Shown here: positions 1 to 64,000 of the stretch, one piece after another
Layout: every line of letters starts with the position of its first letter
Numbering within the stretch: the first letter of the stretch is position 1
Origin: Nageia nagi
Taxonomy: Eukaryota; Plantae; Pinophyta
Length of the DNA stretch: 64,000 nucleotides
Assembly (NCBI GenBank): GCA_050084985.1
Contig: JBITNC010000001.1
Coordinates: 171,430,001 to 171,494,000, forward strand
Direction: 5' to 3'
Made by a program: the position numbers and the translations under genes
Notes under the pieces: generated by a model
The model's database searches: none
Seen by the model: only the letters and a program-made list of their open reading frames with translations
What the model was told of the DNA's origin: nothing

Positions 1-394
1 CTAGATGAATGTTTTGGTTCAAATTTTGTTATTTTTTAAAGATTTTTTAGGAGTGGCACTAAATGAATGTTTTGAATCTTTTGATTCAAATTTTGTTATG
101 TCACATTATTTAATGTGTTTTGGTCCTTGACACTTGGAGATTCGATATGTAATGCAAAACTGTACAATTTCTTTGATATGCAATGTTGGCTATTTTATGT
201 GTTATTCTATATGGAATGTTGTCTATTTAATATTCAATGTTGAGATATAGCTAAAATTGATTTGTTTCAAATTTTCAATGTCAAATAGGAGAAATTCCTT
301 CATTTTTTCTCTATGCTGATTTTATCTGATTTTTCAAAAAATCTAAATCCTGCAGTCAAATGATTCCGATTCGATGCCGATTTGTCTAACTATG
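1..394. mobile_element. End of a hAT-like DNA transposon remnant inserted into LTR unit A
   Basis: Subterminal (T)CCGAT/CGATT repeats ending ...AACTATG. Homologous to 34920-35267. It abruptly interrupts the homology between 395+ and 15057+. Confidence 0.55.
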
Positions 395-801
395 ATTAGA
401 AGTGATGCCCTAAAGGTATCAAATATGATATGGTGTGCACACACGCAACACACATACCAATATAGCATCAAATATCATCACTCAAAACTATATAAGTGGC
501 ATCTAAAGCTGACAAAATATAAATGCCATAGCCGCAATGCATTTAATCTACATCTAATCTATCCAATAGAAAATCAGATATGCAATAAATAGACTGAAAA
601 GGTCTGACATCTAAATCGATGAGCAAAACCTCATCCCTGCACCGATCAGAGTCATAAATGAGTTTGATAGATTTGATTTGGTGGGAGCAAAACCTCATCC
701 CTACACCAGTCAAATCATAATAAAGTTTGACACAACCAATATGTATGCATTAAACATAAAAAAATAGAATACCGCAGATGGGATCTACGGGTGAATTAGA
801 T

Positions 802-3800
802 CTAGGTCAAATCTAATTCATCACGGGAGAAGTTCCACTCCTCGCTGGTGAGACCATAGGACTCAATGGTCTCCTCCAAGAATGCCACGATCGTTTGCAC
901 GCCCCTAGAAATCAGGCCAATAGTGCTTCCATTCTGCTAGAAGTAGCCTTCAATCTTTTTGATTGTGGCTTGCATCTGGTACCTCCATATGACCATCTGC
1001 CTCTCGTGCACAATAGGATGTCCTACCTTTAGCAAATTGAGATCCTCAACCTCAAGATGCTCCTAGATCAAATTCTGAGCCTTTGCCAATATCGCTTCCT
1101 TCTTCCTAACGTTATTGTCTTCCCCTTGGAACTTGAGCTGATAATGATACTCGCTCATTTGTTCCTCTACTTCCTTCCGCAAAGGGATCCTCACCTTAAG
1201 GACAACGTTGCACTTTTCAAGTGCGTGGACCAACCAATCATGGTGATAGGTGAAATCATGGTAGTAGATCAATTTCTCGAGGTTATTGGCGTATGTATAC
1301 TGCAGGTGGGAAACATTGGGTAGGTAACCATCCAATGTGCCAAGGTGAGTAACAATCTGAGTTTGAGATCTCGGATCTCAACACCTTCGGCTAGGAGCTT
1401 GTAAATGTGTGAAGACAATCTTTCGATGGTCTCCAACACCTCGTTTTTGAGTTGTTCCTTCATGAGTTCCCACCCCTTATGGAAGGAAGTTTGCTTTTGC
1501 AAATGTAAGGGGGTGGTGCTGATTTCTGGAACTCTTTATGATTTTTCGGCTGGTCGTGAGTTCTTTCTTCAATCTCTTCACTTCCTTTTTGGCTTCGCAA
1601 CCTTCCTGTGGAAACAAAAGTGTCAACCCTCCAAATTTTCTCTCCATCTAAGAGTTCTTCTTCTTCATCCTTTGAATGCAAGTCCTGGTCTATATCTTCA
1701 TCCTGAGCTGTGCTCATGCTGAGGGCTCTAAGGCAAGCATCCAGGTCAAGATCTGGATGTTCAATTGCTGACAGTGGGGGAAAGCTTTGAACCAACAGTC
1801 TTCCCTTATCAACTTTCTTGACCTCTTTCGCTAGGGTGGGCAATACTCCTATCATCTCTTTGCCTTGATGCTCCTCCTGCCTTCTCTTCTTCTTTTGTTT
1901 TTCTATCTCACCTTCATCCTCTTCATCTCCTCCACTACCACCTAAAGATATACCTTTATTTCGAAGCTGGGTTGATCTATCATAACTCCTCTTGGAAGAG
2001 GATTTATGTGAAGGAGACTTCTTCCTGGGCTCGGCAGGAGAGGACCTACATGTGGCCACCTCTCTAGCGCACTTCTTGCTAAGTATCTGGATGTCATCAT
2101 CATAAGTACCCACATCCACTATCTCATCCTCAAAGATGGTTTCCACTTCCATCTCATCAGGTGTTGAAGCACCAATGGCTACGTCCTCTTGTTGAGGCAT
2201 ATGGGCAACATTGACATCATCTTCCTCTTCCCTTTCATGATGACTCTTTGATTCTTCTGCAGAATCTTTAGCTGTACGATCAAGATTTTCATCAGTTTCT
2301 TCATTGGAAGAAGAAGAGAAGCTTCCAGAACTACTAGAACTTGGCTATAAAGGGGGAACTTTCTCTCTTGGGCTAGGAGAATGGGTTGATCTGGAAGCAA
2401 TTGCCTTAGTGGAGGAGCCACTACGACAAGCCATATTCATCACATCGTCCAGCACATCTGGAGGGAGAGCGTAATAATTAACATCTTTAAGATCAACTTC
2501 TAACACACTACACTTGCTGGGGCCTGAAATGGGCTCTCTCGAGGCCTCTTGCCTTTTCCCTACAACAAGCGAGAGTGTCTACCCTGGTGCGGAAGTGATG
2601 TGGGCAGGAGACTTGATCTTCAAAATGGGCTCCTTAGATCGAGGCTTGGTAGTTCAAGGCCTCTATGGGGGCTTTTCTACTTTAAGGGGTGCCTTCTTTT
2701 TACTCAAAAGAGCCTTAATGCATGCGATTTCCCCTTTGTCTCACACATTCCTACACCTCTCCTCATCTCCCACAGGCTCATGTGGAAAAGCAATGGGTCG
2801 ATAAAAAGTCGTGTTGTAGAAATGAGCAATCATCCCCTCAGGATCATAGTTCTTGGTAGCAACTTCCCTGAAGAAGTTGTATTGTTGCAGCTCCTCCTAC
2901 ATATGCGTTGCCACTACCTAGGTCTGGCACACATATTCAGAGAATGAAATAGGCAACTTAATGGTTGCATTCTTTTTCTTCTAGACCTTCTCCATCAAGA
3001 ACAAGAGTTGCCTAGCATACTCCATGAGGATTAACCTGTTGTTGACATATCTGGGTAGGAACATGGGTTGCTCTTCCGAGCCATAGACTCTGATGTATGT
3101 GAAGTTGTCATCTTGTAGGAAAAAGTTTACATGGACACGGATGACTTCAATAGCTGCATCAGAGATTCTCTTCACCACAGATTTTCCCTTGATATCCTTG
3201 TAGATATCGTATTCCCAGAAATTAGTCCTTTCGTAAAAGTGCTCAAATTTATGTTAGCACTTACATTTCTGGTATTCCCTCCACACAAGGACATTTTTCT
3301 ATCCCAAATACCTTTCATCAGCCAATTCCTTGGATCTGGCTTTACCATGCAGCAATAGGTACACCAGGTAAGAGTTCATGTAAAACCTCTTCGAGGAGCC
3401 GAAAAAGGACAATTGATGGTGCAAGGCATCACTAATTACCCTAGCCCACCGAATAGTTCTCCCCAAACTGATTGCACCCATAAAACCTGTGAACTCTCTC
3501 CGGTACTTGGCATCATTCTCTTGACCGGGTACTCTTGATAACAAGGTGCTCAATTTCGCCACAACTGGCAGAAATTCTTCTCTTCGTGCATTGATCAATC
3601 GTTGTCCTTGAAGGCTCTGAAACTCCTCAAGCAACCAAGGTCTAATATAATCTCCAAGCTGGGATGTGGAGTCATGGAACTCCTTCGAATGGACTAGTGT
3701 ATAATCATCCCCATAACGTTTCCAACCAAAGGCTACTTCAATACCTGCAAGGGTGAAGTACATGATCACATTACCTTCCGTGTCCCATAGCACTTTCTTG

Positions 3801-4174
3801 CTGAAATCACATTTCTTGGCCACTTTGCTGCACAAGTCAGGAAAAGGTACCGCGAATGGCATCATTGTGATATTGAACAAGCCGCATGTGTGGATAAGCT
3901 CCTCAAACAAGTCCTCTTTGCTGATGGAGGTTGTGGAGGCCAAGGTCAAAATAGGGTCCAAGTTTCCCCAATCAGTATCACCAATGAAGACATATTTCCC
4001 CTTAAATTTGGCCTCGAGGAGCTTTGGTCTACTTTTCGGATGAAACTCTATCAAACTTTCCTTCAAAAGTCGAGTCGTCTGGCTTTTGGTCACATGCCTT
4101 TCAAACAATTGGCTCTGAATCTTCCTAGTTCTCAACAGGGGTGTTTTGATGTTCGAAGCCATTGAGAACACCAC
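802..4174 (-). pseudogene. Degenerate LTR-embedded ORF, copy A (~1100 codons, unknown protein)
   Basis: ORF pieces 3299-4174, 2981-3178, 1460-2200, 1269-1502 and 1063-1335 align in order with copies B and C. Disrupted by frameshifts and stops. Confidence 0.85.
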
Positions 4175-5149
4175 TTGTCTTCCTCCTCAATCCTAGACTT
4201 CTAACTAGTCTAGGCGCACAGTTGTGGATAAGTGCAAAAGCACAGCTAGGAAAGTGTGCGACTGGGCCTAGGGGTATTTAGTCAATTTTCGAATACAATT
4301 CCTCATTCTAGATTTGGTCGCATGGTTTCGAATGAGTGCCTCAAGCATTACCTTAAAAATGTGCGACTAGGTTCAAGGATGAATGTGAAATGCCTTAGCC
4401 AAAAGAGGCTAGTTGGATGTACAACGTTCCTAAATCTTCTTTCTCTCCTGGGTCACACGTTTCAGGATGAGTGCCTAAGCATGCATGGGAAATGGTGCAA
4501 CTGGACCCTAGAATGAATGTGCAATGCCTCTTAATGATCCTCCTTCCTTGGTCACATGTTTTGAAATGAGTGCTAAAGCAGGCAAGGAAAATGATGCGAC
4601 TAAGAAGGGGGATGGGGATGAGATGAGGTATGAAATGCTCAAGAAGGGGGGTGATATTTATAGATTTGCATTTGCCAAGTGTTACTCCCTTACTAGCTCG
4701 TTAAAAGGTCAAATAGAAGGCCCACAATAGGATCACATGCTTAGTGTGCCTAAAGGACACACTTGAATCTTTACGCATGAGTCCTGGCACGCTTCCCAAA
4801 GGCTTAGATCTTGAAAAACTTCGAAAAGAGTGTAAAATGTCCTTATTTGCATGCCCAAGGATGGGTGCTTTCCCTTCTATCCTCCCATGCTTTGCTCCTT
4901 GACAATCTTGCAAACTGAAATAAAGGGGGTTGACTTCCCTTTTATAGCCTTCCAGATGGGACACATGTCACCATGGGATAGGCTCAGAATGAGGTCCTGT
5001 ACATGGGCTTCCACTTGTCAACCACGTCCGACACTTAGTCAATTTCCTTCATTTCTACCAGGTTGCATGGTTTTGGACAAGTGCAAAAGAACAAGTCTAA
5101 ATACTAATGACAACCTTTGAGGTTTAAAAAATCTGCTAAGTGTTTTTTC

Positions 5150-5740
5150 ATGCTAGTCACACCCTTTTAGAGGAGTGCAAAAGGACTCCATAAGATACAT
5201 GCGACAGCCCATGATGACCCAAAAATTTGCTAAGTATGAAGCTTCCTAGTCGCTTGGTCCCTGATGAGTGCTTGGAGGACTCACTCTAATGCATGCGACA
5301 GCCAAAAATGATGCCAAGTCTAAATGTTGGTCGCACCCTTCAGGAAGAGTGCAAAAGGACACATTACAAAGCATGCAAAAATGAGAAATAATGCTAAGTA
5401 TGAGCAGCTGCATTGGTCGCACTCTTTTGGAGGGGTGCAAAAGCACTCTACTAAACACATGCGACAACAAAATGTGACAAAATGCTAAGTGTGAGATGAT
5501 GCTCAACCTGGTCGCCCCTTTCCTAGAGGGTGCAAAAGGACTCCCCCAAAAACATGCGACAGGCTGAAAACATAGGCTTTCTTGCATTTTTCAACAAAAC
5601 AACAACAAATGAGATGCAAAATGGGTATGTACAACATGGGAGGCCCTCAGGACATCTTTTAAACATGATGATGCAAATGACAAAGACAAGGTTGGATGGT
5701 CACATGGCTTAAAGGGGGTGCAAAAGCACTCAATGGAAAA
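5150..5740. repeat. U3 array of imperfect inverted-repeat units (GGTCGCAC..GGGTGCAAAAG..CATGCGAC) in unit A
   Basis: About 5-6 units at ~90-bp spacing visible directly. Related units at 19820-20870 and 22100-22150. Confidence 0.7.
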
Positions 5741-5931
5741 CATGTAACAAGAGGAAAGGTGCATGATTTTGGCTTTTCCTACCACGAAAATGCAAATTGA
5801 ACATGTTCCTGACACTAGGCTGAAAGGTATGCATCCTCTTGACAAAATTTTCATGCTATTCTCTCCTTTTTTTATTTCCTGAGTGTTCTCAAAATGCAAA
5901 AAAATTTGGGGGATGTTGTGTAGGCACAACA

Positions 5932-6850
5932 CTCATGAATGCCAGTTGATGGAAGACATTGCATTTGGGATGCATTATTTTAATTTTATTTTACTTTTGC
6001 ATAATTCAGTATTTCAAACCTCAAATATTACAAATTTTGTTAAAGCCTTGTGATGGATGAGGATTTGCTCTCACAAGCACTGGACTAAATCTAGTGATGC
6101 CACATGGCATATTTTTTATTGGACTGCTCGAATTTTATTAATTTTATATTAGTTAGGGTTAGGGAAACACTTAGGGTTTCCTTTCAAACTATAAATAGCG
6201 CTATAGGGCTCATTTGTAAGAGAGGAATTTTGAAAATGAAACTTTAAACATTTTTTAATTAGACAAGCAGAGTAATTCTTTCTATTTTGCACTTGTTTAT
6301 TGTGTCTATTGTGAATGTGGCACAATCTTTGGAATCAAAATTGCACAAATCCATTTCTTTGGTATTATGAACTTAGACATTGGATTGTTAGTCATCAATG
6401 TGTGTTGCTTGAGATACTTGAAACATTTCACAAACCTCTTGAGGGGTAGGTGAAAGAGTAGTTGAATATCTTTTGAAGTGTTGAATGTGATGTATAGTCA
6501 ATGATTGTTCATGATATGCAACCAGATAAGTATAATTCTAAAAGTGGGCTCCTTTATGAGGGTTTAGCATGTGAAATTCATCCACATTGACAGTGTCATC
6601 CTTGTCACCTTAGACGTATGCTCCCTTCGGTAGACCATTCATGTGGTTGGCTACTACGAGTCAATGAATCCTTCTTCTAGATCCTTCGTGTAGTCTAGCT
6701 AGAATGAAAGGTTGTGTGGGTGCGTGGAACTCACAAGAAACCCAAAGGAACTTGGCTTTCAGACACTTACTTGCCGATGGAGCCTAATGAAAAGAGTTGA
6801 ACTCATATGCCTTTAGCCATCTCAATCTCCCCTCCCATTTTTCTTTATTT
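5932..6850 (+). mobile_element. Decayed plus-strand LTR fragment (host of unit A), related to 60266-63034
   Basis: 6045-6225 matches the reverse complement of 61130-61305. TATAAATA at 6190-6197. Right boundary approximate. Confidence 0.55.
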
Positions 6851-7279
6851 TACAGAGTCCAAACGATAGCTAATTACGCCAATCTTTTCCATGTTTTGTA
6901 TTGTTATAGATAAAATGTTGATGATTGTCTTGTTCATTGCCTTTTCTTTTCCATTACTTTGGGGATGGTAAGGTGTGAAAATATTATGCTCAATTTCGTA
7001 TTGCTGAAAAAATTTGTTCCATTATCCATGATGAGTTGAGATGGAACTCCACAACTTTTGATGATATTATTAATGATTAACTTTATGATATATTATGCTT
7101 TTGTTAATGCTAGTTTTATTGCTTCAATCCCCTTAGTGAAGTATTCCGTTTCTATTAGAATAACTTGTGACTATCCTATGAATGAGGATAAATCATTTCA
7201 ATGATATCTATGCCCCTAATGGAAAATGGCTGAATATGCTTGGGATTGACTTGTTTTTTTTATATTTCTTACTTTTTTT

Positions 7280-8010
7280 TACAAACATTTGACAATTTTG
7301 CTCCATGGTTGGCCAATAGTAACCTATGTGCAATCTTTTTTCTGCTGAAATATCCACCACAAAAACATGCTTTTTCATAGCTAAGTCAATTTTGTTACCC
7401 TTAAGTCACCTTAGCTATGATCTTTCAAATGATTTTCTATAAATGGTGTTGTTGAGAATGACATATTTTGTTGCTGATTTTGTAAGTTTGATTTTGCATT
7501 TCCAGGTAGCCCTTTAGAAAGAATATTGTCTTTTTAAGGTAGGCATAAATAGTTTGGTATCATTCATGCTCTACTTTTTTATTGTTGGCATTGATGAAAT
7601 TATGTATAGTAGTTGATGATCTCATCCATGTTTGATGGCTTGATTAGATCCCTGATTATCAATATGGTATGCTCATTTTCAATGCCAATGGGACCTACAG
7701 AAGATGCACCAAGCATCGCATTTGCATACCTATTCTTATTTCCTGAAACATTCTCGATTTCATAGTCATCAAAATGTTTCAATAATCTAGAACATTTCTT
7801 TGTATATAATTAGCTTTTCATCCTTGGTGTTATAGAATTCCTTCAATTGACTCAAAACTAATTGTGAATCTTTAATGATTATGATTTTGCCAATTTTGAG
7901 TATGATTTTTGCTTTGCGATCCAATATTAGGGCTTCAAATTCTATTATGTTGTTAGTGCATGTGAAACTCAATATGAGTGCCATGAGGATTATCCCATTA
8001 TTGGTCAAAT
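7280..8010 (-). pseudogene. Gypsy Tat/Ogre additional (archaeal-type) RNase H remnant
   Basis: SFTCTNNIIEFEALIL..DSQLVLSQ..NRYANAML matches the TNNxAEYEAL / GDSQLV / NxxAD motifs. Confidence 0.75.
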
Positions 8011-8289
8011 GATAACTGTTCCTACTTGTTGGGCCGTTTTTCTTTCCTACCTTGCGAATAGGCAAATTGACTTGCAAGGCTTGTGGAAGGAACCAACACC
8101 TAGGTGGAAAGGCTACCCACTATGAGGACTGCAACCTCAAAGGTCTAATGAAATGGGTGTGCAAGAATTGACTTAGGAGACTGGTTAGGATGTTTGAAGC
8201 TAGCACCAACTCAAATGAAATTTGTTAATCAAGGACTCAGATTGTCTTCGTATCAGGACACAGGGTTGTTTCTCAATCAAGGTAAATAG

Positions 8290-11030
8290 AATTGTAACTT
8301 TAGAATTGGAAATCCCTTCCCTCCAAGTACCATTAAAAGAAATCATTCCAAAAGAAGATATAAGACAAGCAAGGTTGCATCAATTAGAACATTTTGATGA
8401 GAACAAACTCCATGCAACGGAATATCTAATGTCATATACCATCAGCATCAACAGAACATATAAAAAGAATAGCTAAAGGAATTTTGGGTGGAAGACTTAG
8501 TTCTCATGGGAAATCACTAGAAAAAAACCAAAAAGAGAGTTTAAAGGCAAGTTTGAGCTAAATTGGTTCAGTTTTATATCATCATTGAAAAATTTGACTT
8601 GGGACATACAAGTTGTTGACCATGGATGACCAAGAACTTCTAAAAATCATGACCATCACGCACCTCAACAAGTACAGCACTTAAACTTTAGTATCTATTT
8701 CAACTACCCTTTCTCTATTTTCTACACTTTTGTGTTAGAATAAATCACATTACTTCATTTTCCTATCTTTTTGCATCTCAAAATAAAAATGTTTTACCAA
8801 AATGCGTGCACTCTATGAAACTTGATTTCAGAACACTAGCACTCTTTCATATTGTCATTTTTGAAACAATCTTTCTATTTTCTATATGGAAACTATTATC
8901 ATTTTTACAATTATCACTTTAGAAACATCAAAGTTTATCTATATTTTATGTTGTATCTACTGCATATTTTATAACTATTGACAAAGGAGGGGTGCCTAGT
9001 AGTCAAACTCGCCGAGACTCACCAAAAATCGCGAGTCTTGAGTACGAGTCATGCCCAACGAGTCCTAGGGGATTGAACTTACGAGTCTGGAGATTCGTCG
9101 AGTCTTGCCGAGTCTAGCTGAGTATTGGCGAGTCCAGTGAAAGCAAAGTAAGTCTGAAAAATGACTTAAAAATATTAAAAAAAAAACCATTAATTAGGCG
9201 TGTATACTCGTTGGAAAGGTCTCTTCGAATGCTACCCAATGGAAAAAGAATTACCTCGATTTAATGTCTCTATAAAAAATTATGCCTTCACACAAAGATG
9301 ACTGATCTATTTTGTGACAAGTTCAACAAGAAACAATTTCCACAAAACCATTAAGAATCCTCCAAAGTCAAAACACCACACAAGTATGAGAATTCACCAA
9401 ATCCTCACTCCAATGAAAAAGGGGAAAAACAAAAAGAATGAAGTTTGCAACCATCATAGATTGGTTGATTTTGTACTTTGCAACCATCATAGGCACATTA
9501 TATTGTGAAGTTTTAACATTTTGATGAATATAAACATATGCCCCTTCCTATTTGCCATTTGTGTATATTGTAAATTGTATAATGTTGATGTTATTGTTGA
9601 GTAAGACTTCTAAAAGACACTAATAATAGTAATAAATAATATGCAATTGAAAAAACTTATGTTTTCCGTGATTTTTTTTTTTCATTTTTTCGTTTTGTCG
9701 AGTTTTTGCCGAATTTTGGCCAATTTTTTCTCCAAGTCCCGAGTCTCGAATCCGAGTGGGCCTTGGTGAGTCTGAGCCAAGTACAAGATTGACTACAATG
9801 CTATAAAGTATTACATGTCAGTTATGACCATCAAGGGCGCACAACCAAGATCTCCCATTTATCTTTGTTTTGCAAGTCTAAATATTTTTGTTTTCATCTC
9901 AATGTTCAACTTAGGCCTTCCTAAGCAACCCAAAGAAAAAAGGAAAGTCAATACTATTAAATTCTCCAAGAATGAACGTTCTCATCCAAGCTCTTGGCAT
10001 CATTCTCAATCTTTGGGACAAGGATTTATCTCAAGCCATATCACGATAAGTTTGATCATTTCATGTTTTTTAGAAGTTGTCTTTCTATTTTGCAATATCC
10101 TCATAGCAACAAGAGCATAAGACTTCATCAAAATCTTGTATCCATTATTATTTTGGGAATATGATCTTAAGTTCTTTCCCTCAAACCACAACCCTAAAAG
10201 GGCAAAGTGTAGACAATTAAATTTGCATGTTAGCTATTTATAATGATTTTATTTAAGTTTTTTATTCTATTTATGCAAAATGTTAGTTTGCACTTACTTT
10301 GGGTAAATCAACGTTAATTTGCATGAATTTTTGTTATTTGGTATTATCTTCTATGCACATTATTCTAAACAGGTCCATCGAGGTGAACTCAAAGTCAAAT
10401 TTTTGAATTCTTTATAAAGCATTACCAAGTGCTCTTTTCAGATATGGAAAGATCATAACCAAGCATCATCATGATTTATCACAAGAAGAAAGCAATAACA
10501 TAAGATCATTTTCCATCATTGCAACAATATCATTAGAATAATCCAAGTGGCCAAAAGGGAAAAATGAGGATGAAAATGAGCATCTAGGCCAGAATGCTCA
10601 ATGTTTTGGTATCCTAGTCTGATTGGCCCCACACTTTAGCCCTGCAAACCCAAAATGTGAATTCTCTAGTCCCAAGCCTTGGCAACTCCTATTGTTGAAC
10701 CAAGTCATTTAGGTTTAGGAATGTTCACATATCATTCAAGTATCATCGCAAGCAGAATAATAATTGGAATTATCATTTTCAATATCATCATATATAGTCA
10801 TCTTCAAGGTTATCATTTTTAGAATAATATAGATTGGTTGCAGCTAGGGTTTGTCATCCAAGAACACAAGCTATCTAATAGCAAGCTTCCAATCCTTTGA
10901 TCATCCAAATTAATTCTCTGTATCTCCTCTTGTCAATTTGCAAAATCCTAATTCCCAAATCTCTATACTACATTTAGCTATTAATCAATTTTCATTTTTG
11001 AGATATAATAAATGTGCATATTTTAATACA
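8290..11030 (+). mobile_element. 3' end of a Gypsy element: integrase C-terminus, 3' UTR, PPT and 3' LTR (10208-11030)
   Basis: LELEIPSL..ARLHQLE and KGKFELNW..YKL (GPY/F region). AAAAGGGCAAAG precedes TGTAGAC at 10208; ends TTAATACA. Homolog at 36340-37548. Confidence 0.65.
8995..9800. mobile_element. hAT-like MITE
   Basis: Imperfect TIRs CCTAGTAGTCAAACTCG / CAAGATTGACTACAATG and clustered CGAGT subterminal repeats at both ends. No clean TSD. Confidence 0.6.
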
Positions 11031-11557
11031 TTGTATTATTTATGTGTATATATTGCCCCAAACTGTTTTTGAAAGGAAGCAATATCATCAACATAGCAAT
11101 TATTAAACATTTGGTGATGACATGAATGTGTTTGAAATAATTCCTTTTACATGTTTTGAGAATATCATTATAGTTGGGGATTCCATAAATGAAATCCGTA
11201 CTTGTATTATACAAGATTTAGTAAATCAACTATAGTATGATTAACCGAGTGGGGTATATAACTCTCATTCTTAGGAGTAAAAGAAAAACAAATCTCTTCC
11301 TAGGTATAAGACATTTTATACCTCCATTACATCATGACTCGTTTAAATGAATTCCCAACTGTACATTAAAAGTTGCAGCCTCATTTCCCTAATAGTAGGA
11401 GATGGCATTATTTTGCTACCTCAAATGTGATTCAGATTACAAGTTTTTCTATTGTTTTTTGTTTAGAAGTGAAAGTTAATTTGCCACAACTTGTAAAAAG
11501 TGAATCACCGGAACTAGTACATTGTGAATGGCATTATTTAGAGGATATATTACTCAC

Positions 11558-11791
11558 CTCTAGTGGATATCTAGAGAAGGCAGGCTCAAATCGATTTCTA
11601 CAGTACTTGTGGAACCCGATAGTGAGAAATGGGAGAACAAGAAGTACTGGTGCTGAAGTTTTTGCTTCTTTAGCACTTAGCAACCCCAATATTAAAAGCT
11701 GTGATATCACTAAGCTGACTATTATCCGGTAATGTACACCAGGCCAAAATGCTGCTGCACTTTCATACTTCTGATGATACACATTGATGAC
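11558..11791 (-). CDS. OSCA1: OSCA/CSC1 internal exon (TM9-TM10 region); terminal exon lies beyond the window start
   Basis: VINVYHQKYESAAAFWPGVH..FHKYCRNRFEPAFSRYPLE. tcgcag acceptor, GAG/GTGAGT donor, 234 nt in frame. Confidence 0.95.
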
Positions 11792-13135
11792 CTGCGAAAA
11801 TATTGAAGAATTCACAAGAGTAAGTTCAAAACCTTATCAGTTGCACATGTACTTGAGTATCTCAAAATATGTGAAAATAAAATAGAAATATGAAAATATA
11901 TTTATATCAAAGATACGGATACAGATACAAATACCACTGAAAGAGGCCATTACGAAATTGATGTTTGTAACTATAAAATATTAAAATGTAATGCATGTAA
12001 GGCATATATATAATTGATATGGTAAAGGGAGAAGTTAGCAACAAGTAGTTGCAACACGCATCTCTAGCATAGAAAGTATTAGCCTCTTTATGAAAAAAAA
12101 AAACAAGTGAAAGAGAAATTTGTTACTTGTACTTTTTATGAACTATGTAACATTGTTTTTGGAAACTAAGAATGTGGTGTTGACTTGTAAAAATGTAAAA
12201 TTTCATTGGTATTTGGATAAAGATCAACATCAATAACAAATCAAAGGTCCATAGAATAATAACAGCGAAGTCAGAAGACTTGTATTTAACATCAACTACG
12301 CATATCTGAAGAAAAGTATATCTCTAACTTGGCATAACTGAAGAATAAATATTTCACTAAATCAGTCAAACTCAATAGTTTAAAACTTAGGAAAAGTACT
12401 GAAGGCAGTGCTATTTCGCTTATCATCCCTGTATTAAGATATACTAATAACTGTGTCAAAGCAAATCAAACTCACAGGGTTTTTATTTGAAATTGTAATT
12501 ATTCACAAAGGAAACAAAAATCTTGTAAGCTTGACACAGTTCAATAAAGATATGTGTAAAGAACCTATAGCCAAAATAACAAAACAAAATCCCAAGTATA
12601 TCATAATAACAGAATTGAAGAGCAATAGAAGAATAATATCACCATATAATTCCAAATGGAGAATGACTTGTAATATCTAAATCTATAATATCAATAAATA
12701 GAAGTCCAAAGATGATAGCATCCACAAATTGAAAGAGGTGAACCTCCAATAGGTTTGTTGTTTTGAGGAAGCAACCTCTAAATATTGCAATTAAGTAATG
12801 AAGATGTGATTTTTCTAATGATGAGAATTACGTTTTCTCCTATTTATATGACTTATGTCTAATAATTGTATCACACCACATAAGGTGTAACCAACATAGA
12901 CCAAATAAGGAGTCATTACATGCCCTCTTCTTTTGGAAAGTTTCGTCCCAAAAGCTTGTAAAATTTTTTGAGCCATTAAAATATTGTAGTGTTTTCATGA
13001 TAGGCGCTTGATCTCGAACATGTTTTTTTGAGAGCTTGTTAGGTTCTCTTCACTTACCCAAAATCATTAAGCTTTCCCTAGGTTCCCACATCATGTTCTA
13101 TTTTTTGCATGGTATTTTTTATATTCTTCCAAGTT

Positions 13136-13500
13136 CTAGGTTCCCAAATGTTTCTTGGCTGCAAGATTCCGGTTGCACCATTCTAATAGTTGGTTCATAG
13201 TACTTAGATTTAATCTTGCACTTCTTATACATTTTCCATGATGCCTTGTTCCAAGGATATGACCATGCACTTCACCTAGCACCCATGGGATAATTATTTT
13301 ATTCTTTCTTGGAATGCTTCCTTGATGGAGATCTTTGTAAAAACCTTCTAGCCTTCTAGAGAATATTTTTCTTGCCAAGGGATGAAAATAGCATAGTCTT
13401 ACATAATTCCAAAAAAAGTTAATTGACACTTGTACACCAAAAGAAATCATTTCAATTTCCATTAAGTCCATGGGATCTCAATAATAGCACAATGGTGCTT
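13136..13500 (-). pseudogene. Highly decayed Gypsy integrase-core remnant
   Basis: Weak resemblance (EMIS..YFHPL..IPRK..II..LNLST) to the ISMDF / HFIP / HGIPKKII / LNFST motifs. Confidence 0.35.
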
Positions 13501-15471
13501 GATAATGGCTAATCCAAACGTAACAATTCTTTCTAAAGATGATGAGAGGTGCAAAAGTGATGATATTGTGTTTCTAAAGAATAGTCCAAACGAAAGTATT
13601 TTCTTTTTTATGGGAATCAACTCTATCCAATAACCTTCATAACCTCTATCTAGAAATAAAATAAATTGTTCTTATCCAAAAGAGGATAATATCATTAAGC
13701 TAAGTATATACTAGGATCAACTTGAAATTTTCTTCTCAAATCTTCAAATAATTTATATGAAAAATAACCAAGTGAATAATGAACACCATGACAAAGAGCC
13801 ATATGAGAAACCATATGTTCAACAACATAAATACCATCATAACACATGTAAACATGAGGATCTATAACGATATTGGAATGATATAGCTAAAACAATTACA
13901 AAAGCAACAATAATATCCTTGTTCGCAAATAGTATCAACTCATAGCAAAATGTAAAAATCAACAATAGTGAAAAATCTACATGTTGGTATGTTTTTCTTT
14001 CCTCGCCCAAAACATGCACAAGACTTGGAGGAAACAACGTTACTTGTTTCCGCTTGAAAGGACTGGTTACCCCAAGTGCTCACGTGGAATATGGACTCGG
14101 GCACAATAGTCAAAGATGCATGTTGTTAACCATATACAAAGTAAATACACCGTCGGGATTCGTTTTCCACGAAGAGGAAAGACTACAAATGTGAATGAAA
14201 GCGAAGAAAGATCACAAATGCAGAGATAAATGCATAGGAATGTGAATAATGAACTTATGAAGACATCACCAGTGATGCAATGTCTTGGCAGGTCATCTCC
14301 AGATTCATTAACAAAATGTATTCACTTATCAAGCCAAGCAACAAATAGCAAAAGGCTCAAGTTACTACTAGACAAGAGCAAGAAGCTGTAGGGTCTTGGT
14401 GGAAGACTGGATGGAATAGGGTGAAGGGAAATGACCAACACGTGAATACATGAATCTAACCGAATGACATAGAGATAAGCTATACGCCCCAGAATACATT
14501 CACTTACATGCAAACCATGCAATGAAATACTGAAACCTCTTCAAAAGATATTCAATCAACTTTTTGTAAAACTCATTGTTTTCAAAGAAAATGAACTTAA
14601 GTAGTAAAAATCACTCAAACCAACAAGAGAGTCTTACAGGATAATATGCATGATCCCACAAAGGATAATCTTCACAGTATTAACTTTATAGAACTATTCC
14701 AGAAAGAAATCACTTCCAATGATATTCAACAATATGAGCAGAAACATTCCTTACTTGAGTGTCATACCCTCAACATGATATGCAAAGTGTACTAGAGATG
14801 CAACAATACACAATCATGACATGCATAGAATCCCTTACACAGCAAAGTCTTATGCAATGGAATGCTGAAATCTTTTGTATGCAAAACCACATATATGTAA
14901 ATTCTTTATATGTAATCAATGTCATGCGGAAATGGCACATATGCTATATTCTCCAATTTTTGCAAATGCAAAAATCCTCCATCTTTTACAAATGCAAAAA
15001 TCTCATGCATGCAAAAATCCTCTTCTAAATGGCCCAAGTGGGGTATATATAGGCCACTAGAAGTGTTGCCCTAAAGGCATCAAATCTAATATGGTGTGCA
15101 CACACGCAACACACATACTGATACAAAATCTGACTATTCACAAAAAACGATGCAAGTGGCATTTAAAAGCTGACAAAATATAAATGCCACAACTGTAATG
15201 CATTTAATCTACCTATAAACTAAGTAAAAGAAAATCATATATGCAGTAAAAGTTTGACATTTGAAATGGCGGGAGCAAAACCTCATCCTTGCACCAGCCA
15301 AAGCCATTAATGAGTCTGACAGATTTGATTTGACGGCAACAAAACCTCATCCCTACACTAGTCAAATTGAGTAAATGAATTCTAACATAAAAAACACAAT
15401 AACAACCACTATCAATATGCATTTAATACTGGACTGGATAATCGCAAACGGAATCTGTGAGTGGATCAGAT

Positions 15472-18400
15472 CTAGGCCAGATTTGACCCAGTACCGGCGT
15501 AGTTCCACTCCTCGTTGGTGAGACCGTACGACTCAATGGTCTCTTCCAAAAAAGCTACGGTCTTCTGTACTCCCCTCGAAACCATGCCAACGATGCTGCC
15601 ATTCTGCCTAAAGTAGTCCCCAATCTTCCTGGACATAGCTTGCATCTAGAATCTCCATATGACCATCTGCCTTTCGTGGATGATAGGATGCCCTACTTTC
15701 AACAAAACGAGATCTTCGACATCTAGATTCTCCTAGATTAGGTTTTGGACCTCTGCCAATACTACTTATTTCCTACGCACGTTGTTATCCTCCCCTTGAA
15801 ATTTGAGTTGATATATGTACTTGCTCATCTGGTCCTCCACTCCTTTCTCAAGGGGATCTTGCCTTTCAAAACGGCATTACATTTCTTGAGTGCATTCTTC
15901 AGTCAGTCGTGATGGTACATAAATTCATGGTAGTAGACCAACTTCTCAGGTATGTCAACAAAGATCTGTTGTAGATGGGTGACATTTGGGAGATAACCAT
16001 CTAGCTTCTAAAGGAGGGCTATTATCTAAGATTTGAGTTCCCAGATCTCAACACCTTCCTCAAGTAGGCTATATATTTGATAAGATAACTTCTCAATGGT
16101 CTCCATCATCTCCTTCTTCAATAACTTCTCAATGGTCTCCATCATCTCCTTCTTCAATTGGTCCTTCATCAACTCCCATCTTTCATGGAACGAAGCTTGT
16201 TTCTTCAGGTCAACAAGGGTGGTGCTAACGGTTTGGAACTCCTTAATGATTTTCTTGTTGGCTGTGAGTTCCTTCTTGAGTCTTCTCACCTCCTTCTTCG
16301 CTTCATAACCTTCCTGTTCTATGAAAGCAACATTTTGAGTAACAATGTGCTTTTGGGCTATCAGACCTAGCTTAGTGGACATCTCAATCACACAGTCCTT
16401 GGGTCTTTGAGGATGTTTCTCCTTGGAGTAGCAGTGAGTGATGGAGATCTCTTTCCTTGTAGTAGAAACAAAGGTGTCTACTCTTCTAACTTTCTCACCA
16501 CCAGAGAGCTCTTCTTCATCCTTAGATCTAAAGTACTGATCAATTTCTTCGTTATGAGTCGTACTCATGCTCAAGGCTCTAAGGTAGGCATCTAAGTCAA
16601 GATTCAGATGTTCGGTTGTTGGCTTGAGAGGGAGGCTTTGCACCAACACTCGGCCTCTGTTGATATTCTTGACTTCTTTGGTCGAAGTGGTTTGAACAAG
16701 GGCAACTTCCTTACCTTGGTGCTCATCCTCCTTCCTCTTCTTTTGCTCCTCAATCTCCCCTTTGTCTTCTTTGTCTCCGTTGTTGCCACTTATTGATAGA
16801 CCTTTCTTTCGTGGCTGAGGGATCTTTCATGGCTGGTTCTCTTCACAGAAGGCTTCTAGGAAGACGAGGGTGACCTTTTTCTGTGTTTAATAGGAGAGGG
16901 TTTGGAAGAACCCACTTCTTTGGTATACTTCACTCCAATGATTTGGACTTCATCATCATAAGTCCCAACATCTATAATCTGGTTATCATCATTAAAGAGA
17001 GTTTCAATCTTCGTATCATCAGGTGCAGATGCACCTATGTCTACATTGTCTTGTCTGGGGTACTCTTCACGAGCAGCATCATCTGCATCATCATCATCAT
17101 CTTCTTCTTCTTCACCACGACTCTCGTCATCACTTCTCTGGCTCTTTGTCACATCCTCGGAGCCTTGTACAGTACGACCGGGTTCTTCATCTATTTCTTC
17201 AAAGGAAGAAGAACTAGAATGTTCGGAGGAACTAGAACTTGGCTGTAATGGGGGAACTCTTTCTCCACATCCAGGAGGACGAGTGGGTCTAGATGGAGTT
17301 TCCTCAACATGGAAATCATTGGCACAGGCCTCCTCCAGCATACTCAAGGGGCCCATATGGTAACCGGCACATCTGATATCAGCCACCACCTATTGGCTTT
17401 TCCTTGCTACATTAGCCACCACGTTGCGTTTGTTAGGTCCTAGGGCATGCTCCCCTAAAGCTCCTTGTCTCTTCCCAATGGGAAGCAAGGATGTTTTGGC
17501 TTGCAGAGGCACAACACTTGCAGAAGGAGGGGATGTCTTGATCCTCAATGGGACCTCTTTAGGTCTCTCTTTCATAGTTCTAGGTCTCTGAGGTGTCCTT
17601 TCTGCTTGGAGAGGAGCCTTATTCCTGCTCAAAAGAGCATCTATTCTCGCTATCTGCTCATCTCGCACATTTCCGTACTTATCCACATTCCCTAAAGATT
17701 TATGCTGGTAAGCAATAGGTTTCTAGAATGCGGCGCTATAGAAATGAGCAATCCCATCTCTAAGATCATAATTCCTAGCTACCATCTCCTTGAAGATGTA
17801 TTGCTACAGCTCCTTCTTCATGTTATTAGCCTCAACCCATGTTTGACAAACATAACTTGCAATTGAGATGGGCAAGTTGATGGTTGCATCCTTCTTTCTC
17901 CATACTTGTTCCCTCAAAAACAATAATTGTTTAGCAAATTCCATGAGAATAAGTCTATCACTGGCATATTTGGGTAGAAGGGGTTGTTCTTCGGAGCCAT
18001 AGACCCTGATGTAAGCATGATCAATATACTGCAGATAGAAATATGCATGTACGATGATGGCCTAAATAGCAACATCAGAAATCCTCTTGACCACCGATTC
18101 TCCTTTGATATCTTTGTAAATGGCATACTCCAACCGATCATTCCTCTTGTAGAAATGCTTAAACTTATTATGGTACCACCACTTCGGATAGATCCGCCAC
18201 ACTGGTTAAGGTATCTCTCATCCGCAAGCTCCCTTGATCTAAGCTTGCCATGCAACAACAGGTACACAAGATAGGAGTTCATATAGAACCTCTTGGAGGA
18301 GCCAAAGTAGGCTAGTTGGTGGTGCAAGGCATCATTGATTACCCTTCTCCATTTGCTGTCTCTCCCTGAGTTGATCATGACGATAAAGCCAATGAACTCT

Positions 18401-19065
18401 TTCTTGTACTTAGAGTTATTTTCTTGACATGTGACTCTGGACAACAAAGTGATCAACTTAACAACTGTGGGAAGGAACTTTTCCCTACGAGCACTAACCA
18501 ATCTCTGGCCCTGGATACCTTGGTAGTCTTCATACAACCATGTTCTGATATAGTCCCCAGGACGGGCAGTGGAATCATGGAATTCTTCTGGATTTGCCAA
18601 TGTGTAATCGTCTCTATATCTTCTCCAGCCAAAGGCAGCTTCAATCCCTTTCGAAGAGAAGTCCATGATCATGTTCCCTTCAGTGTCCAAGAGAACTCTT
18701 TTATCATATTTGCAGCGCTTGGCTATCTCATAGCACAACTCAGGAAATGGAACAACAAAAGGCATCATAGTGGCATTAAACAGTCCACAAGAGTGGATGA
18801 TCTCATCTGATAACTCCTCCTTGTTGATGGAGGCAATGGAGGCTATGGTCTGGATGGGGTCAACATTCCCCCAATCTATATCACCAACAAAGGCGAATCT
18901 CCCTTTGAACTTGGCTTCAAGGAGCTCTAGTTTCTCTCTTTCTCGAAATTCTATTTGACTCTCCCTCAGGATTCTCTCCATTTGGTCATCTGTTACATGT
19001 CTTTCAAAAAGCTGCCCCTGAATCTTTCTGGCCTTGAATGGGGAAGGCCTCACCTTAGAAGTCAT
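15472..19065 (-). pseudogene. Degenerate LTR-embedded ORF, copy B (~1200 codons)
   Basis: ORFs 17914-19065, 17390-17686, 16856-17389 and 16026-16649. The C-terminal HERQMVIWR..AFLEETIESYGLT is shared with copy A. Confidence 0.85.
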
Positions 19066-21008
19066 CTTTAAACTCTGGAAAATGTGTAGAAACTTGCAGA
19101 AAATGCTGAAAATCTGGTTGGGGATGTCTTAGCACCAAATTGAATGTGTCTTAGAGAATGCAGAAAAAAATGGCTAGACGTGCAAGTCTAGGCTGCAAAA
19201 GCGCCCTGTAGTAATAAACTTGGAAGTGCCCTCTTATAGAAACTGCATGGAGGGTTTGTGCATGGCACACTGCATATATGCCACTTGTCTCTTTAATCTT
19301 TCAAATCCTGGCTTCTTCCACACTTAGACAATTTCAGCTCACAAGACAATTTCAGCTCACAAACCCAAGGGTGCACGGGTTAGAGGACATGCTTTTTCAC
19401 TGATGGAAAACATGTGAACTAGCTTCTGATGGGCAAACACATTACTTAGTCAATTGAGGTCAGCAAGATTCCATAATGAGGATCAAATCACCACTCAATG
19501 CTAGGGCACACGGATTCGGGCATGTACTTTTTCATGTTCCACAAAGCATGTGCCTCAAATTTGTATGAACAACTGAAAGGAGAATGATATGCACCTGTTT
19601 TTCATGTATACTTAGCCAAATTCTTGAATCTGGACCTGGGCACACAGTTTCGGATGAGTCCTTGAAGCACTAGTAAGATAGCATGCGCATAGGTCAGTTT
19701 AGGGTCAACTTCGTAAAAAAGATGCGAAGTGAATTACAGAAAATGGACCCTGAGATCTAGCTCACCCTCTTCAAAAATGGCTACTAGCAGTCCAAACGCC
19801 TCTTCAAACCCTTATTTCTCTTGGGCGCACCGATTTTGATGAGTCCTTAAGCATGTTCCAGAAATGGTGCGACTAGGTATCTTAGTTCAAAATGATATGA
19901 AGTGGTAAAATGATAAAGGGGTGACTTGATATATATAGTCTTCAAACTTGCCCGTGTCACCTTTTGGTTGGCTAGAAATGAGGTCAAATGACAGAGTTAG
20001 GATGATGGGCGCACCGATTAGAGGATGTGCAATAGCATGTCCCAGAATACATGCACCAACTAGCTTGTGTCCTTCAAAAGACTTAGTCAATTTTCATCAT
20101 GCTTGCAAGCTCTTGCAACTTGGTCACACCTTTTGAGAGGGGTGCAAAAGCATGTACTTGAAAACATGCACTTGGTCCTCTTCCACTTGGATTTTATACT
20201 TAGTCAAAAGTGCTCCTGGGCCAGGATGTATGGAAACGGGCACACCAATTTGGGTGAGTGCCTAAGCACACTCCAAAAACCATGCGCCTAGTCTGTGGCA
20301 CACTTTCCAATGCAATGGATTTAAAAATAACGAAAATGAACTTGAAATTTGTAATCCATAACAGGGCGCACTGTTTAGGGGACACGCTTTCTAGACTTAA
20401 CTCCACACAATGCTCCGAATTCAACCAAACAAACTAAATGCTGAGATTGACATTCCTTTTATAGATTTGTAGGGGTGGACAAGTGTCATGCAATGATTGG
20501 TGCATGTGAAGGTCTAGTGCATTTGGACACGCCTATCTCTCTCATAATGGACATCCAGATTCAACACTTAGCCAATGTTTGCGTCTCAAAATAGGGCACA
20601 CCAATTTGGGGACATGCAAAAGCATGTGCCAAAAACCTTGCGCTCAATCCTCCTTGTCAATTTCCTGAAATCTTCGAAGTGTTGAGACACCTTATCATCT
20701 TTGGCGCACCGTTTTGGGGACGTGAAAAAGCATGTCCTTGAAAACATGCGCTCAAGCTGCTTTAACATTTTTCTTGAAATTTTTTTAAGTGCTAAGCGTA
20801 CATTTCCTGCCCTGGGTGTTGTTTAGAGGACATGCAAAAGCATGTCCCTCAAAACATGCATGCAAGCACAAAATGCAATTTTTCTTCTAGAATGCCCTCG
20901 ATAACACAATGCAAGGAGGGGATGCAATTTCCACAAAATGACCAAGTGTAATGAGGCATGAATGATACAATTTGAGGCTGAAAATGCATGACTTAACCCA
21001 AAAATATG

Positions 21009-22002
21009 CAGTATGAAGGTGTTGTGTTCTAAATGAACACTTGTGCCAAATTGCAACCCTTAAATCCACAAGGGCTTCCAAAAACCTCAACCACACCTTC
21101 CAGGCTCCAACGTTGAGACTCAAGGGCTCCCAAGAACTCCATAAGCTTGACGTCAACCGTCCTTACTAATCAATCATTAACAAGAGAAATACAAATAGCA
21201 CATTCACCCAATACCAAGCATGAATGCAATGATCATTCACAACACAATAATGAGACAGGAATCCTCAATGATATATTTATTCAATGGAGACAATTACATT
21301 ACCCAAATGGCAGTCGTGGCCTCTTCAAGATGGCCAGATATACACAATCAATCACAAACGCAACTCAGAACAATGGGACAGATTCACTCCCTTAGCCCTC
21401 GACTCCTCCCCACTAAAAGGGCTCTCCTCGAACATTGAAAATCCAACTAAATGGAAGGAATGGAACCCTCGGATGCTATTGGATGGACTTGATGCTACAC
21501 CAAGTCAAGACAATTGGGATCCATCAACCCAATCACCCTCTAGATGCTCCGTCTAGGTAGAATTGCTCAGCCCTGGCTAAGACTTGCGGTCTGAAAGTCA
21601 AATAGAAGAAGTATAATCATCAATAGCTGTCCTCAAACGAGTCTCCAAGGTCTATTTATAATCTCATGTTGTGTTCCTACCTTGAAGTCACCAATTCTCC
21701 TTTATTTCCAATGTTGACCAGCTAAGGGGCCCATAATGCCTAGCGTGGGTGTTCAAGTGTCCAAACATGCCACGTGGCTCCTCCTTATGCTCAAATGGCT
21801 AGCGCATGCCCCAGAGGTGCCACACATGCATGAAGGTCACAAGAAGGATGATGTGGGGCCTCAAGGTATTGCTAGGTCTCCTGGGGTAGACGTGGGGCCA
21901 CTCTTGGCTTGACACATGCATAATGAGCCACAGGGAGAAGATGTCCCACTTGGGGCTCACAATGGAGGTCAATGACCCAATAGTCTCCTATCCCGGGTTA
22001 CA
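21009..22002 (-). mobile_element. Unrelated ~1-kb solo-LTR-like insertion in unit B
   Basis: Absent from unit A. Ends GGGTTACA, flanked by ATATG on both sides, minus-strand TATAAATAG near 21652. Left terminus lacks TG. Confidence 0.45.
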
Positions 22003-22262
22003 ATATGGAAGAATAACATAAAGTAAACCTATATTACAATGGGATTCTCAAGAATCCACTAAAGTTGTCAGGAACACAAAGGGGACGTCACAAAAGGAGG
22101 GCGCATGTTCCATGGTACATGCAAAAGCATGTCCTTCAAAACATGCGCCATAGGTGAAATGACCAAATTTCGACTTGTTTAAACATGGAGATGCAAATTT
22201 GTCATGTTTCCCTTCCTCTACTCTATGATGCATGCATTTACTTAGAAAAATTCGTTCATGCT

Positions 22263-23400
22263 TTTTGTGTCTGCACAACACACCCCAAAATACAAGATTT
22301 TGGGGAACCTATTTTTGCAAAGGCAAAGAAGTGCATTGCCTTGAGATTGGCTTTTGGCTACAGATAATTCATTCTGAAGAGTGCAAACATGATATTAGGG
22401 AGCGATTCAAGGAGATCTTGCGATGAAGACCCTGAAGAGTATCAAAGTATCCAGCCACCAATTTGGAGCCAAAGAGCAAGGATCTAAGACAAAGTATCAG
22501 AGCATGGATTTTTGGTCTAGAGTGCAATCAATAGAGATGGCGTTGTTTTTCAAAGTTTTAAGCTCACAAGTGCCACGAATGACACAAATGAGCATTTTTT
22601 GTCAAGTTTAAGTCCGGGAGCAGTGGATGTAGCTAAGGTGACAAAAATAAGTGTTTTTGTCAAGTATGAGCCCGGAAAGCTCAACAATGGTCATTATCAC
22701 GAAAAAACGCGTTTTGGTCAATTTTGAGCCCGAAAGTGGTCAGTACAGTAAAGATGTGTGTTTTTGCACCATTTGAGCCTGGAAAGCTCGGAAATGGTCA
22801 AAAATGCAAAGTTGAGCTCAAAATGATCAAAAATGCTCAAAAATGCCAAGAATGATTGTTTTTTCACACTTAACGCCTGGAAATGTTGGGAATGATGGAA
22901 AATGACGAGTTTGGGCTTGGAAAGGCGGAAATGGTTGTTTTTGCACCATTTGAGGTTGGAAATCATAAAAAAATATAGAGATTTAGTCCATGATGGATAG
23001 AAAATGTGAGTTTGAGTACCCTTTAGCCTAAGGCACATTTTTCCAAGGTATTGAAGACCCAAATGAGGGAAAAATGTTGCATGTTTCTCATAGATAAATG
23101 TAAATGGTGTTAAAATTCAAGTATAAGAGCATTATTGGAGAGAAGGTGAATTCTACCACAAGTAGGACTTGAAATTTTCGATTTTGACCAAACCTAAGGC
23201 ACTCATCCTAGGCACAGTTTTTCAAGCCTATGGGAAATCCATAGAGATGATTTTTGGCGCCTAGATTGTGGAGAAAAGGTGGAAATATATCGAAATTCAA
23301 ATGTAAATGCATAGATGGGTGGAAATGATGGTTCTAAGGCACTTTAGGTCTTGAAAATTTTTATTTTGAGCAAGTTTAGAATTTTTAGATTTTTGAAGGA
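22263..23400 (+). mobile_element. 5' part of a plus-strand LTR of the 42134 family
   Basis: Colinear with 42134-43350. Breakpoint approximate. Confidence 0.8.
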
Positions 23401-24299
23401 AAATCCAAATTTTTTGAATTTTGAATTTGAAATTTTTTGAGTTTTCTCAGCCCTTAGATTCTTTTTGGATGCAAAAAGGTGGTTTTTAGGAGTTTGTGTT
23501 AACCAAATTGCACAAATGATAGATCAAAATGGTGTAGAATCACACCACCTATCTCATAGAAGTGAAAAATTGCAATTTTCGGCACTTTTAGGGACCAAGG
23601 AGGCTAGGCGCAAGTTTTAGGATGTTTAGGCAAGTTTTGAAAAATGAAAAAAATGGGGATATCTTGCAAAACCAGCGCCTACCTTTTAAGGGGGCAAAAT
23701 TAGTTTTTGAGCAAATTTGCAAGAGGCAAAGATGCTTGCATTTGGATTTCGAACCCTACCTTTCTTTCCAATTTTGTTTTTGGGATTTTTGAAATTTCTT
23801 GGAAAATTTTGGAGCTCTCCCATTGGCTGATCCAATTTTTGGGATTTTGAGGGAGTAGATCAAATTTTTTCTAAAAACTTAAAACATGAAAGAGATGCAA
23901 AATTGGATTTCCCATACTCCTAGCATAAAAAAATTTGATTTTTGAGCAAAAATAAGGGCTTGCAAGCTAGACAGAGGTTTTAGGGACTTTGGCATGTTTT
24001 TTGGAAATTTAGAAAATGGGGGAAACAAGACAAAACTGCCACCTAGCTTTTTGAGGGGGTAAACTTGATTTTTGTGCAACATTGCAAGAGACAATGTTGA
24101 TCTCCTTTGAATTTTGCACCCTACCTCACTTTCCTTTTTTGATTTGACCAATTTTGAAAAATTTGGAGCCCTCTCATTGGTCAATCGAAATTTGATGATT
24201 TGAGGAGGTAGATTTCACTTTTAAAAAAAAAAGACAAATCATCAAACTGTTGGGATGAAAACATTTCCTACCGGCCTATGATTGCTTGCACACAATCAG

Positions 24300-25583
24300 G
24301 ATGAGATTTTGGGGACCCTATTTTTGCAAAGGCAATGAGGAGCATTGCCTTGAGATTGGCTTTGGGCAACGAATAGTTCATTTTGAAGAGTGCAAACATA
24401 ATATCAGGGAGCGATTCAAGAAGATCTTGCGACGAAGGCCTTGAAGAGTATCAGAGTATCTAGTCACCAATTTTGGAGCCAAGGAGCCAGGATCTGAGAG
24501 AGAATATTAGAGTAGGAATTTTTGGTCTAGAGTGGAGGGAGTGGAGATGGGGTCGTTTCTTCAAAGTTTTAAGCTCACAAGTGCCAAGTGTGATGAAAAT
24601 GAGCGTTTTTGCAGAGTTCAAGTCCAGGAGTAGTGGATGCAACTAAGATGACAAAAACAAGCGTTTTTGTCAAGTATGAGCCCGCAAAGCTCAAAAATGG
24701 TCATTATCATGAGAAGACGCGTTTTGGTCGATTTTGAGCCCGAAAGTGGTTAGTACAGTAAAGATGTGCGCTTTTGCATCATTTGAGCCCAGAAAGCTCG
24801 AAAATGGTCAAAAATGCAATGTTGAGCTCAAAATGACCGAACATGCTCGAAAATATTGAAAATTTGAACATTTTTGTGCCTTCTCTTTGAAAACTCTCGA
24901 GTTTTAAGAGAACTTGTAAACTTTTCTAAAATGTTTGAATTGTCTTAAATTGTTGCTAATTATCACTTGCTTGTTAAATGTTTAGTATTCTAAATTGACT
25001 CTCTTAAGACATCTTCTTAGATCTTTTGTTCAAGACTATCCACCTTCACTCACGTTTAGTCCACTTGATTGCATCGGTCCTGTTCGTAGAGTACGGACAA
25101 TCAATCCTGCTTCTCGCTCATCTTTGAAATGATTGGACAATAGTTGTTCATTTCAAAGACTTGATTGAATTGAACAAGATTTCTTAACCGATCTAAGAGA
25201 AAGAACATTTAGACAATGCTGCATTGTGATTACCTCTTTGAAGTCTAGCCAGCATTCGACCTCATTCTCACTTTTTCTTTTCTTTATTTTATACTTTCTT
25301 TAAAACATATGGCAACTTTTGAACTATTGTAAGATAAAACACCTCAATCCCTACAAAAAACGTGAGTTAACAGTTATTACCTCTGCTACACCACTCAGCT
25401 GATTCGCAACAAGACCTACAATTTAAAGCTCGTATTAATGACATGAGCTTTCCAATAGAAACCTTGGGGTATCAATCCTTACAAACGGAGTTCAGTAATG
25501 CGTTCTCACCTACATGCTGGGTCGCTTTCTTGTCTTGATCTATAGGCAATCGCCGAGTAAGAGGAAAGGTTTCCTTCCCAACA
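24300..25583 (+). mobile_element. Internally deleted plus-strand LTR nested in U5 of unit C
   Basis: 24300-24855 matches 42165-42720, then jumps to sequence matching ~45230-45947. Ends GGTTTCCTTCCCAACA. Confidence 0.75.
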
Positions 25584-26484
25584 AAAAGCACCCAGCATTT
25601 AGGTGAGATAGCGTAACTTACCTCCTCTTGAAAGGACTGAAACCCCAAGGTTTGTTCGTGTTCCCGTTGAAGTAGCACAATTTTATATAGTTGGGGGAAT
25701 GAACTCAACTGGTTTGATAGAGGTAGAGGCTATTAACTCACATTTTTTATAGGGACAAGGTGTTTTTGCGATGATAGAAAGTTGCTCTGGTTTTGTAAAA
25801 AAAAAGAATGTAGGAAAGATAAAATAAGCAAATAAAAACAGGAAAATGGTGAGAATGATCCAATATTGGTTAAGTCACAAGGCGATTTTCACAACAAAGC
25901 ATTGTCTAAAATGAGACATTTTCTAATCGATTAAGAAGTTATCGTTCATTCAATCTAGTTCAAGGTGAATGACTTTTGTCCAATCAACTTTGAATCTAGA
26001 GCATACGGTAGGATCGATTGTCGATACTACGCGAACGAGACCGATGAAATCAAAGAAATTTAGCATAGAACACACGCTTTGGAATCATGTTTGAGCGAAA
26101 GCTTCAAATAAGATATAAAAAAGAAACAAATTCAAAATAATTTTGTTTTAAGTGTAGAAGAGGCAAAAGATGGTAGACTTAAAGCAATTCGAAATATTTT
26201 TTAAATTTTGAACAACTATTTTTTCCTAAAACTCTCAAGTTTTCAAAGAAAAAAAACGAAAATATTTGAATCATGAAAGAAAACCACAAACTGAATCCCA
26301 TTCACCACTCCACATATGACAAATGTCTTGAGCAAATAAGCAACCACTTTCTATTAGCTTATAAAAGAGTTACAAAAAAGTTTCCACAATTTTCTTCTTT
26401 CACAAAAAATTTGAACTTCTCAAAATTTTCACTCTTAGAAAAGCTCCAAACTTTCGTTCTTACATAAAAGTTACCCCTAGGGTA

Positions 26485-26492
26485 TATTTATA
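26485..26492 (-). promoter_or_regulatory. LTR TATA box of unit C (downstream of the embedded ORF)
   Basis: CTATAAATATACC in the same context as 56584-56596 of the ORF-less LTR. Confidence 0.65.
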
Positions 26493-26678
26493 GAATTTCT
26501 AGGGTTTCCAAGTGTTTCCCTAATTTTATAAGAAAATATTAAAATATTACATATTTGCCTCCTACGACTAAGTCAGCTGACTTTTGGCAAGCTGACTAAG
26601 CACGAGTAGGGTTAGTCGAGTTTTGGTGCTCAACTTTCCCGGCTAACTAATTTACAAAATTTTCAAAAATGACAAAAA

Positions 26679-29600
26679 TTACGATGGCTGATTTGCGGTT
26701 TGCACATGTGATGCGATGGTGGCCTCGAAGTTCATGCCCATAACGGTTTCTCTATTCTTGACTCCAATGTTAAGAATTTCCATAACTCCATTTGCCAATA
26801 GATATGCAATGATGGTTTTTGCAGTCTTCTTCATCTCGCTACACCATACTGCCATGTCGTTGCCATATTTGAGCTGCTTGCCGGATATGAGAACATTGAT
26901 ATCTTCAGTCTTTGAGGTAAGTGGTAATCATCAGCTAGAACTCATCTATTACTGTAGCGTAATCTCTGTTATGTCCATCTTTCTTGATCAATCTTACATC
27001 AAATTGGTATTCTGCTAGTTGTTTCCCCATATCTACCTTAAAATTTGCCCAAACTCGGATGAAATCCTAACACTTTTGAATAGCGTAGAACAACCAATCA
27101 TACTGGTAAAAGAATTGATGATAGTATTCCATTAGTGTTCGCATGCCAAGAATCTTTCTTCGTAGTTCGTGCATCATTTGATAATTGTTGCCCCACCTGG
27201 TTATTAGTTCATGGATCCTATCTTTTACAAAGAATGATCCATTTTCCTCGATAAAGAAATTAGTTATTCCTAGGAATAACTCTTGGATGGCTTCTTTGGT
27301 TTCTCTTACGCACTCTTCTTTGATCACTTGAATCCCAATATTCAAGAAATTTGCTTCTTGATGTCTTCAACTGTTAGGTTAGCAACTCGTATATCAACGG
27401 TCAACCTTTTCTGTCCAGCCAATTCTCTTTTAAGCTCCTTGAGCTCTACATTTTGTGATGTGTTCTCTGTCAACGCTACAACATTGGTGACGATTGCATG
27501 TTGCCTACCCAGAGTGCCTATCTTTTTTCACAACTCCTCTCTCGTTTCCACCACTAATGCAAATTCCCCATTGGCATTTCTTTTCCTCCCTACAGAAATG
27601 GTATTGGTCACGATGGAGTCATCCTTCATTGAGACGTAAGTGGCTATATGTTCAAGTTCAATATTTGAATCTTGATCGATTTCAATGTCAGCACGGGCTT
27701 CAGATGGGTGGTGTGCTCTCAAATCGTTCAAAAGTGCCTTCATGTCGAAATTGTAACCAAGTTCAGGATCAGCAACTGTAGCCACCTGTCTCTTAGGTTT
27801 CCCTTGATGTTCATCCTCTCTCCTCTTTTTCCTCTAGTCTTCATTTGCACCTTCATCCTCCTCATTTCCTCCATCTCCTTCTGATGAGGAAGCTATTCCC
27901 TTGGTTGCTAAGGTCCTTCGTGGAGCAATTGGTGGAGGTTTTCTCTGAGGTGGAGGTGTCTTCTTCGGTTGTTGAGGTAAGGAAGCCCGTGTAGACGTAG
28001 GTTTTGTAGCTTGTATGGGTTCTTCCATGGTAGGAGGATCTATGGTCGATATCTCCTCGATTGATGAATCTGATTCATTGTCTGAGATATAAGGTATTTC
28101 TAATATCTGACCATCTTCCAAAGGCTCTCTTAAGAGGTCTCCTTCGTCAATCTCATATTCATCCTCACTATCACTGGAAGGAGGAGCAGGAGAACTAGGG
28201 CTAGAATAGTATAATTGTCAATCTCGGGATGGACCTCTGGGAGGGACTTTCACCAGCTTCTTCAAGCATTTGTATGGTGTGAAGTGCTACCAATCTCTTT
28301 AGTGCTTTTCATCTCTTGTGATAATCCTCGTATGGTCTGGTCAATAGTTTGCACTGCTTGAACAATGAGTGTAGCATATTGACCAGACTATCCTTGTGTT
28401 AATCTCACAGAAGGTGAGATTGATGGAGGCACGTACGGAATCGGGGATTCCCTTTAAGGATTACTAAAGGATGTATCATGGCTACTGCATTCTCCTCTTG
28501 CAGACCTCTCTTCTTCTTCTTCTTGGTTGCTATCTGCAAAAGCTTCTCTTCCACTGCCAAATCCCTATTTATCTTGCTGATCTGCTCTATATCATTTACA
28601 TTTCTATACCTTTCGAGCTTTCCTAGGGATTTGTGGGGGTAATCGGTTTGCCATGTTTTCTTGAAAAATGCATCAATTACACTTTGGGGGTCATAGTACT
28701 CTACTGCCTGTTCTACTGTGAAGCCGTAGTATGCCAACTCCATCTTCATTGTTTTAACTTGTCTCCAGGACATGCATTCGTACTCCCTTATTCTAATAGG
28801 TAATTTACAAGGTGGCACCTTTCTTACACCAAACTTTCTCGTCCAGGTACGACAAGTGTCTACAAAGTTCCATAAGTATAAACCGATCACTTGCATAATG
28901 AGGAAGTCTGTAAGGTGGCTCAGTTGACCTGTAGACCCTGATGTATGTGGCATCCATTTCTTTGAGATAGATATCTACATGTCCTTGAAGAGCTTGGATT
29001 GCCGCCTCTGAAATTCTAGTCATATTGGCGGTCCCCTTTATTTCCTTGTATATTCGGCACTCGAATCCGTCATTCATCATTTTAAATTCGTCCCATCATC
29101 TTTCCAGCTGAAATCTAGGGTAGCTCCACCAGATAGGCATTTCTAGGTCAAACAAGTACTTGGTATCTACTATGGTGGATTTTCTGTTCTTGCCATGTAG
29201 GAGCAGAAATACCAAGAGCTCATGTAGAATCTTTTGGTCTCTACGAGCTAGGACAATTGTTGGGCTATACAATCACTGATCGCCTTGGTCCATTTGATTC
29301 CTTTGCCTCATCTAATCTCATGTATGAAGCCGGCGAACTCTTTCCTGAATCATTGGTCGTTCTCTTGCCTTGTAATTCTGCACAGCATGTTGATAATGAT
29401 AGAGACTATAGGATAGAAGTCTATCCTCCTTGGTTGGCTTCAGGCCTTTGCCTTGTAGTCTTTGCACTCGTCAACCAACCAATCTCTTATCAGGTTCCCC
29501 GGCTTTGTCAGGCTGTTAAAGAATTTGACAGAGTCCATCATACTGAATATGATTCCCTCATTGTAACAAGCAAAAGCGCTCTCTATTCCTTCCATTGTGA

Positions 29601-29955
29601 AGTCTAGTATCTTGGTGCCTTCATTGTCATTAAGAATCCTCTCCTTCTTATTGTAGTATCTGGCTACTTCAAGGCACAATTCTAGGAATGGAGCAGTATA
29701 TGGGATCCTATAGGCTTCAACAATTCTGGATTGAGCAAGTGTGTCATTGAGCAACTGTTCATATGGGATTTTGGCCATCTTCTCTAATGACTTAACGGGA
29801 TTAGTGGATGCCCAGTCTATGTCTTTGATCTGACAAAGGCCGTCTACTAATGTGGTCGTAGGGAAAGCAGTTCTCCCTTCTTTTTCTAGGGTGATCGAGT
29901 TGATCTTCATAAGTCTCTCCATCTAAAGTTCCTTGTTTTTCTTAGCAATACTCAT
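26679..29955 (-). pseudogene. Degenerate LTR-embedded ORF, copy C (~1090 codons, most divergent)
   Basis: IKDIDW, PFLELCLEVA, ILDFTMEGIESAF and IYKEIKG..RISEAAIQA..YIRVY..LPHYASDRFILME match copies A and B. Confidence 0.85.
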
Positions 29956-30799
29956 TGTTTATGCCTTGTGGAACACAAGGTGTTAGAAGTGATACTGGGT
30001 ATCTCTGGAGCAATTTTGGAGTGAAAAAGAGATAAGTCAAATTTTGGCCTATTTTTGGGATTTTTCAAAAGCTAAGTGTGGATTTTCGAGAATTTTAAAG
30101 TTCATCGAGAGTGGGAAACGAATATATGGCGTGTTGGCAAATAAATCTAGGAGGCTTGTGGCCAAGTCTCAAAGAAAAATTTCGAATTTTCGGTGTCCAA
30201 ATTAACTCGCTGTTTTTTTAGCCCATGTATTCATTTTTTGACAGATTTTGGCAGCTTCGAAGCTTGGGAAGATGGGGATGCAAAATGGGTTTTCAAGCTT
30301 CGTTTTTGGGAGGTGAATGATAGAGGCTGCTCTCCTATATAAGGTCTATCACTTTGGTATTCACTTCGAAGTTTGAATCTTTCAAAATTTGGGAGTTTTT
30401 TGACCTTGAAAAAGCATTTTTGTATTTTTTCACATTTTTTCGAAAGCTGGAAAATGGTGAAAATGGCCAAAAGATAGGGGGGTTTGAAATTTGGAAAAAT
30501 TTTAAAAATTGGATTTGACCTAATGGATGGATAGAGGATGAGATTCTAAGATTCTTGAGAAATTTTGAAAAAAGTTTGGCTTATTTTGGATCTTGTGAGC
30601 AAATTTGAAGTTTTTGAGCATTTTTGTGAGGTTTTGTGAGGATTTTTCTCAAAATGGGTGCATGGAGGCTCAAGGAGAGTGTTTGTGAAGCAAATGAGAG
30701 GCTTAGGGGGCATTTATAGGTTTTTTGTGCCTTTTGCACGCTCTTTAGTGGACTTTTGACCTAAAAAGTGCTCTAATGGTGCATTTTGCATGTTTCTTA

Positions 30800-32300
30800 A
30801 GGTTTTGGAGCCTTCAAACACTCCATAGGCTTGAAAATCAGCGCCTAACTTTTGGAGGCACCTTCTTTGGTCAAAATTGAAAAATTCAAAGTTTAAACAT
30901 CCTTATTTTCTCCTTCTCCACCCAATCAAGTGCAAAAAATTGAATTTTGGTGGATTTTGGGACTTTCTCCTTGCATCTAGGCGCCATTTTTCATTTTTTT
31001 TGAAGTTTCCAATGGCTTGCAAACCTGCGCCTGACTTTTTGGGGCATTTCTAGTGCTCAATTTCAAAAATTTGTAAGTTTAAATGTCCCTAGAAAGCCTT
31101 TTTCCATGCAAACATGTAAAAAAAATGGAATTTTTGCAAAATTTGACTTTTCCTCATGCTAGACGCCAATGTTCACTTCATTGGATTTAGAAAAATAAGC
31201 AAACCAATGCCTAGAATTTTAGGCCACTTCCCTTGCTCAAATCGAAAATTTGCAAGCTTAAATGTGCTAGAAATCATGTTTTCCTTGCAATTGACCCTTT
31301 AAACTTGGATTTTGAGCAAAATTTGCAAAATTCTTCATCCTAGGTGCTAGATTTCACTCCATTGGATTTCCAATGGCATTAAAAACTGCACATGCCCTTT
31401 AGGTGCCTTAAAATTGCTCAAAATTGGAATTTTGTAGTTCTAAATGTGCTCAAAATGGGGTTTTCCACCTAATGGACATCTTGGGATGAATTTTTAATAC
31501 ATTTTTCACTTATCTCTCCAAGTTAGACGCCATTTCACACCTCTATGGATTTAGAAACATTAGAAAACCTGCACCTAGCCTTTGAAGGGTCAAAACTTGC
31601 TCAAAATCCAAATTTTCAAAACCTAATTGTGCTAGAAATCATGTTTTACACCTTGTAGACCCTTCAAACTTGAATTTTGACCTAAATTTGTCAATCTTTT
31701 ATGATTCTAGGCGCTAGATTTCATCCCATTGGATTTCCATAGCTCTCAAAACCTGCGCCTAGCCTTTAGGATGCCCAAATGTGCTCAAAATTGAAAATTT
31801 TGAGACCTAAATGTGCTTATAATCTTGTTTTCCTTGGTCCCAAGTACTTAAACTTGATTTTTGGTCAAAAAAACATTCCATCTTGTCATTCTAGGTGCCA
31901 TTTTTCACTCCATTGGAATTGGAAAACTCTAGAAACTTGTGCCTAGCATTCTGGGGGTCTTTACTTGCTCAAAACCAAAATTTTTGAGACCTAATGTGGC
32001 TTAGAAACATCATTTCCACTTATTCATGCATTTAGATTTGATCTTTGATACATTTTACCTTTTCTTCACTTCCTAGGCACCAAAATGCACTTCTATGGAT
32101 TTCCCATAGGCTTGAAAAACTATGCCTAGGCTTAGAGTGCCTTAGACTTGTTCAAAATTGAAAATTTCGAATCTTAAACATGATAGAATTCATCTTATCT
32201 CTCCAAATATGCTCTTAGACACGAATTTTGATGTCATTTGTATTTACTCTGAGAAACAAGCACCATTTTCCCTTACTTGGATCTTCAGTAACTTGGAAAA
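30800..32300. repeat. U3 tandem array, ~120-bp degenerate unit with CTAGGCGC / GCGCCTAG motifs
   Basis: Recurring TTGCTCAAAA..CTAGGCGC..CATTGGATTTCC..GCGCCTAG. Same array at 43100-44480 and 55210-56000. Confidence 0.75.
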
Positions 32301-34853
32301 ATGTGCCTTAAGCTAAGAGCACTCAATCTTGCACTTTCGATCCATTTCGAACTCAATTTGTGCATTTCCGACCACTCTTGGCATTTCTGAGCTCAATCTC
32401 GATCAAAATGCCCTTTACGACACCTCCAAGCTCAAACTCTACATTTTCGATGATTTTTGAGCTCAGATGGTGCAAAAACGACCATTTTTGCCTTTTTGGG
32501 CTAAAAGTTGTCATTTTCTATCATTTTCGGCACTTTTGGACTCAAAGTATCCAATCCTACTCATTTCTACCATTTTCAAGCCCTTATTGTGAAAAAACAA
32601 CCTTTTGTAGCATTTTCGAGCATTTCTGGCCATTCTGGACTTAACTCGTCACTCTTGGTCATTTCTGAGCTTCCCAAACTTACATCGTGCAAAAACGCAC
32701 TTTTTTACCATACTGACCATTTCCGAGCTCAAAAGTGACCAAAATGCACTTTTCTACCTTGTCCTTTTCTAGCTTTCCAAGGTCAATTTTGACAAAAACA
32801 TCTATTTTTGTCATCCTTGTCATTTTCAAGACATTCGGACTCAAACTTGTCACCTTGGATACCTTAGCGCCCAAATTATGCAAAAATGCGCCTTTCTGTT
32901 GCGTTAGGTAACTGTGAGCTCAATCTCTGCAAAAATGTGCCCTTTTGTCAACTCTGTCACTCTTGCGCTCAAATATTGCAAAATGTGCCCTTGACTACTC
33001 TATTGGCCACTTGGTGTAAAACTCCCTTCCTGGTTGCTGCTGTGATCCAAAATTGCATACTGCTTGATGTCACTTGAAACTGGGCCATGAATGGGCTCTA
33101 GACACGCTAAACTGCCTTGATGCCTCTAGGGTACTTGCGTGCATTGCTTCATCACTTGGCCACTCTGATTCTGCATTCTAACCGTCGTCTAGTCATCTTC
33201 AGGCAATGTCATCCATTGCCTTCAAAAGTAGGGTCTCCAAAATGCTGCATCTTGGGGTGTGTTGTATGGGCACAACACAAACTTGTATGGAATCCAATCC
33301 TACACCCCTTTAAGGTCAAAATTTCCATTTTTTTCAAATTTGGGGCTCAAGAAGGGTAGATGCAAGTTTTGAGGCATTTAGGCCATTTTCCAAATTTTGG
33401 AATTTGAGGGAAACAAGGAAAACTAGCATCTAGCTCTAAGAGGGTCAAAATTTGCCCAATTTCAAAAATTCCAAAAGCAAAGGTGCTTAATTCTTGTTTT
33501 GCCAAATTTTCATTTTGACACTTTTGGCTTGCTACCCTTTTGCTCATTTTCTTGTTTTTCTCACTTTCGATGGAGCAAAACTCATCGAAATCGTGAACTT
33601 GAAAGACCAATTTGATGTAGAATCACGATGCCCATGCTCATGAGCTCCAAAATTGGTATTTCGGATCAATATGAGCCTTCCAAAAGGTAGAAGCAGGTTT
33701 TGAAGAGAATAGGCCATTTTTCGAAATTTACTGAGTGAAAACATGCAAAACTCGCCCTTAACTTTTCGAGAGTCAAAAATTGAGTTTTTTCAAAATCTTC
33801 AAGAGTAGAATGGTCTTAATTTGTCATTTGGCACCACATCTCTCTCTCAAATTTTCATTCCGAGCATTTTGGAAAAAACTCAATTTTCGGGCTCAAAACA
33901 AAGCTTTTTGAAGGCCAAAACGCTCATTTCTTGATCCTGGCCCACAAGGGTGCTCAAACTTGTTTTCCTTGTTCATCCTAGGCTATACTGTACATTTTCG
34001 ACCTTCTCCGTCTTTACGGGCCCAAACGGTGCATTTCTGGCCATTTTCGACATTTCCAGGCTCTAAGTATGAATTTCGACCATATCTAGGTTTTCCAGAC
34101 ATTTTCGAGCTCGAACGGTGAAAAAACAATCATTTCTAACACTTCAATCTCAAAGTCTATATTTTCGACCTTTCAGGACTCAAGATATGCAAAAACGCTC
34201 ATTTTTGGCCTTCTCGGGCATTTCTAAGCACTTTGAGCTCAAACTTGCATTTTTGGTCATTTCCGAGCTTTTCAGGTTCAAATCATGCAAAAACACACAT
34301 TTTCAGCATAGTGACCACTTTCGGGCTCAAAATTGACCAAAACGTGCTTTTCTATGCTACTAACCATTTTCTGGCTCCTCGGGCTCAAAATTGACAAAAA
34401 CACGCTTTATGGCTGTAGATGCCCTTTTCGAGCTCAATTTGTGCAAAAACCCACATTTTCATCATCTTAATTGTATCCATTGCTCTCGAGCTCAAACTCA
34501 ACGAAAAACGTGCCTTTTGTCATCTTGGCGCCTTTGTTGCTCAACTTTGCCAAAACAACACCTTTTCTGCCTTGATGGCCATTCACTCAAAACTCCACTA
34601 TCTGGTTGCTGTCGCAATCCCAAACTCTGTTCTCTGAGACATTGCTCAAGACCGAGCCCTAACTTGGCCATTGGCTAAGCTGAACTGTTTCCATGACTCC
34701 GAGGCATGCTCATGCATTGTTTGATCAATTCATCATTCTAGGTATCCATATCGATCGTAAGTTGATCGCACCCAAGCAATGTTGCTCATTGCCATTTGAA
34801 AAAATTGGGTCCCCAAAATGCTGCATCTTTGGGTGTGTTGTGCGGGCACAACA

Positions 34854-35267
34854 AAAGGTAGAGCAAGTGCAGCAAAAGAGAGATTGAGAAAGGGGAAACA
34901 AATGAGATATGGACATTAGAATGTAGATAGATGTTTTGGTTCAGATTTTGTTTATAGATAGATGTTTTGGTTCAGATTTTGTTTGCCAAACTTGAAAATC
35001 TTTGATGTGTTTTGGACCTTTTAGTCCTTGGAAGTTGGACATTCGATATGTTACAAAATTGTAATACATTATGTTTTCACTTGTGTAATGTGTTATTTGA
35101 TATAGAATATTATCTTATTTTAAATGCAATGTTAAGAGATAGCTAAAAATGATTCGTTTCAATGTCAAATTGTGAAAATTTATTGGTTTTTCTTATTGCC
35201 GATTCTCAAAAAATCAGAAATCTCCTAGCCAAACGATTCCGATCTGATTCCGAGTTTGACAAATATG
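34854..35267. mobile_element. hAT-like 3' end remnant, same family as 1-394
   Basis: Direct homology (TAGATGTTTTGGTTC..ATTCGATATG..GATTCCGAT..AAATATG). Confidence 0.55.
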
Positions 35268-35689
35268 ATTCGGAGTGTGTGGAACCCATAACAATCCCGT
35301 AGGAGTCAATTCTCGAAAGCTAGTGCCAATCGATGAGACCATTGCACCTTAGAGCTGAACTCACACGTCATTGTCTATTCAGCCCTTTTCTTTGTTTTTT
35401 ATACTTTTTTCCGCAACTTTTGCAACCTTTTCACTTATTCACCCGAGAAATAATCTTTGCTTGGAACTAAGGACAATTCGAGCCCTTGGTCAACAAATAT
35501 TATTTGAGTTGGTGATGGCTTTAAACATCTCAATCGAATCTCCTGAGCCAATCTTAGCCCATCCATCCCAAGAGACCTTTGAGGTTGAAGTCCTCATAGT
35601 GGGTAGGGGTCACGCCTTTCCACTAAGGTGTTGGTTCCTATCTCAAGCCTTGCGAGCCAATTTGTCGATCGGCAAGATAGGAAAGAAAA

Positions 35690-35940
35690 AGCCCCCAACA
35701 ACCCTTCCATTCTAGACCCCTTCCCTCCACCGACTTCCCTGTTTCCCTCCCCTCCCCTCCACCGACTTCTTGTTTGCCTCCTCTCCCAATCCCCCCCTCC
35801 CTACTTCTTCCCCCTGCCCTTCCATTCTTGACCCCTTCCCTCCACCCACTTCCCTTTCTACATCCCCTCTCCATTTCTGCCCCCCCCCCCCCCCCCCCCC
35901 CCTTGTCCTTCCATTCTTGCCCCCTTCCGTCCACCCACTT
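35690..35940. repeat. Polypyrimidine / poly-C tract with repeated CCTTCCATTCT(A/T)GACCCCTTCCCTCCAC units
   Basis: Three related units and a C run at ~35880-35902. Confidence 0.8.
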
Positions 35941-35984
35941 CTCTTGAACAATACCTTCTTAAGTAACAATTGAATCATCCTAGT

Positions 35985-36200
35985 TTATCAAATCTTAAAC
36001 AATATCAATTTTTTAAAATGTCATTTTCTAAATAATCAATTTCTGAAATATTATTTTCCGAATTATCAAGTTTTGAACTATCATTTTCTAAAGCATAATG
36101 CTTTAAAATGTCAATTTTTCAATTATCATGTGTTTTGAAATATTATTTTTTGAATTGTCATGCTTTTAAATACCATTTACTGAAGTATCATGCTCTAATG
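35985..36200. repeat. Degenerate AT-rich ~30-bp minisatellite (AATTATCA..TTTTAAA..TCATTTT)
   Basis: Visible periodicity. Confidence 0.55.
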
Positions 36201-36339
36201 TAACATTTGTTGAACTTTCACATTATGAATTATCTACTAACTCGCATTGAAGAACTATCAAGTTTTACTTATGTTTCATATTTTATCCTGCTACATGCTT
36301 TATCGCTACTAACAAAAGCAGTATCAAGAATTTTCATGT

Positions 36340-37548
36340 CCCCTATTAACTATCCAAGATATGCAAACATGCTCCTCCAATTATCTTTGTTTTGCAAGTC
36401 TCAAACAAATTTCACTTTGCACTCCATGTTTCAGCATAGGACTTTGTATGCAACCCAAAGCAAAAGAAGAAATCAATTCTATTTGCTTCACTATGAAAGA
36501 ACATCCTCAACCAAGCTCTCCCATGTCCTTCTCAGCCTTTGGGGCAAGGATGGGTCTCCAACCAAATCATTGTAGGTCCGATCATTCTGTATTTTCTAGA
36601 ATTCTTTGTTTTTTCATATAACTTCTTGCAGGTTTTTTGCTATGGTAATAAAGAAGCCTTCATCAAATTTGTAATTTTTATTTTTATTTTATTTTGGAAT
36701 GCAGCCTAAGGTTCTCTCCATCGACCATATTCCAAAAGGGGCAAATTGTAGAACTAGTGATTATGCCTGAATGCTAGGTGTTTTAGCACCCAACCCCACA
36801 TCACCCAATGTTTTGGCCTTTAGTCCAAAAAACATCCAATGCTTTGGCATCACTAGTAAAGAATGAAAGCAATTTGTCCTCAAGCCTCAACAACCTCCCC
36901 AATTGAATAAAGTAATCTTGAAATTTCTACGCATCTATTTAGGATCATCAGCAGCAAAATCATATTTAGAATTATCATTTCAAAATCATCACTCGAGAAT
37001 CATCCTAATGTGTCATCTACTACAACTAGGTTTCCCTCTAAGATAATTAAATATTTAACAAGAAGCCTCCCATATAGGCTCAAACTTGCATTGCAACTAT
37101 TTAAAATGAGTTTAAGCGTTTTACTTGATTCATATAAAATGTGAATTCGGACCCACTTTTGGTAAATCAAGGTTAATTTAAGTGAATTTCTCTAAATTAG
37201 CATTATCTTCTATGCACATTGATCTAAGTGGATCCACCTAGATGAACTCAAACTCAAAGTCATTCCAAAATGTTTGCAAATTTGTTCTCGCATCATCTCA
37301 AGCAAAATCATCATCTCATAATTATCTTCAAGATTATCATCTTTAAAATTACCTTAGAATTATTCAAATCTATCATCTAGTTATAGTTATGGTTCTCCCT
37401 CCAAGATCATAAAGTTATCCACTAGAAAGCTTCCAATATTCTACACTCCAAATATATCTTTTCTTGTAAATTTCTAGATCTCTATATTGCATCTTGCTAT
37501 TAATATATTTTCATTCTGTAGGTAAATAAATATAAATGTTTTAATACA
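36340..37548 (+). mobile_element. Gypsy 3' UTR, PPT and LTR remnant homologous to 9840-11030
   Basis: AAAAGGGGCAAAT precedes TGTAGAAC at 36747; ends TTAATACA. Confidence 0.6.
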
Positions 37549-39354
37549 TTGTCTTATTTTTATTTCTACACTTCTGACCCTCTGCCTTCTTGATAAGTCT
37601 TCTATGTATATCCTCTTATGAATTTGAATAATCCTAATAGCTAGATCATATACTTCATATTGCCATTAAATCTAGTTTCCTTCATAGATAAAAATAGATG
37701 TGCATTGTTTGTCTTTTATTTTTGTGTCTATTGACACATATGAGTCATCAACCAAAAAGTTCCTTTATCATTGACTCAAGTAGAAACTAGAAATAAAGAA
37801 CATAGTGGACTTGGAGCCAAATTAATCTAGGTACAAACCTGACGTAGAGATTCTGACTAAGCCCATGTAGGTGATGAAGAAATGTGAAGACTTAATACCT
37901 TTTAATATTCCATCAACACATCTTTCACTATCATTAAGACCACCTTCTAGACCAGTATTCAGCTCAACATTCCCATCACGGTTTGGGTAACATGCAATTT
38001 GTCCCTCATCATTGGTGACTTCTTGATAATTGAATTCCTGAGCATGCAACCAATGAGCAAACCACTTGAGGTACGCACAATTGAGCCTATTGTTTGCGAT
38101 GAGATGGTTCTTGCATAGCATACCATCATTAATAGACACACCATTAGTGTGTCCATTATGGGCAATGATGATTCCATCATTGCAGAATTTTTGAATAATG
38201 GTGAATTGGTTGATGGAGGCATCAATAAGCACATGTTGTGATTAGTGCCATTCGACTCCATTACCAAACCTATCATGGATCCAATGGGACGAAGTACAAA
38301 CAATATATCAATTGAAACAATGACTCTACATGCAGTTGTGGAGTTTTGTAAGTCTCATCATCAAGTATGATGACATAGTTGAGAAGGAAGTATACATAAG
38401 CGATCTAATCACATTATTGTACATAGAACATACTACATAACAATAGTTAGATTAGTGGATGCAGCTTGTAATGTTCAAACTCTGAGATAAAAGATCTAAA
38501 ATGGCACTTAATTAATTTTTGTTAGGTTGGTAGAAGCAAGTATCAATTGCCATGATCATTCATATGGCAGTGCTATACATGTTATCCCTTTCATGTTCCA
38601 TGGTACAACATGTTGGAAATCATCATCATAATTTTTCCTAAGTTGGTAGTTGGTAGGAGTAACTATCAATTGCCATGCTCATTCAGAGGGCAGTGCTATA
38701 CATGACAGCCTTTTCATGTTGCATGGTATGATATGTTGGATATCAATTATCATCATCATGAAATATTGGTGAGCCCACAAAAGGATGTGTTGCTACACAC
38801 TGCATTAGATGATCCTTGTACAACCAGCCCGTGCATTGATAGTTGATTTATTTTGTGGTGCTTCCCATTTAGAATAGAAATATCCAAATTCTCTGCACAT
38901 TACATGTTATTTCTTATGTAGTTCATATTTTACAGTCTTCATGTGTATAGTTCATTGTGCATTCACATTTTGTTGCAGAAGTACAATCCTACATGTATGA
39001 GAGTAATCTTCTAGGATAAGATATCAGTTTCTCAATATAAATGCATAGTTGGCCCATGCAAAAGGTATGCAGTTCATCTTGGATTTGAGATTAAATCAAG
39101 GCTTTTGTATAATAACAAGTTTGCACCCTTTTAGGTAGAGGTTTGGATATATACCTTTACATGCAATTTTTTTTTTCTTGAGGTGTTTATGTGCAATTTT
39201 ATTTGCATTGGTCAGTATATAAGATTTTGTATTGTGTTCATTTAAAAGGAATTAAACTATATCAGATATGAATAAATGCTCAGCTTTTAAAATTTCTCTT
39301 AATACTGAAGCAAATATGTATGCAAATGCTCTGTTGTGAGGAAAAATTGTTTAC

Positions 39355-39679
39355 CTGATGGCGAAAAATGAAATACCCAAAGCCAAAGTAGACAATAATG
39401 AAAGGCAAGATTATGGGTGTAACTGTAGAATATACAAGGCCAAGTAAAAAGTATAGTTGCATGCGAGGGAGGGCTTCTGCAAGTGCAATACCACCTGGAT
39501 CCATAGCCTTCACCCTATCTTCCTCAGTCTTTACAAAAAGAGAGTTCTTTACATGGAACATGATAAGTGGAACCAATCGTAAAATCTCTCCAGCAATGCC
39601 AGCCCACCCATCAATCATGATGTAAGTTATAAAGAATGTTGCTCTCAGTGGGATTGATACTCCAAGCTGTTTTATCTTT
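39355..39679 (-). CDS. OSCA1: OSCA/CSC1 internal exon (TM6-TM8 region)
   Basis: GVSIPLRATFFITYIMIDGWAGIAGEILRL..QLYFLLGLVYSTVTPIILPFIIVYFGFGYFIFRHQ. ttgcag acceptor, CAG/GTAAAC donor, ends in phase 0. Confidence 0.95.
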
Positions 39680-39954
39680 CTGCAAATACAAGTCTCAGTG
39701 AATCAAAATAAAGCACATAAAAGAGACCCAAATCAGTTCCAATCATATATTTATTTTCATAGCATTCTCTTCCTTGACCATAGATCTGATAGACAGAAAT
39801 AGATTATGAGCATCTGGTACAAGAGACAAAATAAGATCTGCAGATAGCAATTTGCAATTTACAAGTAACTCTTGTGGCCGATTCTAATTCCACATCTCAA
39901 AAATAATAATCATTACAATGCATCAAATATAATTTAAAATGAATGCGATATTAC

Positions 39955-40215
39955 TCAGTAGGAGAATCGCCAAACTTCTTGAGTTCATCCTTTGGATTAA
40001 AATCTGAAAGTGCTGATCCCGTGATCAGAGAGCCAAGAAATACAGCTATCAAAATGAAATAATAGTATTTGCTTGCTGTATTTCTTTCAATTTCTGAAAA
40101 TGATGAGTAACCTTCAATTTTGGACATTGTCATCAAAATTGTTGGAAGGATAAGGAGAAATAATTTCAAAGCCAGTCCTGGTAGAAAACCTTGGATGAAT
40201 GACTTTACCAACTTT
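39955..40215 (-). CDS. OSCA1: OSCA/CSC1 internal exon (TM4-TM5 region)
   Basis: KLVKSFIQGFLPGLALKLFLLILPTILMTMSKIEG..ASKYYYF. tacag acceptor and GTAA donor; phases match both neighbours. Confidence 0.95.
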
Positions 40216-42133
40216 CTGTACACAAAATTAGATATAAAAACATCAAATAACGCCTAAGAGTCTATATATTTTCAATAGTCCACTCCTTAAATAAACATTC
40301 AACAAAGCACAGCTTCTACCATAAATATTCTTTATTATAAAACTAGCATGTTATCCACACAACAGCATTGACATTAAATATGATAAAAATATCATAAATT
40401 AGATTAAGACATAATATTTTGTTTGCTACTGGTTAAAGTTGAGTAGTTCTGGAAGTGAACATAACATAGACAATAACCAGGAAAAGCGTGGAAGATATGC
40501 TTCTTATGGGGTATAAATAGAATAAGCATAAAGACACAAAATTTAAAGGGGGCTTCTACCTAGGCTAATGGTTTTGTACAAACAAATAATTACACATGAC
40601 AATTGGGAGCAACAACTCGTGTATAATCATATCATGGTTACAAAAAAATTCATATGCATTTTTGAAATTAAGAAACTGGTAAATTAGAAAATCAAAGATA
40701 AGATATTCACCCAAATAAAGATTATAGGATAATTGCAGACAATTGAGACGTACATGACATGTCAACAGTTTCGATATTTGATTTAGCACTTGTATAATCA
40801 TAAGGATACAGAAATCAAATAAGAAGCTGCAAATGCAAACTATCATCTGGACATATTGAAGAAATCATTAAGAAAAGCATAACACTTGTGTGTTGATCTT
40901 TCAGTGAGAACTGTAATAAATGAAATATCAGTTTTATCATGATAATGGTGTTATGGAATCGAGAACAATGGCATAAATACGCTACAGGAATTGCACAAGG
41001 GACTCAGCATTCCTACAACTGATTTGTAATACTTTGTTGATCAGGAGCTCCATGGTCCTCTCTCCAACATGTTGGGAGGTATTTCTTTCCCTCGGTAATT
41101 CTCTGAAATCATCTTAGGCTTTAGGACTCCCCAGCATCATAGTCAGGAAAGCTTTACCAATTCCCTCATTTGAAAAGGACTGTCTACCTCCAAGGCTCTT
41201 GTCAAAACTCCTACTCAAAGCTCTGACATCTATAGGTAACTTGCAAAGCAAAATCCAATGCTTGTATAAATGTCTCTGTGTAGGGATGTATTATGTGTGT
41301 GGTATCCCTCTTTGGAATCAGTCCCAATGGAAAAAATGTATGGAATATGAGATGATAGGTTGTTAAACAACATTTTTTTTAATAAGGTATAGAGTTTGTT
41401 CATAATATTTGTGTATATATTTAAAGATCATATTTGGGTTTTAAAGCATAAAGACAATACTAGAAAGTGAGAAACTACACTTTTGAAATGGAAACGAATA
41501 CTTGGTTAGATACCAAATTGGTCACCACTATAAATCATTGTCTAAAAAGTTCATCCTTTCCGAATCAGTTAAAGGGATCTCATCCAATTGTGCAAACAAA
41601 CAACTATTGTTTGAGTTGTTCCAAAGAGGAGCGGGAAGTGCAACCAATTGTGAACAATCAAATGGACATGGTGGAAGATCGTGGGAAGAACTAGAGTTTA
41701 GATGAAATTCCTAGTTTGATGTCATGAAATAGGAAACAAATTCAGAATATTTCATCTAACATGCATGCTATGAACCAAGAAACTATCAAATACTAGTTTC
41801 CAACACTTTAGAAAGGTAAAGCAATGATACTTTCCCTAAAACTCGTGAATTTTAAAAGGAAGGATGCAAAAGTGTCAAACGAATAATGATAATCCTTAAG
41901 GATCAATTCACAACACCACAAATGGATAATAAAGCTTGATCTTTGCCGTAACCACTTTGTACATAGCTTATAAAAGAGTTATGCAAGAATACATCAATTT
42001 GCTCCTCTTTTACAAAAATTTCACTTTTTTACAAAATGCTAGTTAAAATGAGACCCCTTGCCTCTTATTTATAGGCATTTTGGGGGATTTTTCTAAAAAA
42101 CTATTAGTGGAAGAAAAAATGCTAATTTGAATG

Positions 42134-45100
42134 TGTTGTGCCCGCACACAACATCCCAAAATACAAGATTTTGAGGTCCCTATTTTTGCAAAGGCAATGA
42201 GGTGCATTGCTTTGAGATTGGCTTTTGACGGCAGATAGTTCATTTTGAAGAGTGCAAACGTGATAACAAAGAGCGATTCAAGAAGATCTTGCGACGAAAA
42301 ACCTGAAGAGTATCAAAGTATCCAATCACCAATTTTGAAGCCAAGGAGCCAAGATCTGAGAGAGAGTATCAGAGCATGGATTTTTGGTCTAGAGTGGAGC
42401 CAGTGGAGATGGGGTCCTTTTTACACCATTTCAACTCATAAATGCCAAGTGTGACGAAAATAAGTGTTTTTGCAAAGTTTAAACCCGGGAGCAATGGATG
42501 TAGCTAAAATGATAAAAATAAGCATTTTTGTCAAGTATGAGCCTGGAAAGCTCAAAAATGGTCATTATCACAAAAAGCCATGTTTTGGTCGATTTTGGGC
42601 CTGGAAGTTGTCAATACAATAAAGATGTGCGTTTTTGCACCGTATGAGCCCAGAAAGCTCGAAAATGGTCAAAAATGCAAAGTTGAGCTCAAAATGGCCA
42701 AAAATGCTCTAAAATGCTGAAAATGCTAGAAATGATCGTTTTTTCACACTTAAGGCCCGGAAATGTCAGAAATGGATACTTTAAGCTCGAAAATGACGAG
42801 TTTAAACTCAAAAAGGTGAAAATGGTTGTTTTTGCATCGTTTGAGCTTGGCAATAATCGAAAAGATAGAGTTTGAGCTTGAAGGTGCCGAAAGAGGCGTT
42901 TTGGTCGAGTTTGAGCTTGGGAACACCGGAAGTGGCCGAAGATGCACAGATTGATTCTAGAATGGGTCGAAAATGAAATTTGGAGTACCCCTAGCCCTAG
43001 GCACATTTTCCCAAGGTATTGAAGACCCAAATGAGGGAAAATGGTGCATGTTTCTCATAGATAAATGCAAATGGTGTCAGAATTCAAGTTTAAGAGTGTC
43101 ATTGGAGAGATAAGGTGAATTTTATCACAAGTAAGACTTGAAATTTTCGATTTTGACCAAGTCTAAGGCACTCAAATCCTAGGCACAGTTTTTCAAGCCT
43201 ATGGGAAATCCATAGAGATGATTTTTGGTGCCTAGATTGTGGAGGAAAAGTGGAAATGCATCGGAATTCAAATGTGAATGCATAGATGGATGGAAGAGGT
43301 GATTCTAAGGCACTTTAGGTCTTCAATTGTTCAAATTTGAGCAAGTTTAGACCCTTAGAAAGCTAGGCACAAGTTTTCCAATTTTTCCAAATCCATTGGC
43401 ATGAAAAATGGTGCCTAGATTGACAAAATGAAGTATTTTTTGACCAAAAATCAAGTTTAGATGCTTGGGAACAAGGAAGAGACCATTTCAAGCACATTTA
43501 ATACTCAAAATTTCCGATTTTGAACAATTTTAGGCACCCTAAAGGCTAGGCGCAGTTTTGCAAGGCTATAGGAATCCAATGGAGTGAAAAATGGCGCCTA
43601 GGATGGAAAAAATTGATAAATTTTAATCAAAAGTCAACTTTGAGGGCATAAGTACATAAAGGAGGTCATTTTGAGAAGGTTTAAACTTACAAATTTTCAT
43701 TTTTGAGCAAGTTTGGAGGCACAAAAAGCTAGGCACAGGTTTGGGACTGATTGAAGATCCATAGGACTGAATTTTGGCACCAAGGTTGGAAAAATTTGAT
43801 AAATTTCACTCAAAAATCAAGTTGGACCCCTTCATTCCAAAGAAAAAAGCATTTCAAGCACCTTTAACACTTGAGATTTTTTATTTTAGGCCATGGAAAC
43901 GCCTCAAAAAAGAAAGCGCAGATTTTCATGCAATTGGGAATCCATACACCTGAAAATTGGCACCTAACATGGGAGAATGTGAAGATTTTTAATGTGAAGA
44001 TTTTTACCAAAAATCAAGTTTTTAGACATATTTGCAAGGAAAATGGCATTTTGAGCACATTTAATACTTCAAATTTTCAATTTTGAGCAACAAAAAGGCA
44101 CCCAAAAGGTAGGCGCAGGTTTTCATACCATTGGAAATCCAATGGAGTGAATTCTAGCACCTAGCATGAAGAAGATTCAAAAATTTGCCTCAAAATTCAA
44201 GTTATAGGGGTCAATTGCATGGGAAACATGATTCTAAGCACATTTAAACTTGCAATTTTTCGATTTTGAGCAAGGAAAATGCCCCAAATTCCTAGGCACA
44301 AGTTTGCTAATTTTTCCAAATCCAATGGCATGAAAAATGATGCCTAACTTGATGAGGGATATCAAATTTTGCCCAAAAGCTAAATTTTATGGTTTCATTG
44401 CATCGAAGGGCACATTTTGAGCACATTTAAACTTTGGAATTTTTGGATTTAAGCATATTAAAGAGCTCAAAAATCTAGAAGGCATTTTTCATTCCTATGG
44501 AAATTTTCACTTTTTTCTACTTAAAAAATCCATAGATAGAAAAATAGAAAATTTTGCCAAAAACATCAAATCTTTCCCAAAACCTCTCAAAATTTGCCAA
44601 GTAACTTGTAATCCCATCCTCCATCCATCCATGAGCTCAAATCCACTTTTTAAAAATTTTCCAAATTTTGGACCCCCCCTGTCTGTTTCAAAAATTAGAC
44701 CAAAAATCCACCACTTCAAAAAATTCTCTCAAAATCCCTTGAAAATTTGCCACAATGATCACATCATAGGCAAATCCAAATTCAAAGAAAGGAGTTCAAA
44801 AGATTGACAGAAAGATGATTTGAAGCTTCAAATTTTCCCAAATTGATGCAAAATACCTTGAAATGCGTGCCAAAGGGCATCAAGTTTTGTAAATATTTTA
44901 TTTTTAGCATATTTTAGTGGAATGAGACTCTGCTCCCACTAAAACGATATTGCAATTTCAATTTAGCATTCAAATTAGCAATTTTAAAGCTTTTTTTGAA
45001 ATTAGGGAAATGCCCTCAAATTTCACCTAAAAAGGGATCACTTTTGAGGTAGAATGTTTTTAGTGAAAATTTGTGAAAAATTAGCAAATTGACGTATGCT

Positions 45101-45947
45101 TGTAATTTTTGCACGAATTTAATACAAAGTGGTGAAATATTTGAAACAAAGAGATTTGTCATTTGTGAAATTGTGGATTTGACCATTTTGGAGCTTTTTG
45201 AGATGATATAGAATCTTTCACGTTGTTCCTTGAAAATTCCTGAATTTTAGAAAAAAAATTCTGAAAAATTTTAGAAGTTTTTGAATCACTCCCAAATCGT
45301 CGCCTTTCTACAATTTGTATAGTAAGTGAACGTATTCTCGGCTTCTCTTGTTTCTATGACATCAAATTAGATTTTTTTATTCGAAACGAAGTTTGTGCAC
45401 TTGTTGTGTTGTGTCTTTCTGTTGATTGCATCGATCCTGCTTGCAGAGTACCAACGATTAGCTCTCCTCCCTGCTCCTCTTAAGAATAGACTGAACTTAG
45501 ATTATTCTATTTTTAGGTTGGAGGACTTCGAATGAAACTTCTTGAATGATCCTAAAGTAAGAGACCTTAGACACTGCTTCACTATAACCTTTTCTTTGTC
45601 ATCTCACTAGTATTCAAAACATTCTCATCCCTTTTTTCTTTTCTTTATTTTACACTTTCTTTAAACATATGGCAACTTTCGAACTATTATAAGATGAAAC
45701 AACTCAATCCCTACAAAAAATGTGAGTTAGCAGTTATTACCTCTACTACACCACTCAATTGATTTCCAAACAAGACCTACACAATTTAAAGCTTGTATTA
45801 ACGACACGAGCTTTCCGATAGAAACCTTGGGGTATCAGTCCTTACAAGAGGAGTTCAGTAACGCATTCTCACCTACATGCTGGGTTGCTTTCCCATCTTC
45901 ATCGTATGGGTGATCGCCGAGTAAGAGGAAAGGTTTCCTTCCCAACA
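42134..45947 (+). repeat. 5' LTR (3.8 kb, ORF-less variant)
   Basis: TGTTGTGCCC...TTCCCAACA. 43648-45947 is repeated at 55210-57502. Confidence 0.9.
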
Positions 45948-45952
45948 TAGAT

Positions 45953-45972
45953 TGGCGCTAGAAGGAGGGTCG
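45953..45972 (+). promoter_or_regulatory. Primer binding site complementary to tRNA-Asn(GUU)
   Basis: TGGCGCTAGAAGGAGGG five nt after the LTR end; complement of the plant tRNA-Asn 3' end CCCUCCUUCUAGCGCCA. Confidence 0.85.
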
Positions 45973-46228
45973 TTTGATTGTTCTATCCTTCCCTAAAACA
46001 GGCTAGTTTAACTTTTATCTAGCTCCTCTTCTCTACGCGCCAACATAGATAGGTGCTAGAAGGAGGGTTGTTTGATAGTTTTATCTTCCCTATGCTAGTG
46101 TCCACTTGTTTTTTTACCGACGACCTGATTTTTTTTTCTTGCTCTACTTAATTGTTGTCTTTTTCTTTTTCTTTTTTCTTTTTTTCCTGCTCCTTTAAAA
46201 ACTTCAAGTTGGGACCTAGAAGAGAGAA

Positions 46229-49018
46229 CATATTTGTTTATAGTACAAGGGTAGCTAGAGCAGCAAGAGAAGCAACAGAGGCAACTGAAAGGGAGTTGAA
46301 TAAAGAGATAGATCAAATTCCAAGAAGCCCAGTATCCGAATTCAATTTAGAAGGGTCCAATATTCCAACGTAGCATACTTCCCCAAGAGAAATTGTTAAA
46401 CCACCAATTATTACCTCAAGTATCACTCAATCGATAGTGCAAACAATAACCCAACCTATTGTGCCATCAATTCAACCACTAGTTGTTCAATTTGCAAATC
46501 AGAATCAGAACATCCCAATGGCAGCAACTTCAGCATGGTTGGTGGGAAGACCAATAAATATTGCAGGACAGGTGCATCAATGCCCTAAGAATCCGGATAG
46601 ATACCTGTCGAAGTTTATTCATGATGGACCAGTAACGGTGGAAGATCATATTCACATGTACAAAGATGACATACGACAACTAGATGTGGTTCATGAACAT
46701 ATGGCTTGCCGCATGTTCCCAAATACTCTAGACAGCATGGTTACTATGTGGTATGCTAGTTTACTTGAAGGATCGATAACTTCATTGACACAGCTTGAAG
46801 AATCATTTCTGAATCAATTTAGTGTGCCCATCGATCCAAATGTTCTATACAATTAACTTGCAATGATTAAACGTCTACCTCATGAGCCGCTTCAAAACTT
46901 CAATTATAGATTACAGATACCATACTCCAAGCTCATGGATCCTTACAAAGTTGATGGAGCTTGTGCATTAAAAATGTACCTAAGATCACTCGACAATATG
47001 ATTGGGGCTTTCCTCAGAAGAGATGGTACAATAATGACACTACCTATTGCCTATTCAACGGCACTGAAAATTGAACAAGAGCTCAACCCGCAAGGAAATG
47101 GCCAAATAAATGTGACCACCATACAACCCATTAATCCATTCAATGCCCATACTCAAAATTTGAGTGTTCAAGAAGCGGTAAATCCTCAGACTTTCCCACT
47201 CCAACAGATGGCATCAGCGATTGATACAAGTTCAGCTATCAATCCAATTGCTCCTTTCCAACCTACATTCTTGAATCTTACTAAACAAGTTGCGAACCCC
47301 GATGCAGATACTGCAATAGTTTGGCACAACAACGGAAAATTGAAGAGCTTGAGAGGTTGGTACAGAAAATGCGCAATGATATGACTCAAATGAAGATGAA
47401 TCAGAGTCATAACTATCAGAATCAGCAGAATGACAAAAGTCAAAATCAGCAGGATCGTAAGCATAATTACCAAGGTGATAGCCCACGAAATTTCAACTTC
47501 CAAAGGACGAATAGAACATGGAATGCTAGTCCAAATAACAGCGGTGTTCCAAATTTGGTTGTCAACGATAGTAATCATGTGAACAACTTTGATTTATCAT
47601 GTATAGGCTTATCCAACTGGTGTAAAGTGCACTCTACAACCTCACATGGAGAATCCAAATGTCTTTAATTCAATGCAGCAATGAATGTTTTTCAACAAGA
47701 GATACAAAACATGGATATGACACCAAATAATGCGCGAAGCACATCTCAATCTAATTCCAATCCAATTGTAGTAGCCGAGATGTCATACAAAGATGAAGAT
47801 GTCTAGGAAGGAGAAACATCTGAAGATGGAGTGTATGCTGTAGGACCAATCTTTGAAGAAGAAGTTTATACAACGAAACAGCAAACACCACAAGGCCACC
47901 ATACCTATAACTTTTGGCCAAGGGTAAACAAAGAGAATGCAACTTCATCCAGACCTCTGAACAACGTATAGATTCCACCTGATCAAACTTCACTAGTTAA
48001 TCCTCCACCACGTGTGCAACAACCTTCGCATGTACCTGTGCAACATGTACAACCATTTGTACAAACTTTCCGTCAAGTACAAAGTCGACAAGGAGAGACA
48101 CAGTCACACAACACAAAGACAAAAAGGTATTTGAGGAAAGAACTGAATTGGTACCACCGTAATACAATATCATTAAAGATATGAAGAAACAAAGAGTAAA
48201 CATGACAATGTACGATTCTTTAGATGATGAGATCCAATAGAAACTATTGCTCAATGAAATAAAACAAAGGAAACAAAAATGGATACCTAAAACATCAGAT
48301 ATATAGATGGTCTCAGGAAAGGAGGAGATAAATGCCCCTCCATTTCCGCTATCCTTAACAATAGCAGGCAAAAACTTGCATAACTACCTGATAGATTCTG
48401 GAGCACAAGGAAACGTTATGCCTGTTGGGGTGTGGAAGAAATTACAAATACCACTTTCAGATGGCCCTAGAAAGGTGATTCAGTTGGACAAAATTGAGGT
48501 GAAGGTGATAGGAATGTTGAAAGACGTGCACATACAGATAGCATCAAAACCACGTATTCAACAAAGAATAGATGTCCAAGTAGTGGAGATACCAGACACC
48601 TACAGATGTTGCTCAGTAGAAAATGGTCAAAAGATATGAATGGATATGTTAGTACGTATTGGTCTCATATGTGGCTTCCATGGAGAGGCATTGCAAACCA
48701 GATACGGGTTGAGAGCGAACCAAGACTTAAGTAATTACAAAATATAACAATCTGAATGAATTCCAGTTCCTTGCAGTGGGAATGGGCATCTATGAGTCGA
48801 ATGAAGTCTATCATCTAGATATGAAACCACCAAAGAAGAAAACCATTGCGACCAGGCCTACCAAAGACATATCTAGAGCACGTAATCCCCAAAACATTGC
48901 AAAGATAAAACAACAATGGGCAATCAAGGTCAATAGTCAAGCATCCAAATGCTCAGTGGGTAAGATTTCACCATCACCAAATGATGGTGGACATTTTAAA
49001 CACTTCTTTCCACCTTGA
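46229..49018 (+). pseudogene. Degenerate gag, aspartic protease and integrase tail
   Basis: Retrotrans_gag-like CRMFPNTL..WYASL..GSITS, knuckle WCKVHSTTSHGESKC, protease LIDSGAQGNVMP, terminal GGHFKHFF. Multiple stops. Confidence 0.85.
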
Positions 49019-50201
49019 ACGAATTGCGGTGTTGTACATAATGTAAATAAAATAGATTAGTTTTTCAATTGCAAATATAATTAGCTTAGGAATCTTAATG
49101 AAATCATCGAGATACACAAGCATTCAAGCTCATAAACTAACATTGGTTCGCTACCAATCGGTGTATATCTAAATATAAGCTACCCTCATCAAAGCACACC
49201 GAGCTCGGAAACTATTTGTTCCGACCCAAAGACTACAATTGAAACAAACACTCTGGATGATATTAATGATTATTTGATGAAACAGGAACTGACAATGGTG
49301 CGTTGCCAATCGGTGCAAATCCGATAACAAGAGAGTATCTAGAGTCTTAGATGACAGATAAAAACATATGAACTACAGTGAAAAGAGGACTTTAGCCTCA
49401 AACCTACTATCAAAGTATGAGGAGTAAAGAGACAGACGAGGACAGCCTCTACCCAACGTGAGCCTCCATTTGCTTCAGCAACTCACCAACGTGCACTCCT
49501 AGTTCAACTTACCACCCGATACTCCTATCCACCTTGCGCTATTTGACTCGCATTGAAAGCCAAGCGCACACTAGCTTGCTGTTTAAAATGTGCCCAACCT
49601 TGAGCTTGTTGTGTGAAAGCACCTCACGGTCTCCAAAACTTGCATGCCTCCCCATCGAATGCAAATTCCACTTTCAGCAGTCTTGGTTTCCAAAACGTTT
49701 CCTGCACACACGTTTCACCTATTGCGCCTTCCAAAATCATACGAACACCTGACAGAAAACGTTTCCAAACCTGTTGCGCCTTCCAAAATCATACAAACAC
49801 CTGACAAAAAATGCGCCCCTCAAAACTTATCCCCCAACCGTTTTCTCTTACATGCGCCCACCCTTTACTCTCTTCTTGCGCACTCCAAAGCCCACTCCAC
49901 GTGAACATCCGCCTGCCAACTTCTTTATCAACCTCAAACGGGCTCCACCAACATGTTGCCCGAGATAGTCAGCAGATTAGACCACTCAGTCAGCCTTTTT
50001 AAGCACAGTCAGCAGATTAGATAGCATAGTCAGTAGTTTTGCTTGCACAGTCAACAATTCAGATTACACAGTCAGCATTTAATTCAGTTTTGCATATTTT
50101 TTCGAATTTTGAAGACATTTTTGGCCATAACTTGGTGTAGCGAGCTCCTTTTTCAGCGAGATTTTTTTTGTTCAACTCAGAATTCAGAGTATTTTTCAGT
50201 T

Positions 50202-50510
50202 ATGTCATTGGATGGATATTGTTTTTGGAGAGCAATTAAAAAATATATTGGCAAAGATGGTTTAACATTTGATTCAGATTTTGGTGAGTTTGGCATAATT
50301 GAGGGATTCCGCAACTTGGAGTATTGTGTTACCCTTGAAGTTGAAAAAATAAAATCAGACTTGGAAACAGGTTATTTGGCCGATGTTGAAGACAATGAAG
50401 ATAAAGATGTTGTTGAGCTATTCGATGCTGCCTCTACTTCCACCTTACCATCTCTTCGAAGCATGCCTCCTAGAAGGAATCCTCCTCGTAAGAGGAGACA
50501 TGTGATGTAA
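50202..50510 (+). CDS. Small ORF upstream of Copia gag (102 aa, unknown)
   Basis: ATG-initiated and uninterrupted; acidic middle and basic C-terminus PPRRNPPRKRRH. Confidence 0.35.
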   Translation: MSLDGYCFWRAIKKYIGKDGLTFDSDFGEFGIIEGFRNLEYCVTLEVEKIKSDLETGYLADVEDNEDKDVVELFDAASTSTLPSLRSMPPRRNPPRKRRHVM

Positions 50511-50699
50511 TGAATCTCTTTTGAGATCTATTCTTCTATTCTTTTTGCAATTTTTGGTGTGATGTGAGCAAAAAGAATCTTCATTTAGTGTGGAAATTGT
50601 TATTTTCAGCAAAGTGTGTGAAATTTTTTGGCATTGTAAAAGTTTGAAAAAGGCAATTAAATAAAGCTTGAAGTTTCTATTTCAAAAACGCATTCCCTT

Positions 50700-53600
50700 A
50701 TGAGTATTGTTGGTGTTGTTTTAACCGGAAAAGAAAATTGGCCGGAGTGGTCTAGAAAAATAAAGCATACTTTAATTTTCAACGATTTTTGGGTTGACAT
50801 TTGTGATGGTGATAAACAACCTACCAAACCAACTAATGCCAAGGAACATTGGAACATGAAAAATAATAAGGCATATGCTTTGATTGCTTCTTCGGTTAGT
50901 GAGGAAGTTAACCGCCACATTAGCTCTATTGATGATGCTTGGAATGCACTAAAGAAACTCAAAGATTTGTTTGACTCCCATTCCAAATTAGAATTGATCC
51001 AACTTCAGTTGAAATTTTTTAAACTAGAGTTATAGAATGATGATCTCATGGCATTAATTTCAGAAATTAGAGCAATAATGCATGACATTGACTCTACTGG
51101 TGTGAAGATTGATATTGCTCTCGCAGCTTTAATTAAGGCATTGTATCCCACCTATTAAAACTATCTTGAATCTTTGCAAGCTAGTGGTAACCTAAAGTCT
51201 CTCACATTTGACACTTTGGCAGATAAGATTGCAGAACATGAGAAGGCTTTTGGCAAGAAATCTAGTGATTCTACTTCAAACACATTGTGTATTGCTCAAA
51301 AAGGAAAGAATGTTTTTTATGATTCTTCTCGAGGTGAAAGCAGCAACCGTGGTCGTGGTAGGAGGAATTATAGAGGCAAGGGGGGGTGGATCTAATCAAG
51401 GTGATCGTGATGAAAAGAACAATCTCCATTGCAAAAGATGTGATAGATGAGGCCATGAAGCTAATACATGTCGCACTCCATGGGACAAGATCAAAGAAAG
51501 AAATGAAAAACGGGAGCAAGACAAGAGTAAAAACTCTAATTCCGCTCATTATGTTACTGCATATTGTAACAATACCATTGAAAACTTGTGTAATACTTCA
51601 TTTGCATCTTGGGAGGATGCATGGTTGCTTGATACTGGTGCTACATGTCACATGACCTTTCAAAGAGAATTCTTTGAAGAGATGAATACCAACATTAATG
51701 GTGCGGTATATTTTGTTGACAAATCCTGTATCAAACCTTCGGGTATTGGTACTGTGAGACTTAAATTGCCAAGCCTTCCAGATAAGGTTCTTCGAAATGT
51801 GCTCTATCTTCCTCAATTGCGAATGAACTTGCTATCTCTTGTGCTCATTTGACAACAAGGACACTCTATTCATATGTTCAATGGCATTATGGAGATAAGG
51901 AGGTCTTCCAACAACAAAGTGGTGATGACTGGTAGGGAGGATGAGAAGTTGTTGAAGATGCATGGAAGTTCTGCCAAATCACAAAATTATGCCTACCTCA
52001 CCCATCAAGAAAAAGGTACTCTCCCATCTAGTCTTTTGTGGCATGCAAGATTTGGCCATCTCAATTTTGATGATCTTCGTTTGTTGAAAAAAAGAGGTTT
52101 TTTGGGATTGCCTACTATTCCTAGGAACATAGAACCTTGTGAAGCATGTGTCCTAGGAAAGCACAACAAACAACCTTTTCAATGTTCAAATTTTAAAGCA
52201 TGTAGAAAACTAGAACTCATACACTCCGATTTGTGTGGTCCATTGCCTATCCCTTCTGCTACTGGAAACAAATATATCATGACCCTCATAGATGATTATT
52301 CTACGATGTGTTGGGTGTATTTGTTAAAGAACAAATCTAAATGTTTTGCAAAGTTTAAAGAATTTCATGTGATGATTGAGAAAGAAGCAAATGTTCATAT
52401 TGGAACACTTCATTCTAATAATGGGGGTGAATACACTTCAGTTGAATTCAAGAACTATCTTAGTCAGCATGGAATCAAGCATCAAACAATTGTTCCCTAC
52501 AATTCACAACAGAATGGTGTAGCTAAAAGAATGAACAGAACTTTGTTGAATATGACACGGGCAATGTTGTTTTTCAAGAATGTGAAGATGATGTTTTGGG
52601 GTGATGTAGTTGCTTGTGCAGTGTATGTTAGAAATAGATGTCCATCTCATGCTCTTGATGATAAGACTCCATATAAAATGTGGTTTGGCCGTATTCCTTC
52701 GGTTCGACATCTCAAGGTTTTTGGTTCCACCTGCTATGCCCTAGTCCCTAAGGAACAAAGAAACAAACTTGGTGCCAGGAGTCGAAAATGTATTTTCTTG
52801 GGGTACTCAGATACTACCAGGGGTTATAAGCTTTATGATGAGGTAAACAAAAAGTTCCTCTTTGCAAGGGACGCCATTTTTCTAGAATGTTCCAAGAGTG
52901 ACCCGACTGTTGAGCGGCAGCTTGATCACCTTGATAGGTTTACCCGTGGAAAGCATTTCTCCGAACATGATTACGAGATTCCAAATGTTGAGGGGGGGAT
53001 CCCTATTTTGGATCAATCATTGGAATCTACACCACTTGTGCCTATTTCAGAAGTGCCTGATCCAACAGTTGCACCTGTTCCAACAGTACAAGCACCTCCT
53101 CCACCACAGGAAGATCCTTCCTCTTCGTTAGTCCCAGAAGCTCCTTTGGATGATATGATTGAGGGGTTCAATAGGTTGAGTCTTGATGAAGATGAAGAAC
53201 CTCCTCATCTTGTTGAGCAACAAGAAACATTGCAGAAGATTCCTAGGTGGCTTTCCTAAAAACTTGAGAGTGTTCATCCTAATGAAGTTGGAAAGACGGG
53301 AACTAGGAGTTCTTATAGAAACAGAATTGAAGATGGAGCAATAGAGGATTCAGATTCAGGTGATGATATTGAGGATATGGAATGTTCATTTAATTGTGAA
53401 TTGAATTTCTCTACTGATTGTGAGCCGACTTCTTTTAAAGAAGCTTTTTCTCATGATGTCTGGACGGATGCTATGAAGGAGTATGATGCTCTCATCAAGA
53501 ATGGGACATGGAAGTTGGTTGATCCTCCATATGGAATCAAACCTATTGGATGCAAGTGGGTCTACAAAAATAAGTACAGATCAAAAGGCTCACTTGAGAA

Positions 53601-54953
53601 AAATAAAGTGAGGCTTGTAGCAAAAGGTTTTACAAAGAAAGAAGGCATTTACTATGATGAAACCTTTGCTCCCACAACAAAATGGGCTACTATTCGTTCT
53701 TTGTTGGCAATGTCAGCTCAGCATGGATGGAAAGTTCATCACATGGATGTGAAGACTACTTTCTTGAATGGTGATTTCAAAGAAAATGTGTACATGAGAC
53801 AACCAGAAGGATTTGCAGTGAAAGGTCAGGAACAAAAAGTTTGTAAGCTTATCAAGTCCTTGTATGGCCTAAAACAAGCTCCTCGCGCTTGGTACGAAAA
53901 GCTTACTAAGCATCTCTTGAAAATAAATTTTGAACACTTTAATCTTGATGATGCAACTTTGTTTGTCAGAAAAGTTGGCAAAATGGTTGTATATCTTGTG
54001 GTGTATGTCGATGATCTTTTGATAACTGGGAACAATGAAAATTACATTGCATCCGTGAAACAAGATTTGAAGAGAGGTTTTGAAATGATAGATATGGAAC
54101 ATCTTCATTACTATTTGGGCGTTGAAATGACACAAAACCCAAGTAAATTTTCATTTCCCAAAGAAAGTACATTGGAGAATTGTTGAACAGATTTGGCATG
54201 ACAAATTGTAATCCCCTCTCCACTCCAATGGAACAAAATTTGAAGTTGAAATCTATTGAAGGGAATGCATTTGAGGATGCAACGAAGTATAGACAACTTC
54301 TTGGGAGTCTCATATATCTAACCACAACTAGACCAGACATTTCATTTGCGGTTGGAATTCTCTCTTGGTTTATGCAAAAACCATGTGAAGGACATTGGAA
54401 TGCAGCAAATAGAGTTCTTCGATATTTGAAAGGCACACAAGAATTAGGGTACAAGTATTCCAAAGTAGGAGACTTCAAATTGATTGGATATACAGATTCA
54501 GACTTTGATGGTGACAAAGAAAAAGGAGTTTCGACTTCAGGATATGCCATGAGTCTTGGATCGGCAGCTATCTCTTGGAGATCACGAAAGCAATCCATTC
54601 CGGCAGATTCCATTACAGAGGCAGAGTATGTGGCTACTACAAAGGCAACAAAGGAGATTGTGGGGCTCGAGAAGATACTGGAAGATTTCTAGGAAAAACA
54701 GGTGAATCCAACTCCACTTCTAATTGATAATATTTTTACAATTCAATTGGCCAAGAATCCAAAGTTTCATGATCAAACAAAGCACATCAACACAAAGTAT
54801 CATTTGATTCGACATCATGTAGAGGTCAAGATTCAAGTGAAACATTGTCCCACAAATGAGCAAACAGCAGACATCTTCACCAACACACTTGGAAGAGAAA
54901 AGTTTGAGAAGTTCAGGAAGATGCTTGGACTTACCAACTCCTCTCCAGATTAA
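50700..54953 (+). pseudogene. Copia gag-pol, disrupted
   Basis: WLLDTGATCHMT, WHARFGH..CEAC, LIHSDLCGP, SLYGLKQAPRAW, YVDDLL, ADIFT. Stops and frameshifts. Confidence 0.95.
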
Positions 54954-55209
54954 AGGGGAATGTTAGACACCTAATCCTTAGGGATTATGGTATAGTTACT
55001 ATAGCATTAGATACTTACTATATTTAGTAAATTCGTAGCTTTGAGTGTGCTAGAATCTAGAAAGTCATTTCTTGTAGAATATGAGGAGTTACAATGTATC
55101 TCAAAGGTCACCCAAGAAAGTGAACATGAGGAGTCTTTCTCAAATTGTATTTACACAATATTCTACACTAATAGAATGCTTTTTGATCTTGGAGTTATCC
55201 GGCCTATCA

Positions 55210-57502
55210 ATAAGTACATAAAAGAGATCATTTTGAGAAGGTTTAAACTTACAAATTTCCATTTTTGAGCAAGTTTGGAGGCACAAAAAGCTAGGTGCAG
55301 GTTTGGGGCTGATTGAAGATCCATAGGACTGAATTTTGGCACCTAGGTTGGAAAATTTTGATAAATTTCACTCAAAAATCAAGTTGGACCCCTTCATTGC
55401 ATAGAAAAAGGCATTTCAAGCACCTTTAACACTTGAGATTTTTATTTAAAAAAAAGACGCAGATTTTCATAGCATTGGGAATCCATAGACCTTAAAATTG
55501 GTGCCTAACATGGGAGAATATGAAGATTTTTCCCAAAAATCAAGTTTTTTGTCATATTTGCAAGTAAAATGATATTTTGAGCACCATTTAATACTTCAAA
55601 TTTTCAATTTTGAGCAACAAGAAGGCACCCAAAAGATAGGCGTAGGTTTTGATGCCATTGGAAATCAAATGGAGTGAATTCTAGCGCCTAGCATGAAGAA
55701 GATTCAAAAATTTGCCTCAATTTTCGAGTATAGGGGTCAATTGCATGGAAAACATGATTCTAAGCACATTTAAACTTGCAATTTTTCAATTTTGAGCAAG
55801 GAAAGTGCTCCAAATTCCTAAGCGCAGGTTTGCTAATTTTTCCAAATCCAATGGCATGAAAAATGGTGCCTAACTTGAGGAGGGATATCAAATTTACCTA
55901 AAAGTAAAATTTTATGGTTTCATTGCATGGAAGGGCAGCACATTTAAACTTTGGAATTTTTAGATTTGAACAAGTTAAAAGGATCAAAAATCTAGGAGGC
56001 ATTTTTCATTCCTATGAAAATTTTCACTTTTTTCTACCAAAAAAATTCATAGACATGAAAATCAAAAATTTTGCCAAAAACTTCAAATCTTTTCCAAAAC
56101 CTTCTAAAAGCTCCAAAACCACTCAAAACTTGCCAAGCACCTTGTAATCCAATCCTCCATCCATCCATGAGCTCAAATCCACTTTTTTAAAAATTTTCCA
56201 AATTTCAGGACCCTCCCCATCTTTTTCGAAAAATAGATCAAAAATCCACTTCTTCAAAAAATTCTCTCATAACCCCTTGAAAATTTGCCACAATGATCAC
56301 ATCATAGGCAAATCCAGATTCAAAGAAAGGAGTTCAAAAGACTAACAGAAAGATCTAGAAAGATGATTTGAAGCTCCAAATTTTGCCGAATTGATGCAAA
56401 ATGCCTTGAAATGCATGCCAAAGAGCATCAATTTTTGTAAATATTTTATTTTTAGCATATTTTAACAGGATGAGACTGTTCTCCCACTAAAATGATTTTG
56501 TAATTTCAATTTAGCATTCAAATTAGCAATTTTGAAGCTCTTTTACGAATTAGGGCAACACCCTCAAATTTCACCTAAAAAGTCTATAAATATACCATTG
56601 GGGGTCACTTTTGAGGCAGAATGTATTTAGTGAAAATTTATGGAAAATTAGCAAATTGATGTATCCTTGTAATTTTCGCATGAATTTAATACAAAGTGGT
56701 GGAATATTTGAAACAAAGAGATTTGTCATTTGTGAGATTGTGGATTTGACCATTTTGGAGCTTTTTGAGATGATTTAGAATATTTCACACTTTTCCTTGA
56801 AAATTTCTGAATTTTAGAAAAAATTTCTAAATTTTTTTATAAGTTTTTGAATCACTCCCAAATCGTTGCCTTTCCACAATTTGGATAGTAAGTGAACATA
56901 TTCTCGGCTTTTCTTGTTTCTATGACATCAAATTAGATTTTTTCATTCAAAACAAAGTTTGTACGCACTTGTGTCATGTCTTTCTTTTGATTGCATCAGT
57001 CCTGCTTGCACAATACTGACGATCAGCTCTTCTCCCTGCTCCTCTTAAAAATAGATTGAACTTATGTTATTCTATTTTTAGGTTGGAGTACTTCGAATGA
57101 AGCTTCTTGAATGATCCTGAAGTAAGAGACCTTAGACACTGCTTCACTATGACCTTTTCTTTTTCATCTCACCAATATTTGAAATATTCTCATCCCTTTT
57201 TTCTTTTCTTTATTTTACACTTTCTTTAAACATATGGCAACTTTCAAACTATTATAAAATAAAACACCTCGGTCCCTACAAAAAACATGAGTTAATAGTT
57301 ATTACCTCTACTACACCACTCAGCTGATTCCCAAACAAGACCTACACAATTTAAAGCTTGTATTAACAACATGAGCTTTCCGATAGAAACCTTGGGATAT
57401 CAATCCTTACAAGAGGAGTTTAGTTCTCACCTACATGCTGGATCGCTTTCCCGTCTTGATCGTATGGGTGATCGTCAAGTAAGAAAGATTTCCTTCCCAA
57501 CA
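55210..57502 (+). repeat. Partial 3' LTR of the Gypsy element (TATA at 56585-56592)
   Basis: Direct repeat of 43648-45947, no PBS after it, followed by the TSD. Confidence 0.9.
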
Positions 57503-60265
57503 AAATGCTAAATTGAGATTACAATGTCGTTTAGTGGGAGAAAACACTCATCCCACTTAATATGTTTGAAAATAAAACATTTACAAAAATTGATGCCCTT
57601 TGGCATGGATTTTGAGGCGTTTTGCATCAATTTGGCAAAATTTGGAGCTTCAAATCATCGTTGTAGATCCGTTCGTCAGTCTTTTGAGCTCTTTCTTTCT
57701 TTCAATTTGGATTTTCCCTTGATGTGATCATTCTGGCAAATTTACATACAATTTTGAGAAGATTTTCCAAAAAAGGGGATTTTTTGGTCTATTTTTAGGA
57801 AAAGATGGGGGGTGTCAATTTTGAAAAAATTTTAAAATGTGGATTGACCTCATGGATGGGTGAAGAATGGAATTATAAGGTATTTGGTAAGGTTTGAGAG
57901 GATTTGGAGCTTTTAAGCGTTGGATTTGGAGCTTTTAGGCTTGAGGGGGCATTTTGGAAAAAAAGAAAAGTTGGAAAACATGCACCTAGGCATCATGGGC
58001 ATAATTTTGCTCCTTTTTCAAAAATTTCAAAAGCTAAAGTGTTTGGATCTTTATTCTACACATGATCTCCAATTTTTATTTTTTCTTCATTTTTTTTTCT
58101 TTTTTTGGAAAAGTGAATGTTTTTAGCCTTCAGATCTTGGATCTTGAGAATGTTATTTTGTTTTTATTCACTTTTTTATATCCAAACCACTTTTCTACAT
58201 AATGGAAATGGGTACTCAAATCAATTATCAAAATTGATTTCTAAAATTTTGGATCTTGACTCAAAATTTTGCTCATTCGGAGTTTTCTATTTTTTCCTTT
58301 TTTCTATTTTTCCCATTTTGGAGGACAAATCCATGGTTTGAGGGAGCTTTTCTTATCCAAATCATACACTTGGAAGACCAAAATGGCGTAGAATTACACC
58401 ACCTACCCCATGAAGGTCAAATTTGCAATTTTAACAAATTTTAGGCTCATAGAATGCTAGGCGCAGGTTTTCTAGTGCTTGGCAAAGTTTGGAAAATACC
58501 CAAGAGTTGGAATAGATGGTAAACCTGTGCCTAGGCATGGGAGGGATATTGTTTTAGTTTTTTCAACATTTTCAAGAGCAAAGATGCTTAATTTCTTGAT
58601 CTCCCACCCTACCTATCACTTCAATTTTGATTTTGCAAATTTAAAAATTTTGAGAAAATTTTCAACCACTCCCATTGGCTGTCCACTTTTTTATGATTTT
58701 GGAGGAGTAAATCCCATTTTTTCCCAAAACTTGTAAGAGCAATCATGTGTGGAATCAAATATTACATCCCAAGGAGGTCAAAACTTCCAAATTTGACAAA
58801 TTTTTGGGGCCTAGAATGCTAGGCGCTGGTTTTCTAGTTCTTGGCATGTTTGAGAAAATAGCCAAGGGGTGGAAAACTTGGTAAATTTTGGGGGCCTAGA
58901 ATGCTAGGCGCTGATTTTTCAACATTTCCAAGAACAAAAATGCATAATTTAATTATTGCCATCACACCTTTCTCTTGGATTTTTATTTTGCAATTTTGAA
59001 AATTTGAGAAAATATTCAAGCATTCTCATTGGCTGCCCTCAACTCCTCTTTGTTATTTTTCTGGTTTTTCATGTTTTGAGGGAGCAAAACTTGTCCAATT
59101 TGCAAACTTGAAAGACCAATTTGATGTAGAATTGCACAACCCATGCTCTCTTGCTCAAAAATTCCAATTTTGAGTCAATTTAGGGTCTCCAAATCCTAGG
59201 CACTGATTTTCCATGTCTTGACATGCTTGACACTATTTGGAAAAGTTGGAAACATGTGCCTACCAATTGGCTCAATCATTTTTTTTATTTTTCAAATTTT
59301 CCAAGAGCAAACCTTAGTCATTTTGCAAGGTCTTCAAAAGGGTATGCTCACATTTCCATTCCGATTTGTGTGGAATAAAAACTCATTTTTCTATGTAGCC
59401 TCAACTCCACACTCTTTGGAAGCATAGACTTCTAACTCTTCTTTTCGTCCCCTAGGGAGCATCTTTGATTGGAACTAAAAAGTTCCAAGCCAAATGTGCC
59501 TCAAACTGGATTGCCCATAACCCTGTGTCATCAAACTTATCAATTGTCATGATTTTGCATTCACCACTGGAAGTATCTACTTGATCACTTGACCCATCAT
59601 CATCTCCAAAAGCAAAGGTACTTAAGTTCCCATTTTGCACTTGGCTCATCTTTAAGATCACTCAAATCAACTCTCGACCATTTCCAAGAGAAAAGGTACT
59701 AAATTTCCCATTTTGCACTTGGGCAATCTTCAAAAACTATGATCACTACTTAGGAACACCATCCCCTAGAGTTAGGAGTCCTAAAATATCCATAATTGAT
59801 AGTCTGGCATGCTGAACTGCCTCATAGCGTCCTATGAATAGCCTTTGTGCACCATCATTAGTAGTATCAGCTGTTTCAAAACACTCATGATCAATCCCCT
59901 ATCATCTTGATCGATTCCCTTTACTATCTTGCTCAGAAAGTGGATTTCCAAATTTGCAAAAAAATAGGGCCCCCAGAATCTTGTGTTTTGGGGTGTGTTT
60001 TGCGGGCACAACACAACTTTGCATAACTATATAAGGATTAATTCCAAATTATTACAATGGTAAAGACCAAATAGGTGTCATGCATTTTGAAGTAAATAAT
60101 TCTAAAAACAATAGAAAAGATGAGTTAGAAATTTAGGTTCCTAAGATCTATTCATGATTGTTCTATTTACTCATGGCTTTATCAAATACAATTTTGTATA
60201 TGCCACGAATCTCAAAATGTACTTGCTATTGATAAAGGTCTCATTTCATGAATTGCATTGATTTT

Positions 60266-63034
60266 TGTTGGGTGGTTTTTCTTTGCTACCCTAGAGTAGT
60301 GAGAAAAACTCCAACACCTCAGGTGAAAGGACGTTACTCCTTCCCACTATGGGGATTGGTCACCCCAAATGTTAGCTCCACATCTTTGCAAAGATAACTC
60401 AGGAACTGGATGAGATGTTTGAAGCTACCACCAACATGAATATCATGTGTGGATTCAAGGGACTCGGATTATCTCTGTAGCTAGACAAGATTGTTTTGGA
60501 AACGCTAAAAAGAAAATTAGGTGTGAAAGCCACGCAAAAAAAGGTGTAAAATAAAAATGAAAAATTGGTGGAAAGACTGTGGGTAGTAGGATGCAACTAT
60601 AGGCATGCGTACTCACGAGCTTGAGATAAGGTCCTCAAAAGTCGACTTGATGGGTCTCGGTGTAGATTCCAAGCACCCTCTATCCGTCCCACTAGCCAAC
60701 AACACGAATGGTCTAGTAGAAGGAGCGTGAAGCTGTGGCAAGGATGGTATAGGATGGAATGGAGGTAATTGTCAATGGTCTAGGTGAAATTCCCATTGTG
60801 AATGACATCAGCAAGACATTTTGAAGTATCCAAGCCTAAAATTGCAAATGACAAAATATCGCAAACAAGATGCTAATCAACCACTTCATAAGATTTCCAA
60901 GCATTCTCTTGTCCACCCCAAATGGAATTTACAAGATGCACCAAATAATTAGAATTAACACAAAGCAGTGATAGAACAAACTAGACAGCATTGTCATTCA
61001 TTCATTCGAATTAGGCATTACAACATGAGAGCATATAAAAATAATTGCATTCACATACACCACCTTTAACAAATTTAGAGAATTTTTGAGTTGCAAGCAA
61101 AAGTTCCTTCAAATTGTTAAAATGTCAATCCCCCTTTACAAATGAGCATCCAAGGGGTATAAATTGTTTTTCGAAAAACCAAGAGTGTTTCCCTAACCCT
61201 AATTATGTGTTCCAAGAAAAATAAATGTGGTCCAATAATAAAGTGCCATATGGTATTAAAAGATCCCATCCAAACTTGTGGGAGCAAATCCTCATCCGTC
61301 ACAAGTTTGGGAATGAAAATAATAATAAAAATCTTTTACGGAAAATAAAGATTCTTGTGAAAAATAAACTAAAAATAGCTAAGATGATGGTGGCCCCATG
61401 GCCACAACTCTGTTTTCAAAGTCCTCATCCAAGAACTTGGCTACCATCTCCAAATCGTGTACCATCTTTGAGGTCCTTACTGGAGACTGGACGTGGGGGT
61501 GAGAGTGTGCTCTTGGGGTTGGCGCATGCCTAGAAAAGACAAGATTTAGTCTTTTTAAAGCGTATGCCCAACTGGAAGCTTCATGTCCTTTGCACACTTG
61601 TCGTCTTAGCTCTCCAACTTTTCTACTTTGACCTGGCATCACTTGAATTTGTTTTTTAAAGGGCCCAAACTTGTCAAATTTCATCGTCGGGCACATCCAA
61701 GACTCCTCCCAGGCCAAGTGCATGTTTCAAAAATACAAGATTTTGTCTTTTGAAACGGTGCGCTCAACTTGCCAGTTGAACAAGTCGGAGTGCACGTTTC
61801 AAAAAGACAAGATTTTGTCTTTTGAAATGGTGCACCCAACTTTTCAGTTGAGTCAATTGGAGCGCACATCTCAAAAAGTCAAGAATTTATCTTTTGAAAT
61901 GGTGCGTCCAACCTTCCAATCATGCTTGAGTCAGATACTAGCTTCAAAGTTTCATGCCTTAGCCAATTTTTACCATCGAATCAAACTGAGCGTCTCCCTA
62001 CCTTAGAAGCATGCTATAGAAAGACAAGATTTTGTCTTTTGAAATGGTTCTCCAAACCCTCTAGTCATGCCAGCTTGAGCGCATTTTCCAAAAAGATAAG
62101 ATTTTGTCTTTTTGAGGCATGCACTAGGTTGCTCTTGCCTAGTTTGTCCTATTTCGGGGCTTTACCAAGTGGGACTTAGCCAAATTTTCATATTTTTCTT
62201 GAATTACTGTCTCCCTGGGTTAGGAGCATGCTACAGAAAGACAAGATTTTGTCTTTTGAAATGGTGCTCCTAACTCTCTTGATCATGCTTGAGTTGGATC
62301 CTGATTTGAGGAGTTCGTGACTTAGCCAAATTTCCTCATGAGATCAGACTAGATGACTCTTTGTCATGAGCACATGCCCCCAAAAGACAAGATTTTGTGT
62401 TTTTGAAGCATGCGCTTGCCTCCTGGGTACTTGGACTCCACTTTCTCATCTTCGAACTCGACCTATGTGGCCTTCCATCTTGAGCGCATGCTCCCAAAAG
62501 ACAAGATTTTGTCTTTTTGAGGCATGCGCCAAACTTGAATTGCCTCTAGCTTGCCTTCTTCATCCTCCGTTCCAATCCAGACTACCCCAAACCCAAGCAC
62601 ATGCCCCAAAAAGACAAGATTTTGTCTTTTGGAGGCATGCATTGGGCCTAAGAGTGGCCCAGTTTGCCTTTCTTGAACTTGACTATGATTTGGACAGCGA
62701 CTAGACCCAGGTGCATGCCCCATAAAGACAAAATTTTGTCCTTTGGAGTGATGTGCTAGACTTTGGAGTGACCTAGTTTGGCTTGGCTTGGTCCGGACTC
62801 ATCCTAGGTTCCCCTACTTAGCCTAAACTCAACTTATGGCTTCCAAACTTAGTCATTTTTTGAAGGATTTTGGCCTTTGTTTTAACATAGCTAAGACCAG
62901 GTAGACAATAACACTTAGGCTAGGGATGATAGGCATGATACCTATGTAGGTGAAATTTTCGAATGTTTAAGACAAGGACAAGACATTCTGTAGACCTGAG
63001 TTGTTGTTTGGGGTGTGTTGTGTATGTCACAACA
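60266..63034 (-). mobile_element. ORF-less solo LTR (2.8 kb) of a related subfamily
   Basis: TGTTGTGACATACACAACACACCCC start at 63034, ...CACCCAACA end at 60266, TSD ATTTT/ATTTC. Confidence 0.75.
61522..62760. repeat. Array of 11 palindromic AAAAGACAAGATTTTGTCTTTT units
   Basis: Copies near 61534, 61731, 61802, 61875, 62020, 62092, 62236, 62382, 62496, 62609 and 62723. Confidence 0.9.
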
Positions 63035-63316
63035 ATTTCAACATTATTATTTTCATAAATCTATGAAGAGTGTTGTATTCTACAAGGGGTTACAGTTGTT
63101 TATCACAGGTATTCTATTAAATTCAATGCTGACTTAAATTTTCCATAAAGGGTTTCAGGCCATAAACAATATCCTTGGGTTTGGGGATAAGGGCAATAAT
63201 TAAAATCAACGAATATGAATATCAAAGATACAAAAAGTCTTGTAGTAAAATAAAATTATAAATAACTCAAAAGAAAACAATTACAAGGAATATACACGTC
63301 CATGAAATGTACTTAC

Positions 63317-63657
63317 AATTTTATAAGTCCTTCTAGAAAAGGAGCGCTCTTTTCAATTTTTTCAATAGTGGCCAATGATTGAACAAATGTAATTGGAACC
63401 ATAAATAGAATATAAAGTAAAAAGATAGCACCAGCTATCAACAATCTCCGAATTGTGATCTCAACAAATGGAATAGGCAGATTTTGCCAGTATACATCAC
63501 ATGGTTCAGGAGCCCAATCTGTTAGCCATTTTGTTGGATCCTTGCTCTGTTGTGTTTGTGCACACACTGCTGCTCCCCAACGTGTTTTAAATGAAACAAA
63601 TGCTACAGGCATAATTGCATTTGAATCTCTAAGAACTCTCTCACGCTCAACTGCTAT
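63317..63657 (-). CDS. OSCA1: OSCA/CSC1 (TMEM63/ERD4-family) hyperosmolality-gated channel, internal exon (end of cytosolic domain to TM3 region)
   Basis: Translates IAVERERV..MPVAFVSFKTRWGAAVCAQTQQSKDPTKWLTDWAPEPCDVYWQNL..FVQSLA, diagnostic of clade-1 OSCA. Acceptor tacag at 63658-63662, donor GTAAGT after 63317; phase 2 joins the next exon (TT+A=Leu). Confidence 0.95.
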
Positions 63658-64000
63658 CTGTACAAGCAACAAGTACTAATATCAAGCGAAAGTTTCATAA
63701 TGAAGTACAATAAATCCTGATAAAGAAATTTCACTTGTTGAAAGCATGTCATTTTGGGAATCAGAATAGGAGATAGCTTGCCATGAAATTTTAACTAGCA
63801 TAAAAGAAAGAGAAAACAATCAATTATCGGAGAACAAATAAGGTTTCAAATCTTTGTGGGAAATTGCACTACGACTGTCATTCTTAAGAGATATTGGATT
63901 TACTCATTACATGAACAACCTAACACTGTAAAATCTCAAACCATATAGAATGGAGATCACTGATTCAGATTTTTTGCATGTGTTTAGGTCTGTAACTTCA

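Follow-up and report, generated by a model that had tools for sequence, protein, structure and literature searches.

The window, a 64,000-nucleotide stretch of Nageia nagi DNA, is a nest of LTR retrotransposon fragments. Within it lie three decayed copies (A, B and C) of an accessory gene of about 1,100 codons, each on the minus strand.

802..4162, minus strand: accessory gene copy A, about 1,120 codons with stops and frameshifts (six-frame translation, tblastx)
2723..4162, minus: N-terminal globular domain of copy A, 480 aa
4214..5559, minus: inverted half-site dyads of the TCGCA..38 bp..TGCGA type, U3 upstream of gene A
4655..4663, minus: TATA-like box, some 500 bp ahead of the copy A ATG, putative gene promoter (from sequence)
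5914..5931, minus: LTR 5′ terminus of unit A, TGTTGTG..CACAACA (motif scan, self-comparison)
13982..22263, minus: unit B, LTR containing the gene; its 3′ terminus is at 13982, and the 5′ tip is missing at 22263
15044..15052, minus: TATA-like box of LTR B, aligned to the TATA of the gene-less LTR
15470..19065, minus: accessory gene copy B, broken
24248..33277, minus: unit C, solo LTR of 7,749 bp excluding a nested plus-strand LTR piece (24304-25583)
26485..26493, minus: main TATA box of the unit C LTR, the orthologue of that at 56584-56592 in the gene-less LTR
26690 (about)..29922, minus: accessory gene copy C, broken, within U3 of the unit C solo LTR
30712..30719, minus: second TATA-like box of C, some 800 bp ahead of the gene's ATG, putative gene promoter (from sequence)
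30820..32180, minus: 183-bp tandem array in the U3 of C, with CTAGGCGCA..38 bp..GCGCCTAG-type dyads
42134..57502, plus: reference element that defines the LTR, with gag and protease and a nested Copia

Copies A, B and C are all pseudogenes, with stops and frameshifts in each; the first 480 codons of A hold six in-frame stops, and its ATG is at 4162, not 4174. Over the N-terminal 480 residues, separately translated segments of B share 65% and 57% amino-acid identity with A, and those of C 32%, 42% and 37%, in agreement with the original prediction that A and B are close and C distant. The same prediction held that the three copies keep one architecture, and the A-C homology indeed reaches the C-terminus by way of the linker, the last segments scoring 14.9 and 12.2 SD above 300 shuffles. 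An intact relative (P0112) has 1010 residues, and a relative from Taxus chinensis was among the ten proteins looked up. The N-terminal motifs said to persist are all present at least in relaxed form, but the strings are approximate: GIExAF and YIRVY occur in all three copies, and the other five of the seven (GDxDW, PFxELC, W.RVI.DALHHQL, FYMNSYLVYLLLHGK and LP.Y..DR.ILME) are exact in two of three and relaxed forms occur in all three. The predicted linker rich in S, D and E was recovered, with a D+E fraction of 0.18-0.20. Basic clusters were found in A, B and C, although the two that had been named do not occupy equivalent positions; KQKKKRR of A has its counterparts in KKRK of B and RKKRR of C, and KKKKKR of C is a separate cluster directly after the globular domain. 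These clusters may point to a nuclear location of the protein. A coiled-coil-like helical C-terminus received modest support, since a crude heptad score found coiled-coil windows in 1 of 12 window segments (from B) and in P0112. The helical C-terminal part of B also carries an exact, in-frame 36-bp tandem duplication (16085-16158, minus strand).

Selection was assessed by pairwise NG86 (Nei-Gojobori) comparison of in-frame segments, with stops and gaps skipped and the C-terminal third left out. Comparison of A and B gave dN 0.288 and dS 2.48 (704 codons), and omega was about 0.16 for A-C (457 codons) and 0.39 for B-C (435 codons); these ratios are rough because synonymous sites are saturated, the alignments followed protein similarity and thereby depress dN, and the counts omit the last third of the protein. 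The third-position excess in the A-B comparison is clear, with identities of 0.73/0.75/0.47 at the three codon positions over the 704 codons and 0.76/0.79/0.47 in the N-terminal domain, for which pN/pS is 0.26 (bootstrap 0.22-0.30). The values support the long-term purifying selection that had been proposed, and a dN/dS near 1 between copies, the outcome that would speak against it, was not found. Judged from these alignments, the gene families split long ago while the protein stayed maintained. The purifying selection that the data support acted on the active lineages ancestral to the window copies, which are themselves dead.

Unit C places the gene inside an LTR. A 5-bp duplication, GTTTG, stands at either flank; the 5′ end at 33277 is the same terminus as that of the reference-element LTR, and the opposite end, CAACA, lies at 24248. 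From its 5′ end, C matches the reference LTR at 68.8% over 2,029 columns, then contains the gene, and then matches the 3′ part of the LTR at 60.6% over 898. Given these termini, flanks and matches on either side of the gene, C is a solo LTR. It thus has the TG..CA termini and 5-bp duplication of an LTR (Ty3/Gypsy, OTA-type), and it is homologous to a direct repeat that is followed by a PBS and gag. Because the gene of C lies upstream of the conserved LTR TATA, it is in U3, if that TATA marks the transcription start. No counterpart of the second TATA-like box of C (30712-30719) was seen at the matching place in the gene-less LTR. Unit B, about 7.2 kb excluding a nested insertion (21015-22094), has only its 3′ terminus and matches the reference LTR only in short 3′ stretches; its TATA-like box is downstream of the gene, about 1.07 kb before the LTR end. 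In unit A only the 5′ terminus was seen, the 3′ part being cut near 400 or lying beyond the window. Contigs from four public runs (at most three samples) showed heterogeneous loose ends at 13982 and joints skipping 21015-22094, and all 30 bins of B and of C, gene included, drew thousands of diverged contigs in each of the four runs. A metagenome scan with 97 pattern matches resolved to three loci: L001 and L003 run colinear with B between the gene and that same terminus, their flanks being unrelated, and in L002 the gene is preceded by sequence resembling the 5′ part of 60013/34853-type LTRs. The gene-bearing LTRs are likely those of a gymnosperm Ty3/Gypsy (Tat/Ogre/Athila-type) retrotransposon with 7-8 kb LTRs. 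The gene occurs in A/B as well as in C, which are deeply diverged from each other, and C is the nearer of the two to the gene-less LTR; the simpler history would therefore be that the gene-less lineage lost the gene.

The reference element has a gene-less 5′ LTR of 3,814 bp (42134-45947, TGTTG to CAACA), a PBS-type sequence at 45953, putatively of tRNA-Asn type, and a second PBS-like sequence at 46051. Its partial 3′ LTR (55210-57502) is 87% identical to the 5′ LTR (K2P 0.093), and its target-site duplication, GAATG/AAATG, matches at four of five positions. RT is absent from this element, the sole internal region linked to these LTRs. The element (42134-57502, plus strand) is a non-autonomous Gypsy-type one whose LTRs keep the 38-bp dyad array, and it sits in a gene-less solo LTR (60013-41070, minus strand), just upstream of that LTR's TATA box. 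Between its gag-protease region and the Copia is a short ORF of about 97 codons (50220-50510, plus strand) with an acidic middle and a basic C-terminus, whose enclosing frame had no Pfam match. The nested Ty1/Copia (50700-55200, plus strand) has gag, integrase and RT; self-comparison revealed no matching 5′ LTR. Elsewhere, 22263-25583 is a mosaic of nested, truncated LTR pieces in both orientations, and LTRs of this superfamily insert into each other repeatedly, often near the TATA region or a terminus. Three independent gene-bearing LTR copies carry insertions of a second LTR family: in the U3 of B (21015-22094), in L001 (3962-5463 and 8514-10011, within the gene) and in L002 (357-960 and 5600-6275, after the N-terminal domain). 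The window also holds a tandem array of about 12 copies with a 15-bp period (36001-36198) and, by eye, host-exon-like stretches on the minus strand between repeats (11500-11800 and 63300-63600), possibly one host gene with the retrotransposon nest in its long intron.

The U3 upstream of each gene copy consists of repeated units. Inspection led us to a pattern of two inverted CpG-containing half-sites, picked on that basis. Unit A (4163-5931) has eight such dyads at a spacer of 38 (that at 4682 being atypical) against a shuffle maximum of five, and the peak at 38 recurs in B (7 dyads; maximum 6), C (5; 5), the gene-less 42134 LTR (7; 6) and its 3′ copy (5; 3), counts whose significance the shuffle test overstates because tandem units are non-independent. 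None of eight control regions exceeded its own shuffle maximum, the U5 side of B peaking at 38 with three dyads, and no spacer peak appeared in three LTR-type regions (60013, 34853 and upstream of L002). The unit at 63034 peaks at a spacer of 36, with seven dyads versus a shuffle maximum of four. This other LTR family (61400-63034, minus strand, and L001 1700-2960) has strongly self-complementary U3 dyads with a 36-bp spacer and offers a natural test of spacing co-evolution. Dyad flanks and spacer sequences vary between families while the spacing is kept, as would be expected of a dimeric DNA-binding protein co-evolving with its sites, and we regard the U3 dyads as candidate targets of the accessory protein.

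The top structural match of the N-terminal model was VANC21 (PDB 9LNK), over model residues 56-333 at 9% identity. This was the only solved structure matched, PMD structures not having been seen in the compared library; a further approximately 150 folded residues of the model (334-480) had no structural match. By sequence, the protein is not a PMD, Transposase_32 or VANC member. No Pfam match to PMD (PF10536), Transposase_32, Transposase_28 or ATHILA ORF1 was obtained for seven ORF pieces of the window and 27 proteins, nor was one among the matches listed (25 of 49 families) for 143 members; DUF1985 was likewise absent from the 27 proteins and from those listed for the 143 members. Language-model leads to ATHILA and Transposase_32 were weak. 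The loose, unverified resemblance to PMD-like folds mentioned in the original prediction thus has no support from sequence, but is supported indirectly by fold, through the VANC21 fold match and the published structural homology of VANC and the MAIN/MAIL PMD domains (PMC13547354; bioRxiv 10.1101/2024.09.27.615353; sources here and below are cited from the portions available). A clear match to a transposase or host gene, which would have told against that prediction, was not found. Based on the model, the accessory protein probably shares the PMD/Transposase_32/VANC fold and likely works like VANC, the predicted VANC21-like fold implying that it likely helped the element to shield its own promoter from host silencing.

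We take the location in the LTR, the purifying selection between families, the multi-copy status and the dyad arrays, all read from sequence, together with the predicted VANC/PMD-like DNA-binding fold, to suggest that these are dead U3 accessory genes whose protein bound the inverted half-sites repeated in that U3, protecting the LTR promoter from silencing (probability about 0.5). The gene would be transcribed from an internal U3 TATA about 0.5-0.9 kb upstream of its ATG; the protein would enter the nucleus through its basic clusters and oligomerise by its helical C-terminus, and paired heads would bind the 38-bp dyads. Silencing marks would then be lost locally and the LTR promoter stay active, as VANC achieves for VANDAL elements. 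A U3 position would give every new insertion two copies of the gene and leave one in every solo LTR. The factor could then be provided in trans by solo LTRs and exploited by gene-less ones in which a dyad array persists, such as the 42134 family.

The same gene and fold might instead belong to a protein that simply activates transcription at the LTR promoter or antagonises Polycomb there, in the manner of MAIL1/MAIN or of retroviral transactivators, with no VANC-type demethylation. We consider this unlikely, though it has a precedent in MAIL1/MAIL2, which associate with promoter motifs, oppose H3K27me3 and share structure with VANC DUF1985 (bioRxiv 10.1101/2024.09.27.615353), and the acidic linker could be an activation region; the amplified, family-specific arrays fit the VANC pattern, and the sole solved structure matched, in a library where PMD structures were not seen, is the transposon factor VANC21. 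Somewhat less likely still is a protein acting after transcription or negatively, as a guide for nuclear import or integration of the cDNA or as a self-repressor limiting copy number. PMC7264820 lists import and regulation among the possible roles of extra ORFs, PMC5418596 credits host PMD proteins with promoting TE silencing, and repeated LTR-into-LTR insertion would fit targeting; against such roles, the dyads are sited in U3, ahead of TATA boxes, not at the LTR tips, and neither Pfam profiles (27 proteins) nor structure comparison gave an integrase-like or chromodomain signal.

That the gene is an ordinary internal extra ORF of TatIII, Ogre or Athila type, given a merely apparent LTR position by recombination or deletion in these copies, is improbable. 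A PBS or gag-pol stands next to none of the four gene-bearing LTR 3′ ends, and gymnosperm TatIII has an internal antisense PMD ORF (PMC4408406), both of which would suit such an artefact. However, C has both termini, a perfect target-site duplication and one LTR colinear on either side of the gene, A starts at an LTR 5′ terminus, the gene is in sense, and the gene-to-terminus layout is the same in B, L001 and L003, three insertions whose flanks differ. An extra ORF in sense close to the 3′ LTR is often termed env-like (PMC7264820), yet a membrane or movement protein of that kind is very improbable here, as no strongly hydrophobic segment occurs in four proteins (best 19-residue Kyte-Doolittle mean 0.95-1.48), and so is a domesticated host gene, the window copies all being broken and in LTRs, with thousands of diverged contigs in each of four runs.

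A wider proposal, which we advance tentatively and hold in some doubt, is that gymnosperm Gypsy elements carry an old, widespread, LTR-built VANC-like system, a DNA-binding-protein gene plus an inverted-site array in U3, with solo LTRs as trans-acting cassettes that gene-less families exploit. On that proposal a plant retrotransposon would possess a sequence-specific anti-silencing factor, a kind described in the available sources only for Mutator-like DNA transposons; the VANC/PMD fold would reach back to gymnosperm retroelements, and the persistence of these elements in giant conifer genomes might be explained in part. What extra ORFs do in plant Gypsy elements is a long-standing question (PMC7264820, PMC11963269). 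The locus brings together, as a single unit, a candidate protein, candidate sites specific to each family and, by way of the fold, a link to a solved protein-DNA complex; simple binding assays could thus address the question. Also unusual in itself is the presence within an LTR of a protein gene this long (about 1,100 codons), one that survives solo-LTR formation. Surveys seeking extra ORFs flanking the polyprotein region may have failed to distinguish such a gene, and it may account for many gymnosperm 'hypothetical proteins'.

VANC is described as dicot-specific (PMC13547354) and is encoded by VANDAL Mutator-like DNA transposons, whereas the element here is an LTR retrotransposon and not a VANDAL. 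The two proteins differ further in the 9% identity to VANC21, the missing DUF1985 match and the unmatched residues 334-480. VANC binds a 9-bp direct motif, its short targets being amplified in tandem, non-coding repeats (PMC5735166); the candidate targets here are spaced inverted dyads, also in arrays. The extra ORFs of Ogre, Retand, TatIII and Athila (PMD, Transposase_28/TRP28, Transposase_32, ATHILA ORF1) are alike in being extra ORFs of OTA-type Gypsy elements, apparently with their own promoter and beside repeat arrays, and the later lineages with PMD plus coiled coil ('PMD-CC', PMC4408406) share the layout of globular domain, basic clusters and coiled coil; PMD-A clades are likewise Gypsy-encoded (PMC5418596). 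Those ORFs are internal and of unknown function (PMC7264820, PMC11963269), lying either ahead of gag or after pol and before the 3′ LTR (PMC4408406, PMC11963269, PMC6317226, PMC7264820); PMC6317226 scored them on either side of the polyprotein region. The present gene, in contrast, is inside the LTR, in sense and without a Pfam match, in LTRs of 7-8 kb versus up to about 5 kb (PMC6317226). The available portions of PMC11728184, PMC12844716 and PMC1560396 contain no LTR-internal gene, and in the full-text literature, mostly non-subscription papers, we found no description of a gene inside a plant retrotransposon LTR or of a retrotransposon VANC-like factor. The siting of a PMD/VANC-like accessory gene, together with a candidate target array, inside an LTR is probably new. 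The host PMD proteins MAIN, MAIL1 and MAIL2 likely belong to the same fold superfamily, a likeness that runs only via the reported VANC homology, and act at promoter DNA motifs; they are intact low-copy host genes, whereas ours are multi-copy decayed transposon genes. MMTV sag, lentiviral nef and foamy virus bel/bet are retroviral genes in or overlapping U3. Their proteins and hosts are unrelated to those considered here, but they are alike in that an accessory gene in U3 is duplicated with each insertion.

Follow-up and report, generated by a model that had tools for sequence, protein, structure and literature searches.

Plant LTRs are regarded as non-coding, and catalogues list extra ORFs as part of the internal region. 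An exception outside plants is MMTV, whose accessory sag/naf ORF is described inside U3, in both LTRs and with its own U3 promoter (PMC9412291). Among plant retrotransposons, extra ORFs with a PMD and a coiled coil are reported for Tat elements, the PMD already occurring in gymnosperm lineage III (PMC4408406). TatII elements are listed with sense extra ORFs at both ends (5′F in 23% and 3′F in 26% of 27 elements; PMC6317226), which is the pattern that an ORF in both LTRs would produce. No protein gene within a plant LTR was found in the literature searched.

Here we analyze a window of 64,000 nt (the whole stretch of DNA under study) from Nageia nagi (GCA_050084985.1, JBITNC010000001.1, 171,430,001-171,494,000, forward strand). 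In the reading that we favour, with somewhat more confidence than doubt, unit D of this window is an LTR-bounded insertion whose LTR carries a broken gene ahead of its TATA box, the gene having encoded a likely DNA-binding LTR regulator with a domain predicted to have the VANC/PMD fold. This gene-in-LTR layout may be new for plants.

Unit D and its gene-less relatives

Unit D lies within a host LTR, H, and comprises two LTR-like parts, a short U5 end and a nested fragment.

24248..33277, minus strand: unit D, gene-bearing probable solo LTR with TGTTG...CAACA ends, ~7.74 kb without nested E
24243..24247, no strand: TSD CAAAC, left copy, exact match with the right copy
33278..33282, no strand: TSD CAAAC, right copy, exact match with the left copy
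30480..33277, minus strand: 5′ part of the D U3, collinear with C-LTR 42134-44812
25584..26485, minus strand: R/U5-like region of D, collinear with C-LTR 45100-45892
24290..25583, plus strand: E, inverted LTR fragment of the C family nested in D, 5′ tip and TSD missing
24248..24289, minus strand: terminal ~40 bp of the D U5 with a CCCAACA end, block score marginal
33283..34853, minus strand: H, host LTR, 5′ half, similar to F, no gene in the part seen
23385..24242, minus strand: H, continuation past D, truncated

The termini called by the initial annotation, TGTTG at 33277 and CAACA at 24248 on the minus strand with CAAAC on both sides, were checked and are correct. A 5-bp TSD match arises by chance with a probability of 0.0013 at the window composition; the match is exact in D and 4/5 in C and F. 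Both halves of H join at one position, 58746, of the related LTR F, and unit D is therefore a single insertion. The earlier treatment of D as one unit holds in this respect, but it overlooked the nested inverted fragment E, which is composed of C-LTR positions 33-591 followed by 3289-3814 and is thus internally deleted. D also lacks a PBS, gag and pol, as had been noted: tRNA-type PBS sequences occur at only two sites in the window, both behind the C 5′ LTR, and the sole coding homology within D is to the genes of units A and B. D is likely the solo LTR of a Gypsy-type retrotransposon.

The LTRs compared with D are those of element C and its relatives; C and F lack the gene.

42134..57502, plus strand: element C, gene-less 5′ LTR at 42134-45947, TSD GAATG/AAATG
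41070..60013, minus strand: F, gene-less solo LTR hosting C, ~3.57 kb without C, TSD CAACA/CAACT
22263..23380, plus strand: G, shortened 5′ part of a C-family LTR, inserted in B

The 5′ LTR of C is followed by a PBS that occurs twice (45953, 46051), a gag-like and protease-like region and a nested Copia; the surviving part of its 3′ LTR (55210-57502) is 91.6% identical. The annotation had placed a PBS and gag behind this LTR. The PBS is present; the gag-like region, putatively gag by its position, has no Pfam match. Alignment of the D flanks with the C LTR was borne out, as ordered blocks: D 33277-30480 pairs with C-LTR 42134-44812, followed by D 26377-25590 with C-LTR 45100-45892. Collinearity with the LTR covers the initial 2.8 kb and the final 1 kb of D. 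The gene lies between these parts, where 12 consecutive 300-bp blocks, from 30277 to 26678, have scores in or close to the shuffle range against the C-LTR. The ~300-bp counterpart of this block in C and F holds no gene remnant, with DNA and protein scores within the shuffle range, so simple deletion is not established as the route to the gene-less C. At the gene site, C holds unrelated sequence.

The only RT and integrase found in the window or contig loci belong to the nested Copia, and none was found for the gene-bearing family; its best reading is a Gypsy lineage, putatively of OTA type, and the Tat/Ogre-like label of the initial annotation is therefore provisional. We tentatively take the PBS complement to be tRNA-Asn, and the window contains no tRNA gene that would name the primer. 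The complement is a plant small RNA described in PMC8747174, with CCA at its end. PBS types are given as Arg in Ogre/TatIII and Asp/Asn in TatII/Athila, with Asn-type PBS in 15% of TatII and 12% of Athila (REXdb, PMC6317226).

Probable position of the gene within the LTR

The gene of D, its candidate signals and the two homologous units of the window are as follows.

26679..29955, minus strand: broken sense-strand gene of D, 1,092-codon span
26486..26493, minus strand: conserved LTR TATA box of D, also in B (15052), gene-less C3 (56584) and F (42074)
30712..30719, minus strand: upstream TATA-like box of D, CTATAAAT, with a pyrimidine-rich leader downstream
29965..29981, minus strand: splice-acceptor-like site of D, pyrimidine tract and AG, 9 nt before the ATG
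397..5931, minus strand: unit A, gene-bearing LTR of the B subfamily with an intact 5′ terminus, truncated right ahead of the TATA (~397), no TSD
802..4162, minus strand: broken homologous gene in A
13982..22262, minus strand: unit B, LTR of a second subfamily with the gene and an intact 3′ terminus, no TSD
15472..19065, minus strand: homologous gene in B, broken, spanning 1,198 codons

The ~1090-codon ORF reported earlier survives as a span of 1,092 codons, but its frame is now closed by 10 clear in-frame stops and at least five frame changes; among the pieces listed, the longest stop-free in-frame stretch is 160 codons. A conserved N-terminal domain (~430 codons) is followed by an acidic/proline-rich middle, a coiled-coil-like stretch and a conserved C-terminal part. 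Besides D, the gene occurs in five copies (A and B in the window; L001, L002 and L003 from metagenome contigs), and all six are broken. The dN/dS ratio is 0.11-0.29 in 8 of 13 pairs, and synonymous sites are saturated in the other five; these sequence comparisons show that purifying selection acted on the gene in the past. The D protein shares only 35-39% identity with A/B-type copies, and the location of the gene is equal. Relatives number 154 at E ≤ 0.001. None was found among viral contigs (by protein or by LTR-end/PBS pattern), prokaryote genomes, PDB sequences or, in a weak search, long proteins of 500-2,000 aa; the ESM Atlas returned none for P0026 and P0001, a blank result that is uninformative there.

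The gene of D ends 186 bp ahead of the TATA box at 26493, in agreement with the ~190 bp first estimated. From this conserved TATA to the LTR end, the distance is 0.92-1.07 kb in all four of D, B, C3 and F. The D layout is repeated in three independent contigs. Four of the six gene-bearing units reach the TATA region, and in each of the four the gene continues into the TATA/U5 region of the LTR; a CCAACA terminus is seen in three of six. The claim that A and B share the layout of D stands for the homologous gene in the same position, and needs amending for the units themselves, which are incomplete and have no TSDs. The 5′ end of B is cut ~75 bp inside by LTR G. Its 3′ terminus is real, because precisely at 13982 the contigs of two runs pass from B into unrelated flanks (8 contigs with agreement 0.44, 14 with 0.43). 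A pairing of A and B as LTRs of a single element was considered and rejected: their synonymous sites are saturated and a host exon lies between them. Contig depth over the gene and its flanks is not usable as a copy number, and sequencing run X5, whose RNA nature is only guessed, covers LTR DNA throughout and is therefore uninformative on expression.

As a TSD-bounded insertion collinear with a PBS-followed LTR, D supports a gene inside the LTR and upstream of the conserved TATA, as the initial annotation proposed, and we regard the gene as very probably LTR-borne. The competing view treats the gene as a regular 3′ extra ORF of the internal region, and D, A, B and the contig copies as deletion or recombination products that resemble one LTR. 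Sense 3′ extra ORFs are reported as common in Athila-type and TatII elements (PMC6317226), D is the sole complete unit (both termini and a TSD in one of six), and both PBS-followed LTRs seen, that of C and that of an element nested in L003, lack the gene. A PBS stands behind none of the three gene-bearing units with a 3′ terminus, no PBS consensus was found at the B end among 24 of 923 loose-end rows, and among the window units and short contigs there is no complete element with a copy of the gene in each LTR. The missing PPT is not diagnostic here, since the nested element of L003 has a T-rich rather than a purine tract ahead of its 3′ LTR.

Such an origin would, however, require two deletions that kept the order U3-gene-TATA-U5 and duplicated no LTR part, and would require them separately in two subfamilies whose proteins are so divergent. 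It would also place the gene between two shorter LTRs. The LTR start motif was found at eight true starts (six in the window, two in L003) and at one palindromic false match, in a scan that did not pick up the damaged G and E starts; it is absent from the interior of the gene-bearing units, including, in D, B, L001 and L003, the stretch from the gene to the TATA. In the best-supported rows, loose contig ends in this interval are short and agree at 0.78-0.96, like variants and unlike the ends at 13982. We consider an internal origin improbable.

If the gene is LTR-borne, it could lie in R/U5 instead of U3, with genomic RNA starting at the upstream TATA (30719) and the gene as first ORF, like a 5′ extra ORF. 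D has a good TATA and a pyrimidine-rich leader 760 bp before the ATG, TATA-like boxes also lie upstream in A and B, and the C 5′ LTR lacks the downstream TATA. Against this, the downstream box is kept in D, B, C3 and F, gene-less LTRs included, whereas the upstream box was not found in the C LTRs or F; minus-strand strong-stop DNA of more than 5 kb would presumably be required. We judge an R/U5 gene to have a small chance of being correct, and given an LTR-borne gene we hold a U3 position to be highly likely. The upstream box of D is a possible gene promoter.

Candidate signals for splicing are also visible. Acceptor-like sites sit 8-9 nt ahead of the ATG, that of D being weaker than those of B and L001-L003, and the D U5 contains a conserved box at 25639 and a donor-like GAG/GTAAGT at 25621. 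Of nine ends scanned, six have the U5 box: those of D, B, L001, E and the two C LTRs. Together, acceptor and U5 donor would permit a full element to express the gene from a spliced message, a route impossible for a solo LTR; the self-contained cassette of the initial annotation is therefore a tentative reading.

An independent nested insertion of the gene block, as a MULE-like or captured gene, is very improbable. MULEs are described as carrying VANC and some PMDs (PMC5418596, PMC5735166), the window is rich in nested insertions, and the sequence of C at the site is unrelated. Yet a search for TIRs and TSDs of the block's own yielded none that is credible, the best being an AT-rich 28-nt arm at 75%; there is no transposase match, and the gene occupies the same place in six units of two distant subfamilies under purifying selection. 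One ancient capture, then inheritance with the LTR, would equal our preferred explanation again.

Predicted fold and upstream arrays

The domain was modelled twice and located in D by a profile match.

29212..29955, minus strand: part homologous to the VANC21-like domain (PMD/MAIN fold, predicted); the profile includes part of D, which makes the placement partly circular

VANC21 (9LNK) ranks first of 48,161 chains for both predicted structures. The first model matches it with Z 8.0 over 230 residues at 4.5 Å (next match Z 4.6), and the second with Z 5.9 over 201 of 285 residues at 4.8 Å (next Z 4.0 with 79 residues); these matches are middling, Z < 8 being common according to the tool, and the two models share alignment rows. 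Sequence identity to VANC21 is 6-8%. Foldseek retrieved nothing from PDB or BFVD at E ≤ 0.001 for either model, Pfam PMD (PF10536) matched none of 14 window segments or 32 relatives, and Pfam matches on the gene and its relatives are scattered and all below cut-off. From the models, the N-terminal domain quite probably has the VANC/PMD fold.

Upstream of the gene, the D U3 contains a degenerate tandem array with a ~183-bp period (~30820-32320), and ~183-bp arrays occur in C too. TTTGAGC is present 12-13 times in the upstream regions of D and C and is absent from A and B; CGCATG and CTTTTGCA show the reverse, occurring in A and B and not in D or C. The top 8-mers of the arrays are counted 7-9 times, against shuffle maxima of 4-5. 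Tandem arrays are common in large LTRs, a point in favour of roles other than anti-silencing. VANC targets are likewise family-specific motifs (PMC5735166), and in our preferred reading the gene product likely bound DNA and regulated the LTRs of its own family.

The nature of this regulation is less certain. The fold is common to VANC and MAIN (PMC13547354), and MAIN and MAIL1 promote the silencing of transposons (PMC5418596), so the fold itself does not settle the function. An anti-silencing role, predicted from the structural match, is tentative, and we give equal weight to an LTR-borne gene whose protein acts otherwise, for example by tethering integration to chromatin, by exporting RNA or by a self-limiting form of silencing comparable to that of MAIN/MAIL1. 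The shared fold of these silencing proteins (PMC5418596, PMC13547354) and the description of plant extra ORF functions as unknown (PMC7264820) favour such other roles. The motif arrays, on the other hand, are subfamily-specific and change with the protein, as fits a sequence-specific DNA binder, and the sole solved structure matched is a DNA-bound anti-silencing factor.

Proposed model and known counterparts

Under our preferred reading, an ancestral sense extra ORF behind pol would have become part of U3 once plus-strand priming shifted upstream of it. Reverse transcription would then copy the gene into both LTRs in each cycle, and LTR-LTR recombination would have left D as a gene-holding solo LTR. 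The gene-less LTRs of C and F would be derivatives that keep D-type arrays, possibly served in trans. A spliced message joining the U5 donor to the acceptor 8-9 nt ahead of the ATG, or a transcript started at the upstream TATA, could yield the protein, which might bind the family-specific U3 array motifs and counter silencing, as VANC does for VANDAL transposons. In its full form this proposes a VANC-like anti-silencing gene in U3 beside the arrays it binds, each LTR, solo LTRs included, being a regulator-plus-target module in which protein and arrays co-diverge by subfamily and gene-less LTRs are served in trans; we consider this full form doubtful.

Located in the LTR, a gene of 3.3-3.6 kb would be doubled in every replication round and would survive in solo LTRs, and LTR recombination would thus fail to purge it. 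With the gene, the LTR measures ~7.7 kb, compared with 1.9-6.5 kb reported for Ogre (PMC6431247). Length-capped LTR finders would presumably miss such LTRs or mis-annotate them as host genes.

The D gene resembles MMTV sag/naf in apparently lying inside the LTR termini, probably in U3. MMTV is, however, a vertebrate betaretrovirus with an immune-modulating protein, whereas this is a plant retrotransposon with an unrelated protein of 1,100-1,200 codons. The PMD extra ORFs of gymnosperm lineage III and Ogre probably share the fold family, with a coiled coil behind, a 5-bp TSD and long LTRs. Ogre/TatIII differ in their Arg-type PBS, which is not the type found here if our tentative tRNA-Asn assignment is right. 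The Tat PMD ORFs are described as internal and mostly antisense behind pol, in contrast to a sense gene inside the LTR (PMC4408406, PMC6317226). For TatII and Athila, compared by description, the account in PMC6317226 does not place extra ORFs in LTRs. ORF0 of rice Retrosat2/RIRE3/RIRE8 is likewise an extra ORF of elements with LTRs >3 kb and many solo LTRs, but by description it is a separate ORF upstream of gag-pol in Tekay chromoviruses (PMC3485330).

VANC21 of VANDAL21 (PDB 9LNK) is the top structural match, is element-encoded and has a coiled-coil region (PMC5735166, PMC10398659), and family-specific tandem arrays occur in nearby non-coding DNA (PMC5735166). It differs in coming from a eudicot Mutator-like DNA transposon, and binding and demethylation would extend to the present protein by analogy. 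The predicted fold thereby links an extra ORF of unknown function to a testable candidate mechanism, sequence-specific anti-silencing at adjoining arrays. If true, a plant retrotransposon would have a protein gene encoded in its LTR and would parallel the VANDAL/VANC system among retrotransposons, which would bear on LTR-element amplification despite silencing in large gymnosperm-type genomes.

Unit D and its surroundings

The minus-strand unit D starts with TGTTG at 33277 and ends with CAACA at 24248, and CAAAC flanks both ends, which confirms the termini and perfect TSD of the initial annotation. Its flanks are the two halves of an older LTR, H; because these halves meet at one position (58746) of a related gene-less solo LTR, F, D was inserted as a single piece. 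We then compared D in 300-bp blocks with the 5′ LTR (42134-45947) of the plus-strand element C (42134-57502). D 33277-30480 maps in order on 42134-44812 and D 26377-25590 on 45100-45892, while the signal from D 30277 to 26678 is not above that of shuffles. The proposed alignment of both flanks with this PBS-bearing LTR therefore holds, and both flanks of the D gene are LTR sequence. A nested, inverted and internally deleted C-family LTR, E, occupies 24290-25583; without it, D measures ~7.74 kb.

A tRNA-type PBS follows the C 5′ LTR in two copies, the sole two matches in the window. These copies (45953-45969 and 46051-46067) lie ~100 bp apart within a short tandem duplication. The complement of the C-family PBS is exactly the plant small RNA listed as miR3711 in table 2 of PMC8747174, which ends in CCA. 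miR3711 is likely a tRNA 3′ fragment. We take this small RNA and the PBS to be of the tRNA-Asn type, and a PBS of that presumed type would agree with TatII or Athila more than with Ogre or TatIII. A protease-like stretch in C matches Pfam Asp_protease_2 below the cut-off (E 4e-4), and a Pfam search with the gag-like stretch gave no match. The remnant of the C 3′ LTR is 91.6% identical to the 5′ LTR (2050/2239). A Copia element is nested in C (window about 49400-55210), with its 3′ LTR truncated and fused to position 1515 of the C 3′ LTR; a copy of its 5′ LTR was not found.

The window lies in the introns of a minus-strand CSC1/OSCA-type channel gene, recognized by Pfam matches at three exons. 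These introns are 24-28 kb long and packed with nested LTR elements, which points to a seed plant with a large genome, probably a gymnosperm.

CSC1/OSCA-type exons in the window
63322-63642, minus strand, Pfam RSN1_7TM or PHM7_cyt match
39355-39678, minus strand, Pfam RSN1_7TM or PHM7_cyt match
11558-11791, minus strand, Pfam RSN1_7TM or PHM7_cyt match

A candidate extra exon near 39970-40100 was spotted by eye only. LTR-into-LTR nesting recurs at 22263-34853 and 41070-60013 (D in H, E in D, C in F, and G, a truncated C-family LTR, in the gene-bearing unit B), and the metagenome contig L003 holds another superfamily member nested in a superfamily LTR. This nesting may reflect a target preference.

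Gene copies and their probable position in the LTR

The D gene spans 1,092 codons, in line with the annotated sense-strand ORF of ~1090 codons, but the frame is not open: it has 10 clear stops and at least five frame changes. The minus-strand units A (397-5931) and B (13982-22262) had been assigned the same layout. Gene homology does run along the whole length in D, A and B, but neither A nor B is complete; A has its 5′ terminus and is cut immediately before the TATA box, B has its 3′ terminus and a start cut ~75 bp inside, and neither has a TSD. A metagenome scan yielded three further copies, L001-L003 (3 loci among 416 pattern matches), with 75-80% DNA identity to B over the gene and the region behind it, within their reach. 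The D protein is 35-39% identical to those of the A/B subfamily. With reading frames picked by best tblastx score, 8 of 13 pairs give a dN/dS of 0.11-0.29 (the remaining 5 have saturated synonymous sites), indicating that selection acted on the gene during the spread of these lineages. The layout is genuine and recurrent, and the gene, now broken, was once functional.

Four of the six gene-bearing units (D, B, L001 and L003) reach the TATA region and three (D, B and L001) the CCAACA terminus, none of the three with a PBS after it. From the TATA box behind the gene to the LTR end is 0.92-1.07 kb in D, B, F and the surviving part of the C 3′ LTR, and a U5 box is common to six of nine ends scanned, among them D, B, L001 and both C LTRs. 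The LTR start motif has eight true occurrences and one palindromic false match, none inside gene-bearing units; the scan did not recover G and E, whose starts are damaged. In two public runs, 8 and 14 contigs break away from B precisely at 13982 and continue into long, unrelated flanks (agreement 0.44 and 0.43), the pattern expected of an element end. Loose ends between gene and TATA box are short, in good agreement and variant-like (among the best 24 of 3,818 and 24 of 923 rows). An independent nested insertion of the ORF block had also been considered; no credible TIR or TSD bounding the block was found.

From its sequence context, the gene is probably LTR-borne. Reverse transcription gives identical LTRs at insertion, so if a multi-copy gene lies inside the LTR, each of the two LTRs would carry it. 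Alternatively, the gene could be internal, with the D-type layout produced by deletions. Such an origin would require two deletions that preserve exactly one LTR's order, independently in two subfamilies with proteins only 35-39% identical. Against an LTR-borne gene, both PBS-bearing LTRs found, those of C and of the element nested in L003, are without the gene, no gene remnant was detected in the 300-bp counterpart stretch of C, and no full element was found in which the two LTRs both hold the gene.

The element nested in L003 (1293-8467, minus strand) is a small member of the D/C superfamily. Its gene-less LTRs (~4 kb) are 91% alike, its PBS is as in C, and its internal region (~3.2 kb) has a short stretch in common with C and no RT or integrase frame among the frames listed; a T-rich tract, not a polypurine tract, precedes the 3′ LTR. 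A further gene-less superfamily LTR (window about 60267-63034, minus strand) has its own repeat motif, AAGATTTTGT, in 8 copies and an end resembling that of the L003 element. A probable unrelated solo LTR is nested upstream in B (about 21150-22090, minus strand), and part of it matches the LTRs of an element that lies nested within the gene copy of L003.

Predicted fold and putative role

A profile search at E<=0.001 recovered 154 unnamed relatives, most of them fragments. Searches of Pfam, PDB sequences, Foldseek and the ESM Atlas found no match. AlphaFold2 models of the relative P0026 (pLDDT 73) and of the first 285 residues of B (pLDDT 78) were aligned to 48,161 chains. The top match of both is VANC21 bound to DNA (9LNK), at Z 8.0 over 230 residues and 4.5 Å for P0026 (next Z 4.6) and Z 5.9 over 201 residues and 4.8 Å for B (next Z 4.0, 79 residues), middling values from models that share alignment rows. 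The match spans most of the domain and begins at the same VANC21 residue in both. It gains prior support from the fold common to VANC and MAIN (PMC13547354; 10.1101/2024.04.02.587720), from the PMD of MAIN described on Gypsy elements (PMC5418596) and from the PMD extra ORFs, some plus a coiled coil, that Tat elements are described as having, beginning with gymnosperm lineage III (PMC4408406). By a crude score, the C-terminal third of B has a heptad-like charged stretch, weaker in D. The coiled-coil-like part of B carries an exact 36-bp in-frame tandem duplication (16085-16158). The predicted fold, likely of VANC/PMD type, suggests a testable role.

A degenerate array of ~183-bp period lies upstream of the gene position in D and C. 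TTTGAGC occurs there 12 times in D, 13 times in C and never in A and B, where CGCATG and CTTTTGCA are repeated instead. VANC proteins are described as binding short tandem-amplified motifs that differ among related families, with loss of methylation (PMC5735166, PMC10398659); the U3 arrays here are likewise subfamily-specific, D/C versus A/B. By this analogy, the product would most likely be a DNA-binding accessory regulator of its own family's U3 arrays. Anti-silencing as its specific role is a tentative suggestion, since MAIN/MAIL1 with the same fold silence. That a VANC-like anti-silencing gene sits in U3 beside the arrays it binds, making each LTR, even a solo one, a regulator-plus-target module, seems rather unlikely.

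In B, L001, L002 and L003, an acceptor-like pyrimidine tract and AG precede the ATG by 8-9 nt (12/15 pyrimidines; four copies that are not independent); the site is weaker in D (10/15) and absent in A. Across the window, 14 of 1,496 ATGs have such a site at >=11/15 pyrimidines. A donor-like GT follows ~20 nt 3′ of the U5 box in D, the C 5′ LTR, B and L001. The message could be env-like, spliced from a 5′ LTR donor to a 3′ LTR acceptor, or could contain a leader intron downstream of an upstream TATA box at 30719; a solo LTR could express the gene only with the leader intron. The gene may have entered U3 through an upstream shift of plus-strand priming.

Comparison with known systems

According to reviews, the extra ORFs of plant elements lie in the internal region (PMC7264820, PMC6317226). 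A full-text literature search, with subscription papers and Repbase entries outside its scope, found no plant gene located in an LTR, and querying the phrase directly yielded just MMTV and a maize gene that lies within the body of an element; the available parts of PMC13468544, PMC6431247, PMC3485330 and PMC13477047 do not mention one. An extra ORF of the likely PMD/VANC fold is known as a kind; its LTR placement seems unreported in the literature searched. In REXdb, TatII elements are listed with sense extra ORFs at both ends (23% and 26% of 27; PMC6317226, Additional file 5). An LTR-borne gene would yield such extra ORFs at both ends, which could reduce the novelty. The likeness outside plants is to MMTV, whose U3 is described as coding for Sag and Naf and as holding a promoter (PMC9412291).
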